From contig JASTWF010000034.1 of NCBI GenBank assembly GCA_030390025.1, forward strand, positions 2,418,001 through 2,482,000: DNA of 64,000 bases, read 5' to 3'. Numbering within the stretch: the first letter of the stretch is position 1; the number at the start of each line of letters is the position of its first letter. Shown piece after piece: positions 1-64,000 of the stretch. The stretch comes from Squalus acanthias. Taxonomy: Eukaryota. The notes beneath the pieces are model-generated. The model saw nothing but the letters and a program-made list of their open reading frames with translations. It was not told where the DNA came from and ran no database searches. The position numbers and the translations under genes were made by a program.

Positions 1-592
1 GAGAGACAGAGAGAAGGAGACAGAGAAAGATAGAGAGACAGATAGAGAGACAGAGCGAGACAGAGATATAGAGCGAGATACAGTGAGAGAGATACAGAGA
101 GGGAGATACAGTGAGAGAGAGATACAGAGAGAGAGATACAGAGAGAGATAGAGAGAGAGATACAGAGAAAGAGACAGAGAGAGAGAGAGAGATGCGAGAG
201 AGAGGCGGAGAGAGAGAGAAAGAGAGAGACATGTATACAGAGATAAAGGGAGAGATACAGAGAGAGAGAGAGATAGAGAGAGAGAGAGAAAGAGATACAG
301 AGAGAGAGAGAGATAGAGAGATACAGAGAGAGATAAAGACAGAGATACAGGGAGAGAGAGATAGAGATACAGAGAGAGAGATACAGAGAGAGAAACGTAC
401 AGAGAGACAGAGATACAGAGAGTGAGAGACAGAGAGAGAGATACAGAGAGAGAGAGAGAGCGATACAATGAGAGAGACGGAGAGAGGGAGAAAGATACAG
501 AGAGAGAGAGATACAGAGAGAGAGATACAGAGAGAAAGAGACAGAGAGAGGGAGAGATATCCAGAGAGAGAGAGATACAGAGAGTGTTATAC

Positions 593-625
<33 letters not shown>

Positions 626-1252
626 CAGAGAGAGAGTGTTACAGAGAGAGAGATACAGAGATAGATAGAGAGAGAGAGAGTTACAGAGAGAGAGATACAC
701 AGAGAGATACAGAGAGAGAGATACAGAGAGAGATGAGAGAGATACAGAGAGAGATGAGACAGATATAGATACAGAGAGATAGAGAGATACAGAGAGAGAA
801 ATACAGAGAGAGATACAGAGACAGAGAGATACAGAGAGAGAGATACAGAGAGAGAGGGAGATACAGAGAGAGAGAGAGAGAGAGAGACAGCGAGAGAGAT
901 ACAGAGAGAGAGATACAAAGTGAGAAAGCGAGAGATACAGAGAGAGAAAGAGAGAGAGATACACAAAGAGAGAGGGAGAGAGAGAGATACAGAGAGCGAG
1001 AGACAGAGAGAGAGAGAGACAGATATACACACAGAGAGAGACAGATATACACACAGAGAGACCGAGTGATACAGAGAGCGAGAGATACACAGAGAGAGAG
1101 ATACACATAGAGAGATGCACAGCGACAGAGATAGAAATATACAGAGAGAGAGAGTGATACAAGGAGAGAGGGGGATACAGGGAGAGAGGGGGGTTCAGAG
1201 AGAGAGAGAGAGAGAGATACAGACAGAGCGAGACAGAGAGAGAGACAGATAC
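1..1252. repeat. (GA)n/GATACA-type compound microsatellite
   Basis: Continuous gagagagatacagagaga-like low-complexity sequence. Confidence 0.97.
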
Positions 1253-1619
1253 AGGATTATAAAGGGTCATTTTCAAAAGAATGCTTTCAGCAGTCTTCTG
1301 TCTGTTTTACTCAAATTATTTGAACTGTCTTAATGAGTTGTTACTTTCTGTAGGACCTGCACTTTCCTCTCCCGCTACAGAGAATCCAACGACAGGAACA
1401 TCAGGTGAGACCTATCTCTCCTGAAATCCCTATTTCCTGTTTGTTTCTTGCTGTCTCTTAGCTAATTACAGCTGCAGAGAGCAGAGTGAAAAGGCTAGGG
1501 GATTTGCAGTGAACAGGGCATTGTTTTTCATTCACAGACTGTACCCAGAGCAAGTGTGTGTAAGTGTGAATAATAAAGTGAGCAGAATAGGACCTGTTTG
1601 ATGGGACAGTGTGGAGGGA

Positions 1620-1810
1620 ACTCCTTATCTAAGGAAGGAAATACTTGCCTTAGGGCCTGTGCAACGAAGGTTCACTAGAATGATCCCTGGGACGAAATGG
1701 TTGTCCTATGAGGAGGGATTGAGTAGAATGGGCCTATAATCTCTTGAGTTTAGAAGAATGAGAGTTGATCTCATTGAAACATGTAAGATTCTGAGTGCGA
1801 TTCACAGGGT
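1620..1810 (+). mobile_element. CR1 LINE ORF2 3' fragment
   Basis: Matches the 'gagtttagaagaatgagag..gatctcattgaaacat' (EFRRMRGDLIETYK) segment of other CR1 copies in the window. Confidence 0.8.
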
Positions 1811-1831
1811 TTTTCAGCATGGGTTAGATAC

Positions 1832-2770
1832 TGTGAGTCAATCAGCAATGGCCACTCAGAGTTCTTGGACAAGACACAAACAGACAGCAGCCAGTATGTT
1901 TGAGCAATGGATCAGATTCATTAAGTTAACAGCGTAATATACTTAACATTAGGCGATAGTAACCAATAGCTCGCAGCCCTTGGTTTCTGCAGCCCTTCGG
2001 ACACAGGCAACGCCGTCGCAGGTCTGTTCCTTATCTTCGCAGCAAAACTCTGTGTGAAATTGTTCTCTGAATATCGAGGTTTTAACCCATTCCTTATCAA
2101 CACTTCGGTTGGCCAGTGTCCATATATGGTCTTTAACAAAATCACCGTTTTTAATTGGTTCTAATGGTCAAAATACCATTGTCACTCAGGTTAAGCCTAG
2201 TAACCTGGTCACTCCTTATCCAGTACATTCCCATTAACTCTGTTCCGCTGTCGTGTTATCTTGTTTATAGTTTTTCACTCCATTGGAATTTACCATATCT
2301 CTTTCATTTCATGCCTCAAGCAGTACAAGACATTTCTCCACACCAAGGGCCCAGATCATTTCATTGGTGTTTCACTAGTCTTGATGTATCCAGACTATCT
2401 CTCTTTAATGTACCAGATAAATACCTTAACTTCCATGATCTCTCTCATCATTGGAATGTGTACTAATTATCCTTTCAATATTGTTGCAATTAGTTTTGTT
2501 AAGCGAATTCTAAGCTCTATACAGCATTATAATATGTGTTTCTTAGCAATTTAATGATTTGACCTTCAGTTGTAGTCTGTGGCTGTTTGTTATCAAAACT
2601 TAGTCAAAACTGCTTTTGAACTGTCTGCAGCTACATTCTGAACAAGTCTTAGCTTTCTAGTTACCCAGGAGTAATTACGGGTAATATTATTTGGTCAATG
2701 GCTACTCTGAAAAGTTATACATTTATGATTATCTTCTACTAAATATCTTTAAATATCAGCGTTTCGTACA
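1832..2770 (-). repeat. Probable 3' LTR (~940 bp) of a degraded LTR element
   Basis: Minus strand starts TGTACG directly after the purine tract GAGGTGGGGATT (2771-2782) and ends ...CTCACA at 1832, where an unrelated repeat resumes; no partner LTR in the window, so the left end is inferred. Confidence 0.6.
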
Positions 2771-2830
2771 AATCCCCACCTCGAGGATGAAATGTTTTAA
2801 ACATTGATTCTTCGACCACCTCAATCTACT

Positions 2831-3454
2831 TTATACCGAGCATTGTTTATATGTACGGGTGACAACCAATCCGTTTGATGGTCCTTTTGTTATTAATGGC
2901 CATCTCCTATTTTTAAGCTTGTCGCTTTTCCTTTGTAACCTTATCTCCTCTGTTCTTCCCCTGATTTCCATCTGTCGTATTTGTCCTTGCCTGGGTCTCT
3001 CTTTGTGTACCACATTGAAACATCCTATCATTCCCGAATATATTTTACCTATTTTGGGCCAATTCAGTGTATTCAAACTCTGTCCCAGATATGGGATCCC
3101 CACGCTATTTGGTGTAATCTGAAACGCGTTGTCGAATCCTAACCCTAGATCTAAAAACTTTCCTTTTCCTAATTGAAACTTTGGGTTTACTTGAACATTG
3201 TCTTTAGCACATAGACGCTCTATTTTAATCCCTTCGCCCTCCCTGGCCCGTAAACAAGGAGTCCCATCGGTCGTATTATCGGGTTCGCAATAATCACAGT
3301 ACACAGTCAGATCGCATCCATCTCCTGAAGCCGCTTCCCATGATGACGTATCGTCGGTTGGCATCTTGACTCCTTTCTGGATGATGCTAACATTCGAAGT
3401 CTGGTCGATACCAACGAGCATCAGAAGTCCCACTATGCATCTGAGTCCTGCCAT
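2831..3454 (-). CDS. Env-position ORF with signal peptide (207 aa from ATG 3454), no transmembrane anchor
   Basis: Lies between integrase stop and PPT; preceded by splice-acceptor-like tttgttttcctccag; N-terminus MAGLRCIVGLLMLVGID; Cys cluster CDLTVYCDYC...C...C. Confidence 0.55.
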   Translation of the reverse strand: MAGLRCIVGLLMLVGIDQTSNVSIIQKGVKMPTDDTSSWEAASGDGCDLTVYCDYCEPDNTTDGTPCLRAREGEGIKIERLCAKDNVQVNPKFQLGKGKFLDLGLGFDNAFQITPNSVGIPYLGQSLNTLNWPKIGKIYSGMIGCFNVVHKERPRQGQIRQMEIRGRTEEIRLQRKSDKLKNRRWPLITKGPSNGLVVTRTYKQCSV

Positions 3455-3487
3455 TTTGGCCACCTGGAGGAAAACAAAGTGCAGTAT

Positions 3488-4490
3488 TTAGTCTTTCACA
3501 GAATTTAACTGATTGATAATGTACCATTTAGTTACTTTTGCCTTTTCCACTCTCCCTTTAGGGTACTGAACCAGATACACAGCTGGATTCAATGTATCCA
3601 CTATCGAGTCGGGTCCCTTCCATTTGGGGTCAAACGCATTTATCTTTTTCCCATAATTTAATACAATGACTTTATCACCTAGCTGATATTCAAAAAGTCG
3701 AACCTTCTGATCAAAGTATTTCTTGATTTGGTTTTTAGATTTCCCTAAATTGTTTGCCACGTGTCGGTTAACTTCATTAATATGCTCTACTGTGCGCTCC
3801 AACCACGAGTGGTTAGATGGTTTTTGCATGAGTGGGGTGGTGCCAGTCAAAGTTAGATGACCTGGAGTCCTCATAAACCTCCCAGTCATTGCCTGGTAAG
3901 GTGATATCCCCGTGGTCCTCTGTGGCGTGGACCGATTTGCCATTAAACACATGGGTAACATATTGACCCATTGAGTGGGATGTTCTGTACACAATTTTCC
4001 CAACATGGATTTCAGTGTGCGATTCCCTCTTTCCGCTCTCCTGGATGATTGTGGATGATGAGCTATATGTAGCTTATGTTTAATTCCCATAATTTTCTGT
4101 AATTAGGAAAAAACATCACCAGTGAAGTGGGTGCCCTGATCACTATCAACTTGAAGTGGCAGTCCCCACCTACAGAGCACCTCACTCAATAACAATCTGG
4201 CCGTGGTAAGCGCAGTGTTGGATCGGGAGGGGAAGGCCTCAATCCATCTCGTGAACTGGTCGATAACAGCGAGGGCGTATTTATAATTGCCCTGCGAAGG
4301 TGGGAGCGGACCAATACAATCAATTTGAACGTGAGTCCAGGGCGCATCAGGACCTGTCTGACTTCGAAGGTGGGCAAGGTTGGGACAAGGGGAGGGGTTC
4401 TGCTGCAAACACGGTACGCATCGGGAAACATAAATTTACAGTATCCTTCATATTAGGCCACCAGGCTGTGGAGCCAATCTTTGTGAAAGT
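3488..4490 (-). pseudogene. Retroviral/Ty3-gypsy-type integrase, disrupted
   Basis: PWTHVQIDCIGPLP, DSDQGTHFTG, HPQSSRRAERGNRTLK (DDE triad), TGISPY, WKGP; in-frame TAA at 4103-4105; upstream part cut off by a CR1 3' end at 4494. Confidence 0.92.
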
Positions 4491-4493
4491 GAC

Positions 4494-5340
4494 TTAACAT
4501 AAGAACATAAGAAATAGGAGCAGGAATAGACCAATCGGCCCCTCGAGCCTGCTCCGCCATTCAATGAGATCATGGCTGATCTGATCCAACCTCAACTCTA
4601 AAGAACACAAGAAGTAGGAGCAGGACCAGGCCACTCGGCCCCTGGGCCCGCTCCGCCACCCACAGGGCCTTGACCGATCCGAAATCAAACTCATGTCCAA
4701 TTTCCAGCCCGCTCCCCGTAACCCCTGATACCCTTTACTTCTAGGAAACGGTCTATTTCTGTTTTAAATTTATTTAATGAAGTAGCTTCCACAGCTTCCT
4801 GGGGTAGCAAATTCCACAGACCCACTACCCTCTGAGTGAAAAAGTTTCTCCTCATCTCAGTTTTGAAACAGCAGCCCCTTATTCTAAGATTGTGTCCCCT
4901 AGTTCTAGTTTCACCCATCATTGGGAACATCCTCACCGCGTCCTCCCGATCAAGCCCCTTCACAATCTTATATGTTTCAATAAGATCGTCTCTCATTCTT
5001 CTGAACTCCAATGAGTAGAGTCCCAATCTACTCAACCTCTCCTCGTATGTCAACCCCCTCATCCCCGGAATTAACCGACTGAACCTTCTTTGTACTGCCT
5101 CGAGAGCAAGTATGTCTTTTCTTAAGTATGGACACCAAAACTGTATGCAGTACTCCAGGAGCAGTCTCACCAATAACCTATACAACTGCACAATACCTCC
5201 CTGTTTTTATATTCTATCCCCCTAGCAATAAAAGCCAACATTCCATTGGCTTTCTTGATCACCTGCTGCACCTGCATACTAACTTTTTGATTTCCTTGCA
5301 CAAGACCCCCAGATGCCTTTGTACTGCAGTACTTTCCAGT
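4494..5340 (-). mobile_element. CR1 LINE 3' portion with tail
   Basis: ORF 4691-5191 (LEYCIQFW..RNFFTQRVV); ttcttatg tail repeats at 4494. Confidence 0.92.
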
Positions 5341-5399
5341 TTCTGGGGAAATGTGGTGTTCAGTGAGACCTGGGTGTCTTTGTACAACAATCACTGAAC

Positions 5400-5740
5400 G
5401 GTAGATGCAGGGAGGATGTTTCCCCTGTCTGGGAAGTCTAGAAACAGGGGACAAAGTCTCAGAATAAGGTTTCGGCCATTTAAGACTGAGATGAGGAGAA
5501 ATTTCTTCACTCAGAGTGTGGTGAATCTTTAGTTTTTTCAGCCCAGAGGGCTGTGGAGACTCAGTCGTTGTGTATATTCAAGACACAGATCGATAGATTT
5601 TTGAATATTGAGGGAATCAAGGTATATGGGGATAGTGCAGAAAAGTGGAGAAGAGGTAGATCAGCCATGATCATATTGAATGGCGGAGCAGGCTCGAAGG
5701 GCCAAATGGCTTACACCTGCTCCTATTTTTTATGTTCTTA
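5400..5740 (+). mobile_element. CR1 LINE 3' end
   Basis: gagatgaggagaaatttcttcactcagag... tggcggagcaggctcgaagggcc...ttatgttctta. Confidence 0.88.
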
Positions 5741-5787
5741 AAGCTCTCTTAATACTGTCCCATCAAATAATTCCAGGCAGGCGCACA

Positions 5788-5920
5788 CAAGCAAAATACT
5801 ATGGATGCTGCAAATCTGAAGTAAAAGCAGAAAATGCTGGAAATACTCAACAGGTCAGGCAGCATCTGTGGAGAGAGGAACAGAGTTAACGTTTCAGATC
5901 GTTGACCTTTCAGTGGAACA
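5788..5920 (-). mobile_element. Penelope-like terminal-repeat fragment
   Basis: Similar to 34230-34365 including a degenerate hammerhead core. Confidence 0.65.
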
Positions 5921-5964
5921 GGCAGTTACACATGGTTTAGATACAGAGTAATGCTCCACTCACC

Positions 5965-8785
5965 TCACTTTAACACTCTGATATACCGCACACCATTCAT
6001 TTTAACACTCTGATATATCCCTCAGTTTAATCCTCTCTTACATATCGCTAACCTCTTACTGTAACAGACCGACATACCGCACTCACCTCACATTAACACT
6101 GTGATATACCCCGCAACCCTCAATGTAACACTCTGATATAATCCACACTGCTCACTGTAACACACTGATATACCCCACAACCCTCACTCTAACACTCTAG
6201 TATACGTCACTACACTCTGATATACCCACCATCCCTCACTGAAACACTCAGATACACCCCACCCTCTTAAATACCACAAACCTCTCACTGTAACACACTG
6301 ATATATCCCACACCCCTCATTGTAACACTCTGAGATGCCAAACACCCCTCACTGTAACACACTGATGATACACCCCACACCCCTCACTGATACATTCTGA
6401 TATACCCCACACCCCTCACTGTAACACTTTTATATTCCCCATGACCCTCACTGTAACACTCTCTGATATACACCAGACCCGTCACTGTAACACACTGATA
6501 TAGCCCACACCCCTCACAGTGACAATCTGATATACCCCACACCCCTCATTGTAACACTCTGATATACCCCACACCCCAGATTGTTACACTTATATACCCG
6601 ACACCCCTCACTCTAAAACTCTGATATACTTCACACCCCTCACTGTAAAACCTTGAGATAACTCAACACTGCTCATTGTATTACTCTGATATACACCATA
6701 CATACTCATTGTAACACTCTGATGTAAAACCACTACACTGACTATAACACTCTGATATAACCCACACACCCCTCACTTTAACACACCGATGTACCCCACA
6801 CCCCTCACTGTAACACATCGATATACCCCACACCCCACATTGTCACACTCTGATATAATCCACACCCCTCACTGTAACACTCTGATATATTCCACGCTCC
6901 TCACTGTAACACTGTGTTATACACCACACCCCTCACTGTAACACTGTGATACAACCCCTCACTTTAATCCTCTCTCACATTCCCAAAACTCTCACTGTAA
7001 TAGACCGATATACCCCACTCACCTCACTTTAACACTCTGATATATCCGACACCCCTCAATGTAATACTCTGATATACCCCACACCCCTCACTCTAACACT
7101 CTGATATAATCCACACCCCTCACTGTTACACTGATATACCCCACACCCCACATTGTAACACTCTGATATACCCCACACCCCTCACTGTTACACTGATATA
7201 CCCCACACCCCTCACTGTAACACTGATATACCACACACCGCTCACTGTAACACTGATATACCCCACACCCCTCACTGTAACACTGATATCCCCCACACCC
7301 CTCACTGTAACACTGATATACCCGACACCCCTCACTCTAACACTCTGATATACTTCACACCCCTCACTGTAAAACCCTGAGATAACCCAACATTGCTCAT
7401 TGTATTACTCTGATATAAACCATACATCCTCATTGTAACACTTTGATGTAAAGCCACTCCACTGACTATAACACTCTGATATACCCCACAAACCCCTCAC
7501 ATTAAAACACCGATATACCCCACACCCCTCACTATGATATAATCCACACCCCTCACTGTAACACTGATATAAACCACAACCCTCACTGTAACACAATGAT
7601 ATTCCCCACACCCCTCACTGTAACACTGATATAAACCACAACCGTCACTGTAACACAATGATATACCCCACACCCCCCACTCTAACATTCTGGTATACCC
7701 AACACCCCTCACTGTAACACAATGATATACCCCACACCCCTCACTCTAACATTCTGGTATACCTCACTACATTCTGATGTAGCCACACCGCACACTGCAA
7801 CACTCAGACACACCCCACTCTCGTTCATACCCCATAACTCTAACTGTAACACACTGATATACCCCACACCACTCATTGTAACACTCTGATAAACCCCGTA
7901 CACCTCACTGGAACACCCTGAGATACCGAACACCCCTCACTGTAACACTCTGATGATAAATCCCACACCCCTCATTGTAACATTCTGATATAACACTCAC
8001 CCGTCACTATAATAATCTGTTATACCCCACTCCCCTCACTGTAACACTCTGAAATAAACCACACCCCTCACTGTAACACTCTGATATACCACACACCCCT
8101 CACTGTAACATTATGATGTATCCCACACCTCTCACTGTAAATCTATGATATTACACACACTCCTGACTGTAACCCTCTCCTACATACCCCAAACCTCTCA
8201 ATGTAACACACCATTATACCCCACTCCCCTCACTGTAACACTCTCTGATATACTCCATACCCCTCGTTGTAACACTCTGATATAGCCCACAACCCTCGCT
8301 GTAAAACTGTGATATACCCAACAACCATCACTTTAACACTCTCTGATACGCCACACCTCTCACTGTAACACTCTGATATACCCCACACCCCTCGCTCTAA
8401 TACTGTAATATATCCCACAGCCTTCACTGTAACACTCTGTTATACCCCACACCCCTCGCTGTAATACTGTGATATACCCCACATAACTCTCTGCAAGACA
8501 CTGATAAACCCCACACTCTTCACTGTAACACTCTGATATACCCCACACCCCTCACAGTAACACCTATATACCCCACACCCCTCATTGTAACACTCTGATA
8601 TACCCCAACCTCCTCACTGTAACACTCTGATACACCCCGCAATGTAATCCTCTCTTACATACTGATATACCCCACACCACTCACTGTAACACTGATATGC
8701 CCCACACCCCTCACTGTAACACTCTGATACACCCCTCACTGTAATCCTCTCTTACACACTGATATACCCCACACCACTCACTGTT
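5965..8785. repeat. ~30-32 bp minisatellite (ccccacacccctcactgtaacact[ct]gatata)n
   Basis: Direct tandem repetition over ~2.8 kb. Confidence 0.96.
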
Positions 8786-8994
8786 GTCACTGCCACATTA
8801 GTACCATGGGCTTTACTTATGGTCATATGTGATACTTTATCAAGCACCTTTTGTAAGGATAGGGAAAATGGGAACGTGTGAGTAGTATCAATCATACAAA
8901 CATAGAATTGGTTACCCAAGTTGTGTTGACAATTTGACGCCCCACTCTAATAACAGGTCTGGTTTCAATCAATGAATTATAAAATCAGTGATTT

Positions 8995-11419
8995 TAATCT
9001 TATTTTATTGTAATGCAAGGAGTCTTGCGAGTATGGCAGATGAATTGAAGGTGTTGAAGAACACATGGGAGTATGATATTGTTGCTATCACAGAGGCATG
9101 GTTGAGGGAGGGGCAGGACTGGCAGCTCAATATTCCGGGATATAGAATCTTCAGGCGAGACAGAGGGGGGAGTAAAAGCGGAGGGGGTGTCGCAATATTA
9201 ATCAAGGAGTCAATTACTGCTGTAAGGAGGGATTATATCTTAGTAGGTTCCTCTAAGGAGGCCATATCGGTAGAACTTAAAAACAAAAAGGGGGCAAGCA
9301 CTTTGCTAGGAGTGTACTATAGGCCCCCAAACAATCAGGGGGAGATAGAGGAAAAGATACGCTGGCAAATCTCAGAGAAGTGCAGAAATAATAGGGTAAT
9401 AATAGTAGGGGATTTCAACTTCCCCAGTATTAAGTGAGATAGTCAGAGTGTGAAAGGCTTAGAGGGTGCGGAATTCTTGAAGTTCATCAAGGAGAGCTTT
9501 TTGAGCCAGCATGTAAAAAGTCCTACAAGAGAGGGGGCGGTACTGGACCTAATTCTAGGGAATGTAGCCGGGCAAGTGGTAGAAGTGTCAGCAGCAGAGC
9601 ATTTTGGTGACAGTGACCATAATTCGGTGAGATTTAAGGTAGTCATGGAAAAGGACAAAGACGGACCGGAAATAAAGTTTCTAAATTGGGGGAAGGCCGA
9701 TTTAAATATGATATGGCAGGATCTGGCCAAAGTGGACTGGAATCACAACTTGTAGGAAAATCAGAGCAGTGGAGTCTTTCCAGAAGGAAATAGGGAGAGT
9801 ACAACGCCAACAATTTCCAGTAAAGATCAAGGGTGGGACCAACAAGCCCAGGGAAACCTGGATGTCAAGAGCTATACAAGAATGGATTAGGAAAAAAAGT
9901 GAGGCTTTTGGCAGATGCAAAGGACTAAAAACAACGGAAGCCCTAAATGAGTGTAGAAAGTGCAGGGGGGTACTTAAAAAATGAAATCAGGAGAGCGAAG
10001 AGGGGGCCTAAAAAACACTGGCGGGCAAAGTAAAGGAAAATCCCAAGGTGCTTTATAAGTATATTAAGGGCAAGAGGATAACCAGGGAAAGAGTAGGGCC
10101 CATTAGGGACCAAAGTGGCAATCTGTGTGTAGAGCCGGAAGCTGTAGGTGAGGTTCTAAATGAATATTGTGCATCTGTGTTCACTATGGAATGACGATTT
10201 AGGCATAGAAATCAGGCAGGGGGATATTGAGATACTTGAACAAATTACTATTGAGAGGGAGGAGGTACTAGCGGTTTTAGCGGGCCTAAAAGCGGATAAA
10301 TCCCCAGGCCCAGACGAGATGTATCCCAAGCTGCTGTGTGATGCAAGGGAGGAGACTGCAGGGGCTCTGAAACAAATTTTCAGAAACTCTCTGGTCACAG
10401 GGGATGTGCCAGATGACTGGAGAACAGCTAAAGTAGTACCATTATTCAAGAAGGGTGGTATGGATAAACCAGGGAATTACAGATCAGTTAGCCTAAAATA
10501 GGGTAGGGAAATTATTGGAAAACATTCTGAGGGACAGAATTAGTCTCCACTTGGAGAGGCAAGGATTAATCAATGTTAGTCAGCATGTCTTTGTCAGGGG
10601 GAGATCATGTCTGACCAATTTGATTGAACTATTCGAGGCCCTGACTAGGTGTGTGGGTGCGGGTAGTGCAGTTGATGTAGTCTACATGGACTTCAGTAAG
10701 GCTTTTGACAATGTCACACATGGGAGACTGGTCAAGAACGTAAGAGACCACGGGATCCAGGGCAATTTGGCACGTTGGATCCAAAATTGGCTTAGTGGTA
10801 GGAGGCAGAGGGTATGGTCGAAGAATGTTTTTGTGACTGGAAGCCTGTGTCCAGTGCTGTACCGCAGGGATCGGTGCTGGGTCCTTTGCTGTTTGTAGTG
10901 TACATTAATGATTAGATTTGAATGTAGGCGGTATGATCAGCAAGTTCGCAGATGACACGAATATTTTTGGAGTGGTAAATAGCGAGGAGGGAACCTCAGG
11001 CTACAGGACGAAATAGGCGGGATGGTTAGATGGGCAGAACAGTGGCACATGGAATTTAACCCTGCAAAATGTGAGGTGATGCATTTTGGGAGGACTAACA
11101 AGGCAAGAGAATATACATGAATGTTAGGACCCTAGGAAGGACAGAGGATCAGATGGACCTTGTTGTGCATGTACATAGATCCCTGAAGGCAGCAGGACAG
11201 GTGGTTAAAAAGGCATATGGAATACTTGCATTCATTAGCCGTGGCACAGAGTATACGAGTAGGGAGGTTATGATGGATCTGTACAAAAAGCTGGTTACGC
11301 CACAGCTGGAATACTGTGTGCAGTTCTGGTCACCACACTATGGGAAGGATGTGATTGCATTGGAGAGTTTGCAGAGGAGATGCACCACGTTGTTACCTGG
11401 GCTGGAGCGCTTCAGCTAT
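8995..11419 (+). mobile_element. CR1 LINE ORF2 (APE endonuclease + RT), decayed; 5' part, interrupted by LTR element
   Basis: YCNARSL, AITEAW, YYRPP, GDFNFP, SDHN, KSPGPD, DFSKAFD, FADD-like motifs with stops and frameshifts. Confidence 0.95.
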
Positions 11420-13103
11420 TGTAAGGGTTTGCGTGCGTGTCTCTCAGCCTGTGAGATTCGCGCGGCTCTGTGCAGCCTGTGTGTCAGTGCGGGTTTAGGC
11501 CTTGTTGCATGTTCTGGTCACCAGCCAGTCTGGGAACACTAGACACACCTGTGAGTGGTTCGAATCACTCGCCCTTACGGTTCTAGACACTGGACTTAGA
11601 TGCGAGAGCAGTAATGGAGATGAAACTCATGTAGACTCGGTTGAATGGTACGAAATGGAAAAATCTTTATTGCATAATATTTAAGATTACGAAATACATG
11701 TCATAAGCACAGATTAATGACAGTACAATCTTACACGCAGTTATGTAGCTAATTCTAGGGAAACGAGGAACGAACGACACACCGTAAATGGGGGCACACA
11801 TTACAAGTATCCTTAATACTTAAACCCTCCCCTATCAATATCTGTCCTAGCTAGATTCGTAGGATTCGAGACTCATGCTCACCACTCGTGATAACTCGGA
11901 GAAATTCCGAATAGCTGATCGGATGTTTTCACCGCAGCACCCACGTGTCGATCAGGGGGTCTCCTGGCCCCACTTGTTTACTTGCTTCTGCTCCGGCTAG
12001 CAGGCTGGAACGTCTGTTGTTATGAAGATCTGTGTTGGTTGGTTTCACGTACCAGTCAACACTTAAGAGAATAATCTCTCGGTGTCCGTCATGAGGATCT
12101 GCCCTGATGGGTTTCACAGATCAGTCAATATCTCAAAGAAGAATCTTCCGGCGTCCGTTCTTTAAAGTTCAAAGAAGTCTTCCTGGCAAGGAGAAATGTC
12201 TATTCGACCTACAGGCGCGGCCGGGGCTTACTGACCGTGGCGCTAAGTATGGTCTTCGTCTCTTCTCATCTCATCTCATCTCTTCTCGGGCCTTTGGTTC
12301 CGATGCCGGTTACCAACACAGGTCTTCGTGACACGACACGAGGTAGATCCGAACGGATCACAAAGTTCAACAGTCTTTTAAAAGAGACACCAGGCAAACA
12401 GGAACAAGACGGCGAGTCAAGAACACAGGAGCAGCCACGAGGATGAACACCAGCAAGATAAGAGGATAAGAGAGAGATGGACGGTTGGAGCTTGTAATTA
12501 TAGTACAAAATCTTCCGTTTCCCGCCCAACCTTAATGTCTTTTCCTTTTGTTAGGGTTTGGCGCTCAAATGTCTTGTATAGGTGATCTCCGGTTTTAATG
12601 GGTTGCGGGGCTACTCGTGAATGTCTGAGTACCTGTAAATTTTTCTCCCATTGTTAAATCGGTCGGTGTTCTCCCTGGAGGGGTTTTGGGGCTTCCAAGT
12701 GTTTTCTGTAACTACCCGCTAACGGCTCTCTCATCGTAGAGTCGTTGGGATTTTACATATTAATGTCTTTGGATGGGCCCTTGATTACTTGGTACAATAG
12801 CCTTTATTCGTACCCGGGAGACCGATTTCAGTATCTATGTGTATACTGCAAACCCATGATGTCTCGTGTATTATCTTCAATGTGCTGAATCTTAATCGAT
12901 CTTGCACAAATGTTTATTGGAACGCCATCTTGTCTGTCTGTCGAAAAGTCTAGAATGTTCCGCCACGAGGTGCGGCGGCCATTTTACAGGCTGCTTGTGT
13001 CCACTTTGAAAACCTGACAGCATTCTGCTGAAATAAAGCTGTTTGAACGAAACTATGTGTTTTCTCCTTATTTATAAAATCGCGATATATTGCAAATTCT
13101 ACA
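11420..13103 (-). repeat. 3' LTR (1684 bp)
   Basis: Direct repeat of 19170-20853; minus-strand AATAAA at 11666-11671. Confidence 0.97.
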
Positions 13104-13115
13104 GTCCCTCCTGTT
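13104..13115 (-). other. Polypurine tract
   Basis: AACAGGAGGGAC immediately before the TGT of the 3' LTR. Confidence 0.8.
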
Positions 13116-13552
13116 GATGCGAATAACTCCGCTTATCGTATCAAAAATATTGTGGTGAGCAATATTATCTCGATTTTCTCCGAATCCAGAAAATTAATCC
13201 CATAACTTAACCTAGCTAGGGTCTTTGTGTCGTCCTTATTTCCCAAGAAAATTACATTTTATAGCACCGTAGGCATTATTTGCCTTTAAACTTACACCAC
13301 TTGTTTTCCTTCCAGGCGTAACCAGGCCGATGCCTCTCGTATCACCTGTATATTCACATTTTTTATTCAGTGAAAAGAAAAACAAAACCCAAAACCAAAC
13401 AATCATTTTTAACTACAACACCATCACCAAAATAATCAACACCAACTCTTAAAACATGTCGAGTTCCCAACGTATTTACAGTCTTTAAAAATCATGATCG
13501 AGTACAAACTTCCGCGGCGCACGTGGCGAGCGGGATTGACGCCATTTTCCGA

Positions 13553-15904
13553 TTACACGGTGCTTTCATCGTGCACGCGCACGTAACGTTCTCGCCACTC
13601 TCCCGTGTTTTCATGCTTGGTGAGGCGTTTATCTCTTTTACAATGGACGACCAATAGGTACACTACAATGAAAACTTGGCATACGACTAAAATGTGGGAG
13701 GCTATTCTGATCCATGAAGGCACTTCAATATTGGTGAACAGATTCCACCACGGTGGAATTACTATATCCAGAATGTCTGTCCCTATTTCGACAGTTTTCT
13801 GTTCTAATGTGTAAAAATGTTTCTGTGACACCGCGACGGCTTTTAAAAGCTTGGTGAGGTGTTCAGGGAGAGGGGGAATGATGTATCCGAAATGCGCGAC
13901 GAATCGCTGCAAGTCGGTGAAATTCTCTTTTACTGTGAGATGAACAGTGGATGGTTCAGGGATTGGGACAATTCGCTGTTGTGCTACTTGAACTTCCGCC
14001 CTGGGTTTGAAACAGAAACTGCTGTCACTCACCGGACACCGGCTACGGTTTCCATGCTGGTAGTGTTGCGCTGCAGTGGTAACACAATATGTTCCACCCC
14101 CGATGTATGCTACCTGCGGAGGCACATGATCTTGTGCCATTGCCTCCATGGTGCAATTCATGGACTTGGCGCCAGCCGTTCTGAACCCGCACTGTGGTGT
14201 TAAAAAGGCATTCAAGTGCTGGGGGCACAGTATTATGTGTGCTCCCCTGCCACGACAACCAGAGAGATCTGTACCTGTCATCGTTTGCTCCCAGCGGATG
14301 ACGTAGGGTGGAACCGCTGCATAGCGAATGTGGGCTCCCCCCTGAATGACACCAATGTTCTCTACCCGATACACCGGGGCGGGCTTTGCTGTGTCGCCCA
14401 AAACCGGCATACGTAAAACTATACCCATAATGGTATGGTTTGATCGTCCACAGTCCACGGGGACTGGGTATGCTTCTGAAGCTAGCCTGAGCTGGCACGG
14501 GCTTAATGCGTTCTGAAAAGGGTGGAGCGCCCGCAGGTGTTTGTTACTTATCCAGGACGGGACCAAACCTTGTTTTAAATCCTCCAAATTACTGCGGCCC
14601 TCGCCCAGTAACCACGCCCCGTAAAGCACGCACACCTCGTTCTGCGCAGCTTGATCGGATGCATTCCGATCTTCCCTAATCAGGGCATTTACCGTTCTCG
14701 CGTGTTTCTCTAGTTCAGCTATTATTTCTTTTAAATGGAGAGTCATGGCTTGGTCCTCGTGTAAACCCGACCCAACCACTTTATTTTCATCTGTGAGAAT
14801 GTCTTTTAATTGCGTTTTTAAGCCATTAATCTGGGTCTGCAGCTCCACACTGTCTAGAGCGTTGACCACAGATGTACCTGTGTTGAAAGCAGTGAACGCG
14901 TCGTTCACAACACCCCTTCTTTGCCTCCCTACTTGATCCGAAACTTCATGTGGTGCGGTGTACAAACTTGTTTTATCAATTTCCGCAAAATCGAATTCGT
15001 AAAATTGTCTGAACATCTTGGTCAACAGGACCTGATACAACTGTTCCGTCTTTTTGGGGCACCACTCTGTTAACCGCACCTCGGTGAGATTTAAAATCAC
15101 CGAGGCCACCGCGTAATGTACTCCCTGAAATAGTATCTGGTCTGTGGGGACCAGTACCAAACCATTCCCGGGTCCCTTACTAGTTTTAGGGCACCCTTCT
15201 TCCTTAGCTAGAACCACCGGAATCGTGGGCGGGGCTTTGCGTGGGCGCGTAATGAGTTCAGTGGCATTTACCGGGATCGAAGAGTATGGGGCTCCGCACC
15301 CCCTGGTGCTTGCATCCCACCTCATCCCCTGTCCGTTATCCTGCCATTGATTAATGAAAAATATGGAGATGCCTTTGGGGCAAGCGTACTTTGACCCCCA
15401 CATGCATACATACATTCCCTCATCCGGTTCCCACCATTTGTCCCAACAGACTCTCACTTGTCCGTTTGTCCCCGTAATTGTCCGATGGGTATTATTACCC
15501 AGTCGTTCCCACTCGACCGAAGAGTTCCTCATAGTTTTGCTCAGCTTTCGCAGCCACCACCATCGGCTCAATGGGACATTCCCACTACAAGTCAAACAAA
15601 TCCGTTTGCCGACGGTGACGCTGATCCTGGGTGCGATGATCCTTACTTTGGGGCACATTAAAGAAGTCTCTTGGTAGGCAAACCCCGATGTGCTGGAATA
15701 CTCAGTCGAGTTCGTTCCCAGCCATCCTGGCCACCTTCCCTTGTGGAAATAGGTGGTGGTCTCCTCAGCCTCCCGTTTTCCGGTCCCATCCACCGCGATG
15801 GGGGCCGTGTCCCCGGAGCATCCAAACACCACGACATCCTTGGTGCGGCCTCGATAGGCCAATCCACATCCGATTGCCGCGAGCAATACTAGAATTCGTT
15901 CCAT
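13553..15904 (-). CDS. env: Envelope/class I fusion glycoprotein with N-terminal Ig-like domain (783 aa from MERIL; ORF open from 16063)
   Basis: Signal peptide MERILVLLAAIGCGLA; furin site RQRR (14915-14926); fusion peptide plus heptad repeat; Cys-rich region; C-terminal TM (ILVVCQVFIVVYLLVV); tail with YVRV. Confidence 0.88.
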   Translation of the reverse strand: MERILVLLAAIGCGLAYRGRTKDVVVFGCSGDTAPIAVDGTGKREAEETTTYFHKGRWPGWLGTNSTEYSSTSGFAYQETSLMCPKVRIIAPRISVTVGKRICLTCSGNVPLSRWWWLRKLSKTMRNSSVEWERLGNNTHRTITGTNGQVRVCWDKWWEPDEGMYVCMWGSKYACPKGISIFFINQWQDNGQGMRWDASTRGCGAPYSSIPVNATELITRPRKAPPTIPVVLAKEEGCPKTSKGPGNGLVLVPTDQILFQGVHYAVASVILNLTEVRLTEWCPKKTEQLYQVLLTKMFRQFYEFDFAEIDKTSLYTAPHEVSDQVGRQRRGVVNDAFTAFNTGTSVVNALDSVELQTQINGLKTQLKDILTDENKVVGSGLHEDQAMTLHLKEIIAELEKHARTVNALIREDRNASDQAAQNEVCVLYGAWLLGEGRSNLEDLKQGLVPSWISNKHLRALHPFQNALSPCQLRLASEAYPVPVDCGRSNHTIMGIVLRMPVLGDTAKPAPVYRVENIGVIQGGAHIRYAAVPPYVIRWEQTMTGTDLSGCRGRGAHIILCPQHLNAFLTPQCGFRTAGAKSMNCTMEAMAQDHVPPQVAYIGGGTYCVTTAAQHYQHGNRSRCPVSDSSFCFKPRAEVQVAQQRIVPIPEPSTVHLTVKENFTDLQRFVAHFGYIIPPLPEHLTKLLKAVAVSQKHFYTLEQKTVEIGTDILDIVIPPWWNLFTNIEVPSWIRIASHILVVCQVFIVVYLLVVHCKRDKRLTKHENTGEWRERYVRVHDESTV

Positions 15905-16201
15905 CCTTCCTTGGTTCCTGTGATCAGATAGAATGAGGTAGCCAGCCTCGCAAGAGTCTCTGGCTTTTGTGAAGGGTGAGCGGGTCCCCTGACCTCGCCT
16001 CACGTAAACTTCAACGTTCGCTGAATAAACTTTAACTAAACCTATCTCTAAAGCTCCCATCATTTTACCATTTTCTGTTAAAATTAAACTACAAACTTAA
16101 CCTTATTTAAAACTATAAACTTATAACCTTAAACTATAAACTTAGAAACCTATCCTAAACTTATTACTGTACAGCGCCGCCCGTTCTCAGGGCGGCCCCC
16201 T

Positions 16202-17356
16202 TTAAATTCTGAGAAGGCTGCTGCGAGCTCTTCCCGACGGTGGGAGGGCTCTGACCTTTTCCTCTGATCTGCCGCAGCCTGTTGCTGCACTGACCCCTTC
16301 CTCTGATCTGCCGCAGCCTGTTGCTGCTGCGATGGGGCCGGGCTGTATCTGGGCTGCCTTAACCTTGAGCCTACGCCTTGGGACAGTCTGGGGCCATACC
16401 CACATCTTCCTGGGCTGGGGTTCTCTACTTGACCTACGGGGAGTTGTCGGGGGCAGGAATCCCATGACCGACGTACCGGGTTCCGAGACTTCCACCGGGA
16501 CGACCTGTGGTTCCACCACAGTCGCTGGCTCCGCCTCCGCTGACTCCGCCTCCCTAACCTCGGGACTTGCAGCTTGTGGCTCCGCCCTGCTCGGCCCAGC
16601 AGGCGGCCCTTCACTCGCGATCCCTGCCTCCCCCGAGGGCGGGACGTTCAAAGCGGGCGGCTCGGGCTCGGAGGTTCTCACCGTCACTCCCTGTGGTCTC
16701 ACAGCGGCTGGCTCCGCCTCCCCTAGCTCCTCCCTCCTGTGTTCGGGACCTGCAGCCTCTGTGTCCACCCTGTGCGGATCTCCATCTGCAGCCCGTGTCC
16801 TCCCTATACCTAAAATGGGGGCGACCCTTTCGTTCCCCAAATCCCCCTCGTCTTCATCACTATCCTCATCTGACTCGAGTTCCCGGAATTCTCCCTCATC
16901 TGACTCCCAACCCCACAAAAATGCTTCATGATCTTCCAGGATGTCTCCTCCCCTGATGCAAGCTGCTTTGCCTGCCTGTGTGCCTTGTGGTCCTACCTGG
17001 GGCTGCGCTTCCCCACTCGCGGGGTTTACCCCTGTGGTTTTCCCTTGCGCACCTGGCTTGTACAGTTTGCACTGGTTTACATCCTCATACTCCCGGCTTT
17101 TGGCTACCCTGTAGGCTGCTTTTATCTCACTAAGCTGCGCTTCTAGCCTGAGCACGTCTAACTTTCCCATTGATCGGGCGTTCTCCTCCCGCAGGGCCTG
17201 CTCTCTAAGCTGCCCTTCCAGCCCATCTATTTTCCCTATTAAGCGGGCGTTCTCCTCCCGCAAGGCCTGCTCTTTTAACCTGGCCTCCTCACCGCAGACC
17301 CCTTCCTGTGCGTGTCTTTTAAAAGGACACAGGTAGGCAGGCTGCGTGGGCTCTAG
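16202..17356 (-). CDS. ORF2: coiled-coil/acidic/Pro-rich protein in frame with gag (probable readthrough extension, 384 codons)
   Basis: No stop from 17356 to 16205; same frame as gag; no protease, RT, RNase H or integrase motifs. Confidence 0.7.
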   Translation of the reverse strand, partial: LEPTQPAYLCPFKRHAQEGVCGEEARLKEQALREENARLIGKIDGLEGQLREQALREENARSMGKLDVLRLEAQLSEIKAAYRVAKSREYEDVNQCKLYKPGAQGKTTGVNPASGEAQPQVGPQGTQAGKAACIRGGDILEDHEAFLWGWESDEGEFRELESDEDSDEDEGDLGNERVAPILGIGRTRAADGDPHRVDTEAAGPEHRREELGEAEPAAVRPQGVTVRTSEPEPPALNVPPSGEAGIASEGPPAGPSRAEPQAASPEVREAESAEAEPATVVEPQVVPVEVSEPGTSVMGFLPPTTPRRSSREPQPRKMWVWPQTVPRRRLKVKAAQIQPGPIAAATGCGRSEEGVSAATGCGRSEEKVRALPPSGRARSSLLRI

Positions 17357-19165
17357 TCATTGGGTACTATTAGACGGTCCTGCGGCACCTACGGGGCCGG
17401 TAGCAACCGCCACCTTTCCATGTGCGCTCAATAATTTGCGCATGGCTCCCAACACTACTTCGAGGTCGTCGGGAGGGGTGGGTGCACTAGCTTCCCTAGC
17501 AGGGACAGGCGTCTGGGCTCGGGCTGCGGGAATTTTATCCCTGGAATCCTTCCAAGGGTTCCTGCAGTTCTTGCGCCAGTGCCCTGTCTTCCCACACCCG
17601 TAACAAGCATTACTTGCCTGCGGGGCGCGATTACCCTCCTGATGCCACTCCCTTTGATACGGGGCTGCGGGTCGTACCTCATGTACTTTTCCCTTAAGGG
17701 GACGTGTTCCCATACCCCTTATATTGCGATATCCTAACGTGAGTCGATTCAAGACCGACTCTTCCGTAATGTTGGGGTCATTGGGATCAAACCATGCTTT
17801 TGCCTGCTCTCTGACGGCTGGTAAACTGTTGGCTACTATGCACCTAAGCCAATGATTTAAACCGGCGCCGTCCATATCGTCGCGCTCTAGCGCACCTAGA
17901 CAGCTGCGCTGATATACTGGCCACAGCCTGTCGGCAAAAACCTTCGGGGGTTCTCCCTCCATCTGCACTGTCTGTCCCAAACTAGCAAACGGACCTTCAT
18001 CGTCCGCCCCCAACACTTCCAGGACCTCATTCTTTAATGCCTCATAAGTCTTGGTTCCCCTCTTGCTCTCGCCCGAGAGACACTGAAGGATTGAACTGCC
18101 TAACGAAAACAACAGCATTTTTGCTGTTTCCCCATCATCGCAGCCGTTAATGGCTGCGGTTTGCTCAACTTCTCTGAAATGTACGGAAGGGTCGTCTAAC
18201 TCGGTCAGCTTCCGTACATGATTTATCATAACTCTCAGCTGGTGTGAGCTGTGAGGCAACACAAGCTGGCCGAGGAGATCCCCTGGTTCCTCCCCACCGT
18301 TTCTGTTTGGGCCCCTTTTTATACCCGTTACTGGATACAACGGTCCCTTTTCCACTTCTTTCTCAATGGGCTCTTTCGTTTCTTCCACTACTTCCTCCCT
18401 TACCCAGGTTTCCGAATAGCTGGGTGGCGCGGAGGGCGCAGTGGCTAATACTTCCTCTGCTTTACTTGGTGGGGACTTCTGAAACTCCTCTTTTACTAGC
18501 GGCTGGTGTGCTGACGGACTGATAAGGCACACCATGCCGTGCGCTTTGTTCACGGCCTTTTTGAGGTGCTCTATCTCCTTTTGGCAGGCGCTATGATCGG
18601 CTCCCTGAAACTTATCCTCAAGGGCCAAATTATATGCCGCCCTAACCCCCGTTAAGCTCTCTTCCTGAGTTCTTATCTGGGCAGCTTGGCGGGCACATCG
18701 TTCCTTTAATCTGCCCTCATTTAACTTTGCCTCAGTGACCTGGCACTCGAGGTAATCTATCCTTGTTTTATGTTGACTGGAGATTTCCTGGCGTTCTTGG
18801 TGCAGCGCACTTAAATTCCTAATGAGCAATTCCCCTCCAGAGACCTTCTCATCCATTTCTCCCTCTAAATGACTGATTCGAGCTGTTAGCGCTGTAATGA
18901 CCTGGTTTGAAATCTGGACCTGCCTTTTGTAACACATTAGCCAGACTGCTTTCTCGATTGTCTTTTTATGTTCCTTACTATCTGTCCACCTTTCGGCTGC
19001 CTCTAGTGGACTCTTATCCGCTAACAATTCACTTATCCATTTCTTAGTTAGATTAACCTTTCCGAACACATAATCTGCTATCTTTTCCTTCATAACATTT
19101 CGTACAGTCACACCAAAGTCTAACACACTACCCTCTCGCTGCCAGTGTCCTGCCGCGGTCGCCAT
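17357..19165 (-). CDS. gag: Gag polyprotein (602 aa)
   Basis: First ORF after 5' LTR; coiled-coil N-terminal half, PSAPPSY late-domain-like motif, capsid-like QMEGEPPKVFADRL, CCHC knuckle CYGCGKTGHWRKNC. Confidence 0.93.
   Translation of the reverse strand: MATAAGHWQREGSVLDFGVTVRNVMKEKIADYVFGKVNLTKKWISELLADKSPLEAAERWTDSKEHKKTIEKAVWLMCYKRQVQISNQVITALTARISHLEGEMDEKVSGGELLIRNLSALHQERQEISSQHKTRIDYLECQVTEAKLNEGRLKERCARQAAQIRTQEESLTGVRAAYNLALEDKFQGADHSACQKEIEHLKKAVNKAHGMVCLISPSAHQPLVKEEFQKSPPSKAEEVLATAPSAPPSYSETWVREEVVEETKEPIEKEVEKGPLYPVTGIKRGPNRNGGEEPGDLLGQLVLPHSSHQLRVMINHVRKLTELDDPSVHFREVEQTAAINGCDDGETAKMLLFSLGSSILQCLSGESKRGTKTYEALKNEVLEVLGADDEGPFASLGQTVQMEGEPPKVFADRLWPVYQRSCLGALERDDMDGAGLNHWLRCIVANSLPAVREQAKAWFDPNDPNITEESVLNRLTLGYRNIRGMGTRPLKGKVHEVRPAAPYQREWHQEGNRAPQASNACYGCGKTGHWRKNCRNPWKDSRDKIPAARAQTPVPAREASAPTPPDDLEVVLGAMRKLLSAHGKVAVATGPVGAAGPSNSTQ
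19147..19164 (-). promoter_or_regulatory. Primer binding site (tRNA-Arg type)
   Basis: TGGCGACCGCGGCAGGAC, 5 nt after the 5' LTR; complementary to ...GTCCTGCCGCGGTCGCCA, the vertebrate tRNA-Arg(TCG) 3' end as I recall it. Confidence 0.85.
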
Positions 19166-19169
19166 TTTC

Positions 19170-20853
19170 TGTAAGGGTTTGCGTGCGTGTCTCTCAGCCT
19201 GTGAGATTCGCGCGGCTCTGTGCAGCCTGTGTGTCAGTGCGGGTTTAGGCCTTGTTGCCTGTTCTGGTCTCCAGCCAGTCTGGGAACACTAGACACACCT
19301 GTGAGTGGTTCGAATCACTCGCCCTTACGGTTCTAGACACTGGACTTAGATGCGAGAGCAGTAATGGAGATGAAACTCATGTAGACTCGGTTGAATGGTA
19401 CGAAATGGAAAAATCTTTATTGCATAATATTTAAGATTACGAAATACATGTCATAAGCACAGATTAATGACAGTACAATCTTACACGCAGTTATGTAGCT
19501 AATTCTAGGGAAACGAGGAACGAACGACACACCGTAAATGGGGGCACACATTACAAGTATCCTTAATACTTAAACCCTCCCCTATCAATATCTGTCCTAG
19601 CTAGATTCGTAGGATTCGAGACTCATGCTCACCACTCGTGATAACTCGGAGAAATTCCGAATAGCTGATCGGATGTTTTCACCGCAGCACCCACGTGTCG
19701 ATCAGGGGGTCTCCTGGCCCCACTTGTTTACTTGCTTCTGCTCCGGCTAGCAGGCTGGAACGTCTGTTGTTATGAAGATCTGTGTTGGTTGGTTTCACGT
19801 ACCAGTCAACACTTAAGAGAATAATCTCTCGGTGTCCGTCATGAGGATCTGCCCTGATGGGTTTCACAGATCAGTCAATATCTCAAAGAAGAATCTTCCG
19901 GGGTCCGTTCTTTAAAGTTCAAAGAAGTCTTCCTGGCAAGGAGAAATGTCTATTCGACCTACAGGCGCGGTCAGGGCTTACTGACCGTGGCGCTAAGTAT
20001 GGTCTTCGTCTCTTCTCATCTCATCTCATCTCTTCTCGGGCCTTTGGTTCCGATGCCGGTTACCAACACAGGTCTTCGTGACACGACACGAGGTAGATCC
20101 GAACGGATCACAAAGTTCAACAGTCTTTTAAAAGAGACACCAGGCAAACAGGAACAAGACGGCGAGTCAAGAACACAGGAGCAGCCACGAGGATGAACAC
20201 CAGCAAGATAAGAGGATAAGAGAGAGATGGACGGTTGGAGCTTGTAATTATAGTACAAAATCTTCCGTTTCCCGCCCAACCTTAATGTCTTTTCCTTTTG
20301 TTAGGGTTTGGCGCTCAAATGTCTTGTATAGGTGATCTCCGGTTTTAATGGGTTGCGGGGCTACTCGTGAATGTCTGAGTACCTGTTAATTTTTCTCCCA
20401 TTGTTAAATCGGTCGGTGTTCTCCCTGGAGGGGTTTTGGGGCTTCCAAGTGTTTTCTGTAACTACCCGCTAACGGCTCTCTCATCGTAGAGTCGTTGGGA
20501 TTTTACATATTAATGTCTTTGGATGGGCCCTTGATTACTTGGTACAATAGCCTTTATTCGTACCCGGGAGACCGATTTCAGTATCTATGTGTATACTGCA
20601 AACCCATGATGTCTCGTGTATTATCTTCAATGTGCTGAATCTTAATCGATCTTGCACAAATGTTTATTGGAACGCCATCTTGTCTGTCTGTCGAAAAGTC
20701 TAGAATGTTCCGCCACGAGGTGCGGCGGCCATTTTACAGGCTGCTTGTGTCCACTTTGAAAACCTGACAGCATTCTGCTGAAATAAAGCTGTTTGAACGA
20801 AACTATGTGTTTTCTCCTTATTTATAAAATCGCGATATATTGCGAATTCTACA
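19170..20853 (-). repeat. 5' LTR (1684 bp)
   Basis: Direct repeat of 11420-13103, followed by PBS and gag. Confidence 0.97.
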
Positions 20854-21272
20854 CTATGAAGAGAGACTGGACAGGCTGGGGTTGTTTTCCTTAGAGCAGA
20901 GAAGGCTGAAGGGGGACCTGATAAAGGTGTACATAATTATGAGGGGCGTAGATAAGGTAGAGAGAAATGAACTTTTCCTCTAAGTAGAGTGGTCTATAAC
21001 CAGGGGGCATAGTTTCAAGGTAAGGGGCAGGACGTTTAGAGGGGATTTGAGGAAAACTTCTGGAATCTGGAACTCACTGCCTGAAAGGGTGGTAGAGACA
21101 GGAACCCTCACAACATTCAAGAAGAATTTAGATGAGCACTTGAAACGCCATAGCATACAAGGCTATGTACCATTTGCTGGAAAATGGGGTTAGAATAGAC
21201 AGGGCTTGATGACCGGCGCGGACACCTTGGGCCGAAGGGCCTTTTTCTGTGCTGTATAACTCTATGACTTTA
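20854..21272 (+). mobile_element. CR1 LINE 3' end (continuation of 8995-11419)
   Basis: Resumes YEERLDRLGLFSLEQRRL; ends ttctgtgctgtataactctatgact. Confidence 0.93.
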
Positions 21273-21476
21273 TTATTTCTATGTATTTGTTCTCAGGAAA
21301 TGTATAACGTTGTCAAGACCGGAATCACTTGCCCATCCCTAGTTACCCATGAGAAAATGCTGGGCACTTCATCTTGAGCCGCTTCAGTCCGTGGTGAAGG
21401 TTCTCCCACAGTACTGTTATGGAAGTAATTTCAGGCTTTTGACCCAGCACGATGAAGGAACGGCGAGATGTTTGAA

Positions 21477-21890
21477 GGGTACGGTAGCATAGTGGTTATG
21501 TTGCTGGACGAGTAAACCAGATTCCTGGAGAAATAATCCAGAGTTCTAATCTTACCAGCTGGGGAATTTAAATTAAATGAATTAAACAAATCTGGAATAA
21601 AAAGCTAGTGTCAATAATGGTGACCATGAAAGTACCGGATTGTCGTAAAAACCCACCTGTCTCACTAATGGCCTTTAGGGAAGGAAATCTGCTGTCCTTA
21701 CCTGGTCTGGCTGAAATGTGACTCCAGACCCACTGCAATGTGGTTGACTCTTAACTGGCCTCTGAAATGGCCCATCAAGACAGTCGCTTGTCTCAGGCGG
21801 CTCACCACCCCATTCTCAAGGGCAATTAGGGATGGCCTATAAATGCTGGCCTTGCCAGCGACGCCCACATCACAAGAAGTAATTATAAAA
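21477..21890 (+). mobile_element. tRNA-derived SINE with LINE-derived 3' tail
   Basis: A-box-like TAGCATAGTGG, B-box-like GAGTTCTAATC; tail matches the LINE 3' end at ~33615-33700. Confidence 0.75.
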
Positions 21891-22197
21891 ATGATTAAAT
21901 ACGTGTAATAATGATTTAAAAAGCGTCATCATGTTTTATTAATGGTCATAATGATTTATAAAGGGTTAGAAAATATCTGTAAAGTGGTGTAATTATTTTA
22001 AAGCATTTTAATGGGTTTTAATGATTAATAAATTCCTGGTGCCGGCTCTCCTCCAACCTGTGCTGGGCTGCTCGATCTCCTGTGGGCCGGGCCGGGCCAG
22101 GCTGCTCCGCCACGCCGCCGGCTCTCACAGGAACCGGGACTCCAGATGCCGCCCTCCAGACACTCACCTCCTGCCGCCAGGGAAAGGCCCCGAGTGA

Positions 22198-22712
22198 CAG
22201 CCGCCATCTTTGTCCGTATCCCCAGAGCCACGATTTTTGTGCGGGGCCCCAGAGTGGCCATCTGTGTGCGTGACCCCAGAGCCGCAATCTTTGTGCGGGG
22301 CACAGGTGCCGCCATTATTGTGCGTGGCGCCAGAGCCGCCATTTAGGTGCAGGTCCCCTGAGCCGGCATCTTTCTCCGGGTCCCCAGAACCGCCATCTTT
22401 GTGCGGGGCGCGGGTGCCGCTATCATTGTATGGGTCGCCGTGGCCGCCATATTTGTGCTGGGCTCCAGTGCCTCCATTTTTGTCTGGTGCTTCAGAGCAG
22501 CCATCTTTGTGCGGAGCCCCAGAGCCGCTATCTTTGTGCGGAGACCCAGAGCCGCCATCTTTGTGCGGGGCCCCGGAGCCGCCATTATTGTGCGTGTCCC
22601 CGGACCTGCCATTTTAGTGCTGGACCACCAGAGGCGACATCTTGCTGCTGTGCGCGGGGGCCGCCATCTTTGTGCTGGGCCCCAGAGCCGCCATCTTTGT
22701 GCGGGGCGCCAC
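22198..22712. repeat. 27-bp GC-rich minisatellite (gccgccatctttgtgcggggccccaga)n, ~19 units
   Basis: gccgccat-type motif recurs every 27 nt (e.g. 22524, 22551, 22578). Confidence 0.93.
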
Positions 22713-22766
22713 GAATTCAGACCCAGGGAGCTCTCAAGTCTAGGGCTGCAAAGTCTCCGCTACTTC

Positions 22767-25667
22767 TCATGCTTTAATGAATTTTACAATCAGAGTAAAG
22801 GGATATTTTCCCACATTCTTCAACTGCTCTCTGAACTTAGTCTGGGTCACGGCGTAAATTCCAGTGTTTGTGCAGCAACTCAGCAGCTGCAGCATGAATC
22901 CCAGTTCCTGAACATAACTAGCTGGATATGCAGACACAGATCCCAAATGCCATATCCGGCTCCATATAGAATACACCATAAACACTACCCATAACAGGAT
23001 GAAATTGCCGGAGATAACAAGCAGTAAAATGATGGATTTCCTGCGGCTCTCCATCTCTGGGTCTCTGGGACTGTCCCCACTGGTGGGACCCCTAAGTCTC
23101 CTGCGGGCTCTATTGGCCACCAAAATGTGTCTGACGGTGAAAGTATTGAGCAGCAGAATCACCACAAATGGGACACACGGGGTGATAATATAATGAAGGA
23201 GCTCGATTGTTCCCCAGACCCGTGAATACTGAACATCCATTGTGATATCACAAAACCACGGGTTGTTCACAAGCCAATACTGATCTGTGTACATAAAATA
23301 CCAGGTGATGTCCTTTAAAGCGCTCAGCACAGTCACTGTTCCCAGAACCACAGCCGCCGTTTTCTCGGTGCAATATTTAGTTTTCAGCTTCTGGCTACAA
23401 ATGGCCACAAATCGATCAAAGGTGAAAGTGACGGTGAACCAGACAGAACAGTCTGTGGCTGCGAACAGCAGGACGACGTGGATATTACACACGGGGATGG
23501 ACTGCACGAAATAAAACTGTTCCCTATAAACAATGGGAATGTGCCTCAATATCAGGTCGAGGATAACGACCAGTAGATCCGCCGCTGCCATGGCCACCAG
23601 GTAGCGAGTGACACATTTGGAGAGTCCACACTTTCCCCGAAACACTCACCCGTCATCGGGAACATCCTCCCCGCATCCACCCGATCCAACCCCTTCACAA
23701 TCTTATATGTTTCAATAAGATCGCCTCTCATTCTTCTGAACTCCAATGAGTAGAGTCCCAATCTACCCAACCTCTCCTCATATGACCACCCCCTCATCCC
23801 CGGGATTAACCGAATGAACCTTTTTTGCACTGCCTCGAGAGCAAGGATGTCTTTCCTTAAGTAAGGACACCAAAACTGTATGCAGTATTCCAGGTGCGGT
23901 CTCACCAATACCTTGTACAACTGAAGCAATACCTCCCTATTTTTATATTCTATCCCCCTAGCAATGAAAGCCAACATTCCATTTGCCTTCTTCATCACTT
24001 GCTGCACCTGCATACTAACCTTTTGAGTTTCGTGCACCAGGACCCCCAGATCCCTTTGCACTTCAGTACTCTCCAGTTTCTTGCCATTAAGATAATAAAT
24101 TGCTCTAGGATTTTTCCTGCCAAAGTGCATCACCTCACACTTTCCAGTGTTGTATTCCATCTGCCAAATCTCTGCCCACTTACTTAGCCTGTCTATGTCC
24201 CCTTGCAGGTTTTTTATGTCCTCCTCATTCACTACTTTCCCTCCCATCTTTGTATCATCTGCAAATTTTGATATGTTACACTTGGTCCCTTCCTCCAAAT
24301 CGTTAATATAGATTGTGAAGAGTTGGGGACCCAGCACTGACCCCTGTGGAACACCACTAGTTACTGATTGCCAGTCTGAGAATGAACCATTTATACCAAC
24401 TCTTTGCTTTCTGTTAGATAGCCAATCCTCTATCCATGCCAGAATATTACCCCCAATTCCGTGATTTTTTACCTTAAGCAATAATCTTTTGTGTGGCACC
24501 TTGTCAAATGCCTTTTGGAAGTCTAAATACACTACGTCCACTGGTTCCCCTTTATCCACTCTATATGTTACTTCCTCAAAGAACTCCAGCAAATTTGTCA
24601 AACATGACTTCCCCTTCGTAAAACCATGCTGACTTTGTCCTATTAAATTATGATTATCCAAATGTCCTGTTACTGTTTCCTTAATAATGGACTCCAAAAT
24701 TTTACCTACCACAGATGTTAGGCTAACCGGTCTATAGTTACCAGCCTTCTGTCTACTGCCCTTTTTAAATAAGGGTGTTACATTAGCAGTTTTCCAGTCT
24801 GCCGGGACCTTAGCGGAATCCAGGGAGTTTTGAAAAATTATTACCAATGCATCTACAATCCCTACCGCCACTTCCTTCAAGACTCTAGGATGTAAGCCAT
24901 CAGGTCCAGGTGATTTATCCGCCTTGAGTCCCATTATTTTACCGAGTACCACTTCCTTAGTGATTTTGATCGTGTTTAGCTCCTCTCCCCCTATAGCCCC
25001 CTGTTTGTCCAGTGTTGGGATATTCTTAGTGTCCTCTACTGTAAAGACTGATACAAAATATTCATTCAGTGTTTTTGCCATCTCCATATTTCCCACCATT
25101 AATTTCCCGGTCTCATCCTCTAAGGGACCAACATTTACTTTAGCCACCCTTTTTCTTTTATATAACTATAAAAACTCTTACTATCTGTTTTTATATTTTT
25201 TGCTAATTTACTTTCATAATCTATCTTCCCTTTCTTAATCAATCTTTTTGTTATTTTTTGCTGCCTTTTAAAGTTTTCCCAATCCTCTGTCCTCCCACTA
25301 GATTTCGCTACCTTATATGCCCTTGTTTTTAGTCGAATACTATCCTTAATTTCTTTACTTAGCCACGGATGACTGTCCTTTCTTTTACACCCTTTTCTTT
25401 TCAGTGGAATATATTTTTTTTGGAAGTTGTAAAATAACTCCTTGAATGTACACCACTGATCATGTGTCGTCTTACCCTTTAATCTATTTTCCCAATCCAC
25501 TCTACTCAATTCCGCTCGCATACCTTCATAGTCTCCTTTATTCAAGCTTAGCACGCTTGTTTGAGATCCAACCTTCTCACCCTCTAATTGAATATGGAAT
25601 TCAACCATGTTATGGTCACTCATTCCAAGGGGATCCTTTACTAGGATCCCAATCGTCACTAAGTTCA
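22767..25667 (-). pseudogene. GPR139-like class A GPCR, exon 2 (25667-25643 + 23643-22767), split by CR1 insertion
   Basis: Acceptor tttctcacag at 25668; rejoined frame (V)NLVTIGIL-FRGKCGLSKCVTRYLVAMAAADLL; FTFDRFVAIC, PCVPF, CCTNTGIY motifs; six further hydrophobic segments. Confidence 0.88.
23645..25642 (-). mobile_element. Internal CR1 ORF2 fragment (late endonuclease to post-RT), one frameshift
   Basis: ORFs 25135-25642 and 23552-25147 with KSPGPDG, DFQKAFD, GVPQGSVLGP, FADD; no 3' UTR or tail. Confidence 0.95.
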
Positions 25668-26982
25668 CTGTGAGAAAGTTAAATAAACAGAGAAATTATT
25701 CATCAGGCTGGGAGCAAAAGCAGCAGTTTGATGGAATTCGGGGTGAAATCTGCAACTCATTACCCACATTGAATAATAAAATCTAATTCTATTACCTGTG
25801 GAGCTGAATACAGGGCTTATTGTAAGAATAATCGGAAATACATTGTGGAATCAATAAATGAAATGGAATAAATACAACATGAAAGTAACCGATGTTTGAT
25901 CAAGGAGAGATTAAATGATCGATCTACATTTAGCCCAGCAGAGAAAAGCACCGCCCAAGGTACCAGGGACACAAAGGACCAGACCCTCTCAGGGAGCCTT
26001 CGTGTCCCGGGATCAGTCAGCATTTGGAGCGGTGCAGTTCGCTTCTGTGCCCCTGTGTTAGGGAGGGGGAAATCCCGCTTGGATTCCTGCTCTTGGTCAG
26101 AATATCCATTTTATTCAGAACTGAAAATGAATGCAAGAGCAAAATACAGAAACTGCAACCTTGGCATGCAATAATTACAGGCAATTGTATATAAAAGGTA
26201 CGGATGTAATACGACAATGCTAAGATAATAAATACAAGTACACTGCAGTTATAAAGATAACTGGGCTATCAGATATGTTTTGAAGATTGAGTTTTCTGCA
26301 TTTTTGTTGAAATACACATATTCTAGCTAATTGAAAGGAAGATTTGCCAAGTTGCATTGCAAATAATGGACTCTGAATTAAAGTAAATAGTGATGATTGA
26401 CCAGGTAATGTCCCACTAAATGCATTTATCCGCATCGAAATCAGACAATTTATCCCACAGGCAAAGTACCGCCAAATGCCGTTGTAAAGTATCTGAACAC
26501 AAATGGAAGAGATTTATCCTTGTACTTTTTCACCTGTTGTTTCCAACTTGTGGAGAGAATATTAGACGAGAAGATATCAAAGGATTTTCTTATCCTCAGT
26601 ACTTCAGTTACAATCAGCTGGGATTGTTTATCCTGAAGTACAGCAGGAGGCAATAGAGAATCACTCTGGGTCTCACTGACAGAGCCACTGAACTGTGACA
26701 GACGGGCATGGGATCCAATTGTAAATTCAAAACAATGATCAGAAAGAAATGTATTGAAATCTGGCTGAATTAACGTTTTGTGAGAATGTAAATTATCCTT
26801 GTAATCTTACTTTAACCATCAGAAGCAGTGCCAATAATGCAGAACTGGAGAGGGTGGGAAAGGAGACACTGACTGGAACTGAATGATTAGCGGATATTTC
26901 AGACATTTACAGAGGTGGATGTGATCTGCCAGGATTTGTTCCTGTGACTCTGTAAGTAACCATACCGAGCATTAGGTGAAAT

Positions 26983-27115
26983 CAAAAGCAAAATACTGCG
27001 GATACTGGAAATCTGAAATGAAAACAGAAAATGATGGAAATACTCAGCGGGTCAGACATCATCTGTGGAGAGAGAGAGAAACAGAGTTAACATTTCAGGT
27101 CGATGGCCTTTCGCC
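26983..27115 (-). mobile_element. Penelope-like terminal-repeat fragment
   Basis: Similar to 34230-34355. Confidence 0.65.
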
Positions 27116-27338
27116 ATTAGGTGAAAAGTCTCCTAAACCAAGACAGCATTCTTCTGATCTGATACAAATGTTCAGTGTCGGTAGCAGACTGAAATTCGTT
27201 AAATAAAGAGTCACCTCCAATAAATTTACTTGAGTTGAACATTTGAATCTTGGTAACACGAAATCACCTTCAGAATCAATAGCTGACAGCAGCGCGGATG
27301 GGATGGGGAACGATAAATATAGAAACACAGATAATCAT

Positions 27339-28990
27339 GGGGGGAAAAAGTCGGTTGGTTAGCACCTCCCCTGAGCACCTTCGGGGGGAGGGGTAACGGG
27401 GCGATAGGAGCTTAGCGCCCTAGCGCGGCTATATTAGCACCTCTCACGAAGTTGACCAGTCATTTTGCGCTGGCACTAAACACTGCCGCCACGATCTCCT
27501 GCGCCTGCAGATCGTGACATCAGTCGAGCGTGCAACGCCCCGGTAATGCCTCGGACTGAAAATTGAGTCCCGTCCCCTGCCTTACCGCCTGCTGCAAGGA
27601 ACGACACTTTAGATGGGGAATGTTTTCAAGTCGGGAAGGGGCTGGGGGAGCGCTATTTGAAGGCAGTTGCCTCCTGCCGTTTCTTGTCGGCGAAATTTTT
27701 GTTACATGCAGGTTGAGAGACGTCTGGAGAGATTCGACGCTCACCGAAGGAGTTTTGGGTCCTGAGCACCAATTTGGAGGTTTTTTTTATTTCACCTTCT
27801 AACGATATTTAGAAGCTTCGATAGGGGCTTCACTAACTTGGGGCGTGTTCGTCGTCCAGCTTCACCTTCGGAGACCGCAGAGACGCAGAGAGAGAGAGTG
27901 GCAAACGCGACCAGAGGGAGGAGGGCCAACATGAGACCTTATCCTCCCAGGGTATTCAGGGAGCAATTCTCCTCCTATATCCATTTGTATGAGGAGCAGT
28001 GTTTCCAATGACTGCACTTCAGCAAGGAGGTGGTCACTGAGCTCTGCCACCTCCTGCAACCAGATCTGCAGCCTCAGTTCAGGACCAGGACCTCTCTGTC
28101 GATGGCAGTGACGTTGACAGTGGCTCTGAATTTCTAAGTCAGCGGTTCCTTTCAGGCTTCTACTGGGGACATAGTGAATATCTCCCAGTTCGCTGTTCAT
28201 GTTGCATCTGAGTGTGACAAAGGCTTTGTATAAGAGGAGACGCCAGTACATCTCTTCCCATGACCCAGGACAAACAGCACGAACATGCATGTGGCTTTGC
28301 GAGGATAGTGTGCTTCCCCATGGTTCAGAGCGCCTTTCACTGCATGCATGTGGCATTGTGGGCACATCATGAGAATGCAGAGGTGTTCCGAAACCACAAG
28401 GGCTTCCACTCTCTGAATGTCCAGTTGGGTTGTGACCACAGACAGCTCATACTCGCCGTCAATGCCCGCCATCATGGCAGCAGCGACAACACTTTTATCC
28501 TGTGCCAGACCTCTTCCTACCATCGTGTCAACCTAGTGGATGGCTCCTCGGGGACCAGGGTTATCCACTCTGCACCTAGCTGATGACACCGCTGCATAAC
28601 CCCAACACCCCTGGCGAGTCGCAATACAATGAGAGCCATAGCGCCACCAGGAATCTCATGGAGCAGACGGTCGGCATCTTCAAACAACGGTTCCGGTGTC
28701 TGGACCACTCAGGAGGAGCCCTGCAGTAATCTCCCGAGCGAGTAACCTCTTCATTGTTGTGTGCTGCATGCTTCATATAATTGCAATCATGAGGAACCAG
28801 CCATTGCCACCAGGGATTGGTGCACCACCTGATGAGGAGGAGGAAGAGGGAGAGGTGGAGGAGGAGGAGAATCAGCAGCACCAACGTGGAAGGGAGGCGC
28901 ACAATGTTGCCACTGCAAAGGCCGGCCGTAAGTGGCTCATAAGACACTGATTCTAACCCCTTACTGAGAAGATGGCTTCTGGGATGAAGA
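27339..28990 (+). mobile_element. PIF/Harbinger DNA transposon remnant (HARBI1-like transposase pseudogene ~27870-28950)
   Basis: RPYPPRVFR, VALNF..GSFQ, FRNHKGFHSLNVQL, GWLLGDQGYP, YNESHSATRNLMEQTVGIFKQRFRCLD, VCCMLH, broken by stops and frameshifts. Confidence 0.88.
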
Positions 28991-28992
28991 AG

Positions 28993-29700
28993 CACATAGA
29001 AACATAGAAACATAGAAGATAGGAGCAGGAGTAGGCCATTCGGCCCCTCGAGCCTGCTCCGCCATTCAATGCGATCATGGCTGATCATTCAAATTCAGTA
29101 CCCTGTCCCTGCCTTCTCCCCATATCCCTTGATCCCTTTAGCCTCAAGAAATATATATATCCCCTTCTTGAATATATTTAATGAATTGGCCTCTACTGCC
29201 TTCTGTGGTAGAGAATTCCACAGGTTCACCACTCTTTGGGTGAAGAAATTCCTCCTCATCTCAGTCCTAAATGGCTTACCCCTTATCCTTAGACTGTGAC
29301 CCCTGGTTCTGGACTCCCCCACCATCGGGAAAATCCTTCCTGCATCTAGTTTGTCTAGTCCTGTTAGAATTTTATTAGTTTCAATGAGATCCCCTCTCAT
29401 TCTTCTAAACTCGAGCGAATACAAGCCCAATCGACCCAATCTCTCTTCATACGTCATTCCTGCCATCCCAGGTATCAGTCTGGTGAATCTTCGCTGCACT
29501 CCCTCCATGGCAAGAACATCCTTGCTCAGATAAGGCGACCACAATTGCACACAATACTCAGGATGTGGTCTCACCAAGGCCCTGTACAACTGCAGCAAGA
29601 CGTCTTTGCTCCTGTACTCGAATTCTCTCGCTATGAAGGCCAACATATCATTTGCCTTCTTAAACGCCTGCTGCAACTGCATGCTTACCTTCAGCGACAT
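28993..29700 (-). mobile_element. CR1 LINE 3' portion
   Basis: ORF 29095-29703; ttctatgt tail repeats at ~28995. Confidence 0.92.
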
Positions 29701-30121
29701 CATTAGGCCTCACTGTAACTGGCATTAATTACAGTAATTGAACAAACAGACTCATTGAACCATTGTCACCACCACACCTTACTGCAGCATAATCTAGCTC
29801 ACCTTATTGTACACAGTTTTAAATTAAAAGTGAGCGAGTACGTAATATTTCACCCGCCCATAATCATAAGAATATAAGAATTAGGAGCAGCAGTTGGCAA
29901 TATGGTCTTTCGAGCCCCTCATTGAATGAGATCATGGCTGATCTTCGACCTCAAATCCACATTCCCCGACACCCAGCCCATCCTGATACCCCTTGATTCT
30001 AGTAGAGTCCAAAAATACCGAAGACAGAACAGAGAGAAGGGAGTTTCTCTTCCTGTATTGATCTAAAGGTTTGAACAAAAGACTAAAAAGTGACAGAAAA
30101 AAGGCATGCATAATGTGTTAT

Positions 30122-30575
30122 CTGTGGCTCAGTGGGTAGCACACTCGCTTCTGACTCTAGAGGGTTCTGGGTTCAAGTCCCACTGCAGGAACATATAGCC
30201 CATAAATCTAGGCTGACACTCCAGGGGAGTGCTGCACTGTCGGAGGTGCCGTCTTTCGGATGAGACTTTAAACAACTGCCCTGTCTGCACTCTCAGGTGG
30301 ACGTAAAAGATTCCATGACCCAATTTTGAAGAGGAGCAGGGGAGTTATCCCCGGTGTACTGATCAATGTTTATCCAACAATCAACATAACAGAAACAGAT
30401 TAAATGGTAATTATCACATTGTTGTTTGTGGGAGCTTGCTGTGCACTAATTGGCTGCCGTGTTTCCTACAATACAACAGTGACTACACTTCCGAAAGTAA
30501 TTCATTGGCTGTAAAGCGTTTTGAGATGTCCGGTGGTCGTGAAACGTGCTATATAAATGCAAGTCTTTCTTTCTT
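30122..30575 (+). mobile_element. tRNA-headed SINE with Deu-like core and L2-type tail
   Basis: A box TGGCTCAGTGG, B box GGTTCAAGTCC, core ggtgccgtctttcggatgagac, tail gctatataaatgcaagtctttctt. Confidence 0.82.
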
Positions 30576-32899
30576 AACAGATAGAATCATAGAACGGTTA
30601 CAACGTAGAAGGAGGCCATTCGGCCCGTCGAGCCCGTGCCAGCTCTCTGCAAGAGCACTTCAGCAAGTCCCACTCCCCCACCCTTTCCCCGAAGCAGTGC
30701 AATTTTTTTTCCTTCAGGTACTTATCCAATTCCCTTTTGAAAGCAACAACTGAATCTGCCTCCTCCACCCTTTAAGGCAGTGCATTCCAGATCCTAACCA
30801 CTCGCTGCATAAAAAAGTGTTTTCTCCTGTCCCCTTTGGTTATTCTGCCAATCACCTTAAATCTGTGCCCTCTGATTAGCGACCTTTCCACCAATGGGAA
30901 CAGTTTCTTTCTATCTACTCAGTCCAGACACCTCATGATTTTGAACACCTCTATCACATTTCCTCTCAACCTTCTCTGCTCTAAGGATAACAACCCCAGC
31001 TTTTCCATTCTATCCACGTAACTGAAGTCCGTAATCCCTGGAATCATTCTTGTAAATCCTATCTGCACCCGCTCTAAGTCATTCAAATCCTTCCTAAAGT
31101 GCGGTGCCCAGAATAGGACACAATACTCCAGTTGAGGCCGAACAAATGTGTTATACAGGTTCATCATAACTTCCTTGTTTCTATACTCGAAGCCTCTATT
31201 TATGAAGCCCAGGATCCCGTATGTTTTTTTAACCACCTTTTCAAACTGCCCTGCAACCTTCAACGATTTGTTTCTCTGTTCATGCAACGCTTTTAGAATT
31301 GTACCCTTTAGTTTATATTGTCTCTCCTCATCCTTCATACCAAATTGTATCATTTCACACTTTTCTGCATTAAATTTCATCTGCCACGTGTCCGCCCATT
31401 TCACCAGCATGTCTCTGTCCTCTTCAAGTCTATCACTATCCTCCTCACTATTCCCTATACTTCCAAGTTTTGTGTCATCTGCAAATTTAGAAATTGTGCC
31501 CTTTACACCCCAGTCCAAGTCATTAACAAATATCAAAAAAAGCAGTGGTCCTAGTACCGACCCCTGGGGAACACCACTGTGTACCTTCCTCCAGTCCAGA
31601 AAACAACCGTTCACCACTACTCTCAGTTTCCTGTCACTTAACCAATTTCTTATCCATGCTGCCCCTGTCCCTTTTATTCCATGGGCTTCAACTTTGCTGG
31701 CAAGCCTATTATATGGCACTTTATCAACGTCTTTTTGAAATCCATGTCAACCGCATTCCGCTCATCAACCCTCTCTGTTAAATGATCAGGAAACACGTCA
31801 AGTTAGTTAAACACGATTGTCTTTGACAAATCCGTGCTGGATTTCCTTAATTAATCCGCACTTGTCCAAGTGACTGTTAATTTTGTCCCGGATTATCGAT
31901 TCGAAAAGCTTCCCAACCACCAACGTTAAACTGACTGCTCTGTATTTTCTGGGTTTATCCTTTAACCCGTTTTTGAACAAGGGTGTAACATTTGCAATTC
32001 TCCAGTCTTCTGCCAACACACCGTATCTAAGGAGGATTGGAAGATTATGGCCAGTACCTCCGCAATTTCCCCCCTTCCCTTAGCATCCTAGAATGCATCC
32101 CATCCGCTCCTGGTGACTTAAGTACAGCCAGCCTTTGTATTACCTCGTCTTATCAATTTTTAGCCCATCCAGTATCTCAACTACCTCCTCTTTCACTATG
32201 ACTTTGGCAGCAGTTTCTTCCTTGGTAAAGACAGATGCAAATTATTCATTTATTATCCCAGCCATGCCCTCTGCCTCCATTCGTAGCTCTCCTTTTTGGT
32301 CCTTAATCAGCCGCACCCCACCTCTTCATACCCGTTTACTATTTATATGCCTTTAGAAGACTTTTGGATCCAAGTTTTTGTTTGCTGCCAATCTATTCTA
32401 ATACACTCTCTTTGCCCCTCTTATTACCTTTTACACTTTCTCTCTGAACTTTCTATATTCAGCCTGGTTCTCACTTGAATTCTGAACTTGAAATCTGTCA
32501 GAAGCCCACTTTTCCTGCTTCCTCTTACTCACTATCTCTTTTGTTATCCAGGGAGCTCTGGCCTTTTTTTGCGCTACCCAACCCACACGTGGAAATGTAC
32601 CTCAATTGCACCCAAATCATCTCTTCTTTAAAGTTCAATGACAGTTTTGCCTGCTAATCTTTGATTTCTTTTACCCAAGCCAGCTCCGTTCTCAACTCAC
32701 TGAAATTGGCCCTCCTCCAATTAAGTACTTTTACTCTCGATTGCTCCTTGTCCTTTTCCATAGCTAATCTAAACATTATGATAATATGATCACTATTCCC
32801 TAAATGTTCCCTTACCGACACTTGCTGCACTTAACCTACCTCATTCCCGAGAACCAGATCCAGCAATGCCTCCTTCCTCTTTGGGCCAGAAATGCACCA

Positions 32900-33710
32900 T
32901 TCAGGATTGGGCTGGTAAGTGGCAGGTAACATTCGCACCACAGAAGTGCCAGGCATTACTATGTGCAACAGGCGAGAGTCTAATCACCTCCCCTTGACAT
33001 TCAACAGAATTACCATCGACGAATCCTCCAACATCAATACCCTGGGAGTCACCAATGGCCAGAACCTTAATTGGACCAGGCACATAAATACTGTGGCAAC
33101 AAGAGTAGGTCAGAGGCTAGGTATTCTGCAGCGAGTGTCTCACCTCCTGACTCCCCAAAGCCTTTCCACCATCTACAAGGCACAAGTCAGGAGTGTGATG
33201 GAATACTCTCCACTTGCCTGGATGAGTGCAGCTCCAACAACACTCAAGAAGCTCGACACCATCCAGGACAAAGCATCCCCCTTGATTGGCACACCATTCA
33301 CTGCCTTAAACATTCACTCCCTCCACCACCGGCGTACCGTGGCTGCAGTGTGTACCATCTACAAGATGCACTGCAGCAACTCACCAAGGCTTCTTCGGCA
33401 ACACCTCTCAAACCCGCGACCTCTTCCACCTAGAAGGACAAGGGCAGCAGGTGTATGGGAACACCACCACCTCCAAGTTCCTCTCCAAGTCACACACCAT
33501 CCTGATTTAGAAGTATATCACCGATCCTTCATCGTCACTGGGTCAAAATCCTGGAACTCCCTATCTAACAGCACTGTGGGAGTAACTTCACCACATGGAC
33601 TGCAGCGGTTGAGGAAGGCGGCGCACCACCACCTTCTCAAGGGCTGTTAGGGATGGACAATAAATGCTGGCCTCGCCAGCGACGCCCACATTCCAGAAAC
33701 AAAAAAAAAG
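32900..33710 (+). mobile_element. 5'-truncated CR1/L2-group LINE of a second family, with 3' tail
   Basis: YKAQVRSVMEYSPLAW..LKKLDTIQDKA; ends gccagcgacgcccacattcc plus A-rich tail. Confidence 0.85.
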
Positions 33711-34323
33711 TTCTCTTGAACTCATTTCAGAAATTCTTCTCCCTCTCTGTCCATTATACTATTGCAATCTCAGTCAATATTACGATAATTGAAGTCCCCC
33801 ATTATTGCTACTCTACATTTCTTCCACCTCTCTAATTTCCCTGCAGATTTGCTCCTCTACATCCTTCCCACTAGTCGGTGGCCTATAGAATACACCTAGT
33901 AGTGTAATGGTACCTCTATTGCTCCTTAATTCTAACCAAATAGATTATGTCTTTGACCCCTCCAAGACATCCTCTCTCTCCAGCACTGTGATATTCTCCT
34001 TAATCAATACTGCCACACCACCACATTTCTTTCTTCCACTATCTTTCCCGAACATCTTATATCTAGGAATATTTAGTACCCACTCCTGCCCTTTTTAGAA
34101 CCAGGTTTCTGTTATCGCCTCAAAATCATTTTCCTATGTGGCTATTTGCGCCTGCAGCTCACCCACCTTATTTACCACGCTTCGTGCGTTTACACACATG
34201 CACTGTAAACGTTTCTTCGACCTTACAATAGCAAAATACTGCGGATGCTGGAAATCTGAAACAACAACAGAAAGTGCTGGAAACACCCAATAGGTCAGGC
34301 AGCATCCGTGGAGAGAGAAACAG

Positions 34324-34360
34324 AGTTAACGTTTCAGGTCTGTGACCCTTCGTCAGAACT
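34324..34360 (-). ncRNA. Minimal type I hammerhead ribozyme
   Basis: AGTT-CTGACGA-AGGGTC aca GACCT-GAAA-CGTT-AACT. Confidence 0.78.
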
Positions 34361-34876
34361 GGAAAAGTTAGAGATGTAACAGGTTATAAGCAGGTGTCGG
34401 GGCAGGGAAAGGTGGGAGAGGAGGGAATAACAAAAGGGACGGTCTGTGATAGGGTGGAAGGCAGGATTGGTTAAATGTTGCAAATGGGAATGGCAGAATC
34501 ATCAACAGCTGCCTCCTGAATAAATGGGGGCCGAGGTTATGTTCTGAAATTGTTGAACTCAGTGTTGAGTCCAGAAGGCTGTAAAGTGCCTAATAGAAAG
34601 ATGAGGTGCTGTTCCTCGAGCTGACGTTGTAAGAGGCCGAGGACAGAGAGGTCAGAGTGGGAGTCGAGCGCTTGTCACTTTAATTCTCCGCTCCACTCCC
34701 ACTCTGACTGCAGCTCAGGCGGCAGCTGTTGATGATTCTGCCATTCCCATTGGCAACAATTAACCACTCCTGCCTTCCACCCTATCACAGACCATCCCTT
34801 TTGTTATTTCCTCCCCTCTGCCCCCTTTCCCTGCCCCTGCAACTGCTTATAACCTGTTCCATCTCTAACTTTTTCC

Positions 34877-34913
34877 AGTTCTGATGAAGGGTCACGGACC
34901 TGAAACGTTACCT
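34877..34913 (+). ncRNA. Minimal type I hammerhead ribozyme (one stem I mismatch)
   Basis: AGTT-CTGATGA-AGGGTC acg GACCT-GAAA-CGTT-ACCT. Confidence 0.72.
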
Positions 34914-36411
34914 CTGTTTCTCTCTCCACGGATGCTGCCTGACCTGCTGAGTGTTTCCAGCATTTTCTGTTTCTATCTTAGACCTTCTTGGATTCTCCAT
35001 TAGTCTGAACCCACATAATACCGTACTATTTCATGCTCTACTGCTATCTGTCTCTCCCTATCTTTTGTGAACCTTGTTTCTCCTTTCTAATGCCACATCC
35101 TGGTGGCCATTCCCCTGGCAGATTAATTTAAACGCTCCCCAACAGCACTAGCAACCACCCCCGCCCGCACCCCTTGAGTATATTGGTTCCGGCTCTGTTG
35201 AGGTGCAACCCGACCGGCCTTTTCAGGTCCCACCTCCCTAAGAACCGGCCCCAATGTCCCAGGAATCTAAAGCCCTCCCTCCTGCACCATATCTCCAGCC
35301 ACACATTTAATTGCTCTATCGTCCTTTTTATATATTCACTAGCTCGTGGCACCTGGAGTAATCTGGAGATTACTACCTTCGAGGTCCTGCTTTATAACCT
35401 CTTTCCTAGCTCCCTATTATCTGCCTACAGGATCACATCCCTCTCTCTACCTGTGTCGATGATGCCAATATGGACCACGACCTCAGTCTGTTCACCATCA
35501 CCCCTCAGAATGTCCTGCAGCCACTCAGTGACATCCTTGACCCTGGCACCAGGGAGGCAACATATCATCCTGGAGTCACGTCTGTGGCTGGAGAAACACC
35601 TGTCTGTTCCTTTAACTATCGAATCTCCTATCACTATTGCTTTTCCGATCTTCCTGCCCCCCCCCCCTACCCCGCCACCCTACAGCTCAGCCACCAGTGT
35701 TGCCGTGGACTTGGCTCTGGCTGTACTCCCCAGAGGAACCATCGAATACTGGATCGAGAGTGAGATGCACTCATGGGGCTGCTGCACTAAATGCGTGGTT
35801 CTCCTTGTCTATCTGACGGTCACACATTCCCTCTCTGCCTGCACACTCTTATGCTGCGGGGTGACCACCTCCTGAAACCTGCTATCCACGGAGCTCTCAG
35901 TCTCACGGATGCACCGCAGTGACGCCAGCTGCTGCTCAAGCTCCGAAACCCGTGGGAAGTGTCCTGGAGTTCCCACATGACACAAGGTGTGCATTCCACG
36001 GCACTGAGGTGCCCTGCCAAGCCTCTATTTAATAGACTACCAACTAACTTAACGGAATTAAACTCAAGACTTCAAAAAAATCACAATCAACATACCATTT
36101 TTTCTTTGCAGCGTCTTCCCTTGTGCTGATGTCACTTACCTCACTCCCTTACACTCGCTCCCAGCTCCGGGTTCTCTGGCCTACCATTATCTCCGGCCTC
36201 TCCTCTCGCTCTCTCCTCCTTCCACTCTGCTCCTAATTCCCAAGCTTTCCAAATTCACAACCTTAGCACTCTGTTTAGACCACTGACAAAATGGATATCC
36301 CCACACTAGTTCTCAGATTTATTCCATACCAGGCCATCAGGATTAAAAAAAAAATGGTCTTAAATGGCGGGATCTGAGAGAATATCCCAGTGATGGAACG
36401 ATGGGACTCGA

Positions 36412-36657
36412 CTAGATTACACTGCTCCCGCCTCAGTCCAGGAATTTCATTCCCAGGGCTGCCTAGATTACACTGCTCCCACCTCAGTCCAGGAATTTCA
36501 TTCCCAGGACAGCCTAGATTACACTGCTCCCACCTCAATCCAGGAATTTCATTCCCAGGGCTGCCTAGATTCCACTGCTCCCGCCTCAATCCAGGAATTT
36601 CATTCCCAGGACTGCCTAGATTACACTGCTCCCACCTCAGTCCAGGAATTTCATTCT
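36412..36657. repeat. 51-bp tandem repeat, ~5 copies
   Basis: ctagattacactgctcccacctcagtccaggaatttcattcccaggactgc. Confidence 0.95.
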
Positions 36658-36989
36658 CAGTTCATTTCTCTATTGCCTGAAAATGGAAGAAGAAGAAGAA
36701 GAAGAAGAGTGACCTTACCCAGACAAACATGTCATCGTGTTTGACCGAGGGGAAGAATAATTAAAAGCAGCAAAGGTTTAATACGAAGGGATCAAAGGAA
36801 AACACTTAAAATATTAACCAATGAGATAAATACCCTGTAAGCACCTCAATATTCCATGAAACTCTCTGGAAACATTAAATTCTCGCATAATCATACTCAC
36901 AGAACCATACCTGTCAATCAACATTCTCAAACCCTCCATCACCATTCCAGGGTCTGCACAGCCCCACCAGAGGTGGGGGCACAGGGGTA

Positions 36990-37510
36990 CACAATCGGGA
37001 GGGAGAAACCCTTTGATTCCACAACATTGCCTGAGTATATAATGAAGTCTGATGGCTTCCAGTCAGACATGGGCAAGGTAACGTCCTGCTGATTACCACC
37101 TACCGCCCTCCCTCAGCTGATGGATCGGCACATCTTCATGATGAACACCAGTTGATGGGAGCACCGAGAGCAGAAAGGGGACAAATTATACTCTGGGTCG
37201 GGAGGGGGAAACTTCAATGTTCATCACCAATAGTGCCTGGGAAGTACCATCATTAACCGAGCCCTGAAGAACACAGCTGCCAGACTGGGATGGCGGCAGG
37301 TGGTGGGAGACCCAAGATGAGAGAAAAGCCTGCTTGACCTCGTCCTCACCAATCTATCTATCGCATATGCATCTGTCCATGACGATATTGGTAGGACTGA
37401 CCACCGCTCAATGTGTGTGGAGAATAAGTCTAGCCTTCACCCTGAGGCCACCCTCCATCATATCATGTGCATCTACCATGGTGATCAATGGAATGAAATT
37501 AGACAGAGTC
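36990..37510 (+). mobile_element. LINE endonuclease-domain fragment
   Basis: Decayed TTYRPPS, GNFNVHHQ..LG, LDLVLTN, DHR motifs. Confidence 0.6.
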
Positions 37511-37651
37511 AAGCTATCCCAACACATCAAATTATTTCAAAGCTTTCATATCCTGTTGTGAATGGTGATGAACAATTGAGCCGTTGCCCCATAGCCCTGA
37601 AAATTTATCCTTTTCAAGGTTGCATCCAATTACCTTTTGGAAATTACATTT

Positions 37652-37990
37652 AAGAAAGGAAGAAAGAATTGAATTGATACGGCGCTTTTCACGATCTTGG
37701 GATGTGCTTTCAAGTCAATGACGTCCTTCCTTTTGAAGTGAAGTCACTGTTGTACTGTCGGAAACTTGGCAGCCAATTTGAGCACAGCAAGCTCCCACAA
37801 ATAGCAATGTGATAATGACCAGATAATCTGCTTTAATGATGTTGATTGAGATAAATATTAGCCAGAACACCGGGGTTAACTCTGCTGCTCTTCTTCAATA
37901 TAATTCCATGGGATCTTTTACGTCCAACTTATAGAACAGACAGTTCTAACGTCTCATCTGAGACATGGCACCGCTGACAGTGCAGTGCTC
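37652..37990 (-). mobile_element. Deu-like SINE, reverse orientation
   Basis: Reverse complement of ~30230-30570. Confidence 0.78.
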
Positions 37991-38298
37991 CCTCAGTACT
38001 GACCCTCTGACAGTGCAGTGCTCCCTCAGGACTGCCCCTCTGACAGTGCACTGCTCCATCAGTACTGCCCCTCTGACAGTGATGCGCTCCCTCAGTACTG
38101 CCCCTCTGACAGAGATGCGCTCCCTCAGTACTGCCCCTCTGACAGTGCAGTGCTCCCTCAGTACTGCCCCTCTGACAGTGATGCGCTCCCTCAGTACTGC
38201 CCCTCTGACAGTGCAGTGCTCCCTCAGTACTGCCCCGCTGACAGAGATGCACTCCCTCAGTACTGCACCTCCAACAATGCAGCACTTTCTCAGTACTG
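37974..38298. repeat. 33-bp minisatellite (ctgacagtgcagtgctccctcagtactgcccct)n, ~10 units
   Basis: Direct tandem repetition. Confidence 0.95.
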
Positions 38299-38301
38299 GC
38301 T

Positions 38302-41300
38302 TGAGTGCAGTTTGTCATGGAGTGCAGCTTGGAACCGACTGTTAAGGTGCGAGTTTGGTGAGTGAGGGAGTTCAGGGAGGAATGTGTTCCTTTCTTTTTC
38401 TCTCTTTGTCAGCTTCCAAGACCCGGTCAGTATTTCTGCAGTCCAGTCGTTAAAGTAAAAGTAAGGTCTCGAGTTTAGAGCAAGTAGTGCTTAAAGGGAA
38501 GTCAGGTCCCTAGTGTATTTAATATTCTTTAATTTAAAGGGAGTAAATTATGGGTAGCACATGGCAGGGCAGCTCGGCAGCGTGGAGTGCTCCTACTGTG
38601 CTATGTTGGAAGTCAGGGACACTTTAGGTGTCCAGGGCGGACACATGTGCAGGAAGTGTCTCCAGCTGCAGCTACGCGAAATCCGCGTTTCGGAGCTGGA
38701 GCTGCGACTGGAGTCACTGTGGAGCATCCGCGAAGCTGAGATCTTCGTGGATAGAACATTTAACGAGGTGGTCACACCGCAGGTAAAGAGTGCACGGGCA
38801 GATAGGAAATAGATGACCCCCAGACAGTGTAAAAGAACTAGGAAGGCAATGCAGGAGTCCCCTGGGTCCATCTCCCTCTCCAACAGATTTTCCGTTTTGG
38901 ATACTGATGGGGGAGATGGTTTCTCAGGGGAATGCAGCAAGAGCCATGTCCGTGGCACTACGAATGGCTCAGCTGTACAGGAGGGGGCGGGGTAAAGAGT
39001 GGGAGAGCAATAGTGACAGGGGATTCTATCGTAAGGGGAACAGATAGATGTTTCTGTGGCTGCAGACGTGACTCCAGGATGGTATGTTGCCTCCCTGGTG
39101 CCAGGTTCAAGGATGTCACTGAACGGCTGCATTGTATTCTGAAGGGGGAGGGCGAACTGTCAGAGGTCGTAATCCACATTGGTACCAACGACATGGGTAG
39201 AAAGAGGGTTGAGGTCCTTCAACAAGAATTTAGGGAGCTAGGTAGCAGATTAAAAAGCAGGACCTCAAAGGTTGTAATCTCTGTATTACTCCCGGTGCCA
39301 CTTGCTAGTGAGTATAGGAATAGGAGGATAGAGCAGATGAATGAGTGGCTAAAGAGTTGGTGCAGGAGGGAGGGCTTTAGTTTCCTGGATCACTGGGTCT
39401 GCTTCTGGGGAAGGTGGGACCTGGACAAGTCGGACGGGATGCACCTCAACCGGAACGGGACCAACATCCTTGCGGGGAGATTTGCTAGTACTGTTGAGGC
39501 GGGGGGGGGCGGGTGTAATCTAACTTGGCAGAGGGATGGGATACGGAGTGGAGCTGTAGTAGGGGGTGATGCACAGCCAAATATAGAGGAAAAAACAAGT
39601 CAGCCTGGAAGTCAGAGCAAATATGTATCGGCACACGGCTGTATGGCATGGCTGGTGACATTTATTTTAATTCAAGGAGTCTTGCGAGTAAGGCAGATGA
39701 ATTGAAGGTGTTGATGAAAACAAGGGAGTATGATATTGTTGCTATCACAGAGACATGGTTGAGGGAGGGGCAGGACTGGTAGCTCAATATTCCGAGGTAT
39801 AGAACCTTCAGGCGCGACAGAGGTGGGTGTAAAAGCGGAGGGCGTGTCGCAATATTAATCAAGGAGACAATTACTGCTTTAACGAGGGATGATATCTTAG
39901 CAGGTTCCTCTAAGGAGGCCATATCGGTAGAACTTAAAAACAAAAAGTGGGCAAGCTCTTTGCTGGGAGTGTACTGTTGGGCCGCAAACAGTCAGGGGGA
40001 GATAGAGGAAAAGATATGTAGGCAAATCTCACAGAAGTGTCGAAATAATAGTTTAATAATAGTAGGGGATTTCAACTTCCCCAATATTAAGTGAGATAGT
40101 CGGAGTGTGAAAGGCTTAGAGGGTGCGGAATTCTTAAAGTGCATCCAGAAGAGCGTTTTGAGCCAGCATGTAGAATGTTCTACCAGACAGGGAGCGGTTC
40201 TGGACCTAATTCGAGGGAATGTAGCTGAGCAACTGGTGGAAGTGTCATTAGGAGAGCATTTTGGTGACAGTGACCATAATTCGTTGAGATTCAAGGTAGT
40301 CATGGAAAAGCAGAAAAATGGACCGGAAATAAAGCTTCTAAATTGGGGGAAGGCCGATTTTAATATGATAAGGCAGGATCAGGCCAAAGTGGACTGGGAT
40401 CAGCTACTTGTAGGAAAATCCACATCAGAGCAGTGGGAGTCTTTCACAAAGTAAATAGAGAGAGTATAACGCCAACATGTTCCCGTAAAGGTCAAAGGTG
40501 GGACCAACAACCCCAGGGAACCCTGGATGTCAAGTGATATACAAGAATGGATTCGGAAAAAAGAGAGGTTTTTGGCAGATACAAAGGAGTAAAAACAGTG
40601 GAAGCCCTAGTGGAGTATAGGAAGTGCACGGGGGTACTTAAAAAGAAATTAGGAAAGTGAAGAGGGGGTATGAAAAAAAACACTGGCGGGTAAAAGAAAG
40701 GAAAATCCCAAGCTGTTTTATAAGTATATTAAGGGCAAGAGGATAACCAGGGAACGAGTAGGGCCTATTACTAGATTGCAGTTTGTCACGGAGTGCAGCT
40801 TGGAACAGAGTGTTAAGCTGCGAGTTTGGTGAGTGAGGGAGTAAATCTTAAAGATTAAACTCTTATTTTTATAAATTCTAGTCTTGTGTGCTTGCAATTA
40901 GCATTTAAATTTACTGTTTCAAGTTTTAAGTTTCTTCCAGGCTTGGGCAGGGCTAAGCAAGCTCTGTGCTGTAGAGCAGGTGAGAGTAATTAATTAATTA
41001 ACTGGTCTAATCTGGTTCTGTAACTGCCAGAGAGATCACTTATTTAAATCTCAGCAGTATAAATAAGCGAGACTAGAGTGCAGTTTGTCACGGAGTGCAG
41101 ATTGGAACAGAGTGTTCAGCTGCGAGTTTGGTGAGTGAGGGAGTGAGGGAGGGAGGTGTTCCTCACTTTTTCAATATTTGTCAGCTTCCTGGTGCGGCGG
41201 CGGACCTGCATGAGGCGAGGTGGCGGCAGAGGGTTTAAAAGGCTCCAGAGACCAGGTAAGGCGGGACCAGTCTCCGAACTCGGAGGGAGGGAGGGAGAGA

Positions 41301-44300
41301 GGTAAAAAATAATCGAGGTGTGACGTCACCAGAAAGCAGGTAAGTAATTGGTTGGTGAGTATTTCTCTCTTTTTAAACTTAAACTCTGTGGTTTATAGTT
41401 TCTAAGGTGTGCTATTCATCAGGCGGGGCAGAGGGTATTTAAAAATATTAATAAATTGAATTAATTACATAGAATGGGAGAACAGGTGATGTGTTACTGC
41501 TGCAATATGTGGGAGCTGGTGGACACCATTGATGCTCACGGTGATCACATTTGCAGTAAGTGTTGGCTGCTCGACGAACTCCGGCTCCGTGTTGATGAGC
41601 TGGAGTCCGAGCTTCAAACACTGCGACATATCAGGGAGGGGGAGAGTTACCTGGACTCTGTGTTCCAGGAAGTAGTCACACAAATTAGATTAACTAATTC
41701 AGATGTCGTCCGGGGCCAGGGACAGAAGGGTGTGACTATGAGTGAGGCAGGTACGGGGATCCAGGAGGTAGTGTTGGAGGAGCCACACCCGTTGCTCTTT
41801 TCCAACAGGTTCGAGGCTCTTACTCCCTGAGAGGACGGGAGCAGGGACTGCAGGGAGGATGAGCAACCTGGCCACAGCACCGTGGAACGGGGGGCCATTC
41901 AAGTGGGGGGGAGTAAAAAGAAATGTTGTAGTGGTAGGGGATAGTATCATAAGGGGGATAGATAGGGTTCTTTGCAGCCGAGAGCAAGAGTCCCGAAGGT
42001 TGTGTTGCCTGCCCGGTGCCAGGTTTAAGGACATCTCCTCTGGGCTGGAGAGAAACTTGGAGTGGGAGGAAGAGGATCCAGTTGTCGTGGTCCATGTTGG
42101 TACCAACGACATAGATAGGACAAGGAAAGAGGTTCTGCCGAGGGAGTATGAGCAGCTAGGGGCCAAATTAAATAGCAGAACCACAATGGTAATAATCTAT
42201 GGATTCCTACCTGAGCCACGAGCAAATTTGGCTAGGGTAAATAAAATCAGAGAGTTAAATGCGTGGCTCAAAGACTGGTGTGGGATAAATGGGTTTTGCT
42301 CCTTGGGACATTGGCACCAGTACTGGGACGGGAGAGAGCTGTTCCGTTGGGACGGACTTCACTTGGCCAGTGCTGGGACTAGAGTCCTGGCGAATCGAAT
42401 AACTAGGGCTGTAGAGAGGGCTTTAAACTAATTAGTGGGGAGGAGGTTTCAAAAGGGCGAAGAATAAAAATGTCAGCGGAGAAGGCAATAGAGCAAATTA
42501 GCAGTGGGTAAATTAAAAACCAGAGCGTATCAGGAAGGGACGGAATATATAAAGATAAAGGTGAAGTAGTAAAGGGGGTAAAAGCAGGAATAAATTGTCA
42601 CAAAACATGTTTAAAAATTCTTTATCTGAATGCACGCATCATTCGTAAAAAAATAGACGAGTTGACGGTACAAATAACTACACATGGGTATGATCTGGTG
42701 GCCATTACGGAAACATGGCTGCGAGGTGACCATGACTGGGAACTAAACATCCAGGGGTATTTGACTATTAGGAAGGACAAACAGGACGGAAAGGGATCTG
42801 GTTGGCTATGTTAATAAAGGATGGAATCACTGCAATAGTGAGAAATGATATTGGGTCAAAGGATCAGGATAGTGAAACAGTTTGGGTGGAGATAAGGAAT
42901 AATAAGGGGAAAAAGTCACTAATGGGCGTAGTCTATAGGCCTCCTAACATTTGTAACTCTATTGTTCGGGGTATAAATCAGGAAATAGTTGGGGCTTGTA
43001 ATAAGGGAACAGCTACAATCATGGGAGATTTTAACTTTCATATTGACTGGACAAATCAAATTGGGCAGGGCAGCCTTGAGGAAGAGTTCATAGTGTGCAT
43101 TAGGGACGGGTTCCTTGAGCAGTATATTACTGAATCAACCAGGGGGCAGGCAATCTTAGATCTGGTCCTGTGCAATGAGACAGGATTAATAAAAAATGTC
43201 CTCGTAAAGGATTCCCTTGGAATGAGTGACCATAACATGGTTGAATTCCAAATTCAGTTGGAGGGTGAGGGAGTTGGATCTCAAACCAGCGTACTAAGCT
43301 TAAATAAAGGAAAGCATGAAGGTATGAGAGCAGAGTTGACTAAAGTGGACTGGAAAAATAGATTAAGGTGTAAGACGGTACAGGAGCAGTGGTGTACATT
43401 TAAGGAGGTATTTCACAACTATCAAGAAAAATATATTCCACTGAGGAAAAAGGGGCGTAAAAGAAAAGACAGCCATCCGTGGCTAAGAAAAGTAATAAAG
43501 TTTGTATCCGACTGAAAACAAGGGCATATAAAGTAGCCAAATCTAGTGGGAGGATAGAAGATTGGGAAGCATTTAAAAGCCAGCAAAGAATAACTAAAAG
43601 ATTAATTAAGAAGGGGAAGATAGATTATGAAAGTAAACTAGCAAAAAATAAAAAACAGAGAGCAAGAGTTTCTACAGTTATATAAAAATAAAAAGGGTGG
43701 CTAAAGTGAATGTTGGTCCCTTAGAGGACGAGACCAGGAAATTAGTAATGGGGAACACGGAGATGGCAAATACGCTGAACAAATATTTTGTATCAGTCTT
43801 TACAGTCGAGGATACTAAAAATATCCCAACACTGGACAAACGAGCGGCTATAAGGGGGAGGAGCTAAACACGACTAAAATCACTAAGGATATGGTACTCG
43901 GTAAGATAATGGGACTGAAGGCGGATAAATCCCCTGGACCTGATGGCTTACATCCTAGGGTCTTGACAGAAGCAACGGTAGGGATTGCGCATGCATTCGT
44001 GGTAATTTTCCAAAACTCCCTGGATTCGGGAAAGGTCCCGGCAGAGTGGAAAACTGCTAATTTAACGCCCTTATTTAAAAAGGGAGGTAGACAAAAGGCT
44101 GGAAACTATAGTCCAGTTAACCTAACATCTGTGGTTGATAAAATGTTGGAGTCCATTATTAAGGAAGCAGTAACAGGACATTTGGATAAGCATAACTTAA
44201 TCGGACAGAGTCAGCATGGTTTTATGAAGGGGAAATCATGCTTGACAAATTTGCTCGAATTCTTTGAGGACGTAACAAACAGGGTGGATAAAGGGGAACC

Positions 44301-47295
44301 AGTGGATGTGGTATATTTGGACTTCCAAAAGGCATTTGATAAGGTGCCACACAAAAGATTACTGCACAAGATAAAGAATCACGGGATTGGGGGTAATATA
44401 CTGGCATGGGTGGAAGATTGGCTATCTAACAGAAGGCAGAGAGTTGGGATAAATGGTTAATTCTCGGGTTGGCAATCAGTAACTAGTGGTTTTCCGCAAG
44501 GGTCAGTGCTGTGTCCCCAACTCTTTACAATCTATATTAACGATTTGGAGGAGGGGACCAAGTGCAACGTATCCAAGTTTGCTGACGATAAAAAGATGGG
44601 AGGGAAAGCAGTGAGTGAAGAGGACATAAAAATCCTGTAAAAAGGACATAGACAGGCTAAGTGACTGTGTGGAAATTTGGCAGTTGGAATATAATATTGG
44701 AAAGTCTGAGGTTATGCACTTTGGCAGAAAAAAATCAAAGAGCAAGTTATTATCTAAATGGAAAGAAACTGCAAAGTGCTACAGTACAAAGGAATCTGGG
44801 GGTCCTGGTGCATGAAACACAGAAGGTTAGTATGCAGGTACAGCAGGCGATCAGGAAGGTCAATGGAATCTTGGCTTTTATTGCAAGGGGGATGGAGTAT
44901 AAAAGCAGGGAAGTCTTGCTTCAGTTACACAAGGTACTGGTGAGGCCACACCTGGAATACTGCGTACAGTTTTGGTTTCCATATTTAAGAAAATATATAC
45001 TTGCTCTCCGGGCAGTTCAGAGAAGGTTCACTCGGCTGATTCCGGAGATGAGGGGCTTGACTTATGAGGAAAGGTTGAGTAGGTTGGGCCTCTACTCATT
45101 GGAATTCAGAAGAATGAGAGGCGATCTTATCGAAACGTACAAGATTGTGAGGGGGCTTGATCGGGTGGAGGCGGGTTGGATGTTTCCACTGCTGGGTGAG
45201 ACTAGAACTAGGGGGGCATAATTTTAGAATAAGGGGCTGCCGTTTCAAAACTGAGATGAGGAGAAACTTCTTCACTCAGAGCGTAGTAAATCTATGGAAT
45301 TTGATACCTCAGAGAGCTGTGGAAGCTACGGCATTAAATAAATTTAAAACGGAGATAGACAGTTTCCTAGCTGATAAGGGAATTAAGGGTTATGGGGAGC
45401 GGGCAGGGAAGTGGACGTGAGTCCAGGTTCGGATCAGCCATGATCCCATTGAATGATGGAGCAGGCCCGAGGGGCCATATGGCCTACTCCTGCTCCTACT
45501 TCTTATGTTCTTATGTATTAGGGGCCAAAGTGGTAATCTGTGTGCAGAGCCGGAAGATACAGGTGAGGTTTTAAATGAATATTTTGCATCTGTGTTCACT
45601 ATTGAAAAGGACGATGTAGACATATAAATCAGGCAGGGCGATTGTGATATACTTGAACAAATTAGCATTGAGAGGGAGGAGGTACTAGCGGTTTTAGCGA
45701 GCTTAAAAGTGGATAAATCCCCAGGCCCAGACGAGATGTATCCCAGGCTGCAGTGTGAGGCAAGGGAGGAGATTACAGGAGCTCTGACACAAATTTTCAG
45801 AGCCTCTCTGGCCACAGGGGAGGTGCCAGAGGACTGGAGAACAGCTAACGGAGTACCATTATTCAAGAAGGTTAGTAGGGATAAACCAGGTAATTACAGG
45901 CCATTGAGCCTAACATCAGTGGTCGGGAAATTATTGGAAAAAATTCTGAGGGACAGAATTAGTCTACACTTGGAAGGGCACGGATTTATCAAGAATAGTA
46001 AGCATGGCTTTTTAAGGGAGAGATCATTTCTAACAAAATTGTTTGAATTTTTCGAGGGGGTGAATAGGTTTGTGGATGAGGGTAGTGCAGTTGATGCAGT
46101 CTACATGGACTTCAGTAAGGCTTTTTGACAACATCCCACATGGGAGACTGGTCAAGAAGGTAAGAGACCATGGATTCCAGGGCAATTTGGCACATTGGAT
46201 CCAAAATTGGTTTCGTGGCAGGAGGCAGAGGGTGATGGTCGAAGGTTGTTTTTGTGACTTGAAGCCTGTGTTCAGTGGTGTACCGCAGGGATCGGTGCTG
46301 GGTCCTTTGCTGTTTTTATTGTACATTAATGATTTAGATATGAATGTAGGAGGTATGATCAGTAATTTCGCAGCTGACACGAAAATTGGTGGGGTGGTAA
46401 ATAGTGAGGAGGGAAGCCTCAGATTACAGGACGATATAGACGGGTTGGTTAGATGGGCAGAAGAGTGGCAAATGGAATTTAACCTTGAAAAGTGTGAGGT
46501 GATGCATTTTGGGAGGACTAACAAGGCAAGGGAATACACAATGAATGGTCGGACCCTAGGAAGGACAGAGGATCAGAGGGACCTTGGTGTGCATGTACAT
46601 AGATCCCTGTAGGCAGCAGGACAGGTAGACAAGGTGGTTAAAAAGGCATATGGGATACTTGCCTTCATTAGCCGAGGCAAAGAATATAAGAGCAGGGAAG
46701 TTATGATGGAGATGTACAAAATGCTAGTTCAGCCACAGCTGGAATACTGAGTGCAGTTCTGGTCGCCACACTATAGGAAGGATGTGATTGCATTAGAGAG
46801 GGTGCAGAGGAGATTCACCAGGATGTTACCTGGGCTGGAGCGCTTCAGCTATGAAGAGAGACTGGACAGGCTGGGGTTGTTTTCCTTAGAGCAGAAAATG
46901 CTGAGGGGGGACCTGATTGATGTGTACAAAATTATGAGGGGCATAGATAGGGTTGATAGAAATAATTTTTCCCCTTAGTAGAGGGGTCATTAACCAGGGA
47001 GCCTAGTTTCAAGGTAAGGGGCAGGAGGTTTAGAGGGGATTTGAGGAAAATCTTTTTCACCCGAGAGTGTGGTTGGAATCTGGAGCTCACTTCCTGAAAC
47101 GGTGGTAGAGGCTTGAACCATCAATAATGAATAAGCATTGAGATGAGCACTTGAAATGCCATAGCATACAAGGCTACGGACCAAGTGCTGGAAAATGGGA
47201 ATAGAATATATAGGGCTTGATGGCCGGCGCGGACACAATGGGCCGCAGGGCCTCTTTCTGTGCTGTATAACTATGACTATCGATGACTCTATGAC
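38302..47295 (+). mobile_element. Full-length decayed CR1 (5' UTR, ORF1 38561-39530, ORF2 39660-40770 + 45516-47200), split by a nested CR1
   Basis: ORF1 CxxC..CxxC-zipper + GDSIVRG/HIGTND/DGMH; ORF2 closely similar to 8995-11419; tail ctatgactatcgatgactctatgac. Confidence 0.88.
40771..45515 (+). mobile_element. Full-length CR1 nested in CR1 (ORF1 41474-42431, ORF2 ~42600-45420, both disrupted)
   Basis: TATTA duplicated at 40766-40770 and 45516-45520; ORF1 zinc finger + SGNH esterase; EN and RT motifs; ttcttatg tail. Confidence 0.92.
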
Positions 47296-47299
47296 AGCG

Positions 47300-50200
47300 C
47301 ATGATTTCAAAGTTTGAAAATGACAAAACTCGGAAATGGTAATAAACAGTGAGAATGATGGTAACAGACTTCAGGAGGACGCAGACAGACTCGTGAAATG
47401 GGCAGACACATGGCAGATACAATTTAACACAGAGAAGGGTGAAGTGATACATGTTGGTAGGAAGCATGAGCAGAGGCAATATAAACTAAACTGTACAATT
47501 TCAAAGCAGGTGCACGATCAGAGAGATCTGGTGTGTACTTACACTAATCTTTGAAGGTGGCAGGACAAGTAGTGATGTCTGTTATTAAAGCATACGGAGT
47601 CCTTGGTTTTACAAACAGAGACAGAGTAACAAAATCCAGGTAGAAATGTTAACCTATTAAAAAGCATTGGTTAGACCCCAGCTGGAGTATTGTGTCCAAT
47701 TCTGAGCACCACACTTTGGCAAGCATGTGAAGGATTAGAGAAGGTGTAGAGGAGATTTACCAGAATGGTACCAGGGATCTGGGACTTCAGTTACGTGGAG
47801 AGTCAGGAGAAGCTGAGATTGTTCTTTTTAGAGCAGCGAAGGTTAAGAATCACAGAATTGTAGAATCATAGAAATTTATGGCACAGAAGGAGGCCATTTG
47901 GCCTATTGCATCTGCGCCGGTCAAAATAGAGCTTTCCAGCTTAATCCCACTTTCCAGCTCTTGGTCCGTAGCCCTGTAGGTGATGGCACTTCAAGTGCAT
48001 ATCCATGTACGTTTTAAACGTGATGAGGGTTTCTGCCTCTACCACCCTTTCAGGCCTTGAGTTTCAGACCCGCACCGACCTCTGGGTGAAACAAATTCTC
48101 ATCTCCCGTCTAATCCTTCTACCAATTACTTTAAATCTATTCTCCTTGGTTATTGACCACTCTGCCAGGGGAAATAGGTGCTTGCTATCCACTCTATCTA
48201 GGCCCCTCATAATTTTATACACCTCAATTAAATCTCCCCTCAGCCTCCTCTGTTCCAAAGTAAAGAACCCCAGACTATTCTCCAGTCTTGGCAACATCCA
48301 TGTAAATCTCCTTTATAACGGCTCGACTGCAATCACATCTTTCCTGTAATGTTTTGACCAAAATTGTACGCAGTATTCTAGCTGTGGCCTAATTGGTGTT
48401 TTATACAGTTCTAGCATAAACTCCCTGCTTTTATATCCTATGCTTCGGCTAATAAAGCAACGTATTGGTGGACAAGTGTGGAAATATGAGGAGAGGTTGA
48501 GTAGATTGGGACTCTACTCATTGGAGTTCAGAGGAATGAGAGGCGATCTTATTGAAACATATAAGATTGTGAAGGGGCTTGATGGGGTGGATGCGTTAAG
48601 GACGTTCCCAAGGATGGGTGAAACTAGAACTAGGGGCATAATCTTAGAATAAGGGGCTGCCCTTTCAAAACTGAGATGAGGAGAAACTTCTTCACTCAGA
48701 GGGTAGTAGGTCTGTGGAATTTGCTGCCCCAGGAAGCTGTGGAAGCTACATCATTAAATCAATTTAAAACAGAAATAGACAGTTTCCTAGAAGTAAAGGG
48801 AGTTAGGGGTTACGGGGAGCGGGCAGGAAATTGGACATGAGGCTGAGTTCGGATCGGTCAAGGCCCTGTTGGTGGCGGAGCGGGCCCAGGGCCTGAGTGG
48901 CCGGGTCCAGCTGCTAATTCTTGTGTTCTTTAGAATTGAGGTTAGGATCAGATCAGCCATGATCTTATTGAATGGCGGAGCAGGCTCGACGGGCCGATTG
49001 GCCTACTCCTGCTCCTATTTCATATGTTCTTATGTTCTTATCCCACATGCCTTTTTAACTACCCTATCTACATGTCCTGATAGTTTTAGAGATATGTGGA
49101 AATGTACTCCAAGGTCCCTCTGTTCCACTGCATTTCTCAGTATCCTGCCATTTATTGTGTCTTCCTTTTTTTTTAGCCCGCCACAAATGCATTACCTCAC
49201 ACTTCTCCGAAATGAAGTCCATTTGCCACTGTTCTGCCCACCTGACCAGTCCATTGATATCTTCTGCCAGTCTACAGCTGTCTTCCTCACTATCAACCAC
49301 ACGGCCAATTTTTGTATCATGTGCAAACTTCTTCATCATGTCCCCAACATTGAAGTCTAAATCATTGATATATACCACGAATAGCAGGGGACCTAGTACT
49401 GAGCCCTGTGGAACCTCACTGGAAACAACCTTCCACTCACAAAGAACACACATCGACCATTAGGACCATTGCTTCCTGCCACTGAGCCAATTTTGGATCC
49501 AACTTGCCACTTTCCCTTGGATCCAATGACCAACCTGTCATGTGGGACCTTGTCCAAGGCCTTACTAATATCTACGTGGACTACATCAAATGCACTCCCC
49601 TCATCGACACTCCTCATTACCTGAATCAAAAAATTCAATCAAGTTAGTTAGACACGACCTTCCTTAACATTACCATGCTGACTGTCCTTGGTTTATCTGT
49701 GCCTTTCTAAATGCCGATTAATACTGTCCCTCAGAATTTTTCAAATTTTTTTCCACCACCAAGGTTAGACTGACTGCCCTGTAATTACTCGGTTTATCCC
49801 TTTCTCCCTTTTTAAACAATGGTACAACGTTAGCAGTCCTCCAGTCCTCTGGCATCACGCCTGTAGCCAGAGAGAATTGGAAAATGAAGATCTGAGCATC
49901 CGCTATTTCCTCCTTTGCCTCTCGTAAAAGCCTGGGATACATTTCATCCGAGCCTCGTGATTTATCTAATTTCAAAGATGCTAAACACCTTAATGTTTCC
50001 CCTCACTATGTTTGTCTCATCTAATATTTCACACTCCTCCTCCTTAACTACAATGTCTGCATCGTCTCACTCTCCTGTGAAGACAGACACAAAGTATTTA
50101 TTAAGAACCATATCAACGTCTTCCGCCTCCACACACAGATTCACTGTTTGGTCTACAATAGGCCATACTCTTTCCTTAGTTATCCTCTTGCTCTTGATGT

Positions 50201-50995
50201 ATGTATAAAACATCTTTGTGTTTTCCTTGATTTTACTTGCCAATATTTTTTCATGCCATCTCTTTGCTTTCCTAATTTCCTTTTTAATTTCAACCCTGCA
50301 CTTTCTATACCCCTCCAGGCTTTCTGTAGTATTGGGCTCTCGGTATCTGACAAAAGCTTCCCTTTTTGTTCCCTTATCCTACCCTGTATTCCCCTTGACA
50401 TCCAGGGGGCTCTAGATTTGGAAGTCCCATCCTTTATCTTTTTGGGAATATATTTGCTCTGAGCCCTCACTATCTCCTCGTTGAATGCTTCCCACCGCTC
50501 CGAACTGATTTCCAATTAAGAAGCTGTTTCCAGTTCACTTTTCCTAAATCACATCTCAGCTTAATAAATTTGGCCTTTCCCCAATTGAAAACTTTTAAAC
50601 CTGGTCTTTCTTTGTCCTTTTCCATTAGGGGAGATTTAATATAGATATTCCAGATTGTAATGGGTTTTGATAGAGTAAATAAGTCGGTTTCCAGAGGCAG
50701 AATGGTGGGTAACCAGAGGAAACAAATTTAAAGTAATTGTCAAAAGAACCAGAGGAGAGATGAGAATGTTCTTTACGCAGTGAGATGTGATCTAGAATGC
50801 ACTGTCTGAGAACGTGGTGGAAGCAGATTCAATAGTAAATTTCGAAAGGGAATGGGGTAGTTAGATGAAGGGGAATTTTTTATGGGGCTCTGATTAAAGA
50901 GTAGGACTGAATAAATAACTCTTTCAAAGAGACGGCACGGACACGATGGGCCGAATGGTCTCTGTTTGTGATGTACCGTTCTATGATTCTATGAG
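47300..50995. mobile_element. Cluster of nested CR1 fragments (+ 47300-47850; - 47860-48460 and 49040-50625; + 48480-49040; + 50626-50995)
   Basis: Repeated RT and 3'-UTR CR1 motifs on both strands. Confidence 0.85.
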
Positions 50996-51189
50996 CAAGA
51001 GACACAGAGAGCAGAGGGAGAGAGAAGAGGGGGAGAGAGAGAAAGGGAGAAAGAGAGAAATAAAAATACAGACTGAAAGACAGGGAGAGGTATAGAGGGA
51101 AGGAAATTAACTTTAAAAGGGGAATTGGATAAATACCTGAAGGGGAACAAGTTGCAGGACTATGGGAAAAGAGCAAGGGAATGGGACTA

Positions 51190-51690
51190 ATTTCAGGGGT
51201 GAGGCCATGGTGGGATTTGAACATGAGGAGGAGAATATTTAAATCGAGTTGTTGCCGGATCGGCAGCCAATGTTGGTCAGTGATCACAGGGGTGATGGGT
51301 GAACGGGACATGATGTGTGTTAGGATATGGGCAGCAGAGTTTTGGATGAGCTCTAGTTTATGGAGGCTTGTTACTTGGAGGCCGGCCAGGGGAGCATTGA
51401 CATAGTCGAGTCTGGATTTAACAAAGGCATGGATGAGGGTTTATGCAGCAGAAGGGCTGAGGTGGAGCGGAGATGGGTGAAATTTTGGGGGTGGTAGTCG
51501 GCAAGAATGGTGATTCAGAGGATATGAGTTCGGAACTCAGCTCAGGGACAAAGAGATCGCAGAGTTTGCAAACAGCCTGGTTCAGCCTCAGACATTGACC
51601 AGGGAGGGGGACTGAATCGGTAGATAGAGAATGGAGTTTGTGACGAGGACCGAAGACAATGGCTTCGCTCTTCCCAAGATTTAAATGACA
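51190..51690 (-). mobile_element. L2 LINE fragment
   Basis: LNLGKSEAIVFGP, SPITPV..HWLPIRQ..LLLMFK. Confidence 0.8.
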
Positions 51691-51930
51691 AAAACAGTAA
51701 TTCAGTGAAACGTGATTTACAGACCCAATTTCTGGATATAGAGACTTACTGGGACACCAACAGCAGCAAAGAATGAAGAATAGTAATACAGTTAGCAAAG
51801 GTTTGCAGAGTTAATAGCTGGATAGAGAGACTTACCAGAACAACAACTGCAGCAAGGAGGGGAGAGTAAATGACACGAACAGTAATACAGTAAAACATGG
51901 TTAACAGAATAGCTGGATAGAGAGACTTAC

Positions 51931-52111
51931 CAGGCACACCAACAGCAGCAAGAAGGGGATAGTAAATGTATTGAATAATCAGAAGTGCCAACTCCATCCG
52001 ACTGTCTAATGGCAGCCAATCATAATATTCTGAAAGAAGGTCAAACAGCGAGCTGAAACTCCTGCCCATTGTTGTAACATTCCAATCTACTGTTCTCAGA
52101 TTCTGCTCCAT
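51931..52111 (-). CDS. GPR139-like GPCR exon 1 (N-terminus to TM1)
   Basis: MEQNLRTVDWNVTTMGRS...IQYIYYPLLAAVGVP then G|GTAAGT phase-1 donor, compatible with the acceptor at 25668; joined frame without the CR1 is 1083 nt (360 aa). Confidence 0.8.
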
Positions 52112-52240
52112 TGTTGTAACATTCCAATCTACTGTTCTCAGATTCCGACTCCCTCTTCCTGGAGCAGCGCGCTGATCCCTGTCAGTGCCGGAGGTGATGC
52201 TCTCACTGACACTATGGATAACATATTGAAAGGAGTCCCT

Positions 52241-52390
52241 TATTAATAGAAGAGGGAAAACCCTGCACTGATACAATCAGAGTCCATGGAGACTGACATT
52301 AATTACAGTCACTGAACAAACAGCTTCAGTTAACCCGTGGAGACTGACATTAATTACAGTCACTGAACAAACATCTTCAGTTAACCCCTT
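52241..52390 (-). promoter_or_regulatory. Putative GPCR promoter: TATA-like TATTAATA and duplicated TAATTA-containing ~51-bp module
   Basis: Located ~130 nt upstream of the first ATG; module also seen at 29718-29749. Confidence 0.35.
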
Positions 52391-52439
52391 TCAATCCAAC
52401 ACTTTTTATACCACAGTAAAGTAGAACACTTACCCGTTC

Positions 52440-55400
52440 CGGATGGGATGTATAAGGGTTGCTGAGGGAAGGAATGGTGGAAATAGCGCAGGCTCTGGCC
52501 AGAATATTTCAATCCTCCTTGGATATGGGAGTGGAGCCATAGGACAGGAGGGTTGCAAATGTTATACCCTGCTTAAAAAAGGAGAGAGGGATAAACCCTG
52601 TAACTGCAGGCCAGTCAGCCTAACGTCAGTGGTGGGGAAACGTCTAGAGGCCATATTCACAGAGAAAAGTATCTGTCTTTGGAAAAAACATGGATTCATA
52701 AATGACAACCAGCCCGGATATATTAGCGGCAAAGTGTGTCTGACAAACTTGATTAAGTTGTTTGATGAAGTAACGGAAATGGTTGATGAGGGTAGTGCGG
52801 TTGATGTTGTGTATATGGACATTCAAAATGCATTTGATGAAGTACAATTGAATAGATTTGATAGGACCAAAGTGACAGTGGCAGTGGGGATCTGACATTG
52901 GCTAAGGGACAGAAAACACAGAGTAGTGGTGAACGGTTGTTGTTCAGACTGGAGGGAAGTGTACAGTGTTATCCCCCAGATGTCGCTATTCGGACCACTG
53001 CTCTTGTTGACATATATTAATGATATAGACATATATATAGACATATATATATATACACATATACACACACAAAGCGGGATAAGGTAGGCTTCAGGAGGAC
53101 ATAGACAGACTGGTGAAATGAGCAAATTGATGAAAGGTGCCGTCGACAGTGCTATTATGTGGCACTTACTCACTAATAATCTTCTCACCGATGCCCAGTT
53201 TGAGTTCCGGCAGGACCACTCGGCTCAAGACCTCATTACAGCCTTGGTCCAAACATGGACAAAGGAGCTGAATTCCAGAGGTGAGGTGAGAGTGACTGCC
53301 TTTGACATCAAGGCAGCATTGGAGTGATTGCGGCATCAAGGATCCCCAGTAAAATTGTGTCAATGGAAAGCAGGGGGAAAACTCTCCACTGGCTCAAGTC
53401 ATACCCGGCACAACGGAAGATGGTTGTGGTTTTTGGAGGTCAATCATCACAGCCCCAGGACATCGCTGCAGCAGTACATCAGGGCAGTGTCCTCGGCCCA
53501 ACCATCTTCAGCTATGTCATCAATGACCTTCCCTCCATCCTATGGTCAGAAGTGGGGATGTTCGCTGATGATTGCTCAGTATTCAGTTCTATTCACAACT
53601 CCTCAGATAATGCAGCAGTCCATGCCCGCATGCAGCAAGACCTGGATCACATTCAGCCTTGGGTTGCTAAGTGGCAAGTAATAATCACACCAAACAAGTG
53701 CCAGGCAATGACAATCTCCAACAAGAGCCACATCCCCTTGACATTCAATGGGATTACCATCGCCAAATCCGTCACCATCAGTATCCTGGGGGTTTCCATT
53801 GACCAGAACCTTAACTGGACCAGCCACAGAAATACTGTGGCTAAAAGAGCAGGTCAGAGGCTGGGTATTCTGCGGCTAGTGTCTCACCTCCTGACTCCCC
53901 AAATCCTTTCCACCATCTACAAGGCACAAGTCAGGAGTGTGATGGAATACTCTCCACTTGTCTGGATGAGTGCAGCTCCAACAACACTCAAGAAGCTCGA
54001 CATCATCCAGGACAAAGCAGCCCACTTGATTGGTAGCCCATCCATCACGATAAAGGGGCAGAGAGGGTGGTAAAAAGGGAGGGGGTCGCGGTATTGATTC
54101 AAGAAACTATTACAGCTGTGAGGAGAGATGACATGTTGGAGGGATCATCAAACGAGTCCATATGACTCGAATGGAAAAAACAAAAAAGGGGCGACCACAC
54201 TGCTGGGAGTGTACTCTCGACCCCCAAACAGTGAGAGGGAGATAGAAGAGCAAATATGTCGACAAATTTCTGAGAAGTGCAAAAACTATAGGGCAGTAGT
54301 AGTAGGAGATTTGAACAACCCCAATATTAACTGGGATAAGCTGGGTATATTTACTTGGAACAGAGGAGGCCTGGTCCTGCTCCTATTTCTTATGTTATGT
54401 TCTTAAACATTCACTACCTCCACCACCGGCGCACCGTGGCTGCAGTGTGTACCATCTACAAGATGCACTGCAGCAACTTGCCAAGGTTTCTTCGGCAGTA
54501 CCTCCCAAACATGCAGCCTCTACCACCTAGAAGGACAAGGGCAGCAGGAGCATGGGAGCACCATCACCTGTAACTTCCCCACCAAGTTACACACCATCCT
54601 GACTTGGAAGTATATCACCATTCCTTCATTGTCGCTGGGTCAAAATCCTGCAAATCCCTCCATAACAGCACTGTGGGAGCGCCTTTCCATCACCGACTGC
54701 AGCGGTTCACCACCACCTTCTCAAGTGCAACTAGGGATGGGCAATAAATGCAAGGCGTGCCAGCGATGACCACAGCCCATGAATGAATAAAAAAGAAAAA
54801 CAAAATAGATGGCAGATGAAATTCCATAAATTGCATAGATTTTAGAACGTTTGCCGCGGATTGGAATGTAGCAAATGTAACCCCAATATTTAAGAAAGGA
54901 GGGAGAGAGAAAACGGGGAACTACAGACCAGTTTTCCTGACATCAGTAGTAGGGAAAATGCTAAAATATATTGAGGACGTAGTAACAGGGCACTTAGAAA
55001 CTTATAATAGGATTGGGCAGAGACAACACGGATTTATGAAAGGGAAATCTTGTTTGACAAATTTGTTAGAGTTTTTTGAGGTTGTAACTAGCAGAACAGG
55101 TAAGGGGGAGACAGTAGATGTGGTGGATTTGGATTTTCAGAAGACATTCGATAAGGGGCCGCACAAGAGGTTATTAAACAAAATGGGATTGGGGGTAATA
55201 TTCTAGCATGGGTTGAGGATTGGTTAACGGACGGAAAACAGAGACCAGCAATAAACAAGGCATTTTCGGTTTGGCAGGCTGTAACTAGTGGGGTACCGCA
55301 AGAATCAGTGTTTGGGCCACAGCTATTTACGACATATATCAATGATTTGGATGAGGGGACCAAATGCAATATATCCAAGTTTGCTGATGATACAAAGCTG

Positions 55401-56300
55401 GGTGGGAATGTAAGTTGTGAGGAGGATGCAAGGAGGCTTCAAGGGGATAGAGACAGGCTAAGTGAATGGGCAAGAACATGGCAAATTGAATATAATGTGG
55501 AGAAATGTGCAGTTGGGAAAAATAGTAAAGCAAGGTATGTTTTAAATGTTGGGAGATTGGGAAATGTTGGTGTTCAGAGGGACCTGGGTGTCCTTGTACA
55601 TGAATCACTGAAAGGTAACATGCAGGTACAGCAAATAATTAGGAAAGCAAATGGTATATTGGCCTTTATTACAAGAGGATTTGAATATAAGAGTAAAGAC
55701 GTCTTACTGCAATTATATAAGGCCCTGGTGAGACCACACCTGGAGTATTGTGTACAGTTTTGGTCTCCTTACCTAAGGAAGGATATAATTGCCAAAGAGG
55801 GAGTGCAACGAAGGTTCACCAGACTCGTTCCTGGGATGGGGAGATTGTCCTATGAGAACAGATTGAGTAGACTAGGCCTATGTTCTCTAGAGTTTAGAAG
55901 AATGAGAGGTAATCTCATGGAAATATATAAAATTCTTAGAGGGCTTAACAGGGTAGATGCAGTGAGGATGTTTCCCCTGGCTCGGGAGTCTAGAACAAGG
56001 GGTCACAGTCTCAGCAAAAGACGTCGGCCCGTTAGGTCCGAGATGAGGAGAAAATTCTTCACTCGGAGGGTGGGGAATCTTTGCAATTCTCTGCCCCAGC
56101 GGGCTGTGGATGCTCAGTCGTTGAGTATATTCAAGACAGAGATTGGAAGATTTTTGAATATTAAGGGAATCAAGGGATATGGGGATAGTTCAGCAAAGTG
56201 GGGTTGAGGTAGAAGATCAGCCATGACCTTATTGAATGGCGGAGCAGGATCGATGGGCCAAATGGCCTACTCCTGCTCCTATTTCATATGTTCCTATTTT
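52440..56300 (+). mobile_element. Nested LINE fragments: CR1 (52440-53130, 54050-54400, 54830-56300) and second-family LINE (53130-54050, 54405-54800)
   Basis: RT motifs QGSVLGP/FADD in ORFs 53324-54073 and 55308-56207; respective 3' tails. Confidence 0.85.
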
Positions 56301-56559
56301 CTAACTCTCAATATCTATCCCTGTCTTTCTCTTCCCTCTGCCTCTCTCAGCCTGTCTGTCTCTCTCTGGCTGCCTGTGGCTCCCCCCCAGACTTTCTGTC
56401 TCTCTATTTCTATCTCTCAATCTGCCCACTCTCTTTGTTTCTATTTCTCTCTTTGTGTCTGTCTGACTCTCTCTATGGCCCGCTCAATGACCCTCCCAAT
56501 GTCTCGCTCTATGTTTCAGTCAATGTCTCTATCAATGTCCCTCTCAATGTATCCCTGAT

Positions 56560-56815
56560 TTTAATCACTCCACCATTGGTGGCCATGCCTTCAGCTGCCT
56601 GGGCCCTAAGCTCTGGAATTCTGTCCGTAAACTTCTCTGCCTCTCTCTCCTCCATCAAGACGCTCCTTAAAAATTACCTCTTTGACCAAGCTTTTGGCTA
56701 TCTGCCCAAATATCTCATGCGGCTCGATGTCAAATGTTGTTTGATACACTCCTGTGAAGCGCCTTGGGACGTTTTACTACGTTAAAGGCGCTTTATAAAT
56801 ATAAGTTGTTGTGTT
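56560..56815 (+). mobile_element. L2 LINE 3' end
   Basis: gccttcagctgcctgggccctaagctctggaatt...gtgaagcgccttgggacg...gctttataaatataagttgttg. Confidence 0.75.
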
Positions 56816-56864
56816 TTGCTTATTTCCTATTTAAGAATTAACAATTAACTTTACGCCATTGTTT

Positions 56865-59800
56865 ATTGGCTATCATACACAATTTAACAATTAACTGTGA
56901 CAGTTTTACCCTGTGTATTGGTTATCATACCCAATTTAACAATTTACTGTGACAGTTTTACCCTGTGTATTGGTTATCATACCCAATTTCACAATTAACT
57001 GACAGTTTTACCCTGTGTATTGGTTATCATACCCAATTTAACAATTAACTGTGACAGTTTTACCCTGTGTATTGGTTATCATACCCAATTTAACAATTAA
57101 CTGTGTCAGTTTTACCCTGTGTATTGGTTATCATATCCAATTTAACAATTAACTGTGACAGTGTTACCCTGTGTATTGGTTATCATACCCAATTTAACAA
57201 TTAACTGAGACAGTTTCACCCTGTGTATTGGTTATCATACCCAATTTAACAATTAACTGTGACAGTTTTACCCTGTGTATTGGTTATCATACCCAATTTA
57301 ACAATTAACTGTGACAGTTTTACCCTCTGTATTGGTTATCATACCCAATTTAACAATTAACTGACAGTTTTACCCTGTGTATTGGTTATCATAACCAATT
57401 TAACAATTAACTGTGACAGTTTTACCCTGCGTATTGTTATCATACCCAATTTAACAATTAACTGACAGTTTACCCTGTGTATTGGTTATCATACCCAATT
57501 TAACAATTAACTGACAGTTTTACCCTTGTATTGGTTATCATATCCAATTTAACAATTAACTGTGACAGTTTTACCCTCTGTATTGTTATCATACACAATT
57601 TAACAATTAACTGACAGTTTTACCCTGTGTATTGGTTATCATACCAATTTAACAATTAACTGGACAGTTTTACCCTGTGTATTGGTTATCATACCCAATT
57701 TAACAATTAACCTGACAGTTTTACCCTGTGTATTGGTTATCATACACAATTTAACAATTAACTGACAGTTTTACCCTGTGTATTGGTTATCATACCCAAT
57801 TTAACAATTAACTGTGACAGTTTTACCCTGTGTATTGTTATCATACCCAATTTAACAATTAACTGTGACAGTTTTACCCTGTGTATTGGTTATCATACCC
57901 AATTTAACAATTAACTGTGACAGTTTTACCCTGTGTATTGGTTATCATACCCAATTTAACAATTAACTGTGACAGTTTTACCCTGTGTATTTGTTATCAT
58001 ACCCAATTTAACAATTAACTGTGACAGTTTTACCCTGTGTATTGGTTATCATACCCAATTTAACAATTAACTGACAGTTTTACCCTGTGTATTGGTTATC
58101 ATATCCAATTTAACAATTAACTGTGACAGTTTCACCCTCTGTATTTGTTATCATACCCAATTTAACAATTAACTGACAGTTTTACCCTGTGTATTTGTTA
58201 TCATACCCAATTTAACAATTAACTGTGACAGTTTTACCCTGTGTATTGGTTATCATACCAAATTTAACAATTAACTGACAGTTTTACCCTGTGTATGGTT
58301 ATCATACCCAATTTAACAATTAACTGTGACAGTGTTACCCGGTATATTGGTTATCATACCCAATTTCACCATTAACTGTGACAGTTTTACCCTGTTTATT
58401 GGTTATCATACCCAATTTAACAATTGACTGTGACAGTTTTACCCTGTGTATTGGTTATCATACCCAATTTAACAATTTACTGTAACAGTTTTACCCTGTG
58501 TATTGGTTATCATACCCAATTTAACAATTAACTGTGACAGTTTTACCCTGTGTATTGGTTATCATACCCAATTTAACAATTAACTGACAGTTTTACCCTG
58601 TGTATAAGTTATCATACCCAATTTAACAATTAACTGTGACAGTTTTACCCTGTGTATTGGTTATCATACCCAATTTAACAATTAACTGTGACAGTTTTAC
58701 CCTGTATATTGGTTATCATACCCAATTTAACAATTAACTGTGACAGTTTTACCCTGTGTATTGGTTATCATACCCAATTTAACAATTAACTGACAGTTTT
58801 ACCTGTGTATTGTTATCATACCCAATTTAACAATTAACTGTGACAGTTTTACCCTGTTGATTGGTTATCATACCCAATTTAACAATTAACTGAGACAGTT
58901 TTACCCTGTGTATTGGTTATCATACCCAATTTAACAATTAACTGACAGTTTTACCCTGTGTATTGGTTATCATACCCAATTTAACAATTAACTGTAACAG
59001 TTTTACCCTGTGTATTGGTTATCATACCCAATTTAACAATTAACTGTGACAGTTATACCCTGTGTATTGGTTATCATACCCAATTTAACAATTAACTGTG
59101 ACAGTTTTACCCTGTGTATTGGTTATCATACCCAATTTAACAATTAACTGGACAGTTTTACCCTGTGTATTGGTTATCATACCCAATTTAACAATTAACT
59201 GACAGTTTTACTCTGTGTATTGGTTATCATACCCAATTTAACAATTAACTGTCACAGTTTTACCCTGTGTATTGGTTATCATACCCAATTTAACAATTAA
59301 CTGTGACAGTTTTACCCTGTGTATTGGTTATCATACTGAATTTAACAATTAACTGGGACAGTTTTACCCTGTGTATTGGTTATCATACCCAATTTAACAA
59401 TTAACTGACAGTTTTACCCTGTGTATTGGTTATCATACCCAATTTAACAATTAATTGACAGTTTTACCCTGTGTATTGGTTCTCATACCCAATTTAACAA
59501 TTTACTGTGACAGTTTTACCCTCTGCATTGGTTATCATACCCAATTTAACAATTAACTGACAGTTTCACCCTGTGTATTGGTTCTCATACCCAATTTAAC
59601 AATTAACTGTGACAGTTTTACCCTCTGCATTGGTTATCATACCCAATTTAACAATTAACTGACAGTTTTACCCTGTGTATTGGTTATCATACCCAATTTA
59701 ACAATTAACTGACCGTTTTACCCTGTGTATTGGTTATCATACTGAATTTAACAATTAACTGTGACGGTTTTACCCTGTGTATTGGTTATCATACCCAATT

Positions 59801-59865
59801 TAACCATTACCTAACAGTTTTACCCTGTGTATTGGTTATTATACCCAATTTAACAATTAACTAAC
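56865..59865. repeat. 50/52-bp AT-rich satellite, ~58 copies
   Basis: ccaatttaacaattaact[gt]gacagttttaccctgtgtattggttatcatac tandem array. Confidence 0.98.
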
Positions 59866-60107
59866 TTTATGCTCTTGTGTATTATTTATCAAGTCAAATT
59901 TAAATAACTATAGCTTTCGTTTCCCCTCTATGCTTAATATGTCAATTTGTACAAATAATTGCAACGGTCTGAATAAAATAATAAATAAGACCAGGAGTAG
60001 GTCCTGTGCTGCAACCTGTTTATTAGTTTTCATGTCCAATTTATCAATCAACAGTGCCTTTTTTCCTCGCTGTATTGGTTACCACTTCCATTTTAAAACC
60101 ACCTGAA

Positions 60108-61060
60108 CAACAACAACGACGTGTATTTATATAGCGCCTTTAACGTAATAAAACGTCCCAAGGCGCTGCTCAGGAGTTTAAGACAAAAAATTGGCTCCGT
60201 TCCACAAAAGCATAAATTAGGGCAGGTGACCAAAAGCTTGGTCAAACAGTTAGGTTTTAAGGAGCGTCTTCAAGGAGGAAATAGAGGGGGGGGGTGCTGG
60301 GAAGTGGTTGTGGGGCTGAAGGAGATTAGAGATAGGAAGGGGCGAGGCCATGGAGGGATTTGAAAACAAGGATGAGAATGTTGAAATCGAGGTGCTGCTT
60401 AACCGGGAGCCAGTGTAGGTCAGCGAGCACAGGGGAGATGGGTGAGCGGGACTTAGTACGAGTGAGGACACGGGCAGCCGAGTTTTGGATGGTCTCAAGT
60501 TTACGTAGGGTGGAATGTGGGAGGCCAGCCAGGAGTGCATTGGAACAGTCAAGTCTAGAAGTAACAAAGGCATGGATGAGGGTTTCAGCAACGGATGAGC
60601 TGAGGCAAGGGCAGAGACGGGCGATGTTACGGAGGTGGAAATAGGCGGCCTTTGTTATGCTGCGGATATGTGGTCAGAAGCTCATTTCAGGGTCAAATAT
60701 GACACCAATGTTGCGAACAGTGTGGTTCAGCCTCAGACAGATGTTAGGGAGAGGGATTGAGTCTGTGGCGAGGGAACGATGTTGCTGGCAGGGACCGAAA
60801 ACAATGGCTTCGGTCTTCCCAATATTTACTTGTAGAAACTTTTTGCTCATCCAGAACTGGATGTCGGTCAAGCAGTCTGACAATTTAGACACCGTGGAGG
60901 GGTCGAGAGAAGAGGTAGTGAGTTAGAGCTGGGTGTTGTCAGCGTACATGTGGAAACTGACTGTGTTTCTGGATGATGTCACCAAGGGGCAACATGTAGA
61001 TGAGAAATAGGAGGGGGCCAAGGAGAGATCCTTGGGGGACAACAGAGGTAACGATGTGAG
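60108..61060 (-). mobile_element. L2 LINE 3' portion
   Basis: [40 protein letters not shown]; tail gttgttgttgtt. Confidence 0.88.
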
Positions 61061-62064
61061 TGCGGGAAGAGAGGCGAACTGTATTCTGTTCCTTTCCGCA
61101 CAGTATGATCCCAGCCACAGACGTATCCCTCACTGTGGAGAGAGTGAGAGAGGCAGAGACAGTGAGGGAGCAGATACGTAGAGAAGGAAAGAAATACTGG
61201 GGAAGAGTTTGACGTTTAGTAGGTGCTATAGTACAAACTGGGTAATTGTGAATCAACCACCCATTTTACACCGATGGAAATAAAACTCTGGAGAGATGCA
61301 GGGCAGGATCCCGGTTCATTACCGGAGACGGGGCTGATTGTACACCCTGTGTTCATGCCCAGTGAGACTGCACACCAGGAGCAGAGCCTGGTCAATGTGA
61401 CCCTGTGACACCTCGAGTGGGAGGGGCTCCGGCCGCTTTGCGACATCGTTCCTGGCTGCTGTGTGATGTCACCAGGAGACAGGGGCTCGCCCCTGGTTAC
61501 GGCCCATCAGTGGGATGTCAGTGTGGGAGGAGCTGGAGTGACAGCTGACACTGCGGGTGAGTTTAGTCCCAATAAACAGGGCAATTGACAGAAAAGAAAT
61601 ATTCAATATCAAAGATAGTAATTCAAACACACTGATTAATTGTAAAAATAATCAAATTGAATATATTTTTGGTCACAAAAATGCTCCCCCTGTATTCTGG
61701 GATTAATATGAATCATTTTTCTATTGACAGTCTCTGGGAGTGAGTAATATCTCAGGAAGGTGGAGAGAGAGAAGTCGAATCATCGCCTCACTGACTGGGA
61801 CTGGAGAAATGTCGCTGGTTTCACAGAGCAGATCTGGTGGGACCGAGAACCCCAGTGTCGGAGACGGGATAAAACGGGAAGCTTCAACAATGATTGGAAA
61901 GGTGAGGAACTTTACTGAGAATCCCATCAGTCCAGGATTTTGCTGAGGTGAGAGTCTAACCAGATACTGGGATTTGATCAACATCTGCCATCAGGCTCGG
62001 CTTTTGATGTGGCAAGTTGAGCGGAGCTTAACTCGGAGTTAAACCTTGCCCGTACCTCACCCGG

Positions 62065-62935
62065 GAGTGTTTGACACTTACATGTCGAGAGATCTTTATT
62101 CTGTATTCATCCCATGCTGTACCCGAGCTGGTTGTGCTTCATTGGGTAGTGTCAAGGGAGCTGTACGCTGCACATGCTGTATTAGAGGGAACTTTGCATG
62201 TCACGCGCGCTGTACCTGCTCTGCGAGTGTTTGAGTGGACAGTGTAAAGGGAGCTTTACTCTGTATCGATCTGTCTAACCGGTGCTATACCTGCCCTTGG
62301 ACTGTTTGATTGGGCATTGTAAAGGGAGCTTTATTCTGTATCTCTCTATCTAACCCGTGCTGTACCTGCTCTGCGAGTGTTTGAGTGGGCAGTGCAGAGG
62401 AAGGTTTAGTCTGTATCTCTCTATCCAAACCGTGCTGTACCTGCCCTTGGACTGTTTGTTTGGGCAGTGTAAAGGAAGCTTTATTCTGAATCTAACCCGT
62501 GCTATACCTGCCCTTGGACTGTTTGTTTGGGCAGTGTAAAGGGAGCTTTACTCTGAATCTAACCCGTGCTATACCTGCCCTTGGACTGTTTGATTGGGCA
62601 GTGTAAAGGGAGCTTTACTCTGTATCTCTCTATCTAACCGGTGCTATACCTGCCCTTGGACTATTTGATTGGGCATTGTAAAGGGAGCTTTACCATGTAT
62701 CTCTCTATCTAACCCGTGCAATACCTGCCCTTGGACTGTTTGATTAGGCAGTGTAAAGGGAGCTTTACTCTATATCTCTCTCTCTAACCCATACTGTACC
62801 TGCCCTTGGACTGTTTGATTGGACAGTGTAAAGGGAGCTTCACTCTGTATCTCTCTATCTAACCGGTGCTATAACTGCCCTTGGACTGTTTGATTGGGCA
62901 GTGTAAAGGGAGCTTTACTCTGTGTATAACTCATG
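62065..62935. repeat. 67/75-bp minisatellite (tgtaaagggagctttactctgtatct..aacccgtgctatacctgcccttggactgtttgattgggcag)n
   Basis: Direct tandem repetition; related fragments at ~1590, ~1817 and ~5930. Confidence 0.92.
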
Positions 62936-63032
62936 CTACATGCAGGAAGATTGTGACAAATGGAATTCAATCCGGAGAAGTGTGAGGTAATGCATTTGGG
63001 GAGGGCTAACAAGTCAACGGATCCTGCACTGA

Positions 63033-64000
63033 GGAACATAGGAAGAGGAGTCGGCCATTCAGCCCCTCGAGCCTGTTGCCCCATTCAATGCGATCATTGA
63101 CTGATCTGCGATCTAACTCCATAAACCCACCTTTGGCCCATATCCCTTAATACCTTTGGTTAACAAAAAGCAATAAATCTCCGATTTAAAATTAACAATT
63201 TATCTAGCATCAATTGACATTTGTGGAAGAGAGTTCCAAATTTCTACCACTTTGTGTGTCGAAGTGTTTCCTAATTTCACTCCTGAAAGGACTGCCTCTA
63301 ATTCTTAGACTGTGCCTCCAGTCCTAGTATCCCAACCAATGGAAATAGTTTCTCGCTATCTACTCTATCTGTTCCCTTTAATATCCTGAAAACTTCGCTC
63401 AGATAACCCCTTAACCTTCTAAATTCTAGGGAATAGTACCCTAATTTGTGTAATCTCTCCTCGTAACTTAACCCTTGAAGTCTGGGTATCATTCTGTTAA
63501 ACCTGCGCTGCACTCCTTCCAAGGCCAATATATCCTTCCTAAGGTGTGGTGCCCAGAACTGCTCACAGTGCTCCAGGTGTGGTCTAACCAGGGTTTTGTA
63601 TAGCTGCAGAATAACTTCTACCCCTTGTAATATAGTCCTTTAGATATAAAGACCAGCTTTCCATAAGCCTTTTTGATTATTTTCTGTACCTGTCCATGAC
63701 ATTTTAATGATCTATGTACCTGGACCTCCCAAGTCTCTTTGGACATCACTCTTTTTAGCTTTTCACCATTTAGAAAGTAACCTGTTCTATCCTTTTAGGG
63801 TCCAAAGTGTTTGACCTCACATTTGCTTACATTGAAATCCATTTGCCATAGTTTTGCCCATTCCCTTAATCTGTCAATATCCCTTTGTAATTTTATGGTT
63901 TCACCTACATTGCTTACAATGCTGCCTATCTTTGTGTCATCGGCAAATTTGGGTATATGACTTTCTATGACATCAGCTAAGTCATTAATAAATATTGTGA
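63033..64000 (-). mobile_element. CR1 LINE 3' portion
   Basis: ORF 63298-63528 (LEGVQRRFNRMIP..SLEFRRLRG); tail at ~63035. Confidence 0.9.

Follow-up and report, generated by a model that had tools for sequence, protein, structure and literature searches.

Evidence for a non-autonomous, pol-replaced form within a large, very young SnRV-like endogenous retrovirus family of Squalus acanthias

Defective retroelements with a swapped centre have been described beside their competent counterparts, namely the cattle ERVK[2-1-LTR] D-type beside the C-type, mouse ETn beside MusD, and koala recKoRV beside KoRV-A (PMC10924933). In these pairs the centre of a competent element was exchanged for a piece of another retroelement, and the defective form is mobilised in trans by its own clade, with pervasive recombination between the two forms. 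In the case of canid CfERV-Fc1(a), one env-deletion allele is found on differing backgrounds and template switching was invoked (PMC6407205). Chicken EAV-HP is a pol-deleted provirus that is still inserting, and the copy described also lacks parts of gag and env (PMC3554524). The zebrafish elements Bik-1 and Bik-2 are gag-only, pol-less derivatives of lokiretroviruses, recently active and with an open gag (10.1101/2024.03.25.586437).

When a stretch of 64,000 nucleotides from Squalus acanthias was analysed (contig JASTWF010000034.1, positions 2,418,001 to 2,482,000; hereafter the window), a provirus was observed in which a short foreign cassette stands in place of most of pol. It matches the swapped-centre type, as the same replacement is found in many independent integrations and competent members of the clade are present in the genome. 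The defective forms of these known pairs lose their reading frames, the cattle D-types being described as having no intact frame (PMC10924933), whereas the shark form keeps the whole of gag and env open, and its swapped-in piece, unlike that of the cattle D-type, is in frame, coding and apparently under mild constraint. Displacement of the helper by the defective form is predicted for cattle (PMC10924933), while the shark pol-less form is a minority throughout the history of the family. In the canid case env is gone in a few proviruses (PMC6407205); here pol is gone in about a thousand. Bik lacks env and has no autonomous partner in the zebrafish reference (10.1101/2024.03.25.586437), in contrast to the abundant partner in the shark. 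Parasitism on helper enzymes is thus of a known kind, and the preservation of intact capsid and envelope genes is unusual. We conclude that the element is, with high probability, a non-autonomous, pol-replaced form of a large and very young endogenous retrovirus (ERV) family of the snakehead retrovirus (SnRV) type, and that it spreads together with its siblings. In the literature searched, no description was found of this family, nor of any form that retains complete gag and env while a coding cassette takes the place of pol (Repbase, Dfam and subscription journals, where they may be annotated, lay outside the search).

The element is encoded on the minus strand. Its 5' LTR (19170..20853) and 3' LTR (11420..13103) are both 1684 bp long, the former with TG...CA ends, and LTR comparison found 7 substitutions and no indel between them. 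The target-site duplication CTAT is present at the left (11416..11419) and at the right (20854..20857), within a LINE. It is a real duplication because the two flanks of the interrupted LINE align end to end on a second LINE copy in the window (46773-46852 / 46853-46935). Behind a 5-nt spacer from the 5' LTR lies a primer binding site of 18 nt (19147..19164), complementary to a tRNA-Arg(UCG) encoded in the same genome; the gene pattern of this tRNA has 470 matches in the genome with at most 1 mismatch allowed, and both of the two that were fetched were called tRNA-Arg. The primer of SnRV may likewise be a tRNA-Arg. A polypurine tract is located at about 13104..13113. Three frames are open, 17357-19288 (602 aa from the first ATG), 16202-17356 (384 aa) and 13553-16096 (783 aa from the ATG at 15904). 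The first is gag (17357..19165), with an N-terminal coiled coil, a capsid-like middle and one CCHC knuckle; its first in-frame ATG overlaps the start of the primer site. The third is env (13553..15904), with a signal peptide, a weak Ig-like domain, an RQRR site, a predicted F-type fusion fold and a transmembrane helix. No Rfam match was found in the 64-kb window. The preliminary description, made from the letters of the window, had reported the LTRs with their 7 substitutions, the CTAT duplication, the primer site, the polypurine tract and three uninterrupted frames, and in all of these it was accurate.

The same description had listed the middle frame as ORF2 and taken the interior for pol-less. 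The frame consists of the first 11 codons of pol (17325..17356), 80 foreign codons in a 242-bp cassette (17083..17324) with an internal 75-nt duplication, and a C-terminal Pol tail (16202..17082) of about the last 280 Pol residues, which takes in the end of the C-terminal integrase domain together with an extension rich in Pro/Glu/Ala/Gly and is common to the pol-bearing copies. ORF2 is thus made of Pol remains and a captured cassette, and a reading of it as a novel gene is not supported. Compared with a pol-bearing copy, 3614 bp are missing and the 242 bp are added in frame (a net difference of 1124 codons). The frame contains no Pol catalytic domain. When the three proteins of the element were compared with the Pfam models for protease, reverse transcriptase (RT), RNase H and integrase, none was detected, including at 16.2-17.35 kb, and a weak zinc knuckle was the sole match; the same library detected all four enzyme domains in the Pol of a pol-bearing sibling. 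The interior is therefore pol-less as far as catalytic domains are concerned, but not with respect to the two ends of Pol.

The middle frame continues gag in frame beyond its stop, and its first Met is residue 63. The gag stop is UGA followed by CUAG, in the window element as in 17/17 pol-bearing and 38/41 pol-less copies, and UGA-CUAG is established as a leaky stop context that permits readthrough. In the pol-bearing copies, pol is reachable only by stop readthrough or splicing. Between the gag stop and the junction, only three positions, all in the 11 retained pol codons, are nearly fixed by pol status. A stem-loop 3' of the stop, formed by these three diagnostic bases, was considered and rejected (z -0.88; 40/200 shuffles fold equally well).

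Copies of the pol-less layout with their own target duplications were counted, and pol-bearing elements with the same LTRs and primer site were sought, as the preliminary description had proposed. Exact 26-mer matches to the left junction of the cassette were found at 944 places genome-wide on both strands, the intact gag-pol junction at 1285, and neither in reversed controls (0 for each). The exact junction of LTR and primer site has 2412 matches. Of the first 100 on one contig (C1), 24 were of the pol-less kind, 35 carried pol and 41 fell in neither class; 20 of the 41 were inspected, and a pol start was found in 18, which does not equal an intact pol, and a divergent cassette in 2. The pol-less share of the family is roughly 30-40%. 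The loci fetched from the cassette search had the same context in 30/30 cases. For detailed analysis, 40 of the 49 listed C1 pol-less copies were sampled (the first 42 minus two tandem neighbours). Both LTRs were present in 30 of the 40, with a median divergence of 0.09% (range 0-0.67%; 10 identical pairs) and target duplications of 4 bp in 24, 3 bp in 2, 5 bp in 1 and none in 3. The element is therefore not a one-off decayed deletion, and its description as non-autonomous was correct. Of the 40 copies, 27 have an open gag, 36 an open middle frame and 22 an open env; all three were open in 14, about equal to the 4/10 pol-bearing C1 copies with all frames open.

We weighed whether the layout could have arisen without retroviral copying, that is by assembly error, repeated deletion after integration, segmental duplication or gene conversion. 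Some pol-less copies do stand in tandem and share LTRs (one such pair, L053 and L054, lacks most of env), three of the 30 two-LTR copies have no duplication, and gene conversion could contribute to mixing. Against this, a single junction with foreign DNA is present at all 944 places, and flanks and duplications differ between copies. The LTRs are equal within each copy and differ in length between copies (1369-1741 bp), so reverse transcription is needed. Contigs from 3/4 independent sequencing runs, which carry three organism codes, span the left junction as well, differing from it at 1-3 of 211-256 nt; the fourth run has depth over the cassette, and two of the runs also contain the pol-bearing junction. 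One of the three organism codes may be that of the host species, and the contigs indicate presence and not expression. A non-retroviral origin can hardly be credited on this evidence.

The preliminary description had further proposed that Pol came in trans from a helper family. Pol domains are absent from the element and present in siblings, so the enzymes would have come in trans; a helper family distinct from the element's own is not supported. Searching with the interior as query returned 33 scored matches; 7 covered it in full, and about 20 broke off at window position 17082. Eight of this second group were extended: seven proved to be gag-pol-env proviruses between LTRs of the same family, and in the eighth an inverted pol-less copy adjoins pol and env. 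The sibling Pol, of about 1500 aa, carries protease, RT, tether, RNase H and integrase. The helper thus consists of full-length siblings of the element's own family, which have LTRs, primer site, gag and env in common with it.

Pol-less and pol-bearing copies form one gene pool. In the gag tree (55 copies) 14 changes of pol status were counted against a shuffled mean of 15.1, and in the env tree (56 copies) 14 against 14.9; the tree of the Pol tail showed a slight grouping by pol status (11 changes against 14.4, P 0.02). Fst between the two groups was 0.00-0.07 in every window along the alignment, including those adjacent to the junction. Nearly all informative sites segregate in both groups (gag 455/467, tail 253/264, env 278/285), and this sharing extends to a few bases from the junction. 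The nearest gag to that of the window copy belongs to a pol-bearing copy, 0.55% apart. The trees are ladder-shaped, and position on them tracks LTR age (rho 0.82, 39 copies). The intermingling in the gag and env trees indicates constant recombination between the two forms. Its simplest cause would be co-packaging and template switching between the co-packaged RNAs, as proposed for cattle ERVK (PMC10924933) and canid ERV-Fc (PMC6407205).

These results bear on the satellite-virus-like reading proposed earlier, taken here as a lineage that is independent, has a capsid, an envelope and a novel second gene of its own, and obtains Pol from a different family. Satellite viruses encode their own capsid, depend on a helper for replication and are largely unrelated to the helper in sequence. 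The element has gag and env open and under purifying selection, so that it may encode a capsid of its own, lacks the enzymes, carries a foreign cassette and persists across the history of the family and in several organisms, all of which would fit such a lineage. Apart from 242 bp, however, its sequence is common to the helper: identity to pol-bearing siblings reaches 98.5% over LTR and gag, no separate clade is seen in the trees, and the middle frame is mostly Pol remains. The independent lineage is largely refuted, and we consider it very improbable. The most fitting view is that the element represents an alternative pol allele within an ERV family whose members recombine.

The cassette is a piece of another retroelement. 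Over 58 nt it is 78% identical to the part of gag that encodes the coiled coil in an older, related ERV family, which was met by chance beside one locus and has at least 40 copies that are 95-97% alike (30 pattern matches). The cassette protein matched the coiled coil of that Gag with z 6.9-9.6 and 0/500 shuffles as good, in 2/3 fetched copies of the related family that were scored, and a variant of the cassette with one repeat unit aligns nearly gapless to it. Judged by these alignments, the swapped-in piece is homologous to the Gag coiled coil of the related family, which is a relative of the donor and not the donor itself: no exact continuation of the cassette was found in the genome, and among lengths 211-672 no protein matched as donor. 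The match between the cassette and the element's own Gag is weak.

Cassettes of 167, 233, 236, 242, 311 and 395 bp were observed. All are in frame, as was the case at 65/65 measured loci out of 76 (two loci were counted twice). The remaining 11 loci are the youngest group (LTR divergence 0-0.12%) and carry a longer foreign stretch with a second right-hand junction, which is in frame in 10/11. The exact right junction of the window copy occurs 89 times in the genome. Over the 40 pol-less copies no stop codon was found inside the cassette, and omega was 0.52 with a likelihood ratio of 8.5 against omega 1, an estimate that ignores recombination and is based on about 66 changes. The coding frame had the lowest omega of the six frames (the other five, 0.65-2.56). 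Cassette distances track gag distances (Mantel 0.76, 35 copies), and synonymous diversity in the cassette was 0.032, compared with 0.024-0.158 across nine windows of env and 0.073-0.166 across seven of gag. Mild purifying selection on the cassette is suggested by its omega, at no more than that strength. Unlike gag and env, the cassette cannot inherit its constraint from the helper.

In the 20 pol-less copies analysed for gag and env, omega was 0.10 for part of env and 0.45 for the capsid half of Gag, compared with 0.11 and 0.42 in 17 pol-bearing copies, and a counting method yielded the same picture. The Pol tail showed no amino-acid constraint (omega 1.13), and its shared frameshifts are compensated pairs that are present also in pol-bearing copies or sum to a multiple of three. 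The dN/dS comparison called for earlier thus gave values below 1 for gag, env and cassette, but not for the tail. Because gag and env are both shared with the helper, their low omega is no proof that pol-less copies need their own proteins; the purifying selection may be inherited from the helper via recombination.

It is quite possible, although we do not favour it, that the element is a pure passenger, whose RNA gives no protein that matters and whose frames are open through youth and recombination with the helper. Variation in gag and env is nearly all common to pol-bearing copies, the Pol tail is without constraint as noted above, and the cattle D-type elements are described as spreading without any functional gene (PMC10924933). 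The tandem pair that has lost most of env speaks against a use of own proteins too, as does the count of just 14/40 pol-less copies with all three frames open. On the other hand, at the stop sites in 38-39 pol-less copies (5 in gag and 7 in env) no stop is common to two copies, and for alleles present in at least two pol-less and no pol-bearing copies N/S is 0.78 (gag) and 0.57 (env), whereas the tail gives 2.5, values made uncertain by the sampling of 17 out of more than 1285 pol-bearing copies. With a similar, limited degree of belief, the frame of the cassette could be kept for RNA-level reasons such as stability, a constraint that its low synonymous diversity could reflect. The omega of the coding frame argues against this, as do the six in-frame lengths and the second right-hand junction. 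The passenger reading agrees with the core of our explanation and differs solely on the use of the element's own proteins. Two env frameshifts that seemed to be shared were rejected as such, since their positions differ by 7-8 nt and the copies carrying them do not stand together in the tree. A particle and an envelope made and used by the pol-less element itself are plausible.

Env has its RQRR site at residues 327-330 and its transmembrane helix at about 730-757. A single-sequence fold (pLDDT 33) was set aside for an alignment-based model (34 sequences, pLDDT 60), in which the first 232 residues are not settled. The model matched the F proteins of paramyxo- and pneumoviruses (Foldseek E 6e-11 to hPIV3 F) and also walleye virus Env. 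Sequence searches of Pfam and PDB gave no likeness to F; the fold search alone found the match. As modelled, Env would have a paramyxovirus-F-type fusion fold behind a weak Ig-like domain. This fold is not exclusive to lokiretroviruses and is described in foamy virus Env too (PMC11468914). Relatives of Env are found in a skate and sharks (58-78%) and in frogs (about 20%), a distribution that by itself makes a cartilaginous fish the probable host. No relative was found in the viral contigs searched. The database Pols nearest to the helper are one relative at 89%, followed by frog and coelacanth proteins at 43-45%.

At 47 core positions compared by eye with printed rows, the helper RT agreed with SnRV at 36, WDSV at 27, Loki-Aro at 25 and HERV-L at 23, and the RNase H motifs agree with the SnRV rows of the alignments in PMC7947760. 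In a 14-row RT/Pol tree with no SnRV row, the helper clusters with the 'NYNRIN-like' Pols of frog and coelacanth (90/90) and stands apart from four gamma/epsilon-like rows. SnRV-like ERVs are described from a cartilaginous fish, the elephant shark, among them CmiERV lineage I (PMC4422223, PMC4977317, PMC12193657). Going by the RT and RNase H motifs, we assign this large and very young family to the SnRV-like ERVs. It differs from other SnRV-like ERVs in its thousands of very young copies and its pol-less partner form, and from SnRV in having no accessory frames of at least 80 aa behind env and an Env tail of about 25 aa against 136. The lokiretroviruses resemble it in the F-type Env, in the tether and RNase H of Pol, and in the N-terminal coiled coil of Gag (PMC7947760); the tether and acquired RNase H found in the helper are common to all retroviruses. 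Membership in the lokiretroviruses was rejected, as the helper RT reads LPQGF and QYVDD at the places of PFGY and IYVDD in the loki rows (by eye, not by tree). None of the three cartilaginous fish genomes in the lokiretrovirus survey was positive (PMC7947760).

The following sequence of events would account for the element as a pol-replaced allele. Pol-less RNA would be co-packaged with sibling RNA and sibling Gag-Pol, and the sibling enzymes would reverse transcribe and integrate it in trans, as the missing enzymes, the LTR identity and the duplications suggest. Template switching would keep exchanging everything outside the cassette, which may thereby ride the family through time as an alternative pol allele. 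Less firmly, the pol-less RNA may itself be translated to Gag and Env and gain a packaging edge, and readthrough of UGA-CUAG may give a Gag-cassette-tail protein in place of Gag-Pol. We think it rather unlikely that the cassette is a selected gene, an exchangeable stand-in for pol whose readthrough product aids RNA packaging or shifts the balance of Gag and Gag-Pol. It is equally doubtful that, as this reading would also have it, pol-bearing and pol-less genomes are a stable two-component population through the history of the family and across host species.

If the cassette product is functional, the family would be a stable two-component retrovirus, in contrast with the usual parasite that kills its helper; in models based on cattle ERVK, defective forms are expected to supplant their helpers (PMC10924933). 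Cartilaginous fish have been described as poor in ERVs, with 100-700 insertions in the elephant shark (PMC4977317), and the family reported here is a very large and very young SnRV-like ERV whose envelope, of predicted F type, carries an Ig-like domain. Its pol-less proviruses number about a thousand and its pol-bearing ones more; they can be dated by their LTRs, and the two kinds are interleaved on one time-ordered tree. Helper-parasite coexistence, recombination of retroviruses in the germline and the cis-preference of Gag and Env thus become testable from sequence alone.

The first in-frame ATG of gag (window positions 19163-19165, minus strand) has a strong context, and the primer binding site is overlapped by it at its start. 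In 43 of the 49 copies checked, this ATG shares its reading frame with the stop of gag. The next methionine is found 23 codons past it. The leader from the primer site to gag is of near zero length, and for this reason a packaging signal might be located within the long LTR. The primer tRNA of this ERV family, tRNA-Arg(UCG), is encoded by genes in long tandem arrays with a period of about 1623 bp (G000:C26:38996704-42219716 of the same genome); the scanned array copy was 92 nt long.

Divergent variants of the cassette that replaces pol were observed at two genomic loci (L143 and L149). These variants share 88-90 % identity with the window cassette, differ from it in the number of 75-nt units, keep an open frame and have UGA-CUGG as the stop context. 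Decayed gag sequence of an older related ERV family, which has at least 40 copies, was located at L031:900-2470 (minus strand) and G000:C1:25854799-25855249, where it directly adjoins a pol-bearing copy.

The following provirus arrangements were also seen: tandem proviruses with common LTRs (L102, L103 and L114), a tandem pair without most of env (L053 and L054), and a pol-less copy inverted relative to the pol of another copy (L043-L044).

The Pro/Glu/Ala/Gly-rich end of Pol behind the integrase (about 280 aa; window 16202-17082) is an open frame in both pol-less and pol-bearing forms, yet it is without amino-acid constraint.

Elsewhere, the window contains tandem repeat arrays (1-1000, 5950-8800, 22146-22677, 37902-38330, 56700-59950 and 62116-62999) with periods of about 8-14, 32, 27, 33, 52 and 75 nt. 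The remaining sequence appears to be mostly LINE fragments.

A weak Ig-like domain was detected in the N-terminal part of Env (window 15179-15904, minus strand). This domain is also annotated in a relative from a bamboo shark (P0009) and, weakly, in P0033. It may be a receptor-binding module, acquired by capture, on a fusion protein of the F type.

Follow-up and report, generated by a model that had tools for sequence, protein, structure and literature searches.

A leaky-context gag stop codon shared by a retrovirus family and its pol-less lineage in Squalus acanthias

When the gag gene of a provirus ends in a stop codon of leaky context and the same frame runs on without polymerase genes, it must be asked whether the stop is a recoding switch and what that switch now serves. 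Such a provirus lies on the minus strand of the window, a 64,000-nt stretch of the 3.7-Gb genome of an animal, Squalus acanthias (contig JASTWF010000034.1). As an earlier, sequence-only reading had described, gag ends in CAA TGA CTA GAG (stop at 17359-17357), the same frame stays open for 384 codons to 16202 (ORF2), ORF2 has no ATG near its start, and a Gag-ORF2 fusion counted from the ATG at 19165 is 987 aa long (602 + 1 + 384). The first Met of ORF2 is codon 63. The provirus is bounded by a 5′ LTR of 1684 nt (19170-20853) and a 3′ LTR (11420-13103), which differ by 7 mismatches in 1684 nt and carry the 4-nt target duplication ATAG at both flanks. The 602-aa gag product (17357-19165) has an N-terminal coiled-coil region, a capsid and one CCHC knuckle, the Pfam zf-CCHC match of which scores below the cut-off; a Pfam search of gag, ORF2 and env returned no family above the cut-off. 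The env gene (13553-15904) has its own signal-peptide start, an Ig-like region, an RQRR site and a paramyxo/pneumovirus F-like fold, the top Foldseek match of its model (pLDDT 65) being hPIV3 F (E 2.6e-11).

The gag-pol junction of the family

Thirty loci picked by Gag alone all carried TGA CTAG (30/30), 20 of them continuing into protease and 10 into ORF2. Longer sister copies encode protease, RT, tether, RNase H and integrase in frame after TGA CTAG, and 1259 pol-type junctions were counted by exact pattern. Among 40 pol-type loci fetched, which were picked by downstream sequence, every one of the 39 with a junction has TGA CTAG there, answering the proposal that autonomous relatives be inspected for it, and 20 of the 39 are open for at least 1440 codons. 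Because the pol-bearing sisters share TGA CTAG before protease-RT-integrase, it is an inherited family gag-pol junction and not a private nonsense change, a candidate explanation ruled out by the in-frame TGA CTAG common to sisters and copies. Sense codons, which would have spoken for such a mutation, came to two isolated copies (TGG and TCA) among the ORF2-type loci fetched, and conservation of the context was borne out in pol-bearing and pol-less copies alike. The idea that the gag-pol switch was retained while its cargo changed also stands, since the same junction precedes pol in the sisters and ORF2 in this provirus.

A search with a coelacanth homologue added three further families (59-76% Pol identity), with TGA at the aligned position in 29 of 30 loci; families B and C follow it with CTA or CTG, family D with AGA. 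The residues from the stop to the first Met form the conserved protease N-terminus across the pol-type families, so pol presumably cannot simply start at that Met. The third base of the Thr codon is a purine in all 66 matched pol-type loci of 70, a weak indication in that there are four families and transitions dominate. Read-through at TGA CTAG is very likely in pol-type copies, and the retrovirus family probably makes Gag-Pol by way of this leaky gag stop codon.

The in-frame stop (TGA CTAG, 17353-17359; sequence and copies compared) has the UGA followed by CUA (or CGG) that characterizes type II read-through signals, and the ORF downstream of it, whether pol-type or ORF2, lies in frame without a start of its own and depends on fusion. 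Gammaretroviral gag-pol read-through uses UAG-G and an H-type pseudoknot from +12, and the stop here, UGA CUA G, is not of that kind. Of the precedents named in the sequence-only reading, the alphavirus-type UGA-CUA is the closer, together with the UGA-separated gag and pol of fish and frog elements, whereas the gammaretroviral UAG with pseudoknot is less close. The UGA CUA G context is that of the type II viral signals of Sindbis, VEEV and CTFV as given in the accessible text of PMC13517186; unlike those, it stands at a retroviral gag-pol junction in this family. The retroviral contexts given in the same portion of that paper are UAG GGA/GAU/GGC and UGA AGA/CGA/AGU. No UGA CUA retroviral junction was found there or in searches of the openly accessible literature; the text of PMC13517186, a 2026 review, has 0 matches for lokiretrovirus, and a term search of the available text of PMC12440569 and PMC9040795 returned no stop-codon read-through. 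SSSV, ZFERV and RMEV (PMC13517186, accessible text) and XtERV-S (PMC8278194, in part) resemble the present family in having an in-frame UGA between gag and pro-pol, for which suppression was inferred, and the TGA AGA of family D is the SSSV hexamer; families A-C differ from all four in their CUA/CUG context, and the present family also in its F-like env and in having a derivative lineage with replaced cargo.

In env, in tether and in the layout of Gag the family is similar to the lokiretroviruses, for which the available text of PMC7947760 likewise describes a coiled-coil Gag, a tether plus RNase H and an F-like Env. The pol-bearing sisters have the order LTR-gag-pol-env with tether and second RNase H, and Env is F-related with a basic cleavage site (RQRR; Foldseek hPIV3 F); the counterpart of the lokiretroviral Gag 'smc' is one 71-residue helix predicted for a captured piece homologous to the Gag coil, not for Gag itself. 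Judged by eye from the published sequences, gag of Loki-Sau and Loki-Pyo closes with TGA CTAG and the annotated pol continues in the same frame, as here, whereas in Loki-Bsp the stop reads TGA CTA A and the annotation places pol in a different frame, and several Loki elements have a single gag-pol frame (PMC7947760); the main text of that paper has 0 matches for readthrough and for shark. In a set without labelled Loki sequences, RT scored 189 bits against the best gamma-type entry, 185 against foamy and 131 against Ty3, and in an RT tree of 49 rows, also without labelled Loki, it fell among the retrovirus-like rows and not with the 9 Gypsy-like ones, the base lacking resolution.

ORF2 could also be expressed from spliced or internally started RNA, using an AG at +40/41 or +50/51 and the pyrimidine tract before it, and not by read-through. 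A pyrimidine-rich run does lie upstream of these AGs, and older lineages carry CTGAC over the stop, which we take to resemble the branch-point consensus. There are also parallels elsewhere, in the separate start that foamy viruses use for pol (PMC8278194, in part) and the junction promoter of Tca2 (PMC2194720, in part). However, the window's copy offers no Met before codon 63, pol-type copies have the conserved protease N-terminus upstream of the AG, family C is without an AG there, and the stop remains in frame in its leaky context. Furthermore, one probable-RNA contig covers 17140-17395 unspliced and no joint falls there among the 15 listed of 18, although the sensitivity of this check is low since no env splice is among the joints listed either, and probable-RNA contigs show neither strand nor level. 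We regard expression from spliced or internally started RNA as highly improbable.

Composition and spread of the pol-less lineage

The label 'non-Pol ORF' previously given to the frame after the stop proved wrong for most of its length. Pol-type copies align with the window as far as 17325 and then from 17082 onward, such that 17325-17356 (pol codons 1-11, the protease N-terminus) and 16202-17082 correspond to the sisters' pol frame and the foreign part is confined to 17083-17324. ORF2 is composed of pol codons 1-11, an insert of ~81 codons and a 294-codon tail running from the last integrase residues onward, ~305 of its 384 codons being pol-derived. The post-integrase tail is acidic, rich in Pro/Ala/Gly and predicted to be disordered where modelled, and it holds a conserved RRSxRxPQPxxxW motif.

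The insert, which is internally duplicated, shares 78-83% nucleotide identity with the Gag coiled coil of family C in the window's copy, and in the oldest ORF2 form the identity to family C gag is 90-92% over 225 nt, own gag being unmatched. These comparisons point to a Gag coiled-coil piece captured from sister family C. Derivation from the gag of the element itself was rejected, with a blastn match to own gag in 0 of 6 copies and 22% aa identity over 54 residues, and the inserts lie on one side of a branch from seven donor gags in 88% of bootstrap trees. The insert is modelled as one helix at residues 23-93 (71 residues) with disorder after it, and a 7-nt microhomology is present at its 3′ junction in the window. 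The identification of ORF2 with the Loki 'smc' gene was also discarded, as the supplement of PMC7947760 labels smc as the front of smc-gag-pol. A protein search with ORF2 residues 8-100 gave no match among 511 candidates of 211-672 aa, and a pattern search for a donor with different 3′ sequence gave 0 matches.

The ORF2-type lineage exceeds 1,000 copies: a 14-nt pattern plus tail gave 1413 matches (control 6), ORF2-type copies making up 99 of the first 100 listed, and two tighter patterns gave 697 and 151. Of 36 loci selected among the 14-nt pattern matches for older-looking junctions, 35 were ORF2-type. Across ORF2-type copies, Gag identity to that of the window is 42-49% (5 older loci), ~60-84% or near 100%, and in the oldest ORF2 form the Gag-derived piece is longer and the tail resembles that of family B, shortening and swapping in frame having come later. 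TGA CTR G is found in 92 of 95 copies (the exceptions being one TAA, one TGG and one TGA TTG), the first 30 of which were chosen by similarity across the stop; it is found in 63 of the other 65, picked regardless of the stop. ORF2 is open for at least 290 codons in 29/30, 26/30 and, among older copies, 20/35 loci, and length changes common to several copies preserve its frame. Enzyme genes lost, young and numerous copies, and pol-bearing partners in the same genome are the marks of a helper-dependent deleted ERV, and all are present; the provirus is a member of a long-lived, many-copy, helper-dependent offshoot without enzyme genes. Read-through at TGA CTR G is likely in the ORF2-type copies too.

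Mouse IAP 1-delta-1, as described in part of PMC6466679, is similarly a very successful non-autonomous ERV in which a deletion creates a novel gag-pol fusion ORF, reported there to aid retrotransposition in cis; its fusion is constitutive and its Gag truncated, whereas here Gag is whole, a leaky stop acts as gate and the segment comes from another family. SIRE1, from what the available text of PMC2829016 gives, likewise delivers a non-enzyme retroelement cargo, env, by stop-codon suppression (putative read-through in the present case), but does so at the pol-env junction of an autonomous and unrelated plant copia element.

RNA structure downstream of the stop

The hairpin drawn in the sequence-only reading (17287-17350) can form as proposed, pairing from +7 to ~+70 with an MFE of -29.6 kcal/mol, but it does not stand out from chance (z -1.29; 22 of 200 shuffles fold as well). 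Its inner pair joins CCTGTG (17333-17328) to CACAGG (17310-17305), and in the predicted stem the 5′ arm is provided by the pol-derived segment 17325-17356 (CAGCC at +13-17, CCTGTG at +24-29). Over +1..70 the window's copy gave z -1.53 (25 of 300 shuffles as good) and a copy with the common allele z -2.26 (8 of 300), the A at 17303 in the 3′ arm as originally drawn being a minor allele (7/91 copies). Along the element, 12 of 85 windows of 70 nt score as low as the hairpin.

Folding across copies did not uphold the hairpin as a general feature, pairing being inconsistent in older copies and strong only in the youngest sub-lineage. The predicted probability of the CCTGTG:CACAGG pair is 0.97-0.99 in four copies of the young type with TGCGG, a large group of 697 matches, and 0.89-0.99 in three TCCGG copies; it is 0.01-0.5 in six donor-like TCCTG copies, in which another local hairpin competes with it, and ranges from 0.01 to 1.0 among 14 older copies. 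Because the pairing probability varies in this way between copies, the hairpin is not conserved in the lineage, whereas the stop context is. Each of the two changes from TCCTG to TGCGG gains one pair for the 5′ arm, which could be due to selection or to hitch-hiking with a successful master copy.

In pol-type copies, the region +1..215 has a strong fold in families A and C, a weaker one in B and none in D, with z from -1.3 to -6.4 in A-C and the lowest value of 29 windows along one copy. The alignment fold of all four families pairs CCTGTG (+24-29) with CACRGG (+195-200) and CAGCC (+13-17) with +210-214; these basal pairs barely vary, and co-variation therefore does not prove them. The Sindbis structure is listed at 177 nt from +16 in the accessible text of PMC13517186, compared with a predicted ~200 nt from +13/+24 in the pol-bearing copies. 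The far arm of this ~200-nt fold is deleted in the ORF2-type lineage, and the CACAGG of the local 3′ arm is supplied by donor gag sequence. That this arm arose from the 5′ arm by inverted duplication was considered and need not be assumed, as RHAQE/CACAGG aligns with donor gag. In a duplex test, the first 40 nt of the insert ranked in the best 3-7% of 1205 windows against the 5′ arm and donor entry windows in the best 28-79%, a weak result. The local hairpin, borderline in strength and specific to the lineage, is not the ancestral element and is at most a late modifier of read-through in the youngest sub-lineage; that it stimulates read-through is a tentative suggestion which we somewhat doubt.

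Selection on the fusion and its possible role

A codon model gave the insert an omega of 0.475 (LRT 34.8 against 1) in 89 of 95 motif-chosen copies, 6 frameshifted or unmatched copies having been dropped, compared with values of 0.30 in the Gag coil and 0.33 in the capsid. The other two frames of the insert gave 0.93 and 2.2, subsets of copies 0.35-0.49, and changes at codon positions 1/2/3 numbered 97/65/128. Codons 13-22, which hold the hairpin 3′ arm, had an omega of 1.4 and the remaining codons 0.38, and one stop, private to its copy, lies within the insert among the 89. Tests on allele counts were not significant (omega 0.73, p 0.21, 50 copies; alleles in at least two copies 29/20/32 by codon position, p 0.24), and the codon-model signal rests on recurrent changes, so recombination can inflate the omega result. 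There is moderate support for purifying selection on the captured coil in the read-through frame. The tail, with an omega of 1.09, is neutral, and selection on it finds no support apart from one short shared motif.

The fusion could be a passive relic in which the context was inherited and refreshed by helper recombination, any leak yields a product without function, the tail is borrowed and microhomologies favour changes of 3n. This account draws on the tail tree, which mixes pol-type and ORF2-type copies with at least 15 forced label changes on 88 rows, so that the tail has been repeatedly borrowed from helpers; the stop region may be refreshed by the same exchange. As the tail is neutral and exchanged with pol-type copies, its open frame is not independent evidence for the fusion. 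The non-significant allele counts, the 7-nt microhomology and the frequent breakage of older copies agree with a relic as well. It fits poorly with an insert that was found only in the pol-less lineage among the loci fetched and is set apart from the donor gags in most bootstrap trees, and with the third-position excess and the single private stop among copies retained after that filtering. We judge a passive relic to be unlikely, though a serious contender, and it is rather probable that the ORF2-type product is selected.

Selection might otherwise act on the RNA, read-through into an open frame shielding unspliced RNA from nonsense-mediated decay with the amino acids of minor importance. Read-through of 1-5% inhibits NMD according to the accessible part of PMC5360307, and most young copies have a tail without stops even though its amino acids can vary freely; the same source has longer 3′ UTRs weakening the protection, however, and ~4 kb of env and LTR follow the ORF2 stop. 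Such selection would also leave the omega below 1 in the coil unexplained, and we hold it to be quite improbable.

We lean towards a functional fusion, in which context-driven read-through persists and a minor Gag-X-ORF2 protein is made, its captured coil helping RNA or protein to engage helper particles in cis. The starting point is the UGA in CUA-G or CUG-G context that pol-bearing sisters carry before protease-RT-RNaseH-integrase, which a few per cent of ribosomes or fewer may read through, assisted in pol-bearing copies by the ~200-nt structure. In the offshoot, recombination replaced pol after codon 11-12 with the sister-family Gag coiled-coil piece, rejoined it in frame to the post-integrase tail and deleted the far arm of the structure. 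UGA-CUR-G would have stayed leaky by context alone, giving a minor Gag-X-ORF2 (987 aa here) as an enzyme-less stand-in for Gag-Pol. UGACUAG read-through in human genes is put at ~1.3% or more in the accessible text of PMC13517186, while a UGA junction with predicted structure in Tca2 failed to direct read-through in a reporter (PMC2194720, in part). The coil appears to be under moderate purifying selection in the ORF2 frame, and the product therefore probably does something. More speculatively, this second coil may dock the fusion, with the RNA under translation, onto helper Gag/Gag-Pol or the membrane and so confer a cis advantage; such a speculative role in membrane or helper engagement is proposed by analogy with IAP 1-delta-1 and with the Bik-1 Gag coil, which the available text of bioRxiv 2024.03.25.586437 gives as required for membrane association.

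A bolder version holds that a parasite lineage kept the switch across Gag backbones to make an enzyme-less decoy, carrying a sister coil, at Gag-Pol stoichiometry, that the decoy docks its own RNA onto helper particles, and that the youngest and largest sub-lineage rebuilt the CCTGTG:CACAGG hairpin after the arm was lost. It is conceivable, and we would not expect all of it to hold. Were this decoy reading true, UGA-CUAG read-through would be the usual, unremarked gag-pol strategy of fish F-env retroviruses.

A UGA between gag and pol and deleted ERVs with fusion ORFs are already known; what is new is the combination of a gated fusion, as we infer it, with a coil captured from a sister family and with persistence on different Gag backbones. 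For a retrovirus group whose pol expression is undiscussed in the literature searched, the findings suggest that the gag-pol switch is a UGA-CUA-G signal of the alphavirus type, accompanied by a long 3′ structure that is predicted. The copies also form a natural series in which the contributions of context and of structure could be told apart: the long structure is present in pol-bearing copies and absent from old pol-less ones, and young pol-less copies have a local hairpin. If the fusion is functional, a recoding switch would have been reused for dosing a captured assembly domain.

Arrangement of the proviruses and repeats

Tandem proviruses with a common LTR were frequent among pol-bearing copies and pol-less copies alike; proviruses in tandem with one LTR between them lie on genome contigs C429, C3716, C2868, C18, C23, C1 (143.66 Mb) and C3 (64.29 Mb) of G000. 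Within the window, a primer-binding-site-like sequence lies immediately inside the 5′ LTR (19165-19147), its first bases shared with the ATG of gag, and weak Ig-like matches precede the F-like part of env (15904-15360). Simple repeats and minisatellites, with periods of about 32, 27, 33, 52 and 75, together with numerous dispersed repeat fragments, occupy positions 1-1300, 5950-8800, 22140-22710, 37900-38330, 56700-59950 and 62100-63000.

The gag stop and the predicted structure behind it

The published lokiretrovirus sequences Loki-Sau and Loki-Pyo, read by eye in the supplement of PMC7947760, carry TGA CTAG at the end of gag, in frame with the annotated pol; a term search of the main text of that paper returned no mention of read-through. 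In pol-bearing copies (the single loci L034, L052 and L067, and the sister families B and C), nucleotides +1 to +215 after the gag stop are predicted to form a long, stable structure, which would overlie the protease N-terminus. It scored lowest among 29 windows along one copy, and its inner stems include some double-sided changes. Judged by z-score, the structure is absent from family D, in which the stop context is TGA AGA.

The post-integrase tail

The pol of family D (L242) ends C-terminally in a basic run followed by PLRFRL, an end that we take to be reminiscent of the BET-binding motif of gammaretroviral integrases. The tails of families A (the window's own), B and C and of the oldest ORF2 could not be aligned apart from the common motif RRSxRxPQPxxxW, located at 16445-16400 in the window and present also at loci L237, L240, L243 and L221. 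Across the tail runs an antisense frame of 241 codons (16206-16931, + strand), which in pol-bearing copies likewise extends for 228-318 codons without a stop; antisense frames showed no codon signal. At least 150 ORF2-type copies, L002 and L029 among them, retain an older tail start (KQDRNLQ...) similar to the family B tail. The join of the window's copy to the family A tail is a later in-frame swap.

Follow-up and report, generated by a model that had tools for sequence, protein, structure and literature searches.

A pol-less, lokiretrovirus-like provirus of Squalus acanthias whose pol slot carries a Gag-like helix that shares the gag frame across a UGA-CUAG stop

The window analysed here is a stretch of 64,000 nucleotides of Squalus acanthias (assembly GCA_030390025.1, contig JASTWF010000034.1, forward-strand positions 2,418,001 to 2,482,000), and all coordinates are those of the window. 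Its minus strand carries, at 11420-20853, an element of 9434 nt (9.4 kb) arranged as LTR-gag-ORF2-env-LTR and without pol. There are three long frames within the element: gag (602 aa from its ATG), ORF2 (384 codons) and env. The element is bounded by a 4-bp target-site duplication, CTAT (11416-11419 and 20854-20857), and its flanks are what we take, by eye, to be CR1-type LINE-like sequence. The features are the following.

19170..20853, minus strand: 5′ LTR, 1684 nt, TG...CA, 99.58% identical to the 3′ LTR (7 mismatches)
19147..19164, minus strand: primer-binding site, overlapping the gag ATG (position and sequence)
17357..19165, minus strand: gag, 602 aa, with a long N-terminal coiled coil, capsid and CCHC knuckle (ORF, Pfam, model)
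17353..17359, minus strand: gag stop in the readthrough context UGA-CUAG, with ORF2 in frame behind it (sequence; PMC4132726; lokiretrovirus gag ends)
16202..17356, minus strand: ORF2, 384 codons, first Met at codon 63, with a predicted Gag-ORF2 readthrough product of 987 aa (ORF, sequence)
17294..17356, minus strand: ORF2 aa 1-21, probable 5′ stub of pol (judged by position, the sequence likeness being weak)
17081..17293, minus strand: ORF2 aa 22-92, end of a Gag-type coiled coil, tandemly duplicated once with a 23-codon period (profile match, model, pN/pS)
17054..17080, minus strand: ORF2 aa 93-101, VNQCKLYKP, probable junction (likeness to the last motif of lokiretrovirus integrase)
16205..17053, minus strand: ORF2 aa 102-384, probably disordered, acidic and Pro/Glu-rich tail (low pLDDT; no Gag profile match)
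16663..16772, minus strand: repeat 2, first copy (71% over 113 nt)
16477..16589, minus strand: repeat 2, second copy (71% over 113 nt; copies 61 codons apart)
16253..16330, minus strand: repeat 3, a 39-nt tandem in two copies (sequence)
13553..16096, minus strand: env, likely Met at 15904, with a signal peptide, a possible Ig-like part, an RQRR cleavage site, a heptad region and a C-terminal hydrophobic segment
13104..13115, minus strand: polypurine tract (sequence)
11420..13103, minus strand: 3′ LTR (comparison of the LTR pair)

The LTRs, primer-binding site, polypurine tract and target-site duplication are intact, and PR, RT, RH and the IN core are absent, as expected of a non-autonomous ERV. 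In Pfam searches no enzyme domain was found in the Gag, ORF2 or Env frames, and a weak CCHC knuckle was found in Gag only. The primer is presumably tRNA-Arg(UCG); tRNA-Ser was considered as a candidate and dropped. Because the primer-binding site overlaps the gag ATG (19147-19165, minus strand), the first Gag residues are encoded by the primer tRNA sequence, and the Gag relatives P0005, P0009 and P0015 likewise start with MATAAG.

Contigs of four sequencing runs from four organisms, all of them DNA-type or unlabelled runs, cover each of the 30 bins of the element, ORF2 included, in 4/4 runs. The contigs matched to the element number 10257, 3528, 812 and 228 in these runs and contain many variants; their depth over the element is not a copy number. 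The element is multi-copy and has been mobile recently, the LTRs being 99.6% identical. Searches of viral, metagenome and prokaryote collections with Gag, ORF2 and Env as queries gave no related loci. In P0017, P0019 and P0030, proteins of other records, Gag pieces are fused straight to Env pieces in frame, which indicates that products of internal deletion arise often in this lineage; in P0030 the same Gag helix end is fused to the start of Env.

Gag has an N-terminal coiled coil and a retroviral/Ty3-type capsid, as in lokiretroviruses, the capsid likeness in the model and Foldseek being weak (E 4e-3 at best). Its model contains a 120-residue helix (64-183) and a helical core, for which the best Foldseek rows are HIV, HTLV and MLV capsids at E 4e-3 to 3e-2, with none at E <= 1e-3. 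Queried against 1.84 billion representatives, Gag gave 29 matches. Ten of these were looked up, and they comprise five named shark proteins, one Xenopus protein and four proteins without a name.

Env has relatives in Rhinoraja longicauda (75%) and Pristiophorus japonicus (58%). The RQRR site and the heptads were recognized by eye, and Pfam and PDB sequence searches gave no match to paramyxovirus or pneumovirus F. The N-terminal part (about 15390-15670, minus strand) may contain an immunoglobulin-like domain (Pfam Ig_3, E 0.29; JAM-A, E 0.37). A sawshark protein named Niban 1-like (P0036) belongs to this Env family over its first ~260 aa; an ERV insertion was probably merged into a gene model here. 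The AT-rich spacer that precedes the env Met (about 15915-16200, minus strand) carries repeats similar to GTTTATAGTTT and two putative splice acceptors.

An earlier note on this DNA had placed an open frame in the pol slot. The frame is there, on the minus strand between gag and env, and is longer than claimed: it opens directly after the gag TGA, in the same frame as gag and 66 nt upstream of the earlier boundary, and extends over 384 codons (16202-17356). The other two frames contain 19 and 18 stops over the same stretch, and with this base composition a run of 384 open codons has a probability of about 1e-6. There is no Met before codon 63, which falls inside the helix described below, and no start of its own was found for ORF2, a spliced mRNA aside.

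The stop codon that separates gag from ORF2 stands in a known readthrough context. Readthrough is 1.5% with UGA-CUA alone and, in human cells, about 3.5% (MDH1) to 31% (OPRL1) with natural CUAG contexts (PMC4132726). In the supplement of PMC7947760, four lokiretrovirus consensus sequences have a separately listed Gag; by eye, UGA-CUA follows gag in 4/4 and UGA-CUAG in 3/4 of them. The frame behind these four stops is open in the stretch shown and has a common motif, V-Y-[FL]-V-[GD]-W (by eye), to which the likeness of ORF2 is weak (A-Y-L). In one diverged contig of run X6, L-E-P-x-Q-P is kept after the gag stop with mostly third-position changes (by eye). No readthrough-stimulating 3′ structure or hairpin beyond chance was detected at the gag stop (z -1.0). 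From the four cases checked (4/4), a UGA-CUA(G) gag-pol junction appears to be common to lokiretroviruses, and it was not found in print: the main text of PMC7947760 and that of PMC9040795 do not contain the word "readthrough" (0 occurrences), and the contexts listed for fish and frog retroviruses in the relevant part of a 2026 review are other UGA contexts (PMC13517186). With the UGA-CUAG context intact, some readthrough is likely. Its place in frame behind UGA-CUAG and the lack of an own start make ORF2 most likely a C-terminal addition to Gag that is made via readthrough, and not the separate capsid-less protein proposed before.

It had also been proposed that ORF2 is a second Gag, on account of four short colinear similarities to the Gag of this element. 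For the first of them, the coiled coil, the similarity is real homology. Three Gag profiles, two built from 14 close relatives with and without the own Gag and one from 19 relatives with the own Gag, all match ORF2 at about aa 46-97 with 17 bits (E about 7e-8), also without the own Gag. None of the shuffles (1000 global, 1000 ten-residue-window and 2000 heptad-preserving per profile) reached 17 bits; 885-2000 per set returned a score, and their maxima were 4-15 bits. The first motif scores 29-36 against three Gag relatives and 27 against the own Gag, and a better score against relatives is as expected of family homology. The HHalign comparison with shuffled controls suggested earlier had a mixed outcome: the helix profile match lies beyond all shuffles, but hhalign itself gives a probability of 29-40%, for the helix alone. 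The pairwise similarity of ORF2 and Gag is marginal (19/500 shuffles), and Pfam gives one sub-threshold coiled-coil match on ORF2.

The other three motifs fared differently. Their summed score is 69, and the best three-segment colinear chain scored at least 69 in 300/300 shuffles of either kind. Against three Gag relatives they fade to 0/0/0, 14/16/16 and 10/4/2, so that these similarities are at chance level. On the three Gag profiles, scores range from -6 to +1 bits for aa 93-384 together with four sub-pieces, and from -2 to -4 bits for aa 93-384 alone. As judged from these profiles, the Gag-like part of ORF2 is only about aa 22-97, i.e., ~75 aa. The single-sequence model agrees in outline with helices at aa 20-59 and 65-97 (pLDDT 75-94); beyond aa 97 it has low pLDDT and no secondary structure, which in a model of this type is weak evidence for disorder. 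The claim that the capsid core and zinc knuckle are absent from ORF2 was confirmed by both Pfam and this model, in which no structure follows aa 97.

The helix is ~30% identical to Gag in protein, and no DNA similarity was found between ORF2 and gag. An origin of the helix from this element's own gag at the DNA level was ruled out, the identity being 35-43% and the best windows no better than controls. In pairwise comparison the helix is closest to the Gag of another lineage (P0004). This match and the low DNA identity suggest that the helix was captured from a diverged relative or an old copy. The P0004 Gag has its own 18-aa duplication at the same place as the duplication in the ORF2 helix. 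No homologue of ORF2 was found among 8000 candidates of near length and 2064 shorter ones, a size range below that of a Pol ending in such a tail, and the ESM Atlas gave no usable match for either part of ORF2.

Where the Gag match ends, ORF2 continues with V-N-Q-C-K-L-Y-K-P (aa 93-101). In the supplement of PMC7947760, W-V-H-x-N-Q-[IL]-[KR] closes 19/21 of the lokiretrovirus Pol ends shown (23 are in the list). A pattern drawn from these ends has its single match among the window's 127996 six-frame residues at ORF2 aa 94; it was found in 143/200000 ORF2 shuffles, a figure that is optimistic since the pattern was drawn up after the likeness had been noticed. ORF2 lacks the W-V-H before the NQ motif and has C at the I/L position. 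Pfam gave no match for the junction piece, and a loose end at 17079 (2 contigs, agreement 0.7) was not readable as integrase sequence. The published lokiretrovirus integrase tails in the ends shown measure up to about 35 aa (by eye), in contrast to ~290 aa in ORF2. ORF2 aa 102-384 are probably an integrase C-terminal tail enlarged by duplications, an origin to which one short junction motif points.

The internal duplications named in the earlier note are all present, with one correction. The EQALREENAR pair is a duplication of 77% identity over 92 nt, and its period is 23 codons, not 22. The EAEPA..SEP pair was confirmed as two copies of 71% identity over 113 nt, 61 codons apart, and the A(A)TGCGRSEE pair, given before as AAATGCGRSEE, is the 39-nt tandem. 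Between the helix copies pN/pS is 0.29 (20 codons) or 0.37 (23 codons), with p 0.005-0.012, in a window picked for protein likeness; the 10-codon core has 2 synonymous and 0 nonsynonymous differences. The copies of repeat 2 have a pN/pS of 0.88, i.e., neutral divergence. The duplicated helix has been under protein-level constraint at some time, here or in the donor Gag; the constraint is possibly inherited from the donor, given the separate duplication that the Gag of a relative (P0004) carries at this position.

Variation among the copies gives a different picture of the tail. From 617 listed differences the 40 best supported were taken, with subfamilies and species mixed, and 37 of these lie in coding frames. 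Synonymous changes make up 12/15 in env, 5/12 in gag and 0/10 in ORF2 (Fisher p 1e-4 for ORF2 against env and 0.04 against gag), although 0/10 is not significantly below neutral (p 0.056). None of the ten ORF2 variants is nonsense, and all of them fall in aa 171-354, with none in aa 1-170. Thus, the tail looks unconstrained in its residues but open.

Another open frame (16150-16647, minus strand) runs across the end of ORF2, with a Gln/Ala-rich stretch and a motif HRREEL, and Pfam gave no match for it. HRREEL echoes ORF2 aa 205-210 (68/2000 shuffles, before correcting for three frames). Three of the five listed variants there are synonymous in the overlapping frame and none in the ORF2 frame, and a one-base indel just past the ORF2 stop is present in most contig depth of all four runs. 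These observations hint weakly at a shifted reading frame, now or in the past, for the last ~90 codons of ORF2.

The best explanation of the locus is a young, helper-dependent, lokiretrovirus-like provirus in which pol was replaced by a chimera, consisting of the pol readthrough signal and first codons, ~70 Gag-helix codons, and an integrase end motif with its tail. We give this explanation as a whole, chimeric ORF2 included, a probability of roughly 0.55. The coiled-coil end of Gag, duplicated once, was probably acquired from a diverged Gag by template switching. Most ribosomes would stop at the UGA and yield the 602-aa Gag, and a few percent would read through UGA-CUAG and yield the 987-aa Gag-ORF2. 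This product would enter particles via its Gag part, as Gag-Pol would, and RT and integrase would be supplied by Pol-bearing relatives acting as helpers. What is kept would then be mainly an open, translatable frame that acts in cis, on RNA stability or packaging, while the tail residues drift. A benefit of ORF2 translation in cis would have precedents: the fusion ORF of the mouse IAP 1-delta-1 element promotes retrotransposition in cis (PMC6466679), and MLV RNA is protected from NMD by readthrough (PMC4917968). The pN/pS of the helix copies counts against a passive passenger, except if the donor Gag was where the duplication arose.

The same values lend themselves to another reading, in which the chimeric anatomy is retained but the captured, duplicated helix is a selected module: a second coiled coil that would serve as an adaptor or Pol mimic, engage helper Gag or Gag-Pol and favour packaging of the element's own RNA. 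Besides the low ratio between the copies and the purely synonymous differences in their core, this agrees with the confident prediction of the helix and with the coverage of ORF2 in contigs of all four runs and organisms. The choice of the pN/pS window by protein likeness weakens the argument, and the P0004 Gag makes it conceivable that the duplication predates the capture; we regard the selected module as unlikely. Decidedly unlikely is the picture of a satellite-like provirus with Gag and Env whose enzymes were replaced by a captured, duplicated Gag coiled coil, dosed by the old Gag-Pol readthrough switch and kept as an adaptor or Pol decoy that engages helper Gag-Pol. At the opposite extreme, ORF2 might be untranslated or irrelevant debris whose open state reflects nothing more than a young deletion product that happens to be in frame. 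The near-identical LTRs, the uniformly nonsynonymous tail variants and the hints of another frame in the last ~90 codons would fit. Against this stand the intact UGA-CUAG, which makes some readthrough likely, the frame that stays open across the junction and three duplications, and the age of the helix: at ~30% identity to Gag and with copies 25% apart in DNA there was time for stops, yet none occurred. Debris is thus very unlikely.

The proposal that ORF2 is a second Gag survives in part, since its ~75-aa helix is Gag-derived. In its full form, the whole of ORF2 would be an old, decayed gag duplicate with coiled coil, linker, capsid remnant and C-terminus, kept as an accessory or competitor protein. 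The alignment of the widest profile does continue to aa 192 across the Gag linker. ORF2 aa 173-215 also align with Gag capsid 385-427 without gaps, 13/43 residues being identical, a match reached by 4 and 9 of 2000 shuffles, and this match lifts the best colinear ORF2-Gag chain above nearly all shuffles (score 117, reached by 1 and 9 of 300). However, it lacks the family's conserved Q, F-A, R-L and Y, scores at most 27 against 11 relatives and has a DNA identity of 46% (59/129), equal to the reversed-gag control. For these reasons it is probably a chance match, but one that keeps the second-Gag reading alive. Beyond the helix the remainder of ORF2 has no profile support, motifs 2-4 are at chance level, and the capsid fold, the CCHC knuckle and an own start are absent. 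A decayed Gag would also leave unexplained the integrase-like motif located where the Gag match ends (aa 92-97). An entire second Gag is therefore very improbable, and the chimera with a readthrough signal remains the reading that we prefer.

In its probable readthrough chimera and its likely dependence on helpers, the element can be compared with several known systems. It is probably a relative of lokiretroviruses, an assignment that is made on features other than RT and RNase H. Like the lokiretroviruses or lokiorterviruses, it has a Gag with an N-terminal coiled coil ("smc", in the order smc-gag-pol) and a capsid fold (PMC7947760; PMC9040795), and it resembles them in UGA-CUA at the gag end, the integrase-end motif and the basic cleavage site of Env. 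It differs in having no pol, hence neither RT nor the dual RNase H as defining features, and in an ORF2 tail far longer than the published integrase tails. The idea that the lokiretrovirus "smc" is a separate ORF comparable to ORF2 was dropped, as the supplement, in part at least, gives smc-gag-pol only. A screen of 2020 detected lokiretroviruses in 0/6 chondrichthyan genomes (PMC7947760), and a lokiretrovirus-like family in cartilaginous fish, as represented by 11420-20853, was not found in print.

The mouse IAP 1-delta-1 element (PMC6466679) is likewise a non-autonomous ERV in which a deletion created a novel gag-pol fusion ORF and which uses helper proteins in trans. Here, in contrast, gag is whole and env is kept, and the chimeric part lies behind a readthrough stop with an inserted, duplicated Gag helix and is not a plain gag-pol join. 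Zebrafish BHIKHARI (Bik-1; 10.1101/2024.03.25.586437) is a recently active pol-less loki relative with a coiled coil and capsid Gag, for which complementation by a partner is assumed; it has a single ORF, and no env or second frame is described in the available text. The canid CfERV-Fc1(a) (PMC6407205) resembles the element in that defective proviruses with common lesions spread by trans complementation, but it is gammaretroviral, and the accessible part of the report mentions no chimeric ORF. In the literature searched, largely outside subscription journals, there was no case comparable to a Gag helix in the pol slot behind a readthrough stop. Helper-dependent proviruses with leftover fusion frames are already known; what is unusual here is that gag and env are both kept, that the readthrough switch is kept and that a Gag helix occupies the pol slot. 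Many copies in several organisms allow a direct test of whether such frames persist for their protein or for being translated.

Other parts of the window contain further elements. A second, decayed retroviral element of a different family lies at 2831-4102 (minus strand), with the C-terminal half of an integrase (MLVIN_C, E 0.01) and a very short tail. Its integrase ends with K-W-Y-I-I-N-Q-L, an in-window example of an integrase end motif, and an env-like frame with a signal peptide follows the integrase half. At 22767-23645 (minus strand) there is a single-exon frame that resembles a rhodopsin-family GPCR (DRF motif; by eye); a CR1 fragment immediately precedes it, and a 27-bp tandem array follows downstream. 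Minisatellite arrays occur at 5950-8800, 37900-38400, 56700-60000 and 62100-63000, with units of ~32, 33, 52 and 75 bp.
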